Virus record (IMG/VR): IMGVR_UViG_3300033562_000305
Length of the DNA: 47,480 bases
Reading direction: 5' to 3' (one strand)
Origin: a virus
The notes below the pieces were generated by a model. It did not search any database. It was not told the origin of the DNA and was given only the letters and a program-made list of their open reading frames with translations. Numbering within the stretch: position 1 is the first letter of the stretch; each line of letters begins with the position of its first letter. This document shows positions 1 through 47,480 of the stretch, in pieces. A program made the translations under genes and the position numbers.

Positions 1-52
1 AGGCGCACGGCCAGCAGGCGCACGGCCAGCAGGCGCACGGCCAGCAGGCGCC
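1..52. repeat. 15-bp tandem repeat AGGCGCACGGCCAGC, 3 full copies plus a 7-nt partial; nt 1-48 are identical to nt 47433-47480
   Basis: Direct reading: units at 1-15, 16-30 and 31-45, partial at 46-52. The same unit fills 47373-47480. Confidence 0.95.
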
Positions 53-196
53 TCGTACCATGGACCCCCGGCAGGGTACCCCCTGGGGGGGGGCTTTTGC
101 GCCCCGGCCCGGTGCGTAGGGGGGAACCCTCCTCCCCCCGTCCGCACTCCCTCGAACCCTCTTTCCATGCCACGTCATGCCGTGATCCCCCACCCC

Positions 197-258
197 ATAA
201 ATAATTCATCATGTAATTTTTTACCAACAATTTTTTTTCGCATAAATTATTATTCCAT
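197..258. promoter_or_regulatory. AT-rich tract, candidate DNA-unwinding element
   Basis: About 60 nt that are almost entirely A/T (ataaataattcatcatgtaattttttaccaacaattttttttcgcataaattattatt) in an otherwise GC-rich genome, immediately upstream of the two DnaA boxes. Confidence 0.45.
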
Positions 259-271
259 CACTTTGCACAGG

Positions 272-291
272 TTATCCACAGGTTATCCACA
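272..291 (+). promoter_or_regulatory. Two tandem perfect DnaA boxes (TTATCCACA gg TTATCCACA)
   Basis: Exact matches to the bacterial DnaA-box consensus TTATCCACA at 272-280 and 283-291, same orientation, 2-nt spacer. Confidence 0.6.
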
Positions 292-308
292 ACCTTAGCC
301 CCTCCGTC

Positions 309-337
309 TTGCATTTATGCGTCATGTATTGTATGTT
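309..337 (+). promoter_or_regulatory. Candidate sigma70-like promoter for the late (plus-strand) arm
   Basis: TTGCAT (309-314), 17-nt spacer, TATGTT (332-337). It lies about 45 nt upstream of the first plus-strand ATG. The match is only moderate. Confidence 0.35.
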
Positions 338-382
338 TTGCATCTGAAATTGCCCGTAAACCGTCAGGGAAGGAGACACATT

Positions 383-1474
383 ATGGCATTACTGTCAGAT
401 TTACGAAAGAAAAGCGTGTTTTCTCCCTCGAACATCGAGTGCGGACGTGTAATAACCGTCGAAAACCGTGCCGCCACCCGTTATTTCGACATCCAAGAGG
501 AAATCGACCGTGAAAACGGGGTCGAGCGGCCAGAGGGCGGCGTCATTTTCGAGCCCCTCGCCGGAAGTCCGTACTTCATGCCGATAAACCGCAAGGCATA
601 CCATCCCGAGAGCCGGTTCGGGCCGCTTGGCACCTGCCCGCTGTGCAACAACGCGCGGCACGCGGAGTTCGACGCCGCGCTGGCCCGGAAAGTGGGCTCC
701 GTGCCGCCCGAGGGGATGTTCGGCTTTGCACGCGCACTTGTCATCGAGCATATCGCGTGCCACATGGGGCCGGTGTACGCCAGCGCCGGGCTCCGTGCGT
801 GCAAGGTGGCCGGTGTACCGCTGAAGGACGTGAAGGGCGACGTGGGCCGGGCGGTGCGTGCGGCTTTGGCAGAAGAATCGGGACCTGATGACGCCGGGGT
901 GCAGGTGCTTGTACTGGAACCCGGCGAGCGTTCGTGGTACGATGGACCAAAGGCTGGCGGCGACCGGGGTCGGCCCGATCCGTCCCCTCGCCGGGAGCGG
1001 AGCGGAGCGAACGGGATATACGCATACGACGGCAACTCCCCTGCGGGAGCCCTGAAGCCGTGGGAGGATGACAGGGTGGAGACGGAACTGGCAAAACGGA
1101 AGGATGAGGCTATCGTCTTTTACGACGAGATGCTCGACGCGAGGCGCATGGCGCGCCAGATATATGCTGACATCATGGACTCAGACATCGACGCGCTCAA
1201 TGCCGAGCGCGAGGGCGAAAAGGGCGGCAAGTACGTCGAGCGGAACTACTCTGCCGCCATCGCCGCCGTCCGCGAGATACGGTCCATCGCCACTGACATG
1301 GCGAAGCTGGCGCTCATAGCCACCAAGTATTCCGACGGCAAGGAAGCCAAGCGCGTGCTGTCGCCGGTCATGCAGGGCATGATCGACGAGATAGGCGTGT
1401 TTGACGCAGGGGAAGAGAGCCTCGGGGAGCCCGACGAACCCATCGAGGAAGACGATGCCGAGGTCATCGACTAA
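383..1474 (+). CDS. Hypothetical protein, positional candidate for small terminase or a packaging accessory protein
   Basis: Lies within ORF 317-1474. The ATG at 383 follows GGAAGGAGA. Its stop abuts the terL start (TAAATG). The C-terminus is acidic. I recognised no diagnostic motif; the call rests on position only. Confidence 0.55.
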   Translation: MALLSDLRKKSVFSPSNIECGRVITVENRAATRYFDIQEEIDRENGVERPEGGVIFEPLAGSPYFMPINRKAYHPESRFGPLGTCPLCNNARHAEFDAALARKVGSVPPEGMFGFARALVIEHIACHMGPVYASAGLRACKVAGVPLKDVKGDVGRAVRAALAEESGPDDAGVQVLVLEPGERSWYDGPKAGGDRGRPDPSPRRERSGANGIYAYDGNSPAGALKPWEDDRVETELAKRKDEAIVFYDEMLDARRMARQIYADIMDSDIDALNAEREGEKGGKYVERNYSAAIAAVREIRSIATDMAKLALIATKYSDGKEAKRVLSPVMQGMIDEIGVFDAGEESLGEPDEPIEEDDAEVID

Positions 1475-4057
1475 ATGGAGGGATCAAGCGAAACCACGAG
1501 CCGCAGGGAAGCGACCATAGAGCGGTACCGGAAGGTGATCCATGAAGCGCGGGCTTCGGGCGAGGTCGATCTCGTCATGCGGAAGCTCATGCTCTCGGAC
1601 CTGTTCTTCCTCCTCATGTATGGCCTCAACTCCTCGGAGTTCGCCAACAACGACTGGGTGTACGCACGGTGCCGGGAGTTCGAGGCCGACCGCGATGGAC
1701 ACCTCGACCTGTGGCCGCGCGAACATTTCAAGGACTTACCGCTCGATACCCCGATGCTGACACAGAACCGGGGATGGACGACGCACGGAGAACTGGTCGT
1801 GGGTGACTCCGTGTTTTCCCCTTCTGGCAAGCCGGCAAAGGTCATTGCGCTGAGCCCGCGGTATTCCATGAACAGGTGCCTTAAAATCACCTTTCAGGAC
1901 GGCAAGGAAATCACCTGCGGTGAAGGTCACCTATGGCGGGTCAGGGACATAACGAGAGCCCGGCGTGATGAAGCCGGGTACAGGAGTACCGGGCGCTCGG
2001 AACGCGTCGTTGAAGCCAGAGACCTCTGCGCTGGCGACGACATTGGTGCCATCGATGGGCCGGTGGAATACGGGAAGGCTGATCTGCCGGTCCATCCGTA
2101 TGTACTGGGGGCGTGGCTCGGAGATGGACACCGGGCATCGCCGAGGATCACCTGCTCTTATGAAGATATCGACATCCCTATGCGTATAAACCTCTGCGGA
2201 TATCCGGTAAAAGAACAGAAGCCACGCGACGGAAAGACCGGGACATACGCTTTCGGCGGAGGCCTCCGCGGCAAGATGGGGACCGGAATATACCCGCTGT
2301 TCAGGGGGCTTGGCGTTACGCACGAGAAGCATATCCCTGAACAGTACAAGCGGGCATCGGTCGACCAGCGGTTCGACCTCCTGCACGGGCTCATGGATAC
2401 TGACGGAACCTGCAACGAACGGGGAAACGCCTCGTTCTGCAACTCCAGTGAGCGCCTTGCCCGTGACGTGTACGAGCTTGCTGTAGGGCTGGCATTGCGA
2501 CCGAGAATCGCTTTCTACTGGACGAAGTGTAATGGGAAAGGCAAGTTCCCCATGTGGATCGTGTCATTTCAGGCGCACAAGGACAGGAATCCATTCTACC
2601 TCCATCGCAAGGAGCGCCGGGCCATAGAACCGTCTGCGCACCGGGCTTGTCGCCGTGTGGTATCTGTAATGGAAACCGATCCGATGGATACTTCCTGCAT
2701 ACAGGTCGAAGGCGGCATGTATCTGGCTGGACGAGACCTGATCCCAACGCATAACTCAACAATCGTGACGCTTGCCGCCGTAACGCAGGAAATACTGCGA
2801 GACCCGGAAATCACGGTGGGGCTCTTTAGCTTCAATCGGCCCGCGGCCAAGGCGTTCCTCCGGCAGATCAAGCAGAACTTCGAGTCGAACGAGAACCTAA
2901 AGGAGCTGTTCCCTGACATCCTGTACGCTGACCCCGCCAAGGAGTCGCTCAAGTGGAGCGAGGACGACGGCATCATCGTCCGGCGTCGCGGCATCCCAAA
3001 GGAAATGACCGTCGAGGCATGGGGGCTCGTGGACGGCATGCCAACGGGCAAGCACTACAAGCTCATGGTGTACGACGACATTGTAACCAAGGACTCGGTG
3101 ACTTCTCCTGAGATGATCGCCAAGGTCACGGAGGCCGTGTCGCTGTCATTCAACCTCGGGTCCATTCAGGGCAACCGGCGCTGGATGGTAGGCACCCGCT
3201 ACCACATGGCCGACACCTACTCGATGCTCATAAAACGCGGGGCTGTCCAGCTCCGGCTCTACTCGGCCACGAAGAACGGGCAGTTCGACGGCGAGCCGTG
3301 GCTGTTCAGCCCTGACATCCTCGCCGGGAAGATCAGGGACATGGGGACGTATGTCGCCAGTTGCCAGCTCTTCAACAACCCGGTCATGGAGGGTGAACAG
3401 ACCTTCAACCCCGAGTGGATACGGACATGGAGGGCCATCGACTGGCGCGACATGAACCGCTACATCCTTGTGGACCCGTCCGGCGAGAAGAAGAAGAGTT
3501 CCGACTACACGGTCATGGCCGTTGTGGGCCTTGCGTCCGACCAGAACTACTACCTGATCGACATGATCCGCGACAAGCTCACGTTGCAGGAGAAGGCCCA
3601 GAGGCTCCTTGCCCTGCACGCCCAGTACCGGCCCATCGGTGTGGGCTACGAGAAGTACGGCATGCAGTCGGACATCGCGTACATCGAGGAGCGGCAGGAC
3701 CGCGAGAACTACCGCTTCGACATCACGGTCCTCAAAGGCTCCATGCCAAAGAACGACCGTATCAGGCGCATCCAGCCCTTGTTTCAGGATCACCGCTTCT
3801 ACCTGCCCGAGCGCCTCGTGCGCACCGACTATCAGGGGAGGAGCCACGACCTCGTACAGGACTTCATTCAGGAAGAGTTCCTCCAGTTCCCCTACATGAC
3901 GCATGATGATATGCTTGACTGCATATCCAGAATCAGGGACGAGGACTTGCAGACGTTCTTCCCGCGCCCCAACCTGAACCGGCGCGGAGAGCCACTGGAA
4001 GCCGAGGATGAAGAAGGATATGATTACCACACGTTTGATTATCTCGACCGCAAGTGA
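1475..4057 (+). CDS. terL: Terminase large subunit precursor (860 aa; about 519 aa after intein removal)
   Basis: The P-loop PREHFK/ST is interrupted by the intein. There is a Walker-B-like YKLMVYDD and an RNaseH-like nuclease start, ILVDPSGEKKKSSDYTVMAVVG. The gene sits directly upstream of the portal. Confidence 0.92.
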   Translation: MEGSSETTSRREATIERYRKVIHEARASGEVDLVMRKLMLSDLFFLLMYGLNSSEFANNDWVYARCREFEADRDGHLDLWPREHFKDLPLDTPMLTQNRGWTTHGELVVGDSVFSPSGKPAKVIALSPRYSMNRCLKITFQDGKEITCGEGHLWRVRDITRARRDEAGYRSTGRSERVVEARDLCAGDDIGAIDGPVEYGKADLPVHPYVLGAWLGDGHRASPRITCSYEDIDIPMRINLCGYPVKEQKPRDGKTGTYAFGGGLRGKMGTGIYPLFRGLGVTHEKHIPEQYKRASVDQRFDLLHGLMDTDGTCNERGNASFCNSSERLARDVYELAVGLALRPRIAFYWTKCNGKGKFPMWIVSFQAHKDRNPFYLHRKERRAIEPSAHRACRRVVSVMETDPMDTSCIQVEGGMYLAGRDLIPTHNSTIVTLAAVTQEILRDPEITVGLFSFNRPAAKAFLRQIKQNFESNENLKELFPDILYADPAKESLKWSEDDGIIVRRRGIPKEMTVEAWGLVDGMPTGKHYKLMVYDDIVTKDSVTSPEMIAKVTEAVSLSFNLGSIQGNRRWMVGTRYHMADTYSMLIKRGAVQLRLYSATKNGQFDGEPWLFSPDILAGKIRDMGTYVASCQLFNNPVMEGEQTFNPEWIRTWRAIDWRDMNRYILVDPSGEKKKSSDYTVMAVVGLASDQNYYLIDMIRDKLTLQEKAQRLLALHAQYRPIGVGYEKYGMQSDIAYIEERQDRENYRFDITVLKGSMPKNDRIRRIQPLFQDHRFYLPERLVRTDYQGRSHDLVQDFIQEEFLQFPYMTHDDMLDCISRIRDEDLQTFFPRPNLNRRGEPLEAEDEEGYDYHTFDYLDRK
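1733..2755 (+). mobile_element. Intein (341 aa, D87-N427) with LAGLIDADG homing endonuclease, inserted in the terminase P-loop
   Basis: Block A DLPLDTPMLT; block B GEGHLW; LAGLIDADG motifs LGAWLGDGH and LLHGLMDTDGT; block F DTSCIQVEGGMYLAG; C-terminal PTHN followed by +1 Ser (STIVT). Confidence 0.85.
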
Positions 4058-4071
4058 CAGGGGACACGCAC

Positions 4072-5754
4072 ATGGATGACCGCGAGAAAGAGCAGAGCGA
4101 GGCCCAGAAGAAGCTCGTCGAGAAGATCGTTGCGACATTCAACGAGCTGAAAGCCGAACGGAGGCTCTTCGAGCCGATATGGAAGGAAATCACCGACTAC
4201 ATCTACCCGCGCCTCTCTGGGTGGGATTATGTCACCGATTCCGATATCACGGCAGGCGAGAAGATATTCGACGGAACGGCCATTGCGTGCCTGTCGAAGC
4301 TGTCGGATGGCATCTATGGATGGCTCGTGTCCCCCTCCATCGACTGGCTGAAGCTCGTGCCTGCCAAAAAGGCCGACGAGGACAACAAGCCGCTCATGGA
4401 GTACCTGCGGACGGTCCTTCTGTACCTGTACGACGTGTTCAATCGCTCGAACTTCTACGACGCCGCCAGCGAGGCGATCAACACCGGGTGCGCCATCGGC
4501 ACGTCGGTCATCTATGTCGAGGAAGCCGAGCGCCTGCACCGCCCTGTCTACACGTCCCTTCATCCGAGGGAAGTCTACATATCGGAAAACGAGTATCAGG
4601 AAGCGGACGTGCTGTACCGGCTCCTTGAGATGACGGCCCGCCAGTGTGTCGCCACCTTCGGTGATAAAATGAGCGCGAAGTTCACCGAGCAGGCCAACAG
4701 GAAACCGGAAGAGAAGTTCCGCATCCTTCACGCCATCTACCCGCGCGGAACGTTCGGCATCCTGTCCGACTCTAAGCCGTTTGCCTCGGTGTACCTGCTC
4801 ATGGGCAAGGGCTCAGGCGGCGCATCGGGGTCGCAGGCGACACTTATTGAAGAGGGAGGCCTCGACTTCCAGCACTTCGAGGCGTGGCGCTTCCGCCGCA
4901 GTTCAGGCCAGACCTACGGGACATGCCCCGGCATGGACTCCATCTACGACGTAAAGACCATGAACCTCATGGCCAAGACGCTCCTTGACGCGGCCCAGCT
5001 CGCCAGCAGACCCCCGCTGTATGCGCCTGAACACCTGCGCGGCAACATCAAGGTGCGTCCCGGGTCCTACACCTACGGTCCGCAGGGTGGAAAGCCCGAA
5101 CCGATCATCACGACGCTCTCGTACCCCATCGGCATGGACGCCTACGAGCGGCGCGCGGCCATCGTGCGCGAACACTTCAAGACCGACTACTTCCAGTCGA
5201 TCAGCCAGATTCAGCAGAGTTCGCGCGACCGCACCGCCACCGAGATCATGGAAATCAAGGCGGAGTCAGCCGCCGTACTCGGATCGGTGGTCGGGCGCAT
5301 CCAGAGCGAGTTCTTGGAACCCCTCGTCCGCCTCACCCTCCTCATTGAGAAGAAGGCCGGGCGGCTCCCCGCTCCTCCTGCTGGACTCGACCCGGACATC
5401 GAGCTGTCGGTCCAGTTTGTCGGACCACTGGCGCAGGCCCAGCGGAAGTACGTCCGCGTCAACGGATATATGAATGGCCTGTCTCAAGCCATGCAACTGG
5501 CGAACGTCGCCCCGGACATCCTTATGAATTTCGACTTCAACCACGCGGCCCGCGAGATTGCGATTGCCAATGATTACCCGCACGACGGGCTTATCGACAA
5601 GCGCGAGGTGCAGAAGGCACAGGCCGAGGCACAGGCGGCTCGTGCGGCGCAGGCACAGGCCGAGGCCGAAAACCAGCGGCTCGTTGCCGCAGGCGGAGCA
5701 TCGAAGAAGGCTGAAAGCGGAAGCCCGGCTTCCATGGCGTTCGGGAGGGAATAG
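4072..5754 (+). CDS. Portal protein (candidate)
   Basis: ORF 4054-5754. The ATG at 4072 has AGGGGA 7 nt upstream; an alternative GTG at 4054 overlaps the terL stop. The size (about 560 aa) and position right after terL fit a portal. The C-terminus is A/Q/E-rich. Confidence 0.75.
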   Translation: MDDREKEQSEAQKKLVEKIVATFNELKAERRLFEPIWKEITDYIYPRLSGWDYVTDSDITAGEKIFDGTAIACLSKLSDGIYGWLVSPSIDWLKLVPAKKADEDNKPLMEYLRTVLLYLYDVFNRSNFYDAASEAINTGCAIGTSVIYVEEAERLHRPVYTSLHPREVYISENEYQEADVLYRLLEMTARQCVATFGDKMSAKFTEQANRKPEEKFRILHAIYPRGTFGILSDSKPFASVYLLMGKGSGGASGSQATLIEEGGLDFQHFEAWRFRRSSGQTYGTCPGMDSIYDVKTMNLMAKTLLDAAQLASRPPLYAPEHLRGNIKVRPGSYTYGPQGGKPEPIITTLSYPIGMDAYERRAAIVREHFKTDYFQSISQIQQSSRDRTATEIMEIKAESAAVLGSVVGRIQSEFLEPLVRLTLLIEKKAGRLPAPPAGLDPDIELSVQFVGPLAQAQRKYVRVNGYMNGLSQAMQLANVAPDILMNFDFNHAAREIAIANDYPHDGLIDKREVQKAQAEAQAARAAQAQAEAENQRLVAAGGASKKAESGSPASMAFGRE

Positions 5755-5994
5755 ATGATCGGAACCTATGAACAGCGGCGCGAGAAGTGGGTGAACACGT
5801 TCAAGACTCCCGACGGCAAGGAAGTCCTGAAGGAAATACTTGAGGAGTGCCATGTATTTGAGTCGCTTGAGCCCGGCGATACCGGGGCTCTGGCGCTCCG
5901 CAACTACGGGCTGTCGGTTATGGTATTGACCGGCATCCTCGAAGAGACCGAGGACAATGATCCTGTTGCCCGCATGGTGAACATGGTACACTAG
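5755..5994 (+). CDS. Hypothetical small protein between portal and scaffold
   Basis: 79-aa ORF. Its ATG immediately follows the portal stop (TAGATG). Confidence 0.6.
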   Translation: MIGTYEQRREKWVNTFKTPDGKEVLKEILEECHVFESLEPGDTGALALRNYGLSVMVLTGILEETEDNDPVARMVNMVH

Positions 5995-6044
5995 GAATAA
6001 ATCTTCTTGACAATACGATCACATCATGGTAAGGAGTATGGAGC

Positions 6045-6815
6045 ATGAGCATTTTAGACGGAGCCACGATCCCCGAGGGGACAATCAAGGCGACGGAAGG
6101 AGCCGGTGAGGCTGGCCTTCTTGGAACAAAACCGGCTGGGGAGCCGGTCAAGAAGGACGAACCCCAAGCGCCGGAATGGACGAAGGGACTTCCTGAGTCT
6201 CTCAGAAGCTCGAAGAGCCTATACAAGTTTCCAGACGGCACCCACGTCGAGAACCTTGCCAAAAGCTACGTCGAGGCTGAGAAAAAACTCGGACGATCCA
6301 TCGAACTACCCGGAAAAGACGCGACCGACGAAGATCGAGCCAGATTCTTCTCTAGGATCGGGAGACCTCAGAGCCCCGATGATTACGAATTGACAGTAGG
6401 CGACCCTGACCTTTCCAAGGCGTTGCGCAAGGTTGCGTTCGAGAGCGGTCTCACCAAAGAACAGCTCAAGGCGCAGTCGAGCGTCCTGTCGGAGTACGAA
6501 GCCGCGAAAGCCAAGCTGGCATCGCAGTCGTACACCGAAGCGGCAACCAAAGCCGACAGGCAACTGCGGGAAGAGTACGGTGCGCAGTATGACATACGGA
6601 TGGAATACGCCAAGAAGGGATTCGAGGAGCTGTATTCACCTGAGCTTCGCGCCCAGCTTTCAAAGGCAGGGATCACGAACAGCCCGGAGTTCATCCGCGT
6701 CATGTCCGATCTTGGTTCCCAGCTACGCGAGGCGTCCCTCAAGCGAGGGGCTCCGTCGAGCGAAGCCGACCAAGACCCCTACGTCAAGTCGATGGCTTAC
6801 CTCAAGAACCTGTAG
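6045..6815 (+). CDS. Scaffolding protein (candidate)
   Basis: 256 aa, highly charged, helix-prone and K/E-rich. It lies between the portal and the capsid gene, with an AAGGAG RBS. Confidence 0.6.
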   Translation: MSILDGATIPEGTIKATEGAGEAGLLGTKPAGEPVKKDEPQAPEWTKGLPESLRSSKSLYKFPDGTHVENLAKSYVEAEKKLGRSIELPGKDATDEDRARFFSRIGRPQSPDDYELTVGDPDLSKALRKVAFESGLTKEQLKAQSSVLSEYEAAKAKLASQSYTEAATKADRQLREEYGAQYDIRMEYAKKGFEELYSPELRAQLSKAGITNSPEFIRVMSDLGSQLREASLKRGAPSSEADQDPYVKSMAYLKNL

Positions 6816-6852
6816 GTTCCTTGAAGGTAGAAAATACGGAAGGTTTTGACCC

Positions 6853-7851
6853 ATGCCTTTTGCAATAAACACCGCGTATACCCTGCCTGACGTTCTGCGC
6901 ACCCGTGCGCCGAACGGCCAGCACATGTCCGCCGTCGATGTCCTGTCCGGCAAGTACCCCTTCCTCGAAGAGATGTACTTCACCGAGGCCAACGACACCA
7001 CGAGCCACGAGTTCCTGCGGACCACGAGCGAGCCCTCCGGTTCCCTCGTCCGCCTGAACGAAGGTGCGCCCTTCTCTGCGGCCAACGTCGTGCCGGTCCG
7101 CGAGCAGATGGCCCGCCTCGAAGCGAACGCCCAGATTGACGAGCGCATCCTCGTCAAAGCCCCGGACCCCGTGCGCTACCGCCGAGAGCGGGAAGCCATG
7201 CACTTCCGCGGCATGATCAAGCAGTACCACAACCTCGTATTCAAAGGCAAGGTTGCCGATGACGCTCGCGGCATCGACGGCCTTGAGACCCGCTTCGGGA
7301 CACTTGTTGCCGACTCTGTGGTCAGCAATATGGCAACCCCGTCCGGCACCACCCTTTCGTCCATCTGGCTTATCAAGCACGGGCCGGAAGGCTTCTTCGG
7401 ATTCTACCCCAAGGGCTCGACCGCTGGAATCAAGGAAGAGGACTGGGGCCGTGAGACCGCCTATGACAGGGATGGAAATCCCTTCAAGGTACTCCGCACC
7501 CACTGGAGCTGGGAGTTCGGCCTCGGAGTCGCGGACCTCCGCTCGGTAAAGCGCCTCTGCAACATCACTCTCTCCGGCGATAACTCGTTCTTTGAGGATA
7601 GCACCAAGGTCCAGAAGGGCGAGTACGCCCTGATCGATCTCGTCGAGTCTATGCCCGAGGGTTCAACCGATGGTGCGGCGTTCTACTGCGGCCAGAAGAT
7701 GATGGCCCAGTTCCGCAAGCGCCTGAACGACAAGAGTAACGTCAACGTCACTATGGACACCGTATGGGGCCGACCCATGCTTCACTTCATGGGTGTACCC
7801 ATCATCCGCGTTGAAACGCTCACCGCAACCGAGTCGGCTGTCAATTCCTAA
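6853..7851 (+). CDS. Major capsid protein (candidate)
   Basis: 332 aa, located after the scaffold and followed by a stem-loop. Size and position fit an HK97-fold capsid protein. I did no motif-level confirmation. Confidence 0.72.
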   Translation: MPFAINTAYTLPDVLRTRAPNGQHMSAVDVLSGKYPFLEEMYFTEANDTTSHEFLRTTSEPSGSLVRLNEGAPFSAANVVPVREQMARLEANAQIDERILVKAPDPVRYRREREAMHFRGMIKQYHNLVFKGKVADDARGIDGLETRFGTLVADSVVSNMATPSGTTLSSIWLIKHGPEGFFGFYPKGSTAGIKEEDWGRETAYDRDGNPFKVLRTHWSWEFGLGVADLRSVKRLCNITLSGDNSFFEDSTKVQKGEYALIDLVESMPEGSTDGAAFYCGQKMMAQFRKRLNDKSNVNVTMDTVWGRPMLHFMGVPIIRVETLTATESAVNS

Positions 7852-7860
7852 ACCCTAGCC

Positions 7861-7883
7861 CCCGGTCAGTAGCCCTGACCGGG
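7861..7883 (+). terminator. 9-bp stem-loop just after the capsid gene (attenuator or RNA-stabilising hairpin, no U-tract)
   Basis: cccggtcag tagcc ctgaccggg. Confidence 0.35.
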
Positions 7884-7908
7884 ATACCCCTTTAAGGAGG
7901 GACTTTTT

Positions 7909-8334
7909 ATGATAATGGATGCAAAATGGAGGTTCCACGTCAATGGCGCGGCCACGCCCCCGACCCTTGCCAACGAGACGCTCCCGACCACGACCACGGC
8001 GGAATACCTGTCAGACCCCATCGACCTCATAGCCGGTGGCTATGCTGACGGAGGCGGCGATCTGCTCGTAAGGACTCACGTCGTGGCTACCAACGTTACG
8101 CTGGGAAGCGGCTTCACCGTCGCAGTCAAACATTGCGACACCAACAGCGGGACCGCTGGCGACTGGACGGTCGCGGCTTCTTCGGTGACTCCGAAGGCTG
8201 GCATCGTGGCCGGTAAGGAGCTTACCCCGATAGTCCTGCCCCCGAGCCTCAAGCGGTGGATCAAGTTGAGCATCACCGGCACGACTTCAACGGACGGCGC
8301 GACCAGCTTCAAGGCCGGGATCGTCACGAGCTAG
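7909..8334 (+). CDS. Capsid decoration or head-fibre-like protein (candidate)
   Basis: 141 aa, T/G/A-rich and beta-rich, with an AAGGAGG RBS. It sits directly after the capsid gene and before a strong terminator. Confidence 0.5.
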   Translation: MIMDAKWRFHVNGAATPPTLANETLPTTTTAEYLSDPIDLIAGGYADGGGDLLVRTHVVATNVTLGSGFTVAVKHCDTNSGTAGDWTVAASSVTPKAGIVAGKELTPIVLPPSLKRWIKLSITGTTSTDGATSFKAGIVTS

Positions 8335-8365
8335 TCGAAAGACGCTCACCTGTATTGTAAATGCA

Positions 8366-8397
8366 AGCCACCGGGCAACGTACCCGGTGGCTTTTTT
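8366..8397 (+). terminator. Rho-independent terminator
   Basis: agccaccggg caacgta cccggtggct followed by TTTTTT. Confidence 0.85.
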
Positions 8398-8403
8398 ATG
8401 CCC

Positions 8404-8433
8404 TTGCGCCCACGGCACTACAGGTGGTATGCT
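8404..8433 (+). promoter_or_regulatory. Candidate promoter for the tail-gene block
   Basis: TTGCGC, 18-nt spacer, TATGCT. This has the same TTGC..TATG.T shape as the 309-337 candidate. The match is weak. Confidence 0.3.
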
Positions 8434-8461
8434 CGAAGGCAATCCATAGTAGGAGGCGTTC

Positions 8462-9355
8462 ATGCCCGCAGTATCATCGCCGAGGTTTGACACGGTATAC
8501 GGAATAGCCGAGGCAGAAATCTGCAACAAGGCGCTCTCACGCCTGTCTGCCGATGTCATTAAGGACACGCTGGAGGACACGAAGCAGAGCCGGGCCTGCC
8601 GGGTCGCCTACTCTCAGACAAGGGACGAGCTTCTCCGCTCGTACCCGTTCAACTTCGCCATGCGCACCGCCTACGTCCCGCAGGACACCGCGTTCGCCTA
8701 CCCGATGGACGAGTACGAGTTCGCCTTCAAAGCCGAGGACCACCGCGCCTTCACCGGCACGACCGTGGCCGCAAGCCCGGTCATCGGCACCCTCGTCGGC
8801 CTCGTCGTGACTACCGGCCTCATAGGTCGCCATGTGCAGGGCGCTGGCATCCCGACCGACGCCCGGATCATATCGGTCGTAACCACGGTCGGAGCCGAGT
8901 CGATCACCCTCGACCGCCCGGCCACGGCGAGCGCCGCTGGCGTGGCCCTGTCGGTGCGTATCCCGATGCTCAAGCTCCTCGAAATCGCCCACAACGACGA
9001 GAACATCTTCGAGGTCATAGGCGGTGGAGCCGACCGCAGGATACTGTGTTCGATGTACTCGCCCGAGTCCGGCGCTGTATCCGAGCCGTATAACCTTGAA
9101 ATCAAGTACGTCGAGCAGATGATCGACCCGAGCAAGTTTGACTCGATGTTCGTCGATGCCCTCGCCCTGCGCATAGCCAGCAAGGTGGCCGTCACGCTCA
9201 CGACGAACGCCCAGCTCGCGTCCTTGATGCAACAGGAGTTTGCCGCCATCATGCAGTTGGCCCAGAACTCGTCGTCTCAGGAGCGGCAGGTCGATGCTCC
9301 CGAGCCGTTCTGGACCGACCGGCAGGACATCGTTCCCGTCCAGACAAGGCGGTAG
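8462..9355 (+). CDS. Virion structural protein, candidate head-tail adaptor or tail tubular A-like
   Basis: 297 aa with a GGAGG RBS. It is the first gene after the head module. The call rests on position only. Confidence 0.45.
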   Translation: MPAVSSPRFDTVYGIAEAEICNKALSRLSADVIKDTLEDTKQSRACRVAYSQTRDELLRSYPFNFAMRTAYVPQDTAFAYPMDEYEFAFKAEDHRAFTGTTVAASPVIGTLVGLVVTTGLIGRHVQGAGIPTDARIISVVTTVGAESITLDRPATASAAGVALSVRIPMLKLLEIAHNDENIFEVIGGGADRRILCSMYSPESGAVSEPYNLEIKYVEQMIDPSKFDSMFVDALALRIASKVAVTLTTNAQLASLMQQEFAAIMQLAQNSSSQERQVDAPEPFWTDRQDIVPVQTRR

Positions 9356-9358
9356 GCC

Positions 9359-12259
9359 GTGGGAACGATACGCCCGGTCATCACCGACTTCTCGGCTGGC
9401 GAGGTGTCGCCACGGCTGGCCGGGCGTACCGACTCGCCGATCTACACCCGGAGCGCCAAGGAGCTTACTAACTTCATCCCCGGCACCCTCGGTGGCATCT
9501 ATCGCCGTGGAGGCTTCCAGCACGTCATCGAAGCCCCGTATGTGAACGGAATATCAGGAGCGCGTGTAACCGGGAAGCTCCGTCTCATTCCGTGGAGCGT
9601 GAACGACACGCTCGACTTCCTCCTCGTCCTGTCGGACGGACGCATCGATATCCTCAATGTATCGACCGGGACCGAGCCGGGATACATCTACGGCACGAAC
9701 CTCGATGGTAGTAAAGATATAATCACCACCATAGGCGCCTATCCCTGTTACGCCGAAGAAATGACGCCTGCCGGTGAAGCGAAGATATACCCCATCGACG
9801 AGGTGAAGTACGCGCAGAGCATCCGGCAGGTATTCCTCGCACACAACCGCTACCCGCTCATGCAGATCAAGTTCATCTCTTTTGACCAGAGTACCCGCGA
9901 ACTAAAGCTCGAATACGGCTCTGTCGCTGTTACAGGAAATGTGGCATGGACCCCTGAATTGAAGGCTGATACAGTTGCGACAACAGACCCGTTCACCGCC
10001 GAGGCGTTCATCGGAATGTTCGGGTACAAGATGGTATCCGGTGTAACCAATGCCGCGACTGGCTTCGTGAACGGTAGGGAGATAGCTTCCATCGTCAAGA
10101 ATGTGACCGCGGCCACCAGACGCGCCACCATAAAACTTGAAGATATTGTCTCAATAGACCTCATAAACCAAACCATTACCGATGGAAGCTCGACACTGAT
10201 TCATGCTGGTGCGAATAAATCTAGTTTCATAGTCCGTATGTCGAAGGACTCTGGGCCGCTCTTCTCGATACCATACGGAGCTACATTCACGCAAGCTCTG
10301 GATATATTACAGGCAAACTTCTACATTATAGGGACATCGCCCATGTATTTTGGGCAGGATGGTTATGATTCCAACCCCGGGTGGTTGCTGGAATACCAGT
10401 ATGCCACCAAGGGTAGCATCAGCTTCGCCAAAACCGGATCATCCGAAAGCTACACGATCAACTTCAAGGACGCACAGAGCCCTCTTACTCTGACAAGTAC
10501 AACCACGGGGCTTACCGGATACGTTACCTGCCTCGGGCTTGTACTCAACAAGAACGTGACGCCGGGCGACAAGATGGCCGACCGGCTGTCACAGTGGATG
10601 ACGCCGGGCAAGGTGTACCCGTGCGACAAGGGCATGAAGATTTCCGGCCTCACCCCCGAGCGCGCCACGCGCTTTGACGGCAAGAAGCGGTATGGACCTC
10701 CTGACGCGAACGGATACACGCCTGTCATTAGCGATTCCGACTCGTACATTGAAGTCGAAGGAACCGATACCGAAGGAAAGTTTGCCACAAGGCAGATACG
10801 CCGTGGGGACGCAGGTGTCACAGGCCAGCTCGGTGTGATCCTCACCCCGTTCTGGAACCCCGGCGACAACCCCGGCTTCGTTGCGTTCCATCAGGGGCGG
10901 CTTGTTGTCGGAGGCTCGCACGGCGAGCCAAATGTCCTGTATATGTCCGAAGTCAACGTGTTCACGAGCTTCAAATACTTCGAGGAAGTCCTTTTCGAGT
11001 CAACTACCTTCACCGGCTACAGCGACGATAACGTGGCCCAGTACACGACCCGGCAGGACATCATTCAGCAGGTCGGGGCCGCAAGCGCCATCCGCCTCCA
11101 GCTTGCCACCGAGGAGAATGAGCAGATCGAGTGGGCCACGAGCGTCGCCGACCTCGTGATCGGCACAGCAACCTCCGAGTGGGTGATTCCTGCTGGGGTG
11201 ACAGCGCTCGATGCCCGCGTGATCCTCACGAGTCGGGCCGGATCGAAGGGTATTCAGGGCCGGTTCGTCAACGGATCGGTGATCTTCGTATCGCGCTCCG
11301 GCAGGAAGGTGTCTGCGTTCACCGCCGGGCAGGAGAACACGCAGGATATCACCGCGCACGCCGACCACATCGCCAAGCCGGTCGTCACCGGATTCGATTT
11401 CCGCCAAGACCCTCGTCAGGAACTATATGCAGTTCTGGCCGACGGCACTATGCTCTGCGGCCAGATACTCTCCGACATTGTGAGCTGGTCAAGGATCAAG
11501 ACAAGGACCGGAGACAAGATCAAGAGCGTCGCCTGCCTTGCCTCGTGGGACGAGGACGCCGTGTACTGTGCTGTCGAGCGCACCATCGGCGGAGTCACGG
11601 CAAGCTACATTGAACGCCTGTACCCAGCCGACGAGGACAGCTTCTTAGGGAGGCTCTACCTCGACTCCTCGGTGTCGAAGCAGGCCGACGGCACTGGCGT
11701 CATCACTGGCCTCGCCCGGTACAGCGCGTACCCGGTTGCTCCGACCGGACTCAAGATCATTGTCAACACCGGGACGACCGGATACTCGAATACGGGAACC
11801 CCTGTAGTGGACGCGGCTGGATCGTGTTCCAGCTACATCCCCGATGATCAGGGCATCTTGGTGACGCCGGTCGCTATCCCGATCCCGGCAGGTTCGCTTG
11901 CCCATATCGGCTTTGTCTACACAAGCCGGGTCGAGAGCTTCCGCATCGACGCCGCCGACACTGAGGGCTTGGACAAGAGCGCGGGTTTCCTGTACCTGCG
12001 GTTGTACAAGTCGGGAGACCTCCATATACTGCGGTATACCGACGTTGGGGTTCTTGACGTAGACGTGAGGGCCACGACGCCAACTGCGGCTACTGTCGAT
12101 GGAACCATATACAGGATATACCCGTATTCGGGAACCTTGAAGCTCGACCACCTTGGGCCAAGTCGGCCTGACCAGACGGTGATAATCGAGGCGCAGGGAG
12201 CAGAACCGGCTGGCATCCAGAGCATAGCCCCGGCTTACTCCGTCTCGTCACTCGAATAG
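9359..12259 (+). CDS. Large tail structural protein, candidate nozzle or tail tubular B-like
   Basis: 966 aa with a GTG start. The N-terminus FSAGEVSPRLAGRTD...LTNFIPGTLGGIYRRGGF resembles the N-terminal pattern of podovirus nozzle proteins, recalled from memory. Confidence 0.5.
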   Translation: MGTIRPVITDFSAGEVSPRLAGRTDSPIYTRSAKELTNFIPGTLGGIYRRGGFQHVIEAPYVNGISGARVTGKLRLIPWSVNDTLDFLLVLSDGRIDILNVSTGTEPGYIYGTNLDGSKDIITTIGAYPCYAEEMTPAGEAKIYPIDEVKYAQSIRQVFLAHNRYPLMQIKFISFDQSTRELKLEYGSVAVTGNVAWTPELKADTVATTDPFTAEAFIGMFGYKMVSGVTNAATGFVNGREIASIVKNVTAATRRATIKLEDIVSIDLINQTITDGSSTLIHAGANKSSFIVRMSKDSGPLFSIPYGATFTQALDILQANFYIIGTSPMYFGQDGYDSNPGWLLEYQYATKGSISFAKTGSSESYTINFKDAQSPLTLTSTTTGLTGYVTCLGLVLNKNVTPGDKMADRLSQWMTPGKVYPCDKGMKISGLTPERATRFDGKKRYGPPDANGYTPVISDSDSYIEVEGTDTEGKFATRQIRRGDAGVTGQLGVILTPFWNPGDNPGFVAFHQGRLVVGGSHGEPNVLYMSEVNVFTSFKYFEEVLFESTTFTGYSDDNVAQYTTRQDIIQQVGAASAIRLQLATEENEQIEWATSVADLVIGTATSEWVIPAGVTALDARVILTSRAGSKGIQGRFVNGSVIFVSRSGRKVSAFTAGQENTQDITAHADHIAKPVVTGFDFRQDPRQELYAVLADGTMLCGQILSDIVSWSRIKTRTGDKIKSVACLASWDEDAVYCAVERTIGGVTASYIERLYPADEDSFLGRLYLDSSVSKQADGTGVITGLARYSAYPVAPTGLKIIVNTGTTGYSNTGTPVVDAAGSCSSYIPDDQGILVTPVAIPIPAGSLAHIGFVYTSRVESFRIDAADTEGLDKSAGFLYLRLYKSGDLHILRYTDVGVLDVDVRATTPTAATVDGTIYRIYPYSGTLKLDHLGPSRPDQTVIIEAQGAEPAGIQSIAPAYSVSSLE

Positions 12260-12278
12260 CACAGGAAGGGGCTGGCCC

Positions 12279-13172
12279 ATGTTTTTTGAACTACTGACAG
12301 CCGCCGTCGGGGCGGGATATGGCGTATATCAGGCTGGCGAGCGCGAGCGGCAGACCGCACGTGAGGCGTTCCGTGCCGACCTCATGTACCAGTCCACCAA
12401 GAAACGTGCGCAGGCCGAAGAGGCCATGCTCCAGAATCGGATCACTATTGGAGCCATGGACAACACGGCCAACAACAAGGCGTCCGCCATATCGGAGTAC
12501 CAGAACCGCTCGATGCAGGTCGCGCAGGCTGGGGTCTCTGGGGCCAGTTCCGGCACCCCGTTCTACCGTATCGACGCCGACGCCATCCAGAACCGCAAGA
12601 TCATGGCGGACATGGAGACCAAGGGCAGGCTCGGCCTCGAAGGCATGGGCGACCAGCTCGAATCAGCCAAACTCGCCAACACCGCGCAGATCAGCGCCGC
12701 CTTCGACCAGTATCAGGACACCGCCGAGTCTGCGGCCTACGCGGCATCCCCGTTCGCCTACATTATGGGCGGATTGACAGGCGCGCTGTCGGGGGCTTCG
12801 ATGGGAGCCGACATCAGCTCGCTCACCAAAGGAGTGTTCCACGGAACCGTCGACGAGCTGGTCGGCGGGGCGGCTGGCAAGATATCAAGCCTGTTCCCGT
12901 CGGCTCAGGAGGCATCGATCAGCGCGGCGGCGGCTTCGGTGGCTTCCCAGCGTTCTGGCGGTATGTACTTAGACCCGAAGCCCAGTTCATGGCCCGTAGG
13001 GACGGAATACAACAAGGTGATAAAAAAGCCGTTCTCGCTCGCCGCCCTGTTTCCGTCGGCCATGGGCTATCAGGCATTGAACCCGGCCCCTTCCAGATAT
13101 GGACAGGGCAACATGTTTGGCGGATCGCCAGACCCGGCATCCAGAGGATCGACCTTCCAAGGAGGATGGTAA
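12279..13172 (+). CDS. Internal virion or ejection protein (candidate)
   Basis: 297 aa with a hydrophobic N-terminus (MFFELLTAAVGAGYGVY) and G/A/S-rich composition. It lies between the nozzle candidate and the giant protein. Confidence 0.5.
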   Translation: MFFELLTAAVGAGYGVYQAGERERQTAREAFRADLMYQSTKKRAQAEEAMLQNRITIGAMDNTANNKASAISEYQNRSMQVAQAGVSGASSGTPFYRIDADAIQNRKIMADMETKGRLGLEGMGDQLESAKLANTAQISAAFDQYQDTAESAAYAASPFAYIMGGLTGALSGASMGADISSLTKGVFHGTVDELVGGAAGKISSLFPSAQEASISAAAASVASQRSGGMYLDPKPSSWPVGTEYNKVIKKPFSLAALFPSAMGYQALNPAPSRYGQGNMFGGSPDPASRGSTFQGGW

Positions 13173-15164
13173 ATGGCGGACGCAATCAGCGACATCACAA
13201 CCCTCGCCGGGGCGTTCGGCAGTTTTACGAAAAGCCTTGCCACCCTACACGAGACGAAAGTCCGCGTCGAACAGGGCTTGATTCAGGCCCAGATCGAAAA
13301 AGCCAACAACGACTTCCTCCAGCGCTTCAACCTTGCCTACGGGGACCAGAATCGACTCACAAGCGAGAACTACATGGCCGCGCTCGACGAGCATGGCAAA
13401 GCGCTCGATGAGTACCTCGGCACCGTCCGGGGCGGCAAGGCCGTTGAATCGGCGGTCAGCGCCAACCTCATGCCGGTCACTGAGGGCTTCATCACCGCCG
13501 TCGGCAACAAGATGATAACGGTCTACCGCGAAGAGACGCAGGCCAAGCGACTGGCGACTGGCGACGCCATATCGAACGGCGGCGGTACTAGGCGCGAGAT
13601 AGCCGACAAGCTCAGGGCGTGGAACTCCGAGAATGTTTCCATGGGGTACTTCGATCCAGAGAAACAGGCCGAAATCGACAAGTCGGTACGGGTTCAGGTT
13701 GCCATGGCAGACGCCGATGACCTCATAACTACTTACAAGACCCCTGCTTTCGCCGCTGACCATATCCCCGAAGGTCTCGATAAGCTCGAAATGACAGCCA
13801 TGACCAAGTACATAAAAGACAGACAGGATGGCATTGACGCGCAGTTCGGCTCGCAGTTCGATGCCAGCTATGTCGAAAAAGCCAAGGCAGAGGTGCTGGA
13901 GGAAGGCGACTCCGCCGAATGGGCAGAAGCTACCCGCGAAGCATACAAGGCTGGCAGGATATCGAAAGCAGAATACGACAAGACTATTTCAAAGATAGTG
14001 ATATACGGCAGGAAAGCGATGGGATCAGACATAGTGTCATTTGGCAACAGCATGTTCGATGTCCTTGGGGCTGGCCCGTGGAGCAGGGCTGATGCCAATA
14101 ATGCCATCGCAGAACTAATGAGGCGATTTGGAAAGGTATCCTCCGGTTCGACAGAGTTACAGACCAAGCTAAAAGAAACCATCTCAAGATTCAACGCCGC
14201 CGCCCCGTCAGAGGAGGGCGATAGGACCGAAGAGAGAAACAGGATAATGAGCGAGTTCTACCTCAGACAGGACGCCACAAGCTCTTCCTCGTCAGGCTAT
14301 ACCGAGGCCGGACTCCTGAGCTACCTCAACGCTCAGGTTAGGGCGCGCCCCGAGCTTGGCCTTGCGTCATGGGCCGATACCGAACGTACCAAGTTGCACG
14401 AGAAACTGGGAATAACTTCCGGGCCGCTTGATTCGAGCGAGCAATTACAATGGGCTCGTGGCGCAATCGTTGATCCTGCCGTGGTCCTTGGACCTAAAAA
14501 AGACATAGACGCCTACTTCGATGGTAAAAGCAAGCAGGATAGGCTTGTTCAGGCCAAGATGGATGCAATCATGTTCGACACCGAAACGGCATACTATATG
14601 TGGCTGAACAAGAAGCCGTCGGCTTCTCAGAGCGAAAAAAGGACCATGTTCCAAGAACTGTTCAAGACTGCGGCAACAGCTTACCAGTTTGCTGTCGAAC
14701 CAATAAAGAAAAACTTGTGGGGTACCCAGAGTAGTAATGCCTTGTTTCAGGGCATGGTGGACAAGGGTGTGTTTGCTCAGTTCAATACTGAAAATCTCTT
14801 TGGAAACTCCGAGACCGCAACCTCTCTCGCGGCGGCAATCCAGTCGAACCAAAACGAATACAGCAGGATGTTCGATGAAGCCAAGAGTAGCGGATATATC
14901 GACAAAAACGTGAAACTTGTGCCGAAGGTATTTAGCGGGGACACATATATTTTCAGCGACGATGGCAGGTTCGTGTACGACCAGACGACGGAGGGTACAC
15001 AGCTTGTCATAAAGTGGGCCAGAGCAGACAGGATCGTAGGTTCACTCACCAAGGCCGTCCTTGATTCATTGGTGTGGGAGAAAGTGCAAACCAAGGCGGC
15101 ATCGAGTGAAGCCCCTGGCAGGGTCGACGTACAAGAGCCTTATGAAACAGGAATTAAGAAATGA
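13173..15164 (+). CDS. Internal virion or ejection protein (candidate)
   Basis: 663 aa. Its start abuts the upstream stop, and its own stop overlaps the next start (ATGA). Confidence 0.5.
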   Translation: MADAISDITTLAGAFGSFTKSLATLHETKVRVEQGLIQAQIEKANNDFLQRFNLAYGDQNRLTSENYMAALDEHGKALDEYLGTVRGGKAVESAVSANLMPVTEGFITAVGNKMITVYREETQAKRLATGDAISNGGGTRREIADKLRAWNSENVSMGYFDPEKQAEIDKSVRVQVAMADADDLITTYKTPAFAADHIPEGLDKLEMTAMTKYIKDRQDGIDAQFGSQFDASYVEKAKAEVLEEGDSAEWAEATREAYKAGRISKAEYDKTISKIVIYGRKAMGSDIVSFGNSMFDVLGAGPWSRADANNAIAELMRRFGKVSSGSTELQTKLKETISRFNAAAPSEEGDRTEERNRIMSEFYLRQDATSSSSSGYTEAGLLSYLNAQVRARPELGLASWADTERTKLHEKLGITSGPLDSSEQLQWARGAIVDPAVVLGPKKDIDAYFDGKSKQDRLVQAKMDAIMFDTETAYYMWLNKKPSASQSEKRTMFQELFKTAATAYQFAVEPIKKNLWGTQSSNALFQGMVDKGVFAQFNTENLFGNSETATSLAAAIQSNQNEYSRMFDEAKSSGYIDKNVKLVPKVFSGDTYIFSDDGRFVYDQTTEGTQLVIKWARADRIVGSLTKAVLDSLVWEKVQTKAASSEAPGRVDVQEPYETGIKK

Positions 15165-18100
15165 GCGACTTATTCGACGCCCTGAATACCGCAAGGCAGA
15201 CGGAGACGCAGTTTTCTCCGATTGCTGACGATGGGAGAATGGACATAGGCGGAGTCAAGATTGACCTGAAATCCGCTGAACACATAATCGTTTCAGCTCT
15301 TGAGGACGAGGAAGAGCGCAACTTCAAGGCCCGTATAGCCGAGAGTGCAGAGCTTGATCCGGCCATCGACGTGTCGCAGGCGTATGCCCGGTGGGACACC
15401 GCCAAAGCGTACGCGAAGATGTATAACGTGCCTCGCTCGGAGGCGTTCGCCAACCTTGAGCGGTACGACTCTGACTTCTTTGGCCGCACGCCAGACTATA
15501 AAACCGCTCCAAAAGCGATCCTCGACGCCGGTCTCGCGCAGGTCGAGTCAATGAAGATCGGCAAGCTCTACACCGAGCTTATGCTGGCAGAGGGGTTGAA
15601 CGGTCTCATTCCGGGAGAAGGCCAAGTATTCTCCGGCCCCACCGCCGAACGTGCCGCCGAGATAGAAGCGGAAATAGAAGCCATCAAAGAGAAGATGTCC
15701 GGGTACTCAAGCGACATCATCCCACGCGGAGCCCTCGTCTCGCTCGCCAAAAAGATATCATCTGCTACCCCGTACACGGTCAGCATCCTTGGAACCACGG
15801 CGGCGGCAGGCGCGGCTGTCACGGCGGCTGGGGCTACGTTTGGGCTCAGTTCTGGCCTCGCTATGGCGACGATAAAGTCATCCATCGTATCCCTTGTCGG
15901 CTTCACGGCTGGTTTCCGCATAATGGTCGGCCTTGAGTACGGAGAGATGATCGACCGTGGCATCGACCCGAAGGAAGCCGCCAAGTGGGCCACCCTGTCT
16001 GGAGCCGGACAGGCGGCTATCGAGCAGTTCCTCGGTATCGAAGGCGCCATCTCTGGCAAGATGTCGAAAGGCGTCATCGGGCGAGTTACCGAGCGGTTCA
16101 TCGAGAAGCTCCATGTATCGGGAGCCCTGACGACAGCGGCGAAGATATACGGAGCCCGCGTCGCGTTCAGCGCCATCGGCGAGGCTGGAGAAGAGGGCGG
16201 AGGAGCCTTGCTGTCCGGCATAGCCACACTCATGGCTCAATCGGCGACCGAAGAAGGGCTCGTCATCGATCCTATCAGGGCGAGTACCATAGCCAAGAAC
16301 ATCGCCACCTCGATGATAGAAGCGGCTATCACCGCTCCGTTCCTCGGTCTTGCTCCAGATATCTTGATGACGATTTCCGATACCAAGAAGCTGTCGAAAC
16401 TTGCAGGCATGGCCCCTGTCCTCCCGAAGGAAGAGTTTATCGACTATGGCATGGAGTCTGGCGCACTCGACGGCGTAGAACTCCCCGATGATAAGAAGCG
16501 GGCGGCTCTTGGAACGCTGTACGACCACCAGACCAAGACCGCCGAGGAGCAGGCGCTCGCCGGGGCCGAGGCCACGCGCAAGGCGGCGACCGAGGGCGCG
16601 AAGCCCGAGTCTGTAGTCCGCCGCGATGACGGCACCCTGCGCGTCGATGCCGAGGATTCCGGTATCACATCGGACGGCACCCAGTCGGTGACGTTCACGG
16701 CAGGCGCGGCTCGCGGCAAGGGCGACGTGTACGGTTCCATGTCCGCCAAGGTCACGGAAGATACCGTCACCCTCACCGACAGCGACATCGATGCCGAGCA
16801 TCTTCCCCTCGCCGGTGAAGTCATCGGGCAGATAGCCGCACGGTACCCCGGACGGCAGATACTCATTGGCGAAAAGGCCGACGAGGGCATAAAGGCCGCG
16901 TATGAGCAGTTCGTCAGGGAGCGCACCGACAATCCGTTTGTCGAGTCCGATACGCGCGATCCCGAAGTTGCGACCCTCCTTGAACAGCACCGCTCCAAGC
17001 TCCTTGCCGATGGCGTTGATCGCAAGGCCGTGAGCGTAGCGGTGGCCATGTTTGACATCATGTCGCAGGCCGGAGCCAACCGGACAGGGAAGAGCCAAGC
17101 CGAGTTCCTCCGCTCATTCGATGTAGCCGGAAACTACGTCGATGGGACTTTCCCCCCAGATACGAAGGTCGGCGGGTACCTGAGCAAGTATAAATTGGCA
17201 AGCCTCGATGCCTCGTCAACCAAGTTCGCCAAAGCCATCATAGCCATATTCTCGAAGTCGGACCCTGTGTATCAGGTAGAGACCGCCTCTCACGAGCCGG
17301 TTCACCTGTTCCGCTCATGGATGAGCGACAACGCCCGCGACGGCATCTTCTCGGAGTTCGAGAAGGAGTACGGCGTTGTCGACGGAAAATGGACAGAAGA
17401 GGCCGACGAGCTGTTCGTCGAGGATTGGACCCGCTGGCTTAGGGAAAAGCAGGCCGTTACGGGAGCGAAGAGTACAATCTTCGAGCGCCTGTCCCGCCTC
17501 CTCCGCGCCCTATACACGTCGATGACCGGGTATGCTCCGCTCCCTCCCAAGCTCCGCGCCGAGTTCGACTCGCTCATGGAGGGCGTATCGGTCGAAGTGG
17601 CCAAGAAAGGCTGGAACACCGACGAGCGGGCGAGCGCTCCGTACATCACGCGAGGCGAGCGCGGTGAGCATCCGGTAACGCAGAAGTATCGTGAAGCGGA
17701 GAAGGCCCGCTACGACGTTTCCCAGAAGATCATTGCCGATGCCGCCAAGGCCCAAGGCGAGGCTGACTTCAAGGCCACCGAGGAAGCCCTCAAAGAAGCC
17801 GCCGCCCAGTACAAGGACGACTTGCAGGTCGAGCTTGAAGCCGCGGTCCAGCCGCCAGCGTCCGTCCTCACCGCCCCCTTGACCGAGGACGGGGAACACT
17901 TCGCCGAGACGCCCGAGGCTGAAAAGACCACGAGCGCCCTCAACAAAGAGCGGTTCGAGACGGTCGAGTACGATCTAGCGAGGATAGAACACGATCCCGA
18001 GCTTAAAAACTTCAAGAGGATGGCGAACAAAAAAACCGGCGTCGTTATCCCCATCCACAGCGACAAATACGAGCGCATGGGTACCGCCCCCATCGTGATA

Positions 18101-21100
18101 TGGGAGCGGCTCGACGGGCGCACGGTCATAGTGACTGGACGGCACCGGCTCGACCTCGCCAAGCGCCTCGGGGAACAGACCATACCGTCTCAGATAGTCA
18201 CGGAGGCCGAGGGCTTCACGCTGGCTATGGCAAAGGCGTTCGACGCCGAGTCGAACATCCGCGACGAACAGGGGAGCGTAGAAGATTATGTCACATACTT
18301 CAGATTCTCAGGCATCTCGGAATCAGACGCAAGAGCTAAGGGACTACTGGGCCGCACCAAAGGATCAGCAGGGTTCGCTATCGCAAATTATGCGTCGGAA
18401 GGGCTTTACTCACTCTACATGGCCGGTGACATCACCGAAACAAGAGCCGCAGTCATAGCCACTGTGGGGCGCGGCAAGCCGTGGCTCCAAGCCGAAGGCA
18501 TCAAGGTAGCTAAAAACAAGAATATGTCCATCGACTCGCTGGCTTCGTATCTGGAAGTCGCAGGGATGGAAACATCCGGCGGCATGGGCGACGTGGATGG
18601 CGGCTTTGGTGAGGATGACTGGTTCAAGAACGACGCCGATGCGATAGCCCAGCAGAAGCGGTGGCTGTCCATGGGCGAGGCTGTCGCAAACCGTATGGCT
18701 GAACTGAGGAACGAAGAACGCCTGCTCAATGCTGGCATAAAAAGCGGAGGAGCCTCTGCCAAGGAATATCTTGAGAAGTACGGCAGTCGCTCCGGCGATA
18801 TCGAGAGCATGAAGAAGCGGTACGAGGAACTGTACTTCGAGCTGAAGGGCTGGGAGTCCGGTTGGACACAGAACCCCTACCGCGTGAACGAGGCAAAGAA
18901 GCTCGCAGGATTAAAGTACGACGAGACCCTTGTCGAGCCCGACTTGCGTGTGCGGGACCGCGACAAGGAAGAGCGCGGCCAAGAGATGCTCTTCAACATC
19001 TCTGAGCGCTCCGCCATCGAGGCTCGGCAGGCGCAGATCGAGGATGGCACATGGGTCGCCAACCCCCAACTCGTCGCCGAGATCAAGGTGAGTAAGGGCA
19101 TCGAGCTGTCGCAGTACGAGAGCGACCTCCTCTCGGTGGCAGAGCAGTATTCCGAGAGCAACGGGAAACCCGACCTCCTCTTCAATATCTCCGGCGACAA
19201 TACTGGCGAGAAGCGGGCATACGCCGACCAGTTTGCCGAGGCCCGCAACTACGCGAGCTTCGAGTCATGGCTCGACGCCATGTTCGCCTCGAAAGAAGCC
19301 CTGACCGAGAACGACCGCGAATGGCTCCGCGCCCGGTACGAGAACGCCCAGTCAACGCTCAACAAGCCGCGCAAGTACGCAAAGTCAGGCGACTTTGCCA
19401 AGGCCATGTCCACCCGAGGCGGTGTCGCCAGCTTCGTGTCCCAGCTTGAGCGCGCCATCTACGGTCGCGGCAGGTACGAGAGCGACGTGACCAAGGCGCG
19501 GGCGAAGAAGATCGAGTCAGCCATCAGCCGCACGCCGGAACTCAAGCGCCTCGTTGGCGAACTGCACACTGAAGGCAAGGTTCCGTCGCCCCAGTCGGCC
19601 CGCCAGCTTCTCCGCGATATGAAGGAGTACGAGGCGCTCTACAAGTACCTGTACGCCGTCCTCCAGACGGACGAGGTTCTGGCTCACGAGGCGCTCGACG
19701 ACATGAAGGAAGTCCCCGAGCTTATCAAGCGGGAACTGACCGGCAACGCCGCGCGCACCATAGCGGAACAGCAGTACATCATTGATGCCCTGCGCTTCGA
19801 TCAGAAGTACGACAGGATCGCGTCGGGAGAGGCGACCCTTTCCGACATCGACGCCTTCATCGAGGACGTTAAGGCGTTCAAGGACGAGGAGATGGAGGAG
19901 TTCGCCGACAGCGCCAAGGCCGAGGCCAAGCTCGCCATGGACCGGCAAAAGGATAAGGAGCGAGCGCGCGACGCCCTCCGCAAGCTCCGCTCCGAGATGG
20001 CTCGCCTGCGGAAGTTCATCTTCACTGAGCCGTCGGCCCGGATCGACCTCGAACAAGCCTCGGTCATCCGGTACATACAACAGTACCTCCGGGCCGGTAA
20101 ACCCGTAGACCCCAAGAGCCTCCGCATGGCCGGTTCGTACATTTTCACGTCGATGCCAGGCCTCGCCGAGGTCATAGCCCAGAGCGTCGATAGCGTGAGC
20201 GGCAAGGACTTTTCACAGTGGAGCATGGACGAGGTGCGCAGTATTGCCTCCATCATGGCAGACCTCGCCGACCTCGGGCGCGAAGCCCTGCGAGGAAAGG
20301 AGCTTGAGTTCGGGTACAACGCCAAGAGCAAGCGCGGCCTCATAAACAGCGCCATGCGGAACAGCAAGTACCACCTTCCTCCCGTGATGAAGGATAGCGA
20401 AGAGGACATCGAGCGCCGCGGAAAGAACCGCCTGCGCAAGGCTCTGTTCGATGCCGACCGCCCCGACGCATGGATCAAGAAGTACCTCGGCAAGGACGCC
20501 TACGACCTCCTCTTCTCGAACACCGTCGATGCCCACAGGCTCAAGTACGAGAACTATGACCGCAGGATCAATCCGGTCGTGGACTACATCGACAAGCACG
20601 ACATGGTAAAAAGCGGCTCTATGTTCCGCAAGATTTTCGCCAGAGGTATCGGGCCGGAAGGGACCGACGCCACCATCACGGGCGCAGAACTGCTGGGCAT
20701 CAGGCTCCTGTACGGTGACTACCATGGGGGGAACGACTACAACACGGAACAGCGCGAGGCGTTCATCTACGGCAACCTCTTCTCGGCGGACGAGAAGAAC
20801 GTGGACGGCAACCTGACGCAGGAACGAGAACTGGCCACGAACCAGAAGATGCGCGACGCCTACAAGGAGAAGTGTGAAAAGGTTGAAGCCCTCCTCAAGG
20901 CCAACCTGAGCGCCGAAGAGGAAGAGCTTGCCCGGCTCATGGTCGGCGTGTCAGACAACGATCAGGACTGGGGCCGCTTCGCCAAGGCCATCTATATGCT
21001 CACAAACAAGGAGCCGTCGAAGAACCGATTCTACTTCCCCATTTTCCGCTCGGGCGTGTTCGGGAAGGGCGAGGACGACATCATCGACTCCCTCGCCGCC

Positions 21101-22417
21101 AGCGGCATGACGGTGGCGCTCGATCAGGGCATGGCAATCTCCCGCGTCGCAATACAGCCGCGCAACCAGCGCCCCGTGCAGATCAACGCGATGAAGGTAT
21201 TCTTCTCGGCGGTCGAAAAGCAGGAACACCTTATCAATGTCGGACTTCACGCCAAGCTCCTCCATGGCGTCTTTATGAACCAGACCATGGGCGATGCGGT
21301 CCTCCCGAACATCGACCAGTCGCTCGGCAAGGAAGCCGTCGATTACATAAAGAACCAGATCGACACGATCACCAATCCGTCCCACTGGAGCGAGAAGGCG
21401 TCAGGCGGCAAGCTCCTCGGGGCGGCCCGCGGCTCCATCGTCATATCGAACCTCGCCTTCCGCTGGTCGAGCGTCGTCATGCAGGGGCTCACGAGCCAGC
21501 TTCCGTTCCTGTCGGAAGTGAGTGCGGCCCAGCTCCTCGCCGTCTCGACCGAGGCGATGACAGACATGCCCGAGTTCACCAAGCGCATGGAAGCCGAGTC
21601 GGCGATCCTGCGGCACCGGCAGATGACCGCCGAGGTCGCCTACCTCGAACAGCGGATCGAACAGGGCGTCGCCTCGAAGCTGGAAAAACTCTCGCAGATC
21701 GGCATGAAGCCCTTGACGTGGATTGACCGCTACTCGGTCGCCATCGGATGGGAAGCCGTGCGCCGGGCCGAGCTCGACGAGTTCCTGTCAAAAGGTGTCG
21801 AAGAGAACGATGCGAAACTTGCCGCGTCAGCCTATGCCGATGAAGTCATCATCAAGACCCAGCCGACCTCGGAAGAAGTGTACCGATCCCCGATGTACCG
21901 GAACATGAACGAGTATAAACAGCTCGTCCTCCAATTCACCCAGCCGTTGAACGTGATATGGAACAACCTGCGCAACGACATTCCTGATGCCGTGCGCGAA
22001 CATGAGTTCCGCAAGTACATGGGCTTCATCGCCGCCTACGCCCTCTCGGGGATCGCCGTATCAGCCATCGCCGTCGCGCGTGGGCGCGGGCCGGACGATC
22101 CCGACGAAGAGAAGTGGCTCCGCTACTTTCTGCACGCGACCACGACGCAGTTCACCGACTCCATCCCCCTCGTCGGCGGCATTGCCACGTTGTTGACCCG
22201 CAAGGCCATAGTGGGTGATACTGGGTACCTGAACGATATGAACATGCCAGCGGCTTCCGGCATTGCACGGGCAGGGGTGATGATGCTTGGCCAAGACCCC
22301 GACTACGGCAAGGTCGCCAAGACCCTTGGCACCTCGATCGGCCTGTTCGTCGGAGCCCCGGTCAAGGGCGCGCTGGACGTGTGGGAGCTGGGCAAGGCGA
22401 TAGCTGGCGAGGAGTAG
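15161..22417 (+). CDS. Giant (2418 aa) virion-delivered polyvalent-type protein with HExxH metallopeptidase-like and ParB-like motifs
   Basis: HEPVH at nt 17291-17305. ParB/Srx-like IVTGRHRLDLAKRLG within about nt 18032-18280. Hydrophobic segments at aa ~200-400 and ~2285-2410, plus long coiled coils. The position matches podovirus ejection proteins. Confidence 0.7.
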   Translation: MSDLFDALNTARQTETQFSPIADDGRMDIGGVKIDLKSAEHIIVSALEDEEERNFKARIAESAELDPAIDVSQAYARWDTAKAYAKMYNVPRSEAFANLERYDSDFFGRTPDYKTAPKAILDAGLAQVESMKIGKLYTELMLAEGLNGLIPGEGQVFSGPTAERAAEIEAEIEAIKEKMSGYSSDIIPRGALVSLAKKISSATPYTVSILGTTAAAGAAVTAAGATFGLSSGLAMATIKSSIVSLVGFTAGFRIMVGLEYGEMIDRGIDPKEAAKWATLSGAGQAAIEQFLGIEGAISGKMSKGVIGRVTERFIEKLHVSGALTTAAKIYGARVAFSAIGEAGEEGGGALLSGIATLMAQSATEEGLVIDPIRASTIAKNIATSMIEAAITAPFLGLAPDILMTISDTKKLSKLAGMAPVLPKEEFIDYGMESGALDGVELPDDKKRAALGTLYDHQTKTAEEQALAGAEATRKAATEGAKPESVVRRDDGTLRVDAEDSGITSDGTQSVTFTAGAARGKGDVYGSMSAKVTEDTVTLTDSDIDAEHLPLAGEVIGQIAARYPGRQILIGEKADEGIKAAYEQFVRERTDNPFVESDTRDPEVATLLEQHRSKLLADGVDRKAVSVAVAMFDIMSQAGANRTGKSQAEFLRSFDVAGNYVDGTFPPDTKVGGYLSKYKLASLDASSTKFAKAIIAIFSKSDPVYQVETASHEPVHLFRSWMSDNARDGIFSEFEKEYGVVDGKWTEEADELFVEDWTRWLREKQAVTGAKSTIFERLSRLLRALYTSMTGYAPLPPKLRAEFDSLMEGVSVEVAKKGWNTDERASAPYITRGERGEHPVTQKYREAEKARYDVSQKIIADAAKAQGEADFKATEEALKEAAAQYKDDLQVELEAAVQPPASVLTAPLTEDGEHFAETPEAEKTTSALNKERFETVEYDLARIEHDPELKNFKRMANKKTGVVIPIHSDKYERMGTAPIVIWERLDGRTVIVTGRHRLDLAKRLGEQTIPSQIVTEAEGFTLAMAKAFDAESNIRDEQGSVEDYVTYFRFSGISESDARAKGLLGRTKGSAGFAIANYASEGLYSLYMAGDITETRAAVIATVGRGKPWLQAEGIKVAKNKNMSIDSLASYLEVAGMETSGGMGDVDGGFGEDDWFKNDADAIAQQKRWLSMGEAVANRMAELRNEERLLNAGIKSGGASAKEYLEKYGSRSGDIESMKKRYEELYFELKGWESGWTQNPYRVNEAKKLAGLKYDETLVEPDLRVRDRDKEERGQEMLFNISERSAIEARQAQIEDGTWVANPQLVAEIKVSKGIELSQYESDLLSVAEQYSESNGKPDLLFNISGDNTGEKRAYADQFAEARNYASFESWLDAMFASKEALTENDREWLRARYENAQSTLNKPRKYAKSGDFAKAMSTRGGVASFVSQLERAIYGRGRYESDVTKARAKKIESAISRTPELKRLVGELHTEGKVPSPQSARQLLRDMKEYEALYKYLYAVLQTDEVLAHEALDDMKEVPELIKRELTGNAARTIAEQQYIIDALRFDQKYDRIASGEATLSDIDAFIEDVKAFKDEEMEEFADSAKAEAKLAMDRQKDKERARDALRKLRSEMARLRKFIFTEPSARIDLEQASVIRYIQQYLRAGKPVDPKSLRMAGSYIFTSMPGLAEVIAQSVDSVSGKDFSQWSMDEVRSIASIMADLADLGREALRGKELEFGYNAKSKRGLINSAMRNSKYHLPPVMKDSEEDIERRGKNRLRKALFDADRPDAWIKKYLGKDAYDLLFSNTVDAHRLKYENYDRRINPVVDYIDKHDMVKSGSMFRKIFARGIGPEGTDATITGAELLGIRLLYGDYHGGNDYNTEQREAFIYGNLFSADEKNVDGNLTQERELATNQKMRDAYKEKCEKVEALLKANLSAEEEELARLMVGVSDNDQDWGRFAKAIYMLTNKEPSKNRFYFPIFRSGVFGKGEDDIIDSLAASGMTVALDQGMAISRVAIQPRNQRPVQINAMKVFFSAVEKQEHLINVGLHAKLLHGVFMNQTMGDAVLPNIDQSLGKEAVDYIKNQIDTITNPSHWSEKASGGKLLGAARGSIVISNLAFRWSSVVMQGLTSQLPFLSEVSAAQLLAVSTEAMTDMPEFTKRMEAESAILRHRQMTAEVAYLEQRIEQGVASKLEKLSQIGMKPLTWIDRYSVAIGWEAVRRAELDEFLSKGVEENDAKLAASAYADEVIIKTQPTSEEVYRSPMYRNMNEYKQLVLQFTQPLNVIWNNLRNDIPDAVREHEFRKYMGFIAAYALSGIAVSAIAVARGRGPDDPDEEKWLRYFLHATTTQFTDSIPLVGGIATLLTRKAIVGDTGYLNDMNMPAASGIARAGVMMLGQDPDYGKVAKTLGTSIGLFVGAPVKGALDVWELGKAIAGEE

Positions 22418-22421
22418 AACG

Positions 22422-23837
22422 ATGGCGAAGGTCCGGCAACATGATGGCGACCTGTATGTGTCCGGCAACCTTCGCGTCCTCGGCGGCATCCAGAACGTCA
22501 AGAACTCCGAGACCGTCACCCGCGTCGCCACGAGCGAGGCGGCTATCGCAACGGTCGAAGCCACTGTTGTCGAGCAGACAGAACAGCTCACCGAGATAAG
22601 TGGGGAGTTGGCCGAGATACATGACCCGAACCAGCTCACCACCCAGCTCAAGCGCGGAGCCCAGATTCAATGGGAAGCCGTGGTTGAGCTGAACACCGCC
22701 ATTCTTGCGGCCATGACCAAGGTCGGGCTTCCGACGAGCAACCAGACCTACCTCAATTATGACTCGGTGTACGACTCGCTATACGCATACCTTTTCACAA
22801 ACCCTGCGTGCCTTGCTGACCTGACCACAACGACGACGATCAATTATGTGACGTTTGCAAGCCTCTGGAAGGCAGAGGTCGAGAAGCGCGAGGCTCTCTC
22901 GACCCTGATCCAGTCGTGGGGCTACCTCCATGGTACCGAGGATGCCGCCGCGAGCGCGACAAGGATTCCGGTTCCTCCGGTTGTAACAGCAAACATCATG
23001 TTCAATACCGCCTACCTCCGGTGGCCAATTCAGGCTGGACTCACGGGTGAAGTGACCCACCGGATCGAGCGCTCCGACGCCTCAAACTTCGCCACGCATA
23101 CTGACGTAGCCACAATCTTCGGGAACGCCTACACCGAGGAGGGGCTCGCCCTCAACGGCACCGACGACGCTCCTACTTCCAGAACCTACTACTACCGCGT
23201 CGTGCGGATCGTGAACGGTACTGTCGAAAGCAGTCCTTCGACGGTCATCTCGGTAGTCGCGGCCTCTTTGAGCCCGAAGGCCATAGCGGCCAGCGCAATC
23301 AACGCGGCCAAGTTGGCCTCTGGTGCCGTGGCGGACATGACCAAGTTTGCCAGCACGATACGACCGCCGAGGGTGGTGGCCACGGTGCCTACCGATTTTA
23401 CGCCATACGTCGCCGGTGACACGGTGGTCTGCACGGGAGACAATAAGCTGTACCGCTTTACCGGCACCGCCTTTGTCTCGTCGGTTCCTACCGGAGACTT
23501 GACTGGAACCGTTGCCGGGAGCCAGATCGCTCAGGAAGCCATCGACATGACAAAGATGGCGGCATCGATCAGGCCACCAAGAGTATTGGATGGGCCATCA
23601 TTGCCCGGAACGCCGTGGACGGGGTACACTACTGGCGACCTCGTGGTGCTGACGAGCGATGGACTTCTGTATCGATTCACCGGCTCTGGCTGGTCAGGGG
23701 CCGTTGTCAATATAGACAACCTTCCGGGCCAGATTTCATCAAGCCAGATAGAGAATAGTGCCGTAGGGATGAACCAGATCGCGTCCGGTGCGGTGACAGC
23801 GGAGAAGATGCTGTCGAACCGGCACTACATTTCCTAG
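22422..23837 (+). CDS. Tail fibre or appendage protein with an FN3-like domain and an internal tandem duplication
   Basis: 471 aa. FN3-like segment at aa ~183-280 (AYLRWP...YYYRVVRIVNG). Two copies of the motif DMTK.A..IRPPRV...GD.VV...D..LYRFTG. Fibre-type A.I.A.K repeats are present. Confidence 0.65.
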   Translation: MAKVRQHDGDLYVSGNLRVLGGIQNVKNSETVTRVATSEAAIATVEATVVEQTEQLTEISGELAEIHDPNQLTTQLKRGAQIQWEAVVELNTAILAAMTKVGLPTSNQTYLNYDSVYDSLYAYLFTNPACLADLTTTTTINYVTFASLWKAEVEKREALSTLIQSWGYLHGTEDAAASATRIPVPPVVTANIMFNTAYLRWPIQAGLTGEVTHRIERSDASNFATHTDVATIFGNAYTEEGLALNGTDDAPTSRTYYYRVVRIVNGTVESSPSTVISVVAASLSPKAIAASAINAAKLASGAVADMTKFASTIRPPRVVATVPTDFTPYVAGDTVVCTGDNKLYRFTGTAFVSSVPTGDLTGTVAGSQIAQEAIDMTKMAASIRPPRVLDGPSLPGTPWTGYTTGDLVVLTSDGLLYRFTGSGWSGAVVNIDNLPGQISSSQIENSAVGMNQIASGAVTAEKMLSNRHYIS

Positions 23838-23852
23838 AAGAAGGGGTATCGT

Positions 23853-24923
23853 ATGCCGAATATAATCACGAACCAGAGGTACTTCAAACGCTATCCGTTC
23901 GAGGGAACTTCACTACCGGCTGGTTGGGGCGTCTCGGCGCTCGGTACCGGCATGGCGGTCGCCGTCGCTGGCGGTGCCATGACGATCACGACTGGCACGA
24001 CCGCAAGCGCGATCACCCGCGTGGCCTGCTCCATCTCATTAATTCCCCGGTGTCGTATCCGCTTCATCGCAAAACTGAGCCAGCGTATTGCCAATCAGAC
24101 GTTCTACCTCGAAGTACGCAACGCCGCAGGCACGACCTATGCCCGGTACAAGTTCACCGGAACCACGAACACGGTGTGCGCAGTAGAATCGGCATACGCA
24201 GGTGTAGCAAACACCGGGAAGAGCCCCGGCACCATCGGAGCGACTTCCACCTCGAACCTGTACGATATCCGCCTCGACATGGATCGTGCAATCTACTCGA
24301 TCATCGCCGCCGATGCCGCTTCGATCATGTCACCCTCGGTGGTGTTCGACCGCAACGTTCCTGCCAACGAGGACGAACTGTATATCGAAATCCGCGCGGA
24401 GAACGGTGGAACCGCACCGGCTTCAACGACTACGCTGACGATTGAGTCTGTGATGATTTCCGACATGGAAAACGTCGCAGTCGAAATAGTCCCCGGTCAG
24501 GCGATCCAGAACTCTGCCACGGCAGTCCCGATAGTATCAACGGGCGGAAGCGTATCGGTGTCTGGCTCCGTCACGAACACGCCGGTTACTTCTTCCGCCT
24601 CAACCATCGTAGCCGCCGCCAGCACGAACGCAACCGTTGTCAAGGCCTCAGCGGGAACCCTATTTAATATGAATATCTCGAACGAACACACAGCTGCCCA
24701 GCATGTGAAAATATACAACAAGGCAACCGCACCGACAGTCGGCACCGACCAGCCGGTGTTGACAATTCCGGTTCCGGCTTCGAGCAACGTCCAGATTCAC
24801 TTTGGAGCAGTCGGACTTCGCCTGAGCGCCGGTATCGGTCTGGCTATCACCGCACTCATGCCGTACACCGATACGGGAGTCGCAACCGTCAACGGCGTCC
24901 GCTGTTGCACCGAGTTCGTGTAA
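23853..24923 (+). CDS. Virion structural protein, possibly a receptor-binding or fibre accessory protein
   Basis: 356 aa, beta-rich and T/S/A/V-rich, located between two fibre genes. Confidence 0.45.
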   Translation: MPNIITNQRYFKRYPFEGTSLPAGWGVSALGTGMAVAVAGGAMTITTGTTASAITRVACSISLIPRCRIRFIAKLSQRIANQTFYLEVRNAAGTTYARYKFTGTTNTVCAVESAYAGVANTGKSPGTIGATSTSNLYDIRLDMDRAIYSIIAADAASIMSPSVVFDRNVPANEDELYIEIRAENGGTAPASTTTLTIESVMISDMENVAVEIVPGQAIQNSATAVPIVSTGGSVSVSGSVTNTPVTSSASTIVAAASTNATVVKASAGTLFNMNISNEHTAAQHVKIYNKATAPTVGTDQPVLTIPVPASSNVQIHFGAVGLRLSAGIGLAITALMPYTDTGVATVNGVRCCTEFV

Positions 24924-24932
24924 GGAATAGAA

Positions 24933-27900
24933 ATGGCATACGCTGTAGTTGACAACAGTCCGGGCCTCGGGTACATCTCATGGACAGGTGTGTCGATCAC
25001 CTACATGGGCGTAAAGTATGCAATCACGAACGGTCAGTCATGCTACAGGTATGTGTTCTGGAAGCTGGCAAGCCCGACGGTATTTCAGACCAGCGATGCC
25101 GCACCAGTCCTTTCTGAGACCGACTGTATAGTATTCATCAACAACGGCGGCATTGCCTTCTCTGTCCTTGATTCTGACGTGATGCACGGTGATGTTCTCG
25201 TCGATGGTTCCATTGGCGCGCGTGCAATCGCGGCTGGAGCGATCAGGGCCGACCACATCGCGGCTGGAGCGATCACCGCTGACCATATCGGCGTCGGAAC
25301 CATCGACGCCAAGCACATGAAGATTGATTCCATCGAGGCTGACTTCATTCAGGCTGGGGCCATCGTAGCTGGCAAGGTGGCCGCTGGAGCCATCGGTGCC
25401 GACGAGATAGCCGCTGGCGCCATCGTCGTTGGGAAGCTCGGTGCCGGGGCCGTCGAGCGGGTAACGATAGCCAACGGAGCCATCGGCGCTGACCAGATAG
25501 AAGTCAACTCAATTACCGCAGGACAGATCGCGGTCGGTGCCATCGGGGCCGACCAGATAGCGTCCGATGCCGTAACTGCCGGTAAAATCCTTGCAGGCTC
25601 CATCCTCGCCAGCAAGATCTCGGTCATCGCCGCAGACCTCGTGAACAATGTCACGCTAAACGGAAAACTCAACGGATGGGGATTGGTTGCCGAGGACGGT
25701 ACCGGAACGCCGGTCTATTCGACGTATGACGCCACCGAGAAGGCTATCAAGGTAACTACGACGCTGAACGCCTCTGTCCGTAGCATCGGATTCAAGGTTG
25801 ACCACAGCAAGATTTACCGTGTCTCATGCCGGATCAAGAAAAGCGCGGCCAATGGCAATACCTATATCGGGTTGACAGGATCACCGGCCGCTATAGCCGG
25901 AACTGACGACACAAGTAGCGGTTCTGGTAGCGAGCTTATATCCTCAATCAACCAGACGACAAGGGTGGTTTCAGCAGGAGTAGCGAACTTCTACAATAAA
26001 GGCCCGACAGCTGGTACTACTTCGTATGTCGAAAGCATATTCTTTATTGTGGGTGCGCGCCGTTCAGAGCTTGAGTTCCCAGAAGGCGCTACAACCGCCT
26101 GCGCAAAGCTCGCCGAGACCACGAATTACCTCGCGCTCCGCTTCCTGAACTGGGATAACACAGTCTCGACCTCGATGTATGTCCGCGACATATCGGTCAC
26201 GGAAGTCGGCGCTGGCATCATCGTGGCCGAGAACATAAAAGCCGGGGCGATCATTGCAGGGAAGCTTGGCGTCGAAGCTGTCGATGCTGGGAATATCAAG
26301 GCCGGGGCAATCACAACGGGACAGCTTGCGACTGGTGTCATAACCTCACTGACCAATGCCGACAGTGCCGCGAATGGTACGGCTTTGTACCGGAATACAG
26401 ACCCGCCAGACGGAGAACTGACGATAGGAAATGTGACCGCCGTCAATAACAATGACGGGTCGCGGAATGTCTCGATACAGTACACCTTCTCGGCGGCTGG
26501 GACGCTACCTTCCGACTTCATCGTCCTCCTTGTCAACTTCTCCTCGACAGACCCGTCGCTCGACGTTGCCGACCTCCGCCTGACCCTGCCGCTTCCCGCC
26601 GTGAACCCAACGGCACGCACCTACGTCCTCGATGGTGTTCCTGCCGACAAGGCGATCAAGGCCGCAGTAGCGCTGGCGAGGAATACAAGTGGTGGCGTCA
26701 AGTTCAAAGCCCCGGTACAGGCTACCGTTCTCGCCGCTGGAACCGTCTCGATCACCGCAGGAGGCACGTTCTCTGGTACTGCCAGCGGGACAGTAACCGG
26801 CGACGTGACCGGAAAGGTCAACAACGTACCAGTTGCGACCGTGACAAGCGGAGCGGCCAATGGACAGCTTGCTTTTTCTGGAACGGTGAACGTTCGGAGC
26901 AACACTGCTCCATCCAACAACGCTGTACTCGGTACTTGTAGCCTTGCCGCTGTAACCGACGGCTCTGTCATAGGGACGGTAGCCTATACCTATGCTCAGG
27001 GGACTATCCCTGCTGACGGCATCCTTGTGTACTTCCGCGAGGGTGGCGGAACAGTTCTGACCTCAGACCCGTGCGTTATGGTGAACCCTATCTCTGGCAC
27101 CATGAAGTTCTCGCTGAAACCCGGAGTCATTTACAGTTTTGGCGTGCAGGCTATCCGGTCGAGCGACGGTGGGTATCAGGCTTTTGCGACCATTGCGCAG
27201 AGTACCAACCAAGCGGCTGTCGCCGGAAACATTACGGTGGCAATAGGCGGAACCGCCCTGATAAACAGTGTTGCGGCATCTACCGTAACTGGTAACGCCG
27301 CCAATGGAGCCGCCGTCAACACTTGGCTCGACACAACCGCCCCGGTTGGTAGCTTCTCTGGCCATAATACAGTAGCCCTTACCCAGAACGCCGATGGCTC
27401 GGTCAACCTCGACCTCTCGTGGGCCTTTGCCCAGTCAGGGAAAGTAGCAGACCGTCTCCTCGTTGCAATCAAGAAGGGAACCGTAGCAAGCCTCCCCGGA
27501 CAGGTACTACTGACTGACATTACGTCCGGCCTCGTTGACGTATACGAGTATCCAATCGGGGCTACTGCCGCCAAGATTATGGGCCTTCCGATAGCCACAA
27601 TGGTGGCAGGAGTCTCGACCAAGGTCGTCTATTCTGCTGGTATCGCCTGCGCCAAGCCGACCATCGGCGGAACAACAGCCATTTCTGCGGTAAGTTGTCC
27701 TGACCCGGCATGGCGAAACAAGACCGTCACCGAAGTGAAGATGGGCGCAAACGCCGATAACTTCTGGGACTTGACTACCGGAGAACTCAAGGCCACCATT
27801 GGCACAGACAAGACATTCCATCTCGATCCTGTTTCTGGTGATGCAGAGCTTACGAATGTTCCCATTCGCTCATACCAAGGTACGGGGGCACAAAGACGTG

Positions 27901-29276
27901 CGACACAACTCGATAATGATTCTCTGGATTTCATTGATTGCCCTGATACTTCACCTGCTACTGATGAGCTGCTCGTCGCCCGTATCGGACGGCTTGGGGT
28001 AGGTGGAGCCGTCCTCATGGATGGCGATATTAACGTACCGATAGAAGACGGCTGGGGTTCTGGAACGCTCATATCAAGTGGAACTTCGAGATTTCCAAGC
28101 ACCATTGAGATGTCAAACAGGACAAGGCGACTTGGATATGGATTGTCTGGAACTGGATATGTTGAAAGACTAGATACTGGTTCTGGCTTCGGAAGCGCCA
28201 CAACGATACATGCGGCGACTTCACAAGTCCTTGAAAGCGATTATATAGAAAGGACGAACGGAGAAGTACGTTTTTGTTTTATGGTTTTTCAGTCAATAAA
28301 TAACTATTACATATATGAAAAACTTCTTGTCAATGGTGTGTGGGAAACAACTCCGCGAGGTGTTGTTACTGACTTATATGTATGGTCGTGCGCCTATGGT
28401 GAGCTGAGCGATGGTACGTTAATAATGGGCTATCAGCGATCGGCAGATGGTCACTATTTTATCAGGCAATATAACGATGATACTGACACTTGGGGCGCTG
28501 GCGTTGAGATCACGAGCTTCGCGGTCAACTTCCCTGACTTGTTTAAAGATAAAGATGGGGTGTTTCATTTAGCTTATTCAGTGAATACCACTTATTATCT
28601 TTATGAAATACTTTCTTCCGACAACTGTACAACATGGTCGGCTACTCCATTGTTGATTAAGAGCGGTGCTGTCACAAGATATGGAAAGTTCGCTGATACA
28701 TTTAATGGCGACATAAAAGTTATCTATCAAGATCAACCGACAACAGAGATACGATTCAAGGAAAAAATAGATGGAGTGTGGGGGGCGGAGCAATCTACTG
28801 ACCTATTGGGGTTTGATCCATCATTCACTCTTTTTAACGATGGGTCATATTGTATATTTTTTACTGGGTCTGCATATTCTGGCGTTTATCAGGCGTTCAA
28901 ACTAGCTTATGCCCAGATCGGCGCGGGGATCATTGAGTCTGGCGGCAACGATACCAACGGGCGGTACATCAAGTACGGCGATGGGACGATGGTGCAATGG
29001 GGAAGGAAAAATCTATCAGCACCAAGCCTTTTTTCCGCTAGTGGTACGTATACATTTTACGAAGGCCCTACTTATACGGTGACGCTACAACAAAGTTTTT
29101 TCGATACAAAATATTGCGTAGTTGCAAACGCATTTCTTAATGGTAACGCAGCGGCAGGAACAATATCTATCAGTGCGGAAGTGATAAATAATATTAGCTT
29201 CGGTGGACGCACTAATTCAGCATATAATTACACGCCAACGATGACGTGGCAAGCAATCGGAAGGTGGAAAGCATGA
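24933..29276 (+). CDS. Main tail fibre or spike (1447 aa), mosaic
   Basis: AGAI.AD.IAAGAI shaft repeats at aa ~95-235 and ~430-470. Asp-box-like SSDNCTTW at 28614-28637. C-terminal knob motif NGRYIKYGDGTMVQWG...AIGRWKA. The 3' third has low GC. Confidence 0.85.
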   Translation: MAYAVVDNSPGLGYISWTGVSITYMGVKYAITNGQSCYRYVFWKLASPTVFQTSDAAPVLSETDCIVFINNGGIAFSVLDSDVMHGDVLVDGSIGARAIAAGAIRADHIAAGAITADHIGVGTIDAKHMKIDSIEADFIQAGAIVAGKVAAGAIGADEIAAGAIVVGKLGAGAVERVTIANGAIGADQIEVNSITAGQIAVGAIGADQIASDAVTAGKILAGSILASKISVIAADLVNNVTLNGKLNGWGLVAEDGTGTPVYSTYDATEKAIKVTTTLNASVRSIGFKVDHSKIYRVSCRIKKSAANGNTYIGLTGSPAAIAGTDDTSSGSGSELISSINQTTRVVSAGVANFYNKGPTAGTTSYVESIFFIVGARRSELEFPEGATTACAKLAETTNYLALRFLNWDNTVSTSMYVRDISVTEVGAGIIVAENIKAGAIIAGKLGVEAVDAGNIKAGAITTGQLATGVITSLTNADSAANGTALYRNTDPPDGELTIGNVTAVNNNDGSRNVSIQYTFSAAGTLPSDFIVLLVNFSSTDPSLDVADLRLTLPLPAVNPTARTYVLDGVPADKAIKAAVALARNTSGGVKFKAPVQATVLAAGTVSITAGGTFSGTASGTVTGDVTGKVNNVPVATVTSGAANGQLAFSGTVNVRSNTAPSNNAVLGTCSLAAVTDGSVIGTVAYTYAQGTIPADGILVYFREGGGTVLTSDPCVMVNPISGTMKFSLKPGVIYSFGVQAIRSSDGGYQAFATIAQSTNQAAVAGNITVAIGGTALINSVAASTVTGNAANGAAVNTWLDTTAPVGSFSGHNTVALTQNADGSVNLDLSWAFAQSGKVADRLLVAIKKGTVASLPGQVLLTDITSGLVDVYEYPIGATAAKIMGLPIATMVAGVSTKVVYSAGIACAKPTIGGTTAISAVSCPDPAWRNKTVTEVKMGANADNFWDLTTGELKATIGTDKTFHLDPVSGDAELTNVPIRSYQGTGAQRRATQLDNDSLDFIDCPDTSPATDELLVARIGRLGVGGAVLMDGDINVPIEDGWGSGTLISSGTSRFPSTIEMSNRTRRLGYGLSGTGYVERLDTGSGFGSATTIHAATSQVLESDYIERTNGEVRFCFMVFQSINNYYIYEKLLVNGVWETTPRGVVTDLYVWSCAYGELSDGTLIMGYQRSADGHYFIRQYNDDTDTWGAGVEITSFAVNFPDLFKDKDGVFHLAYSVNTTYYLYEILSSDNCTTWSATPLLIKSGAVTRYGKFADTFNGDIKVIYQDQPTTEIRFKEKIDGVWGAEQSTDLLGFDPSFTLFNDGSYCIFFTGSAYSGVYQAFKLAYAQIGAGIIESGGNDTNGRYIKYGDGTMVQWGRKNLSAPSLFSASGTYTFYEGPTYTVTLQQSFFDTKYCVVANAFLNGNAAAGTISISAEVINNISFGGRTNSAYNYTPTMTWQAIGRWKA
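25380..25519 (+). repeat. Left copy of the diverged inverted repeat (fibre shaft codons 150-196)
   Basis: The reverse complement of 33271-33462 aligns here. The longest perfect block is 29 nt (aagctcggtgccggggccgtcgagcgggt). Confidence 0.9.
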
Positions 29277-29608
29277 AAATAAAATATAGCCCTTGCAAAT
29301 GGAACCCCTATGCCGCAAGCCAGTTTGACATATCGACAAAGCCTGATACCGATATAATCATAACCGGAGACAACTCGCTCATCATCGACGGTAACGAATA
29401 CGACTTCGACGAAACAACAGTCGAATGGCCACAGCGAAACTGCATGAAACCCGACAGCCCGCCCGGACTCATGGAGCTGACCGATGGTAGGATACTTGAG
29501 GCGCACCGGGAGAACGGAATCCTGCATCTGACTGTGCGGATATTCTACACAGGCGGGATGCCACCGAATTGCGACGTACAATACCACGAGGTGCAACCAT
29601 GCTCTTGA
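29273..29608 (+). CDS. Hypothetical protein, candidate fibre chaperone or assembly protein
   Basis: The ATG overlaps the fibre stop (ATGA). Its 5' part shares the low-GC composition of the fibre's 3' module. Confidence 0.5.
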   Translation: MKIKYSPCKWNPYAASQFDISTKPDTDIIITGDNSLIIDGNEYDFDETTVEWPQRNCMKPDSPPGLMELTDGRILEAHRENGILHLTVRIFYTGGMPPNCDVQYHEVQPCS

Positions 29609-29814
29609 CCGGACTCACACAAGCCGACGTGGACAAGCGTAAGAGCGAAGCAGACAGGCAGGCGGAAATCACCACGCTCTCGACCTACCTCACCAGCACC
29701 GACTGGTACGCCACGCGCATGGCCGAGACAGGCAAGGCGATACCGGAGGTGATACTGACCGAGCGACAGGCGGCACGGGATCGAATATCTGAACTTAAAA
29801 TAGCTACTGCGTAA
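29599..29814 (+). CDS. Tail-fibre assembly chaperone-like protein
   Basis: 71 aa. The pattern LTSTDWYATRMAETGKAIPEVILTERQAARDRI resembles the tail assembly chaperone pattern (..TDW...R..E.G....E....R...R..I), recalled from memory. Confidence 0.5.
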   Translation: MLLTGLTQADVDKRKSEADRQAEITTLSTYLTSTDWYATRMAETGKAIPEVILTERQAARDRISELKIATA

Positions 29815-29828
29815 GAAAGGGCTTCCCA

Positions 29829-30275
29829 ATGATGGACAGCGTAGATCAGCAACGGGATATCGGCAAATTATGGGGTGCCGTGGAGAGGGTGAATGGAGAC
29901 GTAAAGGCGTTATCCGTTGCTCTCGTCGGCATGAACGGGGACAACGGGCTTCGTGGGGAACTGCGTGAGTTCATACGAAAGTTTGACGCCGATCATGCGG
30001 TGCGCCTTGGAGACCTCGAAGAGCAGGTGGCTTCGGGGATCGCCGAGGGGCGGAGGCTCTATGAGGTGGAGCGGCACAAGCCCGGCGAGTGCATCGGAAA
30101 GGCGGCGCTCGACGAGTACGTCGCCGGGATCAATGCGCGCGAGAGGCGGAGTACCGACCTGTCAATCGAGCTTCGCAAGTCACGGCTCGCCATGGTCGCG
30201 GCCATCCTTGTAGCCCTCATATCAGCAGGAGCATCGGTTTTTGTGGCGCTCCAGAAAACAGGAGCAACGCCATGA
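29829..30275 (+). CDS. Tail-anchored membrane protein in the lysis cassette (holin, antiholin or spanin-like)
   Basis: 148 aa with a single C-terminal TM (LAMVAAILVALISAGASVFVAL). Its stop overlaps the endolysin start (ATGA). Confidence 0.5.
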   Translation: MMDSVDQQRDIGKLWGAVERVNGDVKALSVALVGMNGDNGLRGELREFIRKFDADHAVRLGDLEEQVASGIAEGRRLYEVERHKPGECIGKAALDEYVAGINARERRSTDLSIELRKSRLAMVAAILVALISAGASVFVALQKTGATP

Positions 30276-30817
30276 TGCTACCAATCACGAGAGGAACGAT
30301 CACCACTCCCTTCGGAGAACCTCGTCCGGTCGAGGGCGCCAAGACCCATATCCACGGAGCCCTCGACGTTGCAGGCGGGAATATGCAGGCCATAGCCCCA
30401 GTCTCAGGCACCGTCCGCGCGCTCGTGTTCCTCCGCTCGCAGACTCCATGGGCCAAGCCTGATAAGGATGTCATCATGGCCCTGCCGTGCCGGGAATACT
30501 GGTACGACATCTATGGCGGCATCATCGAATTGCGGGCCGACGACGGAACCTACCATCTTCTGACCCACTTCTACGCCTCGACCTTGCAGAAACGCTTCGG
30601 ACGCTTCGAGTACATCGAGAGCAAGGCCGAGACGCGGACGCCGACGATTGCGCTCTGTTCCGAGCCGTTCCATATCCTCGAAGGCGGTCGGCTCTGCGAG
30701 GTCGGTAACGCCGGGTATTCGACGGGCGCACATATCCACTGGGAAGTCCACCCGACAATCGGGATCACATCTTACGCCAGCCGGATTGACCCAACAAAAC
30801 TTGCGAGGGTCGTATGA
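30272..30817 (+). CDS. M23-family peptidase (endolysin candidate)
   Basis: HIHGALDV (HxxxD) and GYSTGAHIHWEV (HxH) motifs, with a GGAG RBS. Confidence 0.8.
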   Translation: MMLPITRGTITTPFGEPRPVEGAKTHIHGALDVAGGNMQAIAPVSGTVRALVFLRSQTPWAKPDKDVIMALPCREYWYDIYGGIIELRADDGTYHLLTHFYASTLQKRFGRFEYIESKAETRTPTIALCSEPFHILEGGRLCEVGNAGYSTGAHIHWEVHPTIGITSYASRIDPTKLARVV

Positions 30818-31047
30818 GAGTCAACAAGGGTGAAGCTTTCGTGTACGGACTTCTGTCAATCCTTACCCTCGCCGGTGGCACCCTTGTAATGGGAGCCGAC
30901 GAGGAAGGGGTGGCCAAGGCAGGAATGACGGCGGTCGTGGCGCTCTCAACAGCCTTCATCGCGGGGAACGTCACTGACAACGGGGTCAAGGGCCGCTACT
31001 TCCAAGAGGGGTTGGCCAAGAAGGATGGATCATGTGCAGAAAAGTAA
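30814..31047 (+). CDS. Holin-like small membrane protein
   Basis: 77 aa with two hydrophobic helices. It has an ATGA overlap with the endolysin gene. Confidence 0.55.
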   Translation: MRVNKGEAFVYGLLSILTLAGGTLVMGADEEGVAKAGMTAVVALSTAFIAGNVTDNGVKGRYFQEGLAKKDGSCAEK

Positions 31048-31451
31048 TCTTGTTCGTATCGCTCTCAGCGTTCTTGTCATTGCTCTGTATTTTGTCGGCG
31101 CATGGACAGGATACACCATTAGAGGCAACGCCGCCAACAAGCTCCTCGGACTCTATATCGACCAGTCTCTCGCAGATCGACGGGCTCTTGAATCAGTTAG
31201 AGGAGAACTCGATACTGTCCGAGGAGGAATCACTAGCGCTCGTGCAGACATTGAAGCAAGCACGGGTAGACTTGGAACAGGCATCGAGCAAGCTGGAAAG
31301 CTCGGAAGCTACAGTAGCCAGAATCGAGCCATTATTGCAGAAATCAGAAGATACCTTGGCGAAATCAGAACGGCGATCCAGAAACTTGAAGGTACTGGCG
31401 GAAGTTGAAGGCATCGTCATCGCCGTGTTCCTCCTCGTCCTCTTGCTGTAA
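31032..31451 (+). CDS. Spanin-like protein with an N-terminal signal or anchor and a C-terminal TM (unimolecular-spanin-like)
   Basis: MCRKVILFVSLSAFLSLLCILSAHG signal-like N-terminus, a coiled-coil middle, and a C-terminal GIVIAVFLLVLLL. It has higher GC3 and better RBS spacing than the overlapping frame 31025-31408. Confidence 0.5.
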   Translation: MCRKVILFVSLSAFLSLLCILSAHGQDTPLEATPPTSSSDSISTSLSQIDGLLNQLEENSILSEEESLALVQTLKQARVDLEQASSKLESSEATVARIEPLLQKSEDTLAKSERRSRNLKVLAEVEGIVIAVFLLVLLL

Positions 31452-31515
31452 AAAAACAGCCCCGCCGCCCGAGTGTGAATCAGGGGAGAGGCTGTCGGTT
31501 CAAGGCCGACGGGGG
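31450..31515. terminator. Convergent-arm terminator region
   Basis: On the minus strand there is an imperfect hairpin CAGCC(tct)CCCC...GGGGCTG followed by TTTTTT. A second 5-bp hairpin is gtcgg ttcaagg ccgac. The region lies between the ends of the plus and minus arms. Confidence 0.45.
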
Positions 31516-31686
31516 CTATTCGATCTTCTTCGGTGCTGAAAAGATGACGGCTATGAGACCTGCGAGGACTACGACAGCCTCGACGATGGCGGTGATTTCC
31601 ACAGAGCCAGAGCCAGAAAGCGTGAGCGCTATGGTCCCGAGGACCACCCCGACAACACCAGCGACCTTTAATACGGTTTTGTTCAC
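31516..31686 (-). CDS. Small 2-TM membrane protein (56 aa; not in the ORF track)
   Basis: GTG start with GGAGGG 6 nt upstream. Translation: MNKTVLKVAGVVGVVLGTIALTLSGSGSVEITAIVEAVVVLAGLIAVIFSAPKKIE. Confidence 0.5.
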   Translation of the reverse strand: MNKTVLKVAGVVGVVLGTIALTLSGSGSVEITAIVEAVVVLAGLIAVIFSAPKKIE

Positions 31687-31728
31687 GATCAACCCTCCAA
31701 TGGAAGCAAGAGATTAGAGCCCAGTATA

Positions 31729-32673
31729 TCAAAGGCTGAACGCCACCACAAGCATGACCGGGGCTATAACGTCGATGAACACAGCCGGGAAGGCGGCGAG
31801 AGCGAACTCCATCTGGTCCGCCGACAATCCAAAGCGCTCGCCGAGCCATGCGGCGAAGTCCTTCCGCTCTACTATACCTCTTGATTTGACCACTTGTTCA
31901 GCAAGTCCAAGTAGGTCTCCTTCGAGTTCCGATAGCCGCTGTTCGCCTTGCTTGACCCGAGCCTGCGCCGCGTTCCTGTTGGCGACGAGGGTCGCCACAA
32001 CCCGTCCTGTCGAGCTTTCTCCAGCCTCAAGAGCTTTATCGATCTGGAGCTGATACGAACTGACTGCGCCCTGATCTGTGGCCATGCTCGTAGAGAGCCG
32101 CTGGATCGACGCTTTGATGATATCAGCCTTGGCCTGTGCGGCCATATTATCGTCGTCCACGGATCGGGAGTCCGAAGCGGCGTCTCGATCCATCGAAGCT
32201 GTTCTTGCATTGTAAATACCCCCTATCGTCGAACTCATGGAAAACGTCATGGCTACGAGTGATATGGCTATCACCGAGGCGGCTGACACATACTGCTTTT
32301 TCCTCGCCAGCATAGTCGCCATCTCGGGCGAAGTCGTGAGCGTGGCTACGACCGTGATGCTCATAATCGCGGCCATGGCCGGTGGCTGGCTGGCGAGGAA
32401 CCAGATGTTCGAGAAGTAGACGCTCGCCACAGCGCACGAGGCCGACGTGAAGAGGGCCACGATCCGCAGGATCATCGACCGGATATCAAAAGGTTGCTTT
32501 TTGGGCTCTGTCGGCTTCTGCTCAGGAGCCTTCCTTCGCTCGGCGGCGTCCATTGCGGCGCGCATTGCCGCCCGCACGTCACGCTCCCCGACCGGCTCAC
32601 CAAGAACCGTCCGGGCCATGCCTTCTGCCGCCGAGCGCTGGCGGCGCACGGTGTCCATCCATGAATTAGCCAT
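31729..32673 (-). CDS. Multi-pass membrane protein with a long coiled coil (DUF4407-like topology)
   Basis: The start MANSWMD at 32673 overlaps the upstream gene's end. Three TM segments, then about 130 aa of coiled coil, then a C-terminal TM. Confidence 0.6.
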   Translation of the reverse strand: MANSWMDTVRRQRSAAEGMARTVLGEPVGERDVRAAMRAAMDAAERRKAPEQKPTEPKKQPFDIRSMILRIVALFTSASCAVASVYFSNIWFLASQPPAMAAIMSITVVATLTTSPEMATMLARKKQYVSAASVIAISLVAMTFSMSSTIGGIYNARTASMDRDAASDSRSVDDDNMAAQAKADIIKASIQRLSTSMATDQGAVSSYQLQIDKALEAGESSTGRVVATLVANRNAAQARVKQGEQRLSELEGDLLGLAEQVVKSRGIVERKDFAAWLGERFGLSADQMEFALAAFPAVFIDVIAPVMLVVAFSL

Positions 32674-32851
32674 TGCCCATCTTCTTCTCGGTGGCGAGTA
32701 TCCACGACACGAGCTGGTCGAGGCTCCCGTTATTGAGAGCATCCTTCGGGTACATCTTGTTGGTGGCGCACACCTTCATAATGCTCTTCACTTCCGGGTT
32801 CTGTATCGCGGCAATCTTCTTGTTGATATTCGCAAGGTAGTCGTCGCTCAT
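32666..32851 (-). CDS. Hypothetical small protein
   Basis: 61 aa with an ATGA overlap with the nuclease gene stop. Confidence 0.55.
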   Translation of the reverse strand: MSDDYLANINKKIAAIQNPEVKSIMKVCATNKMYPKDALNNGSLDQLVSWILATEKKMGNG

Positions 32852-33471
32852 ACAATCGTCCTTCCTGAAATGAACGCTATCGCCTTTGCGGCCTCGCTGG
32901 CGGTCAGGCGAGGCTCGTCCAGCATAAGGTCCGACATGCGCCTGCCAGCCATCGACTTGCGTAGCACGTCACGGAGGACTCCGACGTAGAAGAGGTCGCC
33001 ATCGTACAGACAGAGCAGGATACGGAAGAACCCGGCCTCATGCACGTCGTGGTAGAACACCGGCTGACTCGACTCGAATACCGAACTTATCTTCCGGTCG
33101 CCTTCCATGTACTTCATCTCGACGAGTACCACTTCCGGCCCGATTACCACGAGGTCTGGGAATCCGTCGATATTGCAGTCGATATGGCGGACGTATAACC
33201 CTAGCTTCTCAAGCTCGTTCTGGATCATGCGCTCGCCACACTTCTCAAGGTGATTCACTGGTTTGCCTCGTTCTATCTGATCAGCGCCGATGGCTCCGAT
33301 GGCTCCGTTGGCTCCGTTGGCTCCATTAGCTCCATTAGCTATCGTCACCCGCTCGACGGCCCCGGCACCGAGCTTTCCGACGACGATAGCCCCAGCGGCT
33401 ATCTTGTCGGCAGTAATCGCACCAGCGGCGAGTTGAGCGGTAATTGAGTTGCCTTCTATCTGGCGTTCCAT
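32848..33471 (-). CDS. VRR-NUC / PD-(D/E)xK nuclease with an N-terminal tail-fibre-repeat module
   Basis: ATG at 33471 with GGAGG 7 nt upstream. Residues 4-67 copy the fibre shaft repeat. Residues ~78-160 read ERMIQNELEKLG...DGFPDLVVIG...VVLVEMKY...SQPVF, which gives the PD...ExK motif. Confidence 0.75.
   Translation of the reverse strand: MERQIEGNSITAQLAAGAITADKIAAGAIVVGKLGAGAVERVTIANGANGANGANGAIGAIGADQIERGKPVNHLEKCGERMIQNELEKLGLYVRHIDCNIDGFPDLVVIGPEVVLVEMKYMEGDRKISSVFESSQPVFYHDVHEAGFFRILLCLYDGDLFYVGVLRDVLRKSMAGRRMSDLMLDEPRLTASEAAKAIAFISGRTIV
33271..33462 (-). repeat. Right copy of the diverged inverted repeat (fibre-shaft-like codons inside the nuclease gene)
   Basis: The reverse complement aligns to 25380-25519. 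It carries a 45-nt insertion made of 9-bp repeats. Confidence 0.9.
33291..33344. repeat. 9-bp in-frame tandem repeat (6 units; encodes ANG/AIG triplets)
   Basis: tggctccga tggctccgt tggctccgt tggctccat tagctccat tagctatcg. Confidence 0.85.
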
Positions 33472-33490
33472 CTGGCGTCCCCTCCGGGGT

Positions 33491-33523
33491 AGAAAAAGCC
33501 CCGCCCGCAACGTGGGGCGGGGC
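33491..33523 (-). terminator. Rho-independent terminator (minus strand)
   Basis: Minus strand: GCCCCGCCC cacgttgc GGGCGGGGC followed by TTTTTCT. It lies directly after the stop at 33547. Confidence 0.8.
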
Positions 33524-33546
33524 TTCTGTTGCTTCGTTGCTCTGGA

Positions 33547-34389
33547 CTAGAACAGGTCTTTGTCGTCTACTTCCGGCTTGGCCGCAGTCCGGTGGCTTCC
33601 CTCGGCAGGCTTCATGGCCTCGGGAGCCGGGGTGCTTGCGTGCGACTCGACACCCTGAATGTCGGCGGCGCTGACACCCTGAGCGTCGAGGAAAGCGCTG
33701 ACGACGAGGTTCTTGGCGGTCGGCGGGACATACCCGAGCCTATCGATCTTCGTGATCTGGTAGTACGAACCGGCGTCGTTGTCCTGATAGCCGGTCGCCA
33801 GTTCCCACACCGAGGCCCATATCGGAGCCTGCCTGCCGTCGTTCGAGCGGACGTTCTGCGCCATCGTGAGCCACTTCTTCGAGGGGGCGATGCCGGTCGA
33901 GGACAGCGACAGGAGCATCGGTCCGTCGTTGTACGCACCAGCCACCATGACAATGAAGTTGCGGGTATCGACGTATCGGAAGCCTTTGCCGTCGAGGTGG
34001 TAGCTCTTCTCGCGGGTGGCGGTCGGCATGATGTTGCGCTCGAAGTCCTCGGGGGCCATGGTCCCGACAAACTTGGCGTTCATATCCTTGCCATCGTAGA
34101 TGATGTACTGGCGGTAGAAGCGGAGGACCACGAGGCGGACAGCCTCGCCGTAGGTCTTGCGGGTGGCCGGGCAGAAGAACATACCGGGCTCCAGCCCTTT
34201 GATGTACTCCGGGCTTCCCTTCTTCGCCTGCTCGGTGGCCGTCTGCGCCACCTTGAGGAAGGGTATCGTCGTGCAGTCGCGGTCAACTCCGTCGAAACCC
34301 GACGGGCCGTCGAACTCGAACGCCTCGGCCACCGCCACTTCCTGCTTGCCTGCGAAAACGCTCGCCACCATGTCTGTTGATTCACTCAT
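33547..34389 (-). CDS. Candidate ssDNA-binding protein (gp2.5-like role) with an acidic C-terminal tail
   Basis: 280 aa ending ...KPEVDDKDLF, which resembles SSB-type C-terminal tails (DDDIPF, or the acidic tail with terminal Phe in T7 gp2.5). It lies in the replication module. The fold is not verified. Confidence 0.4.
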   Translation of the reverse strand: MSESTDMVASVFAGKQEVAVAEAFEFDGPSGFDGVDRDCTTIPFLKVAQTATEQAKKGSPEYIKGLEPGMFFCPATRKTYGEAVRLVVLRFYRQYIIYDGKDMNAKFVGTMAPEDFERNIMPTATREKSYHLDGKGFRYVDTRNFIVMVAGAYNDGPMLLSLSSTGIAPSKKWLTMAQNVRSNDGRQAPIWASVWELATGYQDNDAGSYYQITKIDRLGYVPPTAKNLVVSAFLDAQGVSAADIQGVESHASTPAPEAMKPAEGSHRTAAKPEVDDKDLF

Positions 34390-34438
34390 TCGTTGCTCCT
34401 TCTGTCCATCGTCTATGATTGCTTCCCTGATGGGAAGA

Positions 34439-34630
34439 TTAGAGAGCTTTCCTGACCCTGACGCGCATGGACACGATCTTGTCCACTTCTTCCGGCTCGA
34501 AGTACGACATCTTGCCGCCGCCCCATCCGAGCCTGAATCCTGCGGCTTTCGCCCAGCGCCTCACCGTTACGAGCGCCACCCCATACTCGGTGGCAATGTC
34601 CTGACAGGTCTTTCCGTGCGGCTGTACCAT
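34439..34630 (-). CDS. Small helix-turn-helix DNA-binding protein
   Basis: 63 aa with the HTH pattern CQDIATEYGVALVTVRRWAKAAG. Confidence 0.6.
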   Translation of the reverse strand: MVQPHGKTCQDIATEYGVALVTVRRWAKAAGFRLGWGGGKMSYFEPEEVDKIVSMRVRVRKAL

Positions 34631-34633
34631 GGC

Positions 34634-35215
34634 TTAAAACTCCTTGTCTTTCTTCCCGGCTTTTACGACGCCGCGGGTGAACATCTTGAGCGACACCGCC
34701 TCCTCGGGGGGCGGGTCTCCACCGGCGAGGACATGATCCTTGAGGGTTTTCTTGAGGGTCTGGCCGTTGACCGAGGAGTCGCGGGTGAAGGTGTAGCCGT
34801 TCTCGACGAGGAAGTGTTCAAGCTCCTCGTCGTACTCGCCCTTGGCCAGCGCCACCGTGTCCTTGATGACTCCGCCGTATCCATGCTCTTCGAGCCACTG
34901 TGCAAGGAGGGCGGCGTCCTTGTCTTTCTGGCTGGTCTCGTACACGACCTCGGTGCCGATAGAGGTTCCGTCCGACATGACGCAGGATGTCATGCCATAC
35001 TCGGCGAGGAGGCATACGATATCGTCGTTGAGTATCTTGTCCCGCTCGCGCTTGGCGGCTGATAGGAGTTCTTCGAGCATGGGGATGGAGAATATACAGT
35101 GTCCACGGAGCACTGATATGTTCTCTTCCAACCCATCAGGCTGTGTATCGACCCTGTTGAGGGAGTCAAGGTACTCGATGACGGGGACCATTCGGCGGGT
35201 GATGTCTGTTTCCAT
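34634..35215 (-). CDS. Hypothetical protein
   Basis: The start METDITRR at 35215 follows CAGGAG. It is downstream of the promoter at 35266-35295. Confidence 0.6.
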   Translation of the reverse strand: METDITRRMVPVIEYLDSLNRVDTQPDGLEENISVLRGHCIFSIPMLEELLSAAKRERDKILNDDIVCLLAEYGMTSCVMSDGTSIGTEVVYETSQKDKDAALLAQWLEEHGYGGVIKDTVALAKGEYDEELEHFLVENGYTFTRDSSVNGQTLKKTLKDHVLAGGDPPPEEAVSLKMFTRGVVKAGKKDKEF

Positions 35216-35265
35216 AGCTGATTCTCCTGTCTGTCTGTCGTGCCAGCTTCCGCTGGTCTGGAAGC

Positions 35266-35295
35266 ATAGTATCATGCTACGCTTCACAATGTCAA
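35266..35295 (-). promoter_or_regulatory. Sigma70-type promoter (GGTACTTGACA class)
   Basis: Minus strand: TTGACA (35295-35290), 18-nt spacer, TACTAT (35271-35266). Confidence 0.6.
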
Positions 35296-35301
35296 GTACC
35301 C

Positions 35302-36825
35302 TTAAACGAAGCGGACAATATCTTCGCGGCTCATACCCCGCACGATATCCCGCAGGTCTGCTGACTGGTCGATAAGGTCGAGGATGCGTTCATCGACGCT
35401 GTTTCGCACGACGAGGCTCTTGTAGACGCACGCCTGCTTCTGGCCGGGGCGGTGCGAACGGTCCTCGGCCTGCCAGTTCGCCTGCGGGCTCGTATCCCGG
35501 CTGTAAAAGTATTGAAGGTGGCAGTTCTGGAGGTTCAGGCCATACGCTCCCGCCTTCATATTCGACACGAAGAACCTCGCTCGGCCCTCCTGAAACGCCA
35601 CCTTTGCCTCGCTCCGTTCGTCGATATCGGTCGATCCGTCGAACGTGACAACCTGCCCGTGGCTTGCGAGGGCGCTGGCGACAAGCTGGATTTCCCCACG
35701 GAAGGCGCACCAGACGATGGCCTGCTCGTCGGAGTCCTGCACCTCGTCGAGGAGGGCCAAGAGCTTGCCGGGATGCGGCTCGACGGTCGTGTACTCCTCG
35801 TCCACCTTCATGGTCCCCCCGGTGAGCTGGCGGAACTTGGTGAAGAGGGCAATTTTGTTCGGCACCGTCATCAGTTCCCCGGACTCAAGTTCGGTGGCAA
35901 GGTTGGCTTTGAGCTGGGCGTACATCTTCTCCTGAGCAGGGGTCATGTCAACGAGTATCTTGGTCCTTATCTTCTCCGGCAGGTCTAGACACTGGGCTTT
36001 CAGGGCGCGGGTCGTGTACGGCTCGATCTGCGACACCAATTCCCCAAGCCGCTGGTACCCGACGATCTTCTTGAACGTGCGGCCCCCTGAGCCATACCCA
36101 TCCTCAAGGATCGCGTACTTGTTCTTGAACATATAGAAGCTCTTGGTGTTCCAGAACCCTTTATTAAGGAACTCGAACTGCATATACAGGTCGAGCGGGG
36201 ACTTTGACATCTCGGTGCCAGTGAGGATCATGCGGGCCTTGGCAAGCCGCCCAGCCGCCGCTATGTGCTTGCTCCTCTTGGCATCCGCGCCTTTTATGGT
36301 AGAGCTTTCATCGATTGCCATGAGGCACTTAGCTCCCCGCAGGAGCCGGGATATCCTCATTCGCAACTCCTCATTGAGGGTCTGGAACGCCTCGACGTTG
36401 ACGATGTAGACGCGGGCCTTCTTCGATGACAGGAAGTGATCGAACTCGGAACAGCTCTTCAGGGTAGCCTTGCCGTCCCAGCACAACACCTCGTAGTCGA
36501 TGGAGGAATGTTTCGGGAGCTCCTCGTCGGACCACGTTGACATGAGGCTCTTCGGGCATACCACAATCAGCGCATCCACGAGGCCGCGCTTCGACAGGAC
36601 CATCCAAGTGTCGATGGTTGTCTTGGTCTTGCCGGTACCCATCTCCATGAACAGCGCATGGAATCCATGGACTGTCAGGTTGCCGACAGCATCGTTGACG
36701 GCCCGCCTCTGATGCTCATAGGGCTTCAGGCGAGGGGTGATAGTGGCGTACACGTCGTTTTCAACGACCCTCGTCGGCTCGGCGAATACCCATTCAGGGG
36801 GCGGACCAGCAACGCCGAGCGTCAT
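35302..36825 (-). CDS. SNF2-family helicase/ATPase
   Basis: MGTGKTKT (motif I), MAIDESSTIK (motif II), QAEDRSHRPGQK (motif VI). The start MTLGVAG at 36825 has a GGAGA RBS and an ATGA overlap with the upstream gene. Confidence 0.85.
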   Translation of the reverse strand: MTLGVAGPPPEWVFAEPTRVVENDVYATITPRLKPYEHQRRAVNDAVGNLTVHGFHALFMEMGTGKTKTTIDTWMVLSKRGLVDALIVVCPKSLMSTWSDEELPKHSSIDYEVLCWDGKATLKSCSEFDHFLSSKKARVYIVNVEAFQTLNEELRMRISRLLRGAKCLMAIDESSTIKGADAKRSKHIAAAGRLAKARMILTGTEMSKSPLDLYMQFEFLNKGFWNTKSFYMFKNKYAILEDGYGSGGRTFKKIVGYQRLGELVSQIEPYTTRALKAQCLDLPEKIRTKILVDMTPAQEKMYAQLKANLATELESGELMTVPNKIALFTKFRQLTGGTMKVDEEYTTVEPHPGKLLALLDEVQDSDEQAIVWCAFRGEIQLVASALASHGQVVTFDGSTDIDERSEAKVAFQEGRARFFVSNMKAGAYGLNLQNCHLQYFYSRDTSPQANWQAEDRSHRPGQKQACVYKSLVVRNSVDERILDLIDQSADLRDIVRGMSREDIVRFV

Positions 36826-37088
36826 ACCCGGTCTCCATGGACCACGTTCTTGCACATCGGGAGCGGGGTGTCCATGACCTGCTCGAACTCCTCGCGGGTG
36901 AGGAGGTAGGTCCGGGGCGGCACCATGTAGCCGAGGCCCGACATGAAGCGGCGCTTGCGCATACTGCCGGGATTCATGGTCTTGCCGGTCTTGCGCCGGT
37001 ACAGCTCCATCCACCCGTTCAAGGGGAGCATACCCTCCTGATCGTCGTAGGTGCCGAGGTCGATTTCGTCCTCAATCTTAATCTTCAT
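36822..37088 (-). CDS. Hypothetical protein
   Basis: The start MKIKIEDE at 37088 has GGAGG 7 nt upstream. It is coupled to its neighbours at both ends. Confidence 0.55.
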   Translation of the reverse strand: MKIKIEDEIDLGTYDDQEGMLPLNGWMELYRRKTGKTMNPGSMRKRRFMSGLGYMVPPRTYLLTREEFEQVMDTPLPMCKNVVHGDRV

Positions 37089-39465
37089 GGCCTGATCCTC
37101 CAACACTGTATTCTTCACGGGGGACGATGCCCTCGTACCGTTTTCCTGACGAGCTTCTGACCGGGGCATGTCCGCGCTCCCTCAGGGCTCGCCCCATTGC
37201 GTTCGATGAAATCTTGGCGAGGTTCGACTCGCCCTCCTTATCGGCCCAGTACCGGAAGCTGTAGAGTATCTCGGTGGCCGAGGAACTTGAGCGAACGAGC
37301 CGCTTGTTCTTCATGCCGAGCCGTATCTCGTCGGGCTTCATGCACGCCTCTTGAAGGAAGCGCCCGATGATATCCTCGTCCTCGCGGTACTCCTGCGTGT
37401 TCTCGTAGACAGCAGAAGGTACCTGCAACCCGGCCCGCCCGCCGCCGTCTTGGTACCACATCTTCGCCCCGGCCACGGCCCACGCGAGTATTCCTTCCGC
37501 TTCTCTCGCCAGTTTCTCCATGAGGCGCGGGTCTTGGTTCTCCGGGGCCACCACGTTGTCGAACGGCACCAAGGCGATACGCCGCCAGATGCCGTAGTCA
37601 CCGCCTGAAATGCGCGGTTTGTGGTTGGTCGATATGATGATCTTCCATGTTGGCGTAAACTCGAAGAACTCGCCGCGCATGAAGCGCGCGGATATCTCCT
37701 CGCCGCCCGTCATATTCTTGACCTTCGACTCGGCGAGCCGGGCGTTGGCCTCGGTCTCTGTCGTCAGCACCATGCGTGACCCGCGGAGCGCGGCCACGTC
37801 ATTCGGGATGCCGCCATTCTGCTTCTGCACGAACGTGTCAGGTGGGGCGATCTTGACATAATCCCCGCCCACCCGGCGCATGGTCTCGACGAGCGTTGAC
37901 TTGCCGTTGGCTCCGACACCATAGAAGATTGCGAACGTCTGGGCCGAGGTGTCGGCGGTCAGGGAGTACCCGATCCAGCGTTGGATGAAGTTGAGGAGCC
38001 CCGGATCGTCCTGAAAAGTCTCCTCAAGGAACTTGCGCCAGAGCGGCGCGTCGGCCCCCGGCACATAGTTGCACCGCGTCACCTTGGTGCAGAGCTTCTC
38101 CTGCTCTGGCTCAAGGAGCATCCCTGTCCGCAGGTCCACCATGCCGTTCGGGCAATTCAGGATGAACGCATCACGGTCAAGGTCGTACTCGTGGACCGGG
38201 ATGCCCCTCTCTCGCTGGGCAAGACCCAGCATGGAACTGATGCCGCCGGAACTTTCACTCTTTCGCGCCCAAAATACCGACTCTTTACGGGTATCTTCCT
38301 CGGCTATGCTCCTGATCGTGCGCTTAACCATCGGTGTCACCATCGTCTGGTCGCCGTCTTTCCAGCGCCCGCCGATCCATACCAGCCACTTGTTCTTCTC
38401 AAGGTTGTACCGCAGGGAGTTGCCCCACATATCAATGAACCGCTCGGCGTTCCCGAGGTCGGTGTACGGCCTTGTCGCTGGTTTCCGGCACTCGACGCCG
38501 ATATCGTCCTCGCTGGCCGGTACGGCAACTGATGACTCGACAATGACCGAACTTTCGAGGAGGTCAAGCACGTCCTCGTCGTCGGCTATGGCGTCGGCCA
38601 CATCCCAGCCCTTGGGCTTGGTACATGGCAGGTCCACGCGCCGCAGGCTCCTGCACGAGTTCCCGAGCGAGGTGAGGATGAAGTCAGCCGCCGCCAGCCC
38701 CGGAGCGTCGTTGTCAGGCCAGATGATGACATCGCACCCGGCGAGGGACGAGAGGTCTATCTTCTTGACCGCACCAGCTCCGCCGTGCCATGTCGTCCAC
38801 GAGTATTCCTTGTACCGGCTCCGGGCTATGGTCATGCACTTCTCACCCTCGACGACGACGACGGTCTTGGCCGGGTCGAAGAGGGCCAAGGGGCGGGTCT
38901 TGATCTGCGACGGCAAACCCTTCTTGAATACGCTCCCGGTCCAGTGGATCGGATAGATCAGCTTCTTCCCGTCGTCGCCGACATTGTACCGGGCAACGTA
39001 GAAGGCAGGTTCGCCCTTGATATGGAACAGGGTCAGGAAGTCAGGAGCGCTACGGAACGACGGCTCCCTCAGAACCCCGTCTCGGTCTTTCGGTATCGGC
39101 ATCCACGAGAGCTGTATGTCAGAGGGCCCAAACACTCCCGGCTCGTCCATTGGCTCCTCTTTCTCTCTTGGTTCCTGCGCCCTTGGTTCAGCAGACACGC
39201 CGCCCGTGAGACCTATGGCAGTATCGTAAGCGGAAGCCCCGGTCATCCTCGACAGGAGGTCGATCATATCACCAGTATCGCCGGTCACATAATCAAAGAA
39301 CACGCCGTCTTCCCTGATGGAGAATGATCCGGGGGTGCGGTCGTCGCGCAACGGGGAGCAGGTCTTGAAGTTTTGACCCTCCCACCGTGCGCCCTCGACC
39401 CCGAACCGGGATTCGATGAACGAACGTGATATCATGCCCTTGGCTTTTACGAACACGTCCGACAT
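37078..39465 (-). CDS. Bifunctional DNA primase / SF3 helicase (P4-alpha / D5 type)
   Basis: TOPRIM motifs VVVEGEKC and WPDNDAPG. P4-family helicase block YGVGANGKST...MVLTTE...STNHKP. ATG at 39465; the ORF-track GTG is at 39474. Confidence 0.88.
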   Translation of the reverse strand: MSDVFVKAKGMISRSFIESRFGVEGARWEGQNFKTCSPLRDDRTPGSFSIREDGVFFDYVTGDTGDMIDLLSRMTGASAYDTAIGLTGGVSAEPRAQEPREKEEPMDEPGVFGPSDIQLSWMPIPKDRDGVLREPSFRSAPDFLTLFHIKGEPAFYVARYNVGDDGKKLIYPIHWTGSVFKKGLPSQIKTRPLALFDPAKTVVVVEGEKCMTIARSRYKEYSWTTWHGGAGAVKKIDLSSLAGCDVIIWPDNDAPGLAAADFILTSLGNSCRSLRRVDLPCTKPKGWDVADAIADDEDVLDLLESSVIVESSVAVPASEDDIGVECRKPATRPYTDLGNAERFIDMWGNSLRYNLEKNKWLVWIGGRWKDGDQTMVTPMVKRTIRSIAEEDTRKESVFWARKSESSGGISSMLGLAQRERGIPVHEYDLDRDAFILNCPNGMVDLRTGMLLEPEQEKLCTKVTRCNYVPGADAPLWRKFLEETFQDDPGLLNFIQRWIGYSLTADTSAQTFAIFYGVGANGKSTLVETMRRVGGDYVKIAPPDTFVQKQNGGIPNDVAALRGSRMVLTTETEANARLAESKVKNMTGGEEISARFMRGEFFEFTPTWKIIISTNHKPRISGGDYGIWRRIALVPFDNVVAPENQDPRLMEKLAREAEGILAWAVAGAKMWYQDGGGRAGLQVPSAVYENTQEYREDEDIIGRFLQEACMKPDEIRLGMKNKRLVRSSSSATEILYSFRYWADKEGESNLAKISSNAMGRALRERGHAPVRSSSGKRYEGIVPREEYSVGGSGHED

Positions 39466-39499
39466 GCTATGCACCCCCGTAATTTTGTAGTGAATTGGT

Positions 39500-39528
39500 A
39501 TTGTATGCTTTCCATGGATTCAGGTCAA
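39500..39528 (-). promoter_or_regulatory. Sigma70-type promoter upstream of the primase-helicase
   Basis: Minus strand: ACTTGACC, 17-nt spacer, TACAAT. Confidence 0.55.
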
Positions 39529-39534
39529 GTGGCC

Positions 39535-40197
39535 TCATGTCTTTGGGCCAAACCGCACGTCGCGGGCCTTCTGGAGCGACGCTCTGGCATTGAGCTTCTT
39601 CCGGTCGGCAGAATCAGCAACATAGGCTCGGGCCGACTCGGTGTTGACGTACCATTGGCGGGCGATCTTCACGGCATCCACCGCCCCTCGCTTGATCGCT
39701 ATAATCATGCCCGGCACCGACAGGAGACCCTCGGCGTCCTGTAACCGCTCGTACCCAGCAGGCACCTTTGGTTTCGTGTCCTCGCGGTCGAACATCGGGT
39801 TGATCTTATGTTCCACCTTCCTATTCCGCTTCCGCTTCGCAGGGCGCGTGTCGAGCCACACCTCGTCAGGCTTCGGCTCGGCGGAGGAGCGGTTCCTGCG
39901 GGCTATCTTCTGGTTCTCCTTCGACCGCTCGGCACGGAGAGCGCGGTCACGCTCGTCGTCGATCTTGCGCTTCGCTTCCCTGCTGGCGAGGAGTTCGAGG
40001 TATGCCACCCGCTTCGCCTCGCTGGCGAGGGCGTTGGCTTTTTCCCGTTGCTCTTTCCGCTGTTCATACTCGTCGTCCGATAACCCCCCATCGCCATGCC
40101 ACCCCACCTGCTTGGTTGCGTACAGGGTCGAGTCGATGATGACGTGTTCAGGAGCATTGTCGAAACGACCGCAGACCGGGACTATGGAAAGCGTCAT
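39535..40197 (-). CDS. Basic, charged DNA-binding protein (C-terminal HTH-like)
   Basis: 220 aa with a K/R/E-rich middle. The C-terminus AIKRGAVDAVKIARQWYV resembles excisionase/MerR-type HTH. Confidence 0.55.
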   Translation of the reverse strand: MTLSIVPVCGRFDNAPEHVIIDSTLYATKQVGWHGDGGLSDDEYEQRKEQREKANALASEAKRVAYLELLASREAKRKIDDERDRALRAERSKENQKIARRNRSSAEPKPDEVWLDTRPAKRKRNRKVEHKINPMFDREDTKPKVPAGYERLQDAEGLLSVPGMIIAIKRGAVDAVKIARQWYVNTESARAYVADSADRKKLNARASLQKARDVRFGPKT

Positions 40198-40364
40198 AGT
40201 GCAGGCCCCTCTGTGTCCTTTACGATGTCATGCAAGGCCCGTTCTATCCGCAGGGCATGGCCCCGATACTCGTCGAGCGCGGCGGCTATGATCATCTGCT
40301 CTGGCACGGTCAGGATTCCTAGCTTGCCACGGCGGGTGAGGGTGTCGAGTTCAGGGGCGGTCAT
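40194..40364 (-). CDS. Hypothetical small protein (56 aa; not in the ORF track)
   Basis: MTAPELDTLTRRGKLGILTVPEQMIIAAALDEYRGHALRIERALHDIVKDTEGPAL. It has ATGA overlaps at both ends. Confidence 0.5.
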   Translation of the reverse strand: MTAPELDTLTRRGKLGILTVPEQMIIAAALDEYRGHALRIERALHDIVKDTEGPAL

Positions 40365-40549
40365 GGGGTAACCTCGATTATTCTAGCGTCAAAAAACTTA
40401 TTGTATTTTCTGGCTCTAGCAAGCGCATGGGTTGCTAGTTCCAGCGATCTGAACCGTTTTGCGTTTGCAAGTTGGCACGTCCTACCGGGATCACCTCGCC
40501 ATTGTGCAAGCCATACTCCCGGCTCTATTTCAACTATCCATCTGCTCAT
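40361..40549 (-). CDS. Hypothetical small protein
   Basis: The start MSRWIVEIEPG at 40549 forms an ATGA overlap with the upstream stop. Confidence 0.5.
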   Translation of the reverse strand: MSRWIVEIEPGVWLAQWRGDPGRTCQLANAKRFRSLELATHALARARKYNKFFDARIIEVTP

Positions 40550-41193
40550 GATTCCTCCCGCGCTGGCTCGGTGTCTGTGTTCCAGACAGAATCCTTGGTG
40601 GGCTTCATAAAGCTCCCGCACCATCCCGTTTCTTTACCGCAATCGCATACCAACTTGTGTTGAAGTGATTTGGGATCATCTGAGTACCGGCCACAATACG
40701 AGCATCTTGCGTACGCTCCTTCATCATGATCGTAGGTTCTTTTTATATCTTCGCCACGCAAGTCCCGCGCTGGCTCGGCGCCGAGGATGGCGGCGCTTAT
40801 GGCCTTGCGGATACCGGCATTAAGATGCACTCCGCACTTGGTCAGCGTGCCCTGTACGCTGGTATCGCACTCCCGCCTGATCGCATCCGGGTCGCTTCGT
40901 TTCATAAGCCACTCGATCAGCTCGCCGAGGTCAGGGAGACAGTCTGTCCCGTGGGCCTTTTGCCATAGCTTGTCGGCTTCCATGGTGCGGGTATGCTGAA
41001 GATCGAACAGGTCACGCAACTCCTTTACGTCGCGTTGTGCATCCTGGTCGATGGTGGAGAGGACGGCGAGGGCTGGGCGCGATAGACTCCAGACATCGCT
41101 CTCTTCGAGACTATACCTTTCCCCATCCCATGATCCCTTGAGTGCTGATAATTTTTCCAGCGCCTCGCGGATCGTGTCGAGTTCAGTTTTCAT
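40546..41193 (-). CDS. Hypothetical protein with a C-terminal Cys cluster (zinc-ribbon-like)
   Basis: The start MKTELDT at 41193 has an ATGA overlap. The C-terminus reads CSYCGRYSDDPKSLQHKLVCDCGKETGWCG. Confidence 0.55.
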   Translation of the reverse strand: MKTELDTIREALEKLSALKGSWDGERYSLEESDVWSLSRPALAVLSTIDQDAQRDVKELRDLFDLQHTRTMEADKLWQKAHGTDCLPDLGELIEWLMKRSDPDAIRRECDTSVQGTLTKCGVHLNAGIRKAISAAILGAEPARDLRGEDIKRTYDHDEGAYARCSYCGRYSDDPKSLQHKLVCDCGKETGWCGSFMKPTKDSVWNTDTEPAREES

Positions 41194-41324
41194 GCTTCCC
41201 CGTCCTTCCATGCGTCCAGAGCATCCTCGGTTTTCTGCGCCCTTACCTCGTCCCAGTCCACGGAACCGTCGTCCTCGATATCAGGGGGATTCAAATGGTC
41301 CTCGTAGTCGTCGCGCTTCTTCAT
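41190..41324 (-). CDS. Acidic small protein (44 aa; not in the ORF track)
   Basis: MKKRDDYEDHLNPPDIEDDGSVDWDEVRAQKTEDALDAWKDGEA. It has ATGA overlaps at both ends. Confidence 0.45.
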   Translation of the reverse strand: MKKRDDYEDHLNPPDIEDDGSVDWDEVRAQKTEDALDAWKDGEA

Positions 41325-41461
41325 GCGTATATCCTCACTACCCTGACCAAGTTTACTATGGTGACAAGAATGACTGCCGCCATGATTACAGAGAATAGAA
41401 CGAGGGAAGCAAAATCAGCGGGACTGAATACTGTGCCCTGCTTCTGTCTTTTTTCTTTCAT
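41321..41461 (-). CDS. Small single-TM protein (46 aa)
   Basis: MKEKRQKQGTVFSPADFASLVLFSVIMAAVILVTIVNLVRVVRIYA with an AAGGTGGA RBS. Confidence 0.45.
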   Translation of the reverse strand: MKEKRQKQGTVFSPADFASLVLFSVIMAAVILVTIVNLVRVVRIYA

Positions 41462-41597
41462 GTTCTTCCACCTTTCCCTTGATCCACTGGCCCCAGAATG
41501 ACACCCGGCCCTTGTCGGGCGGGAGGTTGGGGCTGTCACTGATGCCGCCCAGTTCCCAACCCTGTTCCCTGTTCGATCCCGGTACGACGCGCGACAT
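41415..41597 (-). CDS. Hypothetical small protein
   Basis: 60 aa. Its start overlaps the upstream stop (TGATG). Confidence 0.4.
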   Translation of the reverse strand: MSRVVPGSNREQGWELGGISDSPNLPPDKGRVSFWGQWIKGKVEEHERKKTEAGHSIQSR

Positions 41598-41863
41598 CAG
41601 GCTTCCCTTCGCCTGTCGATCCTCCTCGCCTGCTCGTATTGCACGGCGACAACGGGGTCGTAGATAATGGCCTTGTCCAGTTCATCCCTCGCCTGCGTGA
41701 TCCGGTCGTACAGGTGGTCTATGACGCGCCGGGCGAGGGGAGAGATGGCTACCTCGTAATCCTCCGAAGGGAGCGACGGGAGCGACGGGTACGGGCTCCC
41801 GGCGAGGGCAAGGCGGGCGGCTATGGCCGAGCGCTGGTATCGCTCCAAGAGGGGCTCGCTCAT
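41597..41863 (-). CDS. Hypothetical protein
   Basis: 88 aa with an ATGA overlap with the upstream gene. Confidence 0.55.
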   Translation of the reverse strand: MSEPLLERYQRSAIAARLALAGSPYPSLPSLPSEDYEVAISPLARRVIDHLYDRITQARDELDKAIIYDPVVAVQYEQARRIDRRREA

Positions 41864-42108
41864 GTTCCGGCCTTCGCTTCAGCGTTGGCCATGTCGGCGA
41901 ACATGTATTCGACACCCTTGTCGTTGATCCACGGTTTGCAACGGTACATGGCGTACTGTTCGCCGTCCGCCCCGGTCTCGACCAGTTCTCCGTGGTCGAA
42001 GGTGAAGTCTTGAGCGACGAGCGGGCGGCGCACGATGACTTCAACCGCGGTGTTGGCCACGACAGCGTTCACCTTGCCGTCTTGCATCGATATGACAATC
42101 TTGACCAT
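41860..42108 (-). CDS. Hypothetical protein
   Basis: 82 aa. The RBS context is AAGGAGCAGACCATG, and the same 15-mer occurs at 43072. Confidence 0.55.
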   Translation of the reverse strand: MVKIVISMQDGKVNAVVANTAVEVIVRRPLVAQDFTFDHGELVETGADGEQYAMYRCKPWINDKGVEYMFADMANAEAKAGT

Positions 42109-42118
42109 GGTCTGCTCC

Positions 42119-42472
42119 TTATGCCGAGAAGTGGCCGCATCCGTAGACGCGCCCGTTCTGATCGCGCACGACTCCGGACGGTACTACGAGGTCGGGCCGC
42201 TCTCGTAGCGCGTTCTTCACCACCGACGACACGATATAGTACACCTGTTTGCCGTTCTCCGTGCGGCTTTCCGGAAGGCGCTTAGGGGCTCCCCACGTTG
42301 TGACCCTGATGCTCCTCGCCCCTTCGAGCGGCACCGAGTCCATGTCGATCCTCGCCGGGCCAGAGCTTTCCGGCTGGATGGTTATATTGACGCCCTCCAC
42401 CATGTCGATGTAGTTCACCGGATGCGTGGTCCAGTTCTCGACCAGTGTACCGTCTGACAGTTCTGTTGCCAT
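42119..42472 (-). CDS. Hypothetical protein
   Basis: The start MATELSDG follows an AGGTGG RBS. The ORF track extends to 42493. Confidence 0.55.
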   Translation of the reverse strand: MATELSDGTLVENWTTHPVNYIDMVEGVNITIQPESSGPARIDMDSVPLEGARSIRVTTWGAPKRLPESRTENGKQVYYIVSSVVKNALRERPDLVVPSGVVRDQNGRVYGCGHFSA

Positions 42473-42577
42473 TCTTTGCCACCTTTCAGCCAATTTTGAC
42501 GCCCCGTCTCGCCGGGGCCACGCGGCTAGTCTTATCCATGATCAACCACCAGCAGGCCATAGTGACGCATGGAAGAT

Positions 42578-42654
42578 TGGGGCGGCGTGGACTCGAACCA
42601 CGCTTTTTTCCGGCTCCGGCAGGGCTGTGCCAATCGCAAGAATCGACCAGCCCC
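42578..42654 (-). tRNA. tRNA-like element (77 nt) with a canonical T-arm and acceptor stem but no canonical anticodon arm
   Basis: Minus strand: GGGGCTG GT CGAT TCTTGCG ATTG ...CGTGG TTCGAGT CCACG CCGCCCC A. Acceptor pairing is 6 of 7. It lies in a 240-nt intergenic gap. Confidence 0.45.
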
Positions 42655-42733
42655 GCAGTACATCCACCTACCTCGGCGGAACCCACGTCCCGTGACCCCC
42701 GGACTACGCACCGGGCGAGTTGCGGCTTGTCAT

Positions 42734-43072
42734 CTATTCCTTCGGAAGCGGGCTGACCGGCTTCGTACCCGTGGCGATGCTCATGGCCCACGAGAAGAGG
42801 CGGACAGAGAGCGGGATCGTCTGGTATTCATTCTTGTCGCGGAAGCGCCTGACGCCCATGCCGTCAAGAACGTCGTGCAGACCGTCGGTGATTTCCTTCT
42901 CGGAGGCGAACGACTTGTACCAGTTATTGCTCGTCTGTTCGGTGGCGGCGAGCTTTTTCTGTACCTCTTCGAGCGTGGTGCGGAGGCTGGCGTTCTCGGT
43001 TTCGAGCTTCTTGTTGGTGCTTTCCAGCTCGTTGATGCGGTTGATGTAGCTGATGGTCTTTGATTCGCTCAT
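42734..43072 (-). CDS. Coiled-coil protein
   Basis: 112 aa with heptad-like N-terminal half (INRINELESTNKKLETENASLRTTLEEVQKKL). Confidence 0.55.
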   Translation of the reverse strand: MSESKTISYINRINELESTNKKLETENASLRTTLEEVQKKLAATEQTSNNWYKSFASEKEITDGLHDVLDGMGVRRFRDKNEYQTIPLSVRLFSWAMSIATGTKPVSPLPKE

Positions 43073-43089
43073 GGTCTGCTCCTTCTTTC

Positions 43090-43524
43090 TTAGGCGTACG
43101 ATTCTACTATCAAGTACCTAAAAGCCCCAAGATGCACGGCCAGAGCGCCGAGCGCTTCGCGGACGGCGGTCTCGCCTGAGCCTGCGATTGGCAGTTCCAG
43201 CTTGACCCCGGCGCTCCCGAGCGCTTCGCTTATGGCCGCAGATTCTTTGTGGTAGCCGTAGCCGCCTGCCTTGCCGGATCCGATTCCCCATGTTCCCTCA
43301 CCGTACCCAGAACCATGAATCCATGCGACAGCGTAGATGGTAGACGAGCCTGACGAGCGGCCAACGTAGGTGCGCACGTCAATGCAGACAGACGCGGTGT
43401 CAAGGTTGACAACGTGGTAGGCGTGCAAGAGTCCTTTCTTGCGGATGGTGGCGATGCCGTGCGAATTGTCGGTCGGCGTGTATTCGAGTACGGTCTGGTC
43501 TTTGCGCTCGCTCACTTGCTCCAC
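43090..43524 (-). CDS. Hypothetical protein with a G-rich motif (GSGKAGGYGYHKESAA)
   Basis: 144 aa. The start is GTG at 43524 or at 43515 (a GTGA overlap). Confidence 0.55.
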   Translation of the reverse strand: MEQVSERKDQTVLEYTPTDNSHGIATIRKKGLLHAYHVVNLDTASVCIDVRTYVGRSSGSSTIYAVAWIHGSGYGEGTWGIGSGKAGGYGYHKESAAISEALGSAGVKLELPIAGSGETAVREALGALAVHLGAFRYLIVESYA

Positions 43525-43979
43525 CTTTCTCCACGCATGTAGGCTACCCAGCGGGCGGCCTCTGCTTCGGTCTCAAAACTGGATACATGGTCCTTCCGGT
43601 TGGCTCCGTCGGTGCGCTCGACCATCCATGGTAATGGCGGGTTGACGTGGACTATCGTGTACTCAGGAGCATGGTACTTCGGATGGCGGTAGATCGTGCC
43701 ATTCTTCGTGTCAATACGGAGGATACAATGGGTCAGGATCGCCCCGCCCCCAGAACTCCGCTTGCTGGCGAGGAGGATCGGTACCTTCTGTGGTCCCATG
43801 CTCAGGCTTATGGTCCCGGTCACGTCGTACTCTTCGCACCAGTCGCGCCCGGTCTCCGTGTCGCCAAGAAAGAGGCGCACGCGGACGCCCTTCCCGATAA
43901 GGTTGTCAATTACGTATATGACGGCCTTGTCGGTGGCTTCGTCATAGCTTACCCCGTGGAACTCCCGATATGCTTTCAT
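43512..43979 (-). CDS. Hypothetical protein
   Basis: The start MKAYREF follows GAAGG. The ORF-track start at 44006 falls at the predicted transcription start. Confidence 0.55.
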   Translation of the reverse strand: MKAYREFHGVSYDEATDKAVIYVIDNLIGKGVRVRLFLGDTETGRDWCEEYDVTGTISLSMGPQKVPILLASKRSSGGGAILTHCILRIDTKNGTIYRHPKYHAPEYTIVHVNPPLPWMVERTDGANRKDHVSSFETEAEAARWVAYMRGERWSK

Positions 43980-44006
43980 TCTTTCGCCTTCCTTTCGTCG
44001 CGGCAT

Positions 44007-44036
44007 ATTGTATCATACCGCGACATGTCGTGTCTA
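44007..44036 (-). promoter_or_regulatory. Sigma70-type promoter (GGTACTAGACA variant)
   Basis: Minus strand: TAGACA, 18-nt spacer, TACAAT. Confidence 0.5.
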
Positions 44037-44106
44037 GTACCCTTTGCTAGCTTGTCGGTATCGTGCTGTTGTCCATCGTTTGTAATGAATACGGTTTTTG
44101 AAGTTA

Positions 44107-44364
44107 TCATGCTCGACTCCATACTAGCCCGCCTCGCGGTCCGCGGTGTACTTCATAATCAGGATACACGTCCGTTGTGTTCCCGATCCTCCCGATCCAT
44201 GCCAACAGGTATGCGTCTTTGCGGTCGGAGCCTACACGGTCGTGTTCGCGCTCCCAACTGTCAAGCAGGTTTTCCGCCGATGCTTTCCGGCCATCGCGCA
44301 CGTCGTCGCCCTCTGGTACTCCAAAACTGCCAGAATCGCTCATTAACTGGTATGTGTATTTCAT
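44107..44364 (-). CDS. Hypothetical protein
   Basis: The start MKYTYQL forms an ATGA overlap with the upstream stop. Confidence 0.55.
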   Translation of the reverse strand: MKYTYQLMSDSGSFGVPEGDDVRDGRKASAENLLDSWEREHDRVGSDRKDAYLLAWIGRIGNTTDVYPDYEVHRGPRGGLVWSRA

Positions 44365-44846
44365 ACCACGGCCCATACTTTCGTATATTTCTTGCCGCGC
44401 ACGTCGTACAACGTCACGTTGCCATGGTCGCTCGCCTCCACGGCGAGCCCTTGCCAGCCTTCCGGCGCGAAGCCATCTTCATCCATGCGCGCAATATCAC
44501 CGTCGCGCACGGCTTCCATTACACTATTAACGTCCGGCCAAACACCGATGCACGCGCCGTCGCCCTCGCTGGAGCCATAGTAACAATACGGCGGGCAATG
44601 GCTGTCGGCAATAATTGTAAGTTCTTCATAGGCATCATGGTACTCGTCCGCATAGGCTTCGTCACGGTACTCGTCGAACGCGCGTGCGAGCTTCAGGCAA
44701 GCGCGCACGGTCGCCCGTTCGGCCTTCGAGAGATGGAGTGCTTCAAGCTCGGTTCCGAGCGCGAGGCAGAGGTCGACGGTGCGGAGCGTGCCTTTCGAAT
44801 AAATATCAACCGGGAGCGTCGTTTTCTTGGCTTTCGTTGCTTTCAT
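44361..44846 (-). CDS. Hypothetical acidic protein
   Basis: 161 aa. It is the first gene downstream of the promoter at 44889-44918. Confidence 0.6.
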   Translation of the reverse strand: MKATKAKKTTLPVDIYSKGTLRTVDLCLALGTELEALHLSKAERATVRACLKLARAFDEYRDEAYADEYHDAYEELTIIADSHCPPYCYYGSSEGDGACIGVWPDVNSVMEAVRDGDIARMDEDGFAPEGWQGLAVEASDHGNVTLYDVRGKKYTKVWAVV

Positions 44847-44888
44847 GTTTCGTTCCTTTCAGTGTTTCAGTGTTTTAAGCCCGCCGGT

Positions 44889-44918
44889 ATAGTACCACGG
44901 CGGGCTTTGTTATGTCAA
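44889..44918 (-). promoter_or_regulatory. Sigma70-type promoter embedded in a hairpin
   Basis: Minus strand: ACTTGACA, 18-nt spacer, TACTAT. The spacer and -10 lie inside the stem-loop AGCCCGCCG...CGGCGGGCT. Confidence 0.55.
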
Positions 44919-44922
44919 GTCG

Positions 44923-45324
44923 TCAGTATATCATCTCCAGCACAACCGGCATGTCCATATACATCTGGCCGCCGTTGTACGGGTAGTATATTTCGTCAAT
45001 TTCATCTTGCGTATAGCTCTCCAGCAGGTCCGCCGGTTCGTGTATCAAGCCCATGTAGTGCATCTCCAGAAAGTAGTCGCCAAACGCTTCTATGGCGTCG
45101 CCTTCGTTGCGCTCGTCGGTGCATAGAATGAATCCGCCGTATTCGTTGGCGAAATACCATGCGTGCGAACACTCCCGCGCTTCGGTCGTCAAGGGTTCCA
45201 GAGCATCCATGCGGCATACTTCCGCGCCGGTCTTTTCAATGGCGGAGGCGAGGCGGGCGAGGCGGGCGGCGGCGGCTCTCAGGTCGCGGGCGGCGTATTC
45301 TTTGTTGTCTTTATCGGCTTTCAT
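44923..45324 (-). CDS. Hypothetical protein
   Basis: The start MKADKDNKEY at 45324 follows GGGA. The longer ORF-track start at 45420 would overlap the Cys-rich ORF. Confidence 0.55.
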   Translation of the reverse strand: MKADKDNKEYAARDLRAAAARLARLASAIEKTGAEVCRMDALEPLTTEARECSHAWYFANEYGGFILCTDERNEGDAIEAFGDYFLEMHYMGLIHEPADLLESYTQDEIDEIYYPYNGGQMYMDMPVVLEMIY

Positions 45325-45385
45325 TCTGTCCCTTTCATTGTGTAGTGTACCGTACCGGGAGCGTATGCTCCCGGCTGGTATGGTT

Positions 45386-45556
45386 CTAGTAGTCCTCGCG
45401 GCGGTAGTCGCGGCATCCATCGGCGCGCACGTCGGAGCGGCTCACATCGCCGCGCTTAAGGCAGTCGGCATCGTTGCCGCCGTAGCAGTTGCAATACTTA
45501 CACCGGGAGCAGTCGGCGCGCTCGCTCGTCGGCCTAGAGCCCACTATGCGGACCAT
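45386..45556 (-). CDS. Cys-rich small protein (56 aa; not in the ORF track)
   Basis: MVRIVGSRPTSERADCSRCKYCNCYGGNDADCLKRGDVSRSDVRADGCRDYRREDY. Its start overlaps the upstream stop (TAATG). Confidence 0.45.
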   Translation of the reverse strand: MVRIVGSRPTSERADCSRCKYCNCYGGNDADCLKRGDVSRSDVRADGCRDYRREDY

Positions 45557-45912
45557 TACAGTACCGCCATGGCGTCAGCGTCACATTGCAAAGCAACGGC
45601 ACGGGCGAGGGTTGAGGCTTTCAGGGCGGCAAACGCGGCGGCTTCTTCCGTGCGCTCCGCCACAACGTCGGCGCGCCGGTATTCAGCGGTAAGGTAGCAG
45701 TATTCACGTTCGGTATAGTGGTGCGCGGCATCGACCGGCGCGCGCCCGTCAAGGTAGGCAAAAGCCACGGCGGCGCGGCGGCGGAGCGCTTCGGCGGCGG
45801 CACGGGCGGCGCGCGCCTTGCAAGCCAGATAGTCGGCGTCGAGTCCAAGCTCATGCGCACGGCGGGCGCTGGCTATTGTGATTCTCTGGTTCTGGTTCGT
45901 GTTGTTGTCCAT
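45556..45912 (-). CDS. Hypothetical Ala/Arg-rich protein
   Basis: 118 aa, preceded by the conserved leader motif and a GAGGA RBS. Confidence 0.55.
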   Translation of the reverse strand: MDNNTNQNQRITIASARRAHELGLDADYLACKARAARAAAEALRRRAAVAFAYLDGRAPVDAAHHYTEREYCYLTAEYRRADVVAERTEEAAAFAALKASTLARAVALQCDADAMAVL

Positions 45913-45924
45913 CTTGTCCGTCCT

Positions 45925-45957
45925 CTGTCACTCTGTATCCTCGTCCTACGGGCGAGG
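45925..45957 (-). promoter_or_regulatory. Conserved 5' leader element, copy 2 (hairpin with CCGTAGGA loop plus TACAGAGTGACAG)
   Basis: Minus strand: CCTCGCCCGTAGGACGAGG a TACAGAGTGACAG, directly before the RBS of the 45912 gene. Confidence 0.5.
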
Positions 45958-46003
45958 TATGGCACGGGCCGGGCTTGCACCGGCCTGCTGGCTTGCCAGC
46001 GTG

Positions 46004-46306
46004 CTAGTTAATCGAGTACCGGATGCCATTAAAGAATGGCACGGCGATACCCAAAGCGTCGTATATGTACCATCCGCCCTTGACCTGCCGCAGGCTGTAG
46101 CCGGGCAGGCAGTACCCTAGCAGGGCGTTTAATCGCTCCTTGGTGGTAACGGAGCGCCAACCGCATGAACTCAAATAAATAAACGTGTCTCCGGTCTCGT
46201 CGTTGACGGTGAGCGTAAAAATAGAATGGCCGTGTAGCCGGTAGTTAATAGTGAAAAATATCGCGCAGGTCGGACGATCCCATTGTGATAGTATCCAGCG
46301 TGTCAC
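46004..46306 (-). CDS. Hypothetical protein
   Basis: 100 aa with a GTG start and a weak RBS. Confidence 0.5.
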   Translation of the reverse strand: MTRWILSQWDRPTCAIFFTINYRLHGHSIFTLTVNDETGDTFIYLSSCGWRSVTTKERLNALLGYCLPGYSLRQVKGGWYIYDALGIAVPFFNGIRYSIN

Positions 46307-46403
46307 GCCTTGAAAGCTTAATGGTCTCGTCGCGCCTGCTATTATGAGGCAGGCCGCGAAGGGCGTCTATCGACCCGATGATGGTAGCTGTAATCTTGCG
46401 CAT
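46245..46403 (-). CDS. First early small protein (52 aa; not in the ORF track)
   Basis: ATG at 46403 with an AGGGAGA RBS. It lies about 50 nt downstream of the 46461-46490 promoter and overlaps the next ORF by 62 nt. Confidence 0.45.
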   Translation of the reverse strand: MRKITATIIGSIDALRGLPHNSRRDETIKLSRRDTLDTITMGSSDLRDIFHY

Positions 46404-46412
46404 ATTGTCTCC

Positions 46413-46454
46413 CTGTCACTCTGTAGACTCGCGTCGCGGCTCCTACGGCCCGAC
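46413..46454 (-). promoter_or_regulatory. Conserved 5' leader element, copy 1
   Basis: Minus strand: GTCGGGCCGTAGGAGCCGCGAC gcgagtc TACAGAGTGACAG, followed by GGAGA and the ATG. Confidence 0.5.
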
Positions 46455-46460
46455 AAAAAG

Positions 46461-46490
46461 AGTGTAAACCCGGTCAGTATGTTATGTCAA
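46461..46490 (-). promoter_or_regulatory. Leftward early promoter (GGTACTTGACA class)
   Basis: Minus strand: GGTACTTGACA, 18-nt spacer, TACACT. It is the first promoter of the minus-strand arm. Confidence 0.6.
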
Positions 46491-46640
46491 GTACCTATTT
46501 ATCGATTTATTGCGAGGCGGGCGAGGAAAAGAAAGCGGCGCGGCGCGCTGGTCGATAGATGGTTGACATTATATAGAAGATAACGAGAGGCGACAGGACA
46601 TTGCATAATCGTTTCAACGATTAAAATATAACCGGAAAAG

Positions 46641-46670
46641 TGTACCATTATGTACTATTGCGTGTACTAT
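46641..46670. repeat. Three phased TGTAC(C/T)AT motifs
   Basis: tgtaccat ta tgtactat tgcg tgtactat. Further copies occur at 46936 (tgtactat) and in ggtacattggtacac at 46799-46813. Confidence 0.6.
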
Positions 46671-47122
46671 TCTGGTCTCGTAAATCATTGTAGCGCAAGT
46701 AATTGCGAGGCGGTGTATGATTATGTACTCAAAACCGGGTTAATTCCCTTATATATGGATATGGAAACATGTTTATAGGAGATTGATTATAGGCTTAGGG
46801 TACATTGGTACACTGTTAATAAATTATATGCTTATAGGATAAGGAGTTACGAGTGAAGAAAAGTTGTTAAGGGAAGATAATGATACACTGATATAAAGTT
46901 ATTTATACCGACATCCTCGTCAGCAATGTATCAAATGTACTATTTAATGCGGCATAGTGCTAGGTTGTGGTATGGAAAGCATACCGATAATGGAGGTTTT
47001 TTGATCAATTATTCTATAGAACAAGCGATTTTTCCGCTCCTCGTCGGCTGGATTTCGGCGCGGCGCGCGGCTGGCCATGATTCACCGGGCCGCGCGGCCT
47101 CGTATCCTCGTCGGCCAGTCCA

Positions 47123-47170
47123 TGGTCCACTGATTCACTGATTCACTGGTCCACTGATTCACCGGTCCAA
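47123..47170. repeat. Array of six contiguous 8-bp units (candidate iterons)
   Basis: tggtccac tgattcac tgattcac tggtccac tgattcac cggtccaa. An extra tgattcac occurs at 47078-47085. Confidence 0.85.
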
Positions 47171-47244
47171 AAGCCCGCCGCGCCGCCGGAAACTCGATTC
47201 ATTCTATAGATAGCCCGCCAGTTTGAAATCTAGTGGTCGCCAGC

Positions 47245-47295
47245 GCATCGGCCCGTGGTATATGGTAAAACTACACCAGATCACGGGCCGATGCT
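47245..47295. repeat. Perfect 13-bp inverted repeat (stem-loop or cruciform) with a 25-nt loop
   Basis: gcatcggcccgtg (47245-47257) pairs with cacgggccgatgc (47283-47295). Confidence 0.85.
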
Positions 47296-47332
47296 ATAGC
47301 GGCCCTGTATAGTGGCATAGCGGACTGGATAG

Positions 47333-47361
47333 TTGACAGACCATAAACCATAAACCATAAA
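47333..47361 (+). promoter_or_regulatory. Promoter-like element pointing into the repeat array
   Basis: TTGACA (47333-47338), 17-nt spacer, CATAAA (47356-47361). The -10 is built from the heptamer repeats. Confidence 0.25.
47341..47361. repeat. 7-bp tandem repeat CCATAAA x3
   Basis: Direct reading: ccataaa ccataaa ccataaa, then ccac. Confidence 0.9.
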
Positions 47362-47362
47362 C

Positions 47363-47480
47363 CACGGCCAGCAGGCGCACGGCCAGCAGGCGCACGGCCA
47401 GCAGGCGCACGGCCAGCAGGCGCACGGCCAGCAGGCGCACGGCCAGCAGGCGCACGGCCAGCAGGCGCACGGCCAGCAGG
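47363..47480. repeat. 15-bp tandem repeat array AGGCGCACGGCCAGC (partial unit plus 7 full copies plus agg)
   Basis: Units run from 47373 to 47477. The unit is the same as at nt 1-52. Confidence 0.95.

Follow-up and report, generated by a model that had tools for sequence, protein, structure and literature searches.

A giant late-module protein of a podovirus with the apparent build of a polyvalent carrier, a single cargo slot and a ParB-like cargo

The longest ORF of the window, i.e. the whole stretch of viral DNA that was analysed (47480 bases), encodes a single protein of 2418 aa, here designated P0001. The locus raises the question of what kind of protein a podovirus makes from a gene of this size and how its parts might act together. 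We consider it probable that P0001 is a carrier with one cargo slot, occupied here by a ParB-like module, and that it is packaged, ejected and self-processed at short delimiter motifs. The observations that bear on each part of this reading, and the alternatives to them, are presented below.

The giant gene and its neighbourhood

The gene starts with ATG and takes up 15.3% of the window (Table 1), in agreement with the first-pass annotation, which had described the largest ORF as 7.26 kb and 15% of the genome. Its ATG overlaps the stop codon of the upstream ORF (ATGA) and an AGGA is located 7 nt 5' of it. Via this overlap, translation of P0001 appears to be coupled to that of the 663-aa ORF. 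No usable match came from Pfam, PHROGs or NCBIfam when P0001 was scanned in full. The sole phmmer match in the PDB, HP0721, was at chance level in a low-complexity stretch and was rejected. Kyte-Doolittle analysis with a 19-residue window located hydrophobic segments at aa 207-259, 385-406 and 2286-2308, in the regions that had been named before; the last of these is the strongest in the protein (score 1.97). Long coiled coils had been suggested as well. Long helices in the model and noise matches to keratin and kinesin coiled coils are in line with them, but this backing is indirect.

The late module of the window runs in the order portal, epsilon15-type capsid protein, tail-tube A- and B-like genes, two ORFs, giant, fibre, and the gene order around the P0008 and P0003 loci is identical. 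When the neighbours of the giant were compared by blastp between this window and the P0008 locus, only scaffold and capsid matched. The gene had been said to lie where podoviruses encode ejected internal-core proteins, and its place between the tail-tube genes and the fibre is indeed the T7-like internal-core slot. As in phage-type polyvalent proteins, the giant is encoded among late/virion genes.

Table 1. Features of the giant gene and of its surroundings (nucleotide positions in the window)
Feature	Position (nt)	Strand	Remarks
Upstream: tail-tube-A-like gene	8462-9355	+	neighbour annotation
Upstream: tail-tube-B-like gene	9359-12259	+	neighbour annotation
Upstream: two unannotated ORFs, 297 aa and 663 aa	within 8462..15164	+	
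Whole gene: putative polyvalent carrier protein (P0001), 2418 aa	15161..22417	+	ATGA overlap with 663-aa ORF
Carrier module N1, aa 1-430	15161..16450	+	in 95 of 170 relatives; Gly/Ala-rich hydrophobic stretches aa 207-259, 385-406
Carrier module N2, aa 430-640	16448..17080	+	in 75 of 170 relatives
HX module, aa 636-840, HExxH...E metallopeptidase-like	17066..17680	+	conserved signature; hhalign to ArdC-type MPTase
Acidic/Ala-rich linker, aa 841-924, HX module to cargo	17681..17932	+	without delimiter motif
Cargo: ParB/Noc/KorB-like module, aa 925-1260	17933..18940	+	ParB/Srx N-domain, helical domain, long C-terminal helices
Putative delimiter copy 1, LFNIS, aa 1277-1281	18989..19003	+	cargo/carrier border
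Putative delimiter copy 2, LFNIS, aa 1340-1344	19178..19192	+	aligns with ILFQT of the family, start of module C1
Carrier module C1, aa 1281-1600	19001..19960	+	includes 58-aa mini-domain between the two delimiters
Carrier module C2, aa 1600-1950	19958..21010	+	helix-rich
Carrier module C3, aa 1950-2418	21008..22417	+	transmembrane-like helix aa 2286-2308 (nt 22016-22084), then acidic patch
Downstream: 471-aa ORF, 356-aa ORF, then 1447-aa tail fibre	22422..29276	+	

Carrier, cargo slot and ParB-like module

In blastp, P0001 fell into three parts whose sets of relatives differ: the N-block covers aa 56-861, the middle block aa 930-1260 and the C-block aa 1281-2416. A common carrier of the form N1-(N2)-HX ... 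(C1)-C2-C3 was found in 68 of 170 relatives and contains one variable gap of 12-1913 aa. Directly before this slot the HX module keeps a fixed place in every one of the 68 carriers, the cargo-free one included. The slot of P0002, which is the closest relative (C-block identity 53%), is filled by ART-PolyVal and DUF7178, while P0003 (41%), encoded at a syntenic locus, has almost no cargo; the gap-free carrier P0057 contains no Pfam domain. P0001 consists of a carrier of ~2000 aa, with an N-part of N1, N2 and the HX module (aa 1-840), a C-part of C1-C3 with long helices (aa about 1340-2418) and one slot between them. What seems new here is a single shared carrier with one cargo slot, whose nearest relatives hold different cargo or none.

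Modules N1 and N2 match no known family, and N1 has no PDB relative. The carrier profile retrieved only coiled-coil noise from the PDB and has no similarity to any solved ejection protein. A tblastn search with P0057 against 50697 phage records gave no match. Almost no cultured phage has a carrier of the P0001 type. For module C3 an identity with LPD38 (PF18857) was considered and rejected (hhalign against the LPD38 region, probability 0.6%; no Pfam match), and none of the MuF or LPD families that the first-pass annotation had named was found in P0001 itself.

The homologues of P0001 are 1400-4100 aa long and carry ART-PolyVal, DUF7178, LPD23, LPD3, PBECR3/5, RadC and GGDEF domains. P0001 itself combines two unrelated effector-type domains within its 2418 aa, the HExxH...E module and the ParB-fold module. 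The proposal that it is a polyvalent protein was largely right, given its giant relatives with Pfam polyvalent domains and the location of its gene in the late/virion module. By its sequence P0001 can be classed among the polyvalent proteins, which are already known from phages, and it is the build of carrier, slot and delimiter that appears to be new.

Going by gene order and by precedents in other podoviruses, P0001 would be an internal-core protein that is packed into the capsid and leaves it together with the DNA at infection, and the carrier halves may help to form or cross a conduit through the envelope. That the protein is never packaged, and is a large intracellular late protein such as an assembly scaffold, or an outer tail-associated structural protein, is in our view very improbable. 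The carrier is, in keeping with such a role, unlike any solved internal protein, but three related loci have the giant in the tail-tube/fibre gene slot, and the enzymes of the relatives (ART, RNases, GGDEF) make sense only within a host cell. In addition, another giant polyvalent protein, phi24B gp47, provides a virion precedent.

The slot of P0001 is occupied by the ParB-like module. A ParB/Srx signature had been assigned to about nt 18032-18280, and the ParB-type motif VIWERLDGRTVIVTGRHRLDLAKRLG (aa 979-1004) falls inside this range at nt 18095-18172. All 11 aligned relatives of this middle module retain its residues G993-R994-H995-R996 (nt 18137-18148), and a PDB profile search aligned GRHR to GERR of Noc and to GVHR of SbnI. 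The matches of this search were Noc (E 0.0027), SbnI and ParB. An AlphaFold model of the module reached a pLDDT of 83, and its top 50 Foldseek matches in the PDB were all ParB, Noc, KorB or Srx (best E 2.4e-5; target-normalised TM-score up to 0.62; about 200-220 aligned columns). The ParB fold had been proposed from the motif, and profile search, model and Foldseek now converge on it. At gathering score the Pfam model ParB_N (PF02195) did not match P0001, and 6 of the 11 members of the module family showed sub-threshold matches (best E 5.3e-4). The DdrB-ParB Pfam model was not returned at E<=10 for the 11 module sequences, in a search where HMMER filters may hide very weak matches. The module is found again, over its full length, in viral polyvalent proteins (E 2e-10), and is also present in LPD38-type giants, e.g. 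of Vibrio phage 1.211.A.

Three motifs of the module, PxFK (K952), GRHR (993-996) and ESNIRD (N1032), which we take to be the counterparts of the three nucleotide-binding boxes of ParB, are all invariant in the module family. The GERRxR box II of ParB-type CTPase DNA clamps is absent, box II reading GRHRLD. By analogy with its superfamily, the module may bind a nucleoside triphosphate and act on DNA, whether by nicking or nuclease cleavage or by clamping onto it. We also give real, if less than even, weight to the idea that it works for the DNA of the phage rather than against the host. It could be a nucleotide-gated DNA clamp or an end-binder for escort, protection or positioning of the incoming genome, or a KorB-like regulator of early transcription. 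In structure it is best matched by ParB, Noc and KorB, two-domain DNA clamps that depend on CTP, and the invariance of the box counterparts points the same way. However, box II is closer to GxHR, the Srx/SbnI- and nuclease-type sequence, than to GERRxR, and Iyer et al. favour an NTP-regulated DNase (PMC5512222).

The HExxH module and the delimiter

The HEPVH motif is located exactly where it had been placed (aa 711-715, nt 17291-17305), and EDWTRW is found at aa 754-759. H711, E712, H715, W744 (nt 17390-17392) and E750 (nt 17408-17410) do not vary among 13 relatives with only 16-31% identity to P0001 over the segment, and are about 98-99% conserved in 155 relatives. Because these residues, like GRHR of the middle module, are retained in the relatives, both signatures are more than a product of chance. 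In the modelled segment, HEPVH falls within a predicted helix (71-89). E750, 35 residues downstream of HExxH, is a Glu on the following helix (predicted helix 111-127). An exhaustive profile search with the HX module recovered 11359 library proteins (clusters) at E<=1e-3; a word search restricted to the HX region had provided only 3 new proteins.

Alignment of the HX module to 119 ArdC-type MPTase-PolyVal domains with hhalign gave P 1.2e-4 and a probability of 55%; six control pairs gave P 0.12-0.66. The match is in register over the preceding strand, HExxH and the EExxA helix with the third-ligand Glu, E750 being aligned to EELIAE of the ArdC-type MPTase. Against an alignment of just 2 MPTase sequences the HX module matched weakly (probability 7%). 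The HX module differs from ArdC-type MPTase-PolyVal (PF18818) in spacing and inserts, in its invariant Trp (W744) and Arg718, and in that the match probability is only 55%. Moreover, P0151 contains both domains side by side (HX 8-135, PF18818 131-255), and they are therefore distinct families. No match of the module was obtained in Pfam, PHROG or NCBIfam, the PF18818 MPTase-PolyVal model failed, and the HX profile retrieved only designed coiled coils from the PDB sequences. With a mean pLDDT of 63, the model of the module is only half confident; it is all-helical and lacks a beta sheet ahead of the HExxH helix, the part upstream of which is predicted as helix at pLDDT <60. In Foldseek this half-confident model had no PDB match with E <2. 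The zincin assignment made earlier is only partly borne out, by the HExxH...E signature and a moderate hhalign match to ArdC-type MPTase; Pfam, PDB and Foldseek searches were blank and the half-confident model showed no zincin fold. In ten short HX-bearing proteins, a Pfam scan left the module region without annotation. Identity of HX with MuF-C (PF18819), a domain present in P0025, was rejected: Iyer et al. (PMC5512222) place MuF-C among the BECR RNase domains, and PF18819 matched neither P0001 nor the scanned short HX-bearing proteins.

A duplicated LLFNIS had been reported in P0001. The repeat is real in the strict form LFNIS, but the two copies differ, reading MLFNIS at aa 1276-1281 and LLFNIS at aa 1339-1344. 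LFNIS is the version in P0001 of a module delimiter, hLFQ(T), that marks borders of cargo and carrier throughout the family, a meaning that the first-pass annotation had not given it. Family-wide, LFQ was observed 158 times (24.3 expected), with 144 of these 158 sites inside the slot zone; eight of the sites represent an LFQ that is conserved within the HX helix and do not count as delimiters. The delimiter precedes 66 unrelated downstream sequence clusters. Consequently, it is unlikely to be part of any one domain, and a single repeated cargo domain was rejected as the source of the enrichment. The enrichment is limited to giants with an HX module: 247 sites were observed and 46.7 expected in HX-bearing giants, compared with 4 and 4.1 in a set of only 12 HX-less proteins. 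Since this is a two-lineage correlation with so small an HX-less set, shared ancestry could also produce the link between delimiter and peptidase. In many family members the delimiter directly follows the HX module. P0001 has no delimiter between the HX module and the cargo, so its cargo would not be released alone, and the strict delimiter pattern is missing from 16 of the 68 carrier proteins.

The co-occurrence of HX module and delimiter suggests that the HExxH domain may cut the polypeptide at the delimiters. Cleavage of P0001 would leave the ParB-like module on an N-fragment of ~140 kDa, and would also give a C-fragment of ~120 kDa and a short peptide of ~63 aa. We offer tentatively, as something rather doubtful, the stronger claim that the HExxH module and hLFQ/LFNIS form a built-in self-processing system, the giant being a polyprotein of two ejection halves and a plug-in slot whose cargo is freed or activated by the zincin.

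Somewhat unlikely, in our estimate, is a variant in which P0001 is an ejection protein but its delimiters are cut by another protease, of the head-maturation or host kind, or remain uncut as structural caps, docking strands or linkers. In T4 the prohead protease trims internal proteins. In the window, a 256-aa ORF between the portal and capsid genes (6045-6815) matches phrog_458 'protease' (E 6e-14), yet it has no Pfam peptidase match. The carriers that lack the strict motif and the undelimited junction of HX module and cargo in P0001 also fit this variant, as does the full-length transfer of N4 vRNAP, ArdC and TraC1 despite their MPTase domains (PMC5512222). It is at odds with the way in which LFQ enrichment tracks the HX module, and with the many members that have the delimiter directly after that module.

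Even less probable, we think, is that the HExxH domain is itself an effector which, after ejection, degrades peptidoglycan cross-links or cleaves a host defence or envelope protein, with the giant acting whole. T7 gp16, encoded in the equivalent gene slot, does carry a wall-degrading domain, but the known peptidoglycan peptidases have other motifs (M15, M23). A peptidoglycan role was suggested for the annotated metallopeptidase of gp47 (bioRxiv 10.64898/2026.04.10.717836). This precedent is weak because the MuF-C of gp47 has the BECR RNase fold according to Iyer et al., who list action on host proteins among the options for MPTase domains (PMC5512222). The fixed position of the HX module directly before the slot in all 68 carriers and the correlation of its presence with the delimiter also speak against an effector of this kind.

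If processing by the HX module is true, a zincin dedicated to this task, whose family counts at least 11000 sequence clusters and is absent from Pfam, would cut a defined short motif and so free or activate any cargo that recombination brings into the slot. The giants would then be a modular device with which uncultured podoviruses deliver proteins in general, and its cleavage code could be read from the sequence. The zincin-processing idea is now testable, with E712 as the presumed catalytic residue and aa 1277-1281 and 1340-1344 as candidate sites. The locus offers a compact example: one carrier, one cargo and two delimiters. Cargo is swapped at the single slot, even between unrelated carriers, which bears on the delivery of counter-defence enzymes at phage entry. 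Neither a curated family nor a solved structure was found for the HX module with its 11359 clusters, for the carrier modules or for this type of ParB-like module.

Relation to known systems

Polyvalent proteins were defined in 2017 by comparative genomics (Iyer, Burroughs, Anand, de Souza & Aravind, PMC5512222). Like them, P0001 is a giant, multi-domain protein of a late-gene module with relatives that carry ART-PolyVal, LPD, PBECR and RadC. Unlike them, it has neither domain within reach of the Pfam models (PF18818, DdrB-ParB, ParB_N), and its ParB module is two-domain and ParB/Noc-like. Processing by MPTase domains was already proposed there and fusions of MPTase and ParB were described; a term search in the text of PMC5512222 found neither a single-slot carrier nor a recurring delimiter. 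An example of the class is phage P1 DdrB (ParB-like domain and MPTase; PMC5512222), which shares with P0001 an HExxH zincin-like domain and a domain of the ParB/Srx superfamily.

The cargo shares the fold of N-domain and helical domain with the CTP-dependent DNA clamps ParB, Noc and KorB, and with ParB/Srx/SbnI proteins a conserved Gly-x-x-Arg loop and box I-like and box III-like motifs. It is distinguished from the clamps by GRHR in place of GERRxR, by having no ParA partner and by being embedded in a giant putative virion protein.

The ejected proteins T7 gp14-gp15-gp16 and N4 gp50 resemble P0001 in their tail-tube/fibre gene slot, very large size, helix-rich nature and membrane-type segments, and N4 gp50, the ejected giant vRNAP, has an MPTase-like domain too according to Iyer et al. 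(PMC5512222). In contrast, P0001 is not similar in sequence to solved ejection proteins and has neither a transglycosylase nor an RNA polymerase domain. Sequence and profile comparison with T7 gp14/15/16, transglycosylase included, gave no match, so that the gene slot alone agrees.

We found little experimental work on polyvalent proteins, and it concerns LPD38-type giants: phi24B gp47 (2811 aa, LPD5/LPD1/LPD38) was detected in virions by mass spectrometry and proposed to be an ejection protein (bioRxiv 10.64898/2026.04.10.717836), and a knock-down indicated that plaques form only if PTXU04 gp25 (2198 aa) is made (PMC11879866). These two proteins and the 2715-aa protein of Vibrio phage 1.211.A are akin to P0001 in size, structural-module position and polyvalent content. 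They are built on a different carrier (LPD1/LPD5/LPD38), without the HX module and without LFQ enrichment, yet their Vibrio and Pseudoalteromonas members contain the ParB-like module of P0001 at 31-33% identity.

The giant reading frame and its genomic setting

The 2418-codon reading frame proposed as a virion giant in the first-pass annotation is real; it opens with ATG and no longer one is present in the window. The start codon shares an ATGA with the stop codon of the 663-aa ORF that precedes it, and AGGA lies 7 nt upstream of the start; translation of the two ORFs is therefore probably coupled. HEPVH lies exactly where it had been reported, and the ParB-type string was likewise found. Searched whole against Pfam, PHROGs and NCBIfam, the encoded protein (P0001) gave no match within itself, and phmmer against PDB sequences returned nothing meaningful; consequently, the domain calls were tested through relatives and models.

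Coordinates of features in the window and in DNA records of relatives
Feature	Residues (aa)	Nucleotides	Strand	Remark
Giant ORF (P0001)		15161-22417	+	
HExxH module (HX)	636-840			
HEPVH	711-715	17291-17305		
ParB-like module	925-1260			
ParB-type string	979-1004	18095-18172	+	VIWERLDGRTVIVTGRHRLDLAKRLG
LFNIS, first copy	1277			
LFNIS, second copy	1340			
Hydrophobic stretches	207-259, 385-406, 2286-2308			
Terminase large subunit	299-339, 666-789	1475-4057		860 aa; LAGLIDADG_3 and Terminase_6C matches, respectively
256-aa ORF		6045-6815		
Segment of low GC		28001-30000		
2715-aa protein, Vibrio phage 1.211.A	469-770, 2396-2576	4591-12738		ParB-like module and LPD38, respectively
Retroelement, contig of P0008		23852-25529		
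SNF2-type helicase, contig of P0003		25667-26111		

A word-indexed search with P0001 retrieved 22 giants of 1406-4103 aa, many of which carry Pfam domains of the polyvalent class (ART-PolyVal, LPD1, LPD3, LPD5, LPD23, LPD38, RadC) as well as helicase domains. These relatives support the suggested assignment of P0001 to the polyvalent proteins, the class defined by Iyer et al. 2017 (PMC5512222). By blastp, P0001 falls into three blocks, each with its own set of relatives (aa 56-861, 930-1260 and 1281-2416), and among the giants that contain the middle one are proteins of cultured Vibrio and Shewanella phages (33% identity).

The window resembles a complete genome of a short-tailed phage; its portal is of the T7 type (PF12236, E 9e-98) and its major capsid protein of the epsilon15 type (PF20911, E 3e-66). 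Upstream of the giant lie tail-tube-A-like (phrog_394) and tail-tube-B-like (phrog_376) proteins and then two unannotated ORFs; 3' of it, two further ORFs precede a 1447-aa fibre. This is the gene position at which T7-like phages encode their internal-core or ejection proteins. An equivalent gene order was found around the giants P0008, within a BPP-1-like element, and P0003, where a GP7-type capsid gene is followed by ORFs of 140, 347, 297, 1038, 302 and 887 aa and then the giant.

Some further features of these loci were recorded. In the terminase large subunit of the window, a weak LAGLIDADG_3 match together with a Terminase_6C match suggests an intein or homing-endonuclease insert, and for this phage group a second insert of intein type is predicted in a SNF2-type helicase (weak Intein_splicing match) on the contig of P0003. 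GC drops to 0.473, against ~0.59 elsewhere in the window, over the 3' end of the fibre gene and the beginning of the ORFs that follow it. The contig of P0008 is a BPP-1-like temperate element encoding an integrase, a Bbp19-like gene and a diversity-generating retroelement (bAvd and reverse transcriptase) that adjoins fibre genes.

A carrier with a single slot and its ParB-like cargo

Each block of P0001 was used as a jackhmmer query against 170 proteins, 68 of which share the full set of carrier modules, N1-(N2)-HX ... (C1)-C2-C3. In these 68 carriers the end of HX falls at about residue 800-900 and that of C3 at the C-terminus; the only variable gap, from HX to the C-part, measures 12 aa at its shortest (P0057, 2222 aa) and 1913 aa at its longest. 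A Pfam scan of 15 carriers found LPD23 (8 members), ART-PolyVal (5), LPD3 (5), PBECR5 (2) and RadC (2), in addition to PBECR3, GGDEF and DUF6782, and no domain in P0057, which was among the 15. In P0001 the ParB-like module is the sole occupant of the slot. P0002, the relative closest to P0001 (C-part identity 53%), has ART-PolyVal plus DUF7178 there instead, and in P0003 (41%), whose locus is syntenic, the slot is almost empty. The ParB-like module is also found in a carrier of the LPD38 type, which is unrelated; Vibrio phage 1.211.A encodes one example. The differing slot contents and this second carrier type indicate that exchange of cargo takes place at a single site and also across carriers. 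No relative of the carrier was found among solved structures, and C3 was not detectably LPD38.

The Vibrio phage protein, which bears the annotation 'N-6 adenine-specific DNA methylase', has neither an HX module nor an LFQ motif. In Rhodobacteraceae phage LS06-2018-MD07, a C3 homologue of ~500 aa is annotated as a separate hypothetical protein and overlaps the end of a ~9.3 kb 'methyltransferase' CDS spanning the record origin; the two may be a split or mis-annotated giant.

For the cargo of P0001, alignment, profile and model agree in confirming the ParB/Srx fold that had been read from its signature. F951, K952, G993-R994-H995-R996, E1015, D1028 and N1032 are invariant in an 11-sequence alignment; 6 of the 11 members have sub-threshold ParB_N matches and none matches DdrB-ParB. 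The profile matched Noc (E 0.0027), SbnI and ParB in the PDB, all on the strand-GxxR-helix core. AlphaFold2 modelled the module with confidence (mean pLDDT 83), and the best 50 Foldseek matches of the model in the PDB are all ParB, Noc, KorB, PadC, SbnI, sulfiredoxin or similar (best E 2.4e-5, ~200-220 aligned columns, target-normalised TM-score up to 0.62). A search of a viral structure library recovered the 336-residue unit in full from uncultured phages, in proteins labelled "large polyvalent protein associated domain-containing" (E 2e-10); ParB proteins of the ordinary phage kind ranked next. Srx/SbnI-type and nuclease-type members of the fold have a GxHR loop, whereas CTP-dependent clamps have GERRxR. 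The conserved GRHR loop of the module is closer to the former, but its two-domain shape is that of the clamps. The module would be either an NTP-gated nuclease or a DNA clamp, between which sequence alone does not decide.

The HExxH module and the delimiter motif

Across 13 relatives with 16-31% identity to P0001 over the segment, H711, E712, H715, W744, E750 and F774 do not vary, and the first five are 98-99% conserved in 155 relatives. Against 1.84 billion cluster representatives, the HX profile matched 11359 proteins at E<=1e-3, or 8990 when the cut-off was E<=1e-10; most are giants that carry HX around residue 600-900. No Pfam model covers HX. A structure predicted from 13 sequences was confident only for the helices with HExxH and E750, with no sheet predicted, and this partly confident model found no PDB match by Foldseek. 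Profile-profile comparison by hhalign with 119 ArdC-type MPTase-PolyVal domains gave P 1.2e-4 (probability 55%, 103 columns), with the preceding strand, HExxH and the EExxA glutamate helix in register; six unrelated control pairs gave P 0.12-0.66. The earlier zincin call is therefore backed by the invariant HExxH...E residues and by hhalign, but not by Pfam or Foldseek, and we consider it fairly likely that HX is a zincin-like metallopeptidase. HX differs from the Pfam family MPTase-PolyVal, a separate domain of which it adjoins in P0151. Iyer et al. mention twelve clades of MPTase (PMC5512222), and HX may itself be one of these.

The "LLFNIS" duplication held as two copies of LFNIS, which by sequence are the local form of a family-wide delimiter at cargo and carrier borders. 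The 68 carriers contain 158 copies of the tripeptide LFQ where 24.3 would be expected, and 144 of the copies lie in the stretch from the HX end to 100 residues into the C-part; the consensus is acidic/Asn/Pro, then Ile-Leu-Phe-Gln-Thr-Glu-Glu-Glu. Downstream of these sites lie 66 unrelated sequence clusters, the largest being the C1 start. The second LFNIS aligns with ILFQT at the C1 start, where P0002 has LLYSLT and P0003 VLFSLV, and a conserved 58-aa mini-domain is bracketed by the first LFNIS in P0001 and by SLYSLT in P0003. Eight LFQ sites are internal to the HX helix and are not delimiters; a delimiter-like LFQKFAEFL is conserved in the C-terminal helix of HX itself in 8 of the 68 carriers (e.g. 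P0011 aa 850, P0028 aa 789).

Giants with HX are enriched in LFQ (247 against 46.7 expected), whereas 12 giants without HX are not (4 against 4.1). This correlation between lineages, which falls short of proof, is in line with processing of polyvalent proteins by MPTases, as proposed by Iyer et al. (PMC5512222), and gives candidate sites. Cleavage at both LFNIS copies would leave the ParB-like module on the N-fragment, because P0001 has no delimiter between HX and cargo. A rival candidate for processing the giant is the ORF of 256 aa that separates the portal gene from the capsid gene and could be a scaffold or a protease; it matches phrog_458 'protease' (E 6e-14) and phrog_3742, and no Pfam family.

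Comparison with known polyvalent proteins

New relative to the first-pass annotation are the single-slot carrier architecture, the delimiter with its HExxH link, and the size of the uncurated families. The P0001-type carrier occurs in almost no cultured phage, so few immediate experiments are possible. We infer packaging, ejection and anti-host action of P0001. Two proteins back this general idea, and only that since both are of the other, LPD38, carrier type: phi24B gp47 (2811 aa; LPD5, LPD1, LPD38), which is present in virions by mass spectrometry, invisible in cryo-EM and proposed as an ejection protein (bioRxiv 10.64898/2026.04.10.717836), and the 2198-aa polyvalent protein PTXU04 gp25, which a knock-down screen showed to be needed for plaque formation (PMC11879866).

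Follow-up and report, generated by a model that had tools for sequence, protein, structure and literature searches.

Background

Hjc-like resolvases are known from phages, an example being Hjc_15-6 of the Thermus phage Tth15-6 (PMC8805305), and stand-alone VRR-Nuc proteins are dimeric HJ-cleaving enzymes; the Hjc and VRR-NUC enzymes work as dimers and not as trimers (PMC4103454). In this study, we analysed a stretch of viral DNA of 47,480 nt (IMG/VR record IMGVR_UViG_3300033562_000305, hereafter the window), which carries a gene for a predicted Hjc-like nuclease whose N-terminal part matches the tail fibre encoded in the same genome. When compared with the Hjc-type resolvases (PMC8805305; PDB 2eo0, 1hh1 and 4tkd), the window nuclease has the same predicted fold, and the tetrad E10-SD40-EVK55 of Hjc_15-6 corresponds to its residues E80, D106, E118 and K120 in the same E...D...E-x-K pattern. 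Further likenesses are a core of about 135-145 aa, the phage origin and the stand-alone organization seen in the relatives of the window nuclease. On the other hand, the window nuclease shares 12-17% identity with these enzymes and has a 64-residue fibre-derived N-terminal extension. We know of no Hjc with such an extension, and the chimera is a new architecture of a known kind of enzyme.

The VRR-Nuc proteins (PF08774; PDB 4qbo and 4qbn; Pennell et al. 2014, PMC4103454) share the GxPD...E-x-K...Q motif with the window nuclease and are likewise small PD-(D/E)xK enzymes, which are frequent in phages; however, their domain is about 90 aa in length, whereas that of the window nuclease is about 135 aa and has an extra C-terminal helical part resembling Hjc. 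The nearest precedent for a delivered nuclease is provided by the T6SS effectors TseV1-4 (PMC9635880), in which a nuclease of the same clan follows an N-terminal module of a phage-tail-like puncturing device. In TseV1-4 the N-terminal PAAR adaptor is complete, conserved and folded, and a cognate immunity gene is present (PMC9635880), whereas the window nuclease has five anchorless shaft repeats, is known from one strain and has no identified immunity-like neighbour.

Phage mosaicism by illegitimate or relaxed homologous recombination (PMC2327257, PMC3945230) is a further parallel, because the window also has a joint at very short homology (9 bp), involves tail-fibre sequence and shows a diverged patch near the nuclease locus. 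Such mosaicism usually swaps whole genes or modules between phages (PMC2327257, PMC3945230), whereas here a unit smaller than a gene, taken from the repeats of a structural gene, recurs in frame at the 5' end of a non-structural gene within one genome.

The nuclease gene and its genomic context

The window was assembled as a circle and represents a complete genome, about 47.4 kb in size, of podovirus-like type. Its plus strand encodes a T7-type portal (about 30% identical to those of the best-matching known podoviruses), an epsilon15 GP7-type capsid protein and a terminase, while the minus strand carries the replication module, with an SNF2 helicase, a D5-type primase-helicase and Pam3 gp33-like and gp34-like proteins. 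Queries of the phage GenBank collection with the locus and the protein, by blastn and tblastn, found no annotated phage relative of the window. The features around the nuclease gene, and the fibre gene to which it is related, are as follows.

32848-33471, minus strand: chimeric gene of 207 aa, consisting of a fibre-derived N-terminal extension and an Hjc-like PD-(D/E)xK nuclease domain
32851-33264, minus strand: nuclease domain (aa 70-207), pLDDT 87-98; E80, D106, E118 and K120 align to the catalytic residues E12, D42, E55 and K57 of Hjc (tetrad in alpha1, beta2 and beta3)
33256-33269, minus strand: candidate secondary start at codon 72 (GTG), GAGG lying 7 nt upstream
33479-33485, minus strand: Shine-Dalgarno (SD) sequence GGAGGGG, 7-nt spacer to the ATG at 33469-33471
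33491-33525, minus strand: intrinsic-terminator hairpin (GC stem of 9-11 bp followed by TTTTT), between the Pam3_Gp34-like and nuclease genes
33547-34389, minus strand: Pam3_Gp34-like gene (PF23977), upstream neighbour, conserved in relatives
32666-32851, minus strand: 61-aa gene, downstream neighbour, conserved; its ATG overlaps the nuclease stop (ATGA)
24933-29276, plus strand: tail-fibre-like structural gene of 1447 aa, with an N-terminal tail-protein domain, about 13 ten-residue shaft repeats of the xAGAIxADxI type (aa 86-215) and large C-terminal domains

The order gp34-like gene, nuclease gene, 61-aa gene is kept in the relative L002, as in the other more distant relatives (P0002-P0004 and L004-L007). 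The nuclease is part of the phage replication/recombination module. Neither the nuclease nor its neighbours matched NCBIfam, the gp34-like neighbour had no match in a PDB sequence search, and the literature on Pam3 gp34 gave no clue to the role of that gene.

The terminator hairpin has a fold z of -3.5 and ends about 20 nt before the nuclease ORF. As no promoter space is left between the two, the nuclease gene probably depends for its expression on read-through of the terminator. The ATG at 33469-33471 (ATG1) is common to the closest relative, contig L001 (see below), and its SD/anti-SD energy of -10.0 kcal/mol ranks among the strongest in the window, compared with -5.9 kcal/mol for the GTG at codon 72 (GTG72) and -3.5 kcal/mol for Met82. 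The first-pass annotation had described a gene with its own ATG at 33471, GGAGG 7 nt upstream and a strong terminator before it, and the sequence, the SD energy and the fold z all agree with this description. It had also named Met82 as the start that would speak against its reading; we rejected Met82, which has a poor SD and would drop the conserved residues E76, K77 and E80. The insert is thus very probably translated, from the original strong start ATG1.

Assignment of the nuclease domain

The gene had been annotated as a PD-(D/E)xK nuclease of the VRR-NUC type. The motifs, the profile and the fold agree on the former; as to the latter, the HMM search proposed along with the annotation gave no match to PF08774 in a Pfam scan of the nuclease protein, in which a sub-threshold NERD match was the sole hit, and the family turned out to be Hjc-like first and VRR-NUC-like second. 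The Pfam Hjc model (PF01870) did not match the nuclease protein itself at E <= 1, so that its membership of Hjc is at the superfamily or distant-family level.

An exhaustive profile search collected 112 cluster representatives of the nuclease family, almost all of which are single-domain proteins of 88-177 aa; the exceptions are one of 190 aa and six repeat-type matches of 382-920 aa. When individual family members were scanned against Pfam, 17 of 77 matched Hjc at E <= 0.01 (best E 2.3e-6), 3 of 77 matched VRR_NUC (best E 6.4e-4) and 2 of 77 matched RecU. The profile of the 77 homologues matched in the PDB the Hjc ST1444 (2eo0, E 1.5e-7), the VRR-Nuc 4qbo (E 8.6e-6, over profile positions 1-84 only) and the S. 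solfataricus Hjc (E about 3e-5). Residues E80, GFPD106, E118-M-K120 and Q136 are invariant or nearly so in the family: among the 77 homologues, E118 never varies and D106 and K120 are retained by 90% or more, and E80 is invariant among the five closest.

The AF2 monomer model is well defined for aa 70-207, with the pLDDT of 87-98 given above, and has a pLDDT of 44-72 for aa 1-69. Foldseek placed Hjc structures at the top (4tkk, 4tkd and 2eo0; E 7.5e-4 to 3e-3, TM (target) 0.51-0.68), followed by SPARDA DREN domains, I-Ssp6803I, VRR_NUC and RecU. The match to the VRR-Nuc 4qbn (E 0.02, TM 0.67 over 87 columns) is weaker than those to Hjc and indicates relatedness at the clan level. The viral Foldseek matches are anonymous single-domain phage proteins of 127-170 aa. 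Judged by its profile and predicted fold, the domain is an Hjc-like member of the PD-(D/E)xK resolvase clan, with VRR-NUC and RecU as clan neighbours. By analogy with other resolvases of phages, its presumed role is the cutting of branched DNA prior to packaging.

Anatomy of the fibre-derived insert

A self-BLAST of the window revealed that the inverted pair formed by the fibre and nuclease genes is the sole long-range (dispersed) repeat besides the terminal array. It comprises three pieces: 25380-25480 with 33429-33329 (101 bp, 87% identity, E 1e-28), 25475-25502 with 33298-33271 (96%) and 25493-25561 with 33463-33398 (77%). The DNA for residues 4-67 of the nuclease is 88% identical to the tail-fibre shaft repeats, with 18 of 156 aligned bases different (12%). 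The parts of the insert and their fibre counterparts are listed below.

33280-33462, minus strand: insert of 183 nt (61 codons), missing from the 97.6%-identical L001; its placement is ambiguous by 9 nt owing to the flanking repeat
33454-33462, minus strand: CAGATAGAA (QIE), left copy of the direct repeat of 9 bp that flanks the insert
33271-33279, minus strand: right copy of CAGATAGAA, 9 bp; the single corresponding site in L001 reads CAGATGGAA
33454-33478, minus strand: 12-bp tandem ACGCCAGATGGA/ACGCCAGATAGA spanning the start codon, also present in L001
33286-33340, minus strand: 9-bp tandem array, GCTAATGGA twice, GCCAACGGA twice and GCCATCGGR twice, encoding ANG four times and AIG twice
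25380-25502, plus strand: fibre codons 150-190, counterpart of insert codons 15-47 and 59-67
25494-25544, plus strand: fibre codons 188-204 (QIEVNSITAGQIAVGAI), corresponding to the permuted piece, insert codons 4-19

The insert sits in frame after codon 3 of the nuclease gene. It amounts to exactly one 50-codon period of the shaft in circularly permuted order, that is, five ten-residue repeats, minus one codon and plus 12 codons of 9-bp expansion. The period runs in the fibre from AGAIGAD at codons 151-157 to VGAIGAD at codons 201-207 and is opened in the insert at the tripeptide QIE, hence its permutation with respect to the resident fibre: insert codons 4-14 have their counterpart in fibre codons 188-199 (QIEVNSITAGQI), a stretch located downstream of the main block. 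The 9-bp array has as its fibre counterpart a single ANG and a single AIG unit. Two synonymous C->T changes recur in the duplicated 9-bp units, which suggests that the array is of some age. The 3-nt deletion and every expansion in the insert (36 nt) keep the reading frame, and the two amino-acid changes relative to the fibre, G->T and E->K, stay within the repeat consensus. Nothing in the insert corresponds to the fibre parts outside the shaft, namely aa 1-85 (phrog_11032 tail-protein domain) and aa 240-1447.

At the protein level, aa 10-53 of the nuclease match phrog_892 (tail fiber) with an E of 3.9e-4, and the alignment score of the insert is 188 with the resident fibre and at most 131 with 46 other fibres. 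The earlier claim that the N-terminus is a copy of the fibre shaft is borne out by the DNA match, and the copy is in frame. The extent given for the copied fibre region, residues about 150-196 (nt 25380-25519), needs amendment: the homology holds, but the main block ends at 25502 and the copy is circularly permuted.

Relatives with and without the insert

The closest homologue (protein P0001, which reads MGRQMERDKPVNHLEK...) is encoded on the Logan contig L001, whose DNA is 97.6% identical to the window across the nuclease and downstream genes (660 nt). The alignment of the two DNAs shows a clean gap of 183 nt which is exactly the fibre segment. The junction reads ...GGAGGGAACGCCAG ATG GGA CGC CAG ATG GAA CGG GAT AAA... 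in L001 and ...GGAGGGGACGCCAG ATG GAA CGC [CAG ATA GAA GGC ... GCT GAT] CAG ATA GAA CGA GGC AAA... in the window, where the brackets enclose the insert; the repeat CAGATAGAA and the recipient site CAGATGGAA match at 8 of 9 positions. Judged from the sequence, this junction would fit one event in either direction, a gain in the window lineage or a loss in L001. In the gene adjoining the nuclease gene, the window and L001 differ by 26% in a patch of 58 nt and by 0.8-2.5% in its flanks, which shows that there has been exchange with diverged alleles at the nuclease locus.

The fused gene was found elsewhere only on L003, an independent Logan contig 100% identical to the window over 2844 nt. The fibre extension is absent from P0002-P0004, L002 and L004-L007, which have short N-termini (34-47% identity), and no fibre-like segment aligned to the insert among about 110 family representatives. 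The first-pass annotation had set its reading against relatives that keep the nuclease and lack the N-terminal segment; L001 and about 110 family representatives are such relatives. The JGI metagenomes yielded four distant relatives only (34-44% identity), none of them with the extension. No relative was detected in IMG/VR by protein-pattern, alignment-pattern or exact 29-mer scans, nor in the GTDB genomes, and the 52-aa insert peptide was unmatched in a set of 5.8 billion proteins. A search with the fibre N-terminus had best relatives of 36-49% identity and yielded no donor allele nearer to the insert than the resident fibre, because close relatives are missing from every collection searched.

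Divergence and selection

The insert and the fibre differ over 41 aligned codons by 11 synonymous and 2 non-synonymous codon changes. By the Nei-Gojobori method, dS is about 0.41-0.42, dN 0.034 and omega 0.08, and omega = 1 is rejected with a P of about 1e-4; omega is 0.11 when the permuted block is added (52 codons). If only the fibre copy were constrained and the other were drifting neutrally, an omega of 0.5 would be expected, and the values of 0.08-0.11 are below this as well (P = 0.008-0.009). A change-point test for gene-conversion tracts between insert and fibre was not significant (P 0.16 and 0.55).

The same codon count, which is exact, had led the first-pass annotation to call the fibre-like part selectively maintained. 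The formal calculation agrees that dN/dS is significantly low, but maintenance within the nuclease gene does not follow. The dS between the window and L001 is 0.049, and that between insert and fibre is 8 times as large, so the low dN/dS could stem from the fibre context. Tail fibres are notoriously mosaic, and this mosaicism, the 26%-diverged patch in the adjoining gene and the two amino-acid changes within the repeat consensus all speak for a divergence that arose among fibre alleles. We consider it rather likely that the insert entered near or after the split from L001 and came from a fibre allele already diverged by about 12%, or else that the resident fibre segment was replaced later; in either case all the synonymous divergence would have arisen under the constraints of the fibre. 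If, by contrast, the divergence took place in situ, the insert peptide would be under purifying selection inside the nuclease gene.

Origin of the chimera

We infer that the insert is a passenger tolerated on an N-terminal tail that is under little constraint, in a young chimera formed through microhomology; to this reading as a whole, neutrality and mechanism included, we would give a probability of roughly 0.6. One recombination event across the 9-bp microhomology would separate presence of the insert from its absence, whichever the direction. This event could have been a template switch, the integration of a 150-bp circle, or the copying of sequence from a fibre allele that carried a tandem duplication. 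Later, the 9-bp unit inside the insert may have been amplified by slippage, and the extension would be made from the original ATG as an N-terminal tail of the resolvase-like nuclease.

A different reading is that the fibre-derived N-terminus is an old, selected module which oligomerises the nuclease or tethers it to the fibre or virion, and that L001 has lost it between the CAGATAGAA repeats. A deletion between 9-bp direct repeats would be a simple single step, yielding L001 apart from one substitution, and the preservation of the frame despite a deletion of 3 nt and an expansion of 36 nt, the age suggested by the two C->T changes common to the duplicated units, and an omega of 0.08-0.11 (P < 0.01 against the model of one neutral copy) all favour this reading; the fusion of a nuclease with a spike-associated delivery domain has a precedent in the T6SS effectors that combine PAAR-like and VRR-Nuc domains (PMC9635880). 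Nevertheless, a divergence built up in the fibre context explains the low omega equally well, the insert is known from one strain (the window and L003 being 100% identical), and it is missing from the closest relative and from about 110 family clusters. The docking onto the fibre or virion proposed by the first-pass annotation is moreover at odds with the structure of the insert, which has five shaft repeats only and neither the anchor (aa 1-85) nor the C-terminal domain of the fibre, with its low pLDDT of 44-72, with the dimeric state of Hjc and VRR-Nuc enzymes (PMC4103454), which suits a trimeric fibre module poorly, and with the position of the gene behind a terminator in the replication module, outside the structural operon. 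We therefore regard a selected module as unlikely. Its most elaborate form, in which the exapted shaft lets the nuclease co-assemble with the fibre or into higher oligomers and travel on or in the virion to act on host or competitor DNA at infection, as a phage counterpart of the PAAR-VRR-Nuc T6SS effectors, L001 being a recent deletion derivative, appears highly improbable.

The insert might instead be bypassed, a nuclease of native length (MNHLEKCGER...) starting at GTG72 and the long form being a minor or useless by-product. The GAGG upstream of GTG72 arose by window-specific substitutions and is somewhat stronger than the GGGAT found there in L001 (-4.4 kcal/mol); this start would leave 3-4 residues before the conserved EK..E, as in P0004, and 4 of the 16 differences from L001 in the 660-nt stretch fall together within the first 15 nt right of the indel. 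However, the SD difference is small, the SD of ATG1 is far stronger and its start is shared with L001, and ribosomes coming from ATG1 translate through the site; a bypass is thus a rather doubtful alternative, and the insert as a translated passenger remains our preferred reading. That the fibre-like stretch was joined to the nuclease gene by an assembly or chimera artefact is hardly credible. The source is a metagenome assembly, in which repeats can cause misjoins, but the 18 base differences and the insert's own 9-bp expansion mean that it was not copied from fibre reads, the junctions are clean 9-bp ones and in frame, and the perfect identity of L003, taken together with the 12% divergence from the fibre, rules out misassembly. 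BPP-1-like podoviruses carry DGRs, and the inverted copies, 7.8 kb apart, bracket the receptor-binding part of the fibre, as might be expected of a template/variable repeat pair or of an invertible fibre segment. We rejected such programmed diversification, to which we attach practically no weight: the mismatches are not confined to adenines (A at 4 of the 18 sites in either copy), none of the 36 ORF products scanned matched a reverse transcriptase or an invertase in Pfam, an inversion would leave the fibre without its anchor and joined to the nuclease, and alternative fibre C-termini are absent.

Implications

The locus offers a clean, datable snapshot of a phage gene gaining an N-terminal segment, with an insert-free sister for comparison, if the insert was gained as we propose; a unit of a structural repeat would then have been copied in frame to a non-structural gene of the same genome across 9 bp of homology. 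It also gives a warning: where the donors belong to a family that swaps alleles freely, as tail fibres do, a low intragenomic dN/dS is no proof that the recipient gene has been under selection. A fibre-tethered resolvase, for which the low dN/dS is the sole support here, would if true be a new phage route for nuclease delivery.

The fibre shaft

As regards the fibre itself, a model of its N-terminal part had no meaningful match in fold or PDB searches. The ten-residue repeats at aa 86-215 were seen by both AF2 and TRF, and the AF2 monomer of the shaft shows a regular ten-residue pattern with a pLDDT of about 80-85. In a sibling genome of 47,455 nt, the fibre is identical to that of the window at 1445 of 1447 residues.

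Sequence differences around the insert and the start codon

In the alignment of the window with L001, a Logan contig whose nuclease gene lacks the tail-fibre-shaft insert, six of the differences are grouped close to the indel, up to about 15 nt to its left or right (33265-33279 and 33454-33485). Among them, the window reads CGA GGC where L001 reads CGG GAT, which yields the sequence GAGG 7 nt upstream of GTG72, a possible secondary start at codon 72 of the nuclease gene. This cluster could stem from repair associated with the junction or from compensation, or it could mean that the N-terminal tail is under relaxed constraint. The start codon itself is spanned by a duplication in both strains:

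33454-33478 and the L001 equivalent: 12-bp tandem duplication (ACGCCAGATGGR x2) across the start codon

As a result of this duplication, L001 possesses two in-frame ATGs 12 nt apart. The duplication is possibly a scar that an insertion or excision left behind; older slippage could also have produced it.

A 58-nt patch at 33581-33638, located in the C-terminal tail of the Pam3_Gp34-like gene that adjoins the nuclease gene, differs from L001 at 15 of its 58 positions (26%), compared with a divergence of 0.8-2.5% in its flanks. Judged by its sequence, the patch looks like a small import from a diverged allele, which points to fine-scale mosaicism immediately beside the nuclease gene.

Expression of the nuclease gene and its downstream neighbours

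The intergenic region between the gp34-like and nuclease genes contains a hairpin, and a further gene follows the nuclease gene and the 61-aa gene:

33491-33525: hairpin with a terminator score on the plus strand too, i.e. bidirectional
31729-32742, minus strand: the further gene, encoding a 337-aa product

No promoter-like site was found between the hairpin and the Shine-Dalgarno sequence of the nuclease gene; therefore, the nuclease, 61-aa and 337-aa genes would need read-through. The 337-aa product contains hydrophobic segments, its C-terminal half resembles a coiled coil, and it was assigned to no protein family. Its location behind the nuclease/61-aa pair is conserved in relatives, and in L002, a more distant relative, the equivalent position is occupied by a 287-aa protein.

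Genome ends, other large ORFs and a near-identical genome

The two ends of the window overlap each other in a tandem array:

1-51 and 47363-47480, both window ends: perfect 15-bp tandem array (AGGCGCACGGCCAGC)

This overlap indicates a complete genome, either circularly closed or terminally redundant; since the junction lies inside the repeat, the copy number of the array is uncertain. In the structural module, the 2418-aa ORF (15161-22417) gave zero Pfam matches. The match of the 860-aa terminase-like ORF (1475-4057) was weak and confined to the C-terminal nuclease domain, which makes this ORF unusually long.

The JGI data contain a second near-identical genome of 47,455 nt, encoding the fibre homologue P0161. 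This protein differs from the window fibre (24933-29276) at two residues only, P1269S and D1290G, which both lie in the distal C-terminal part.
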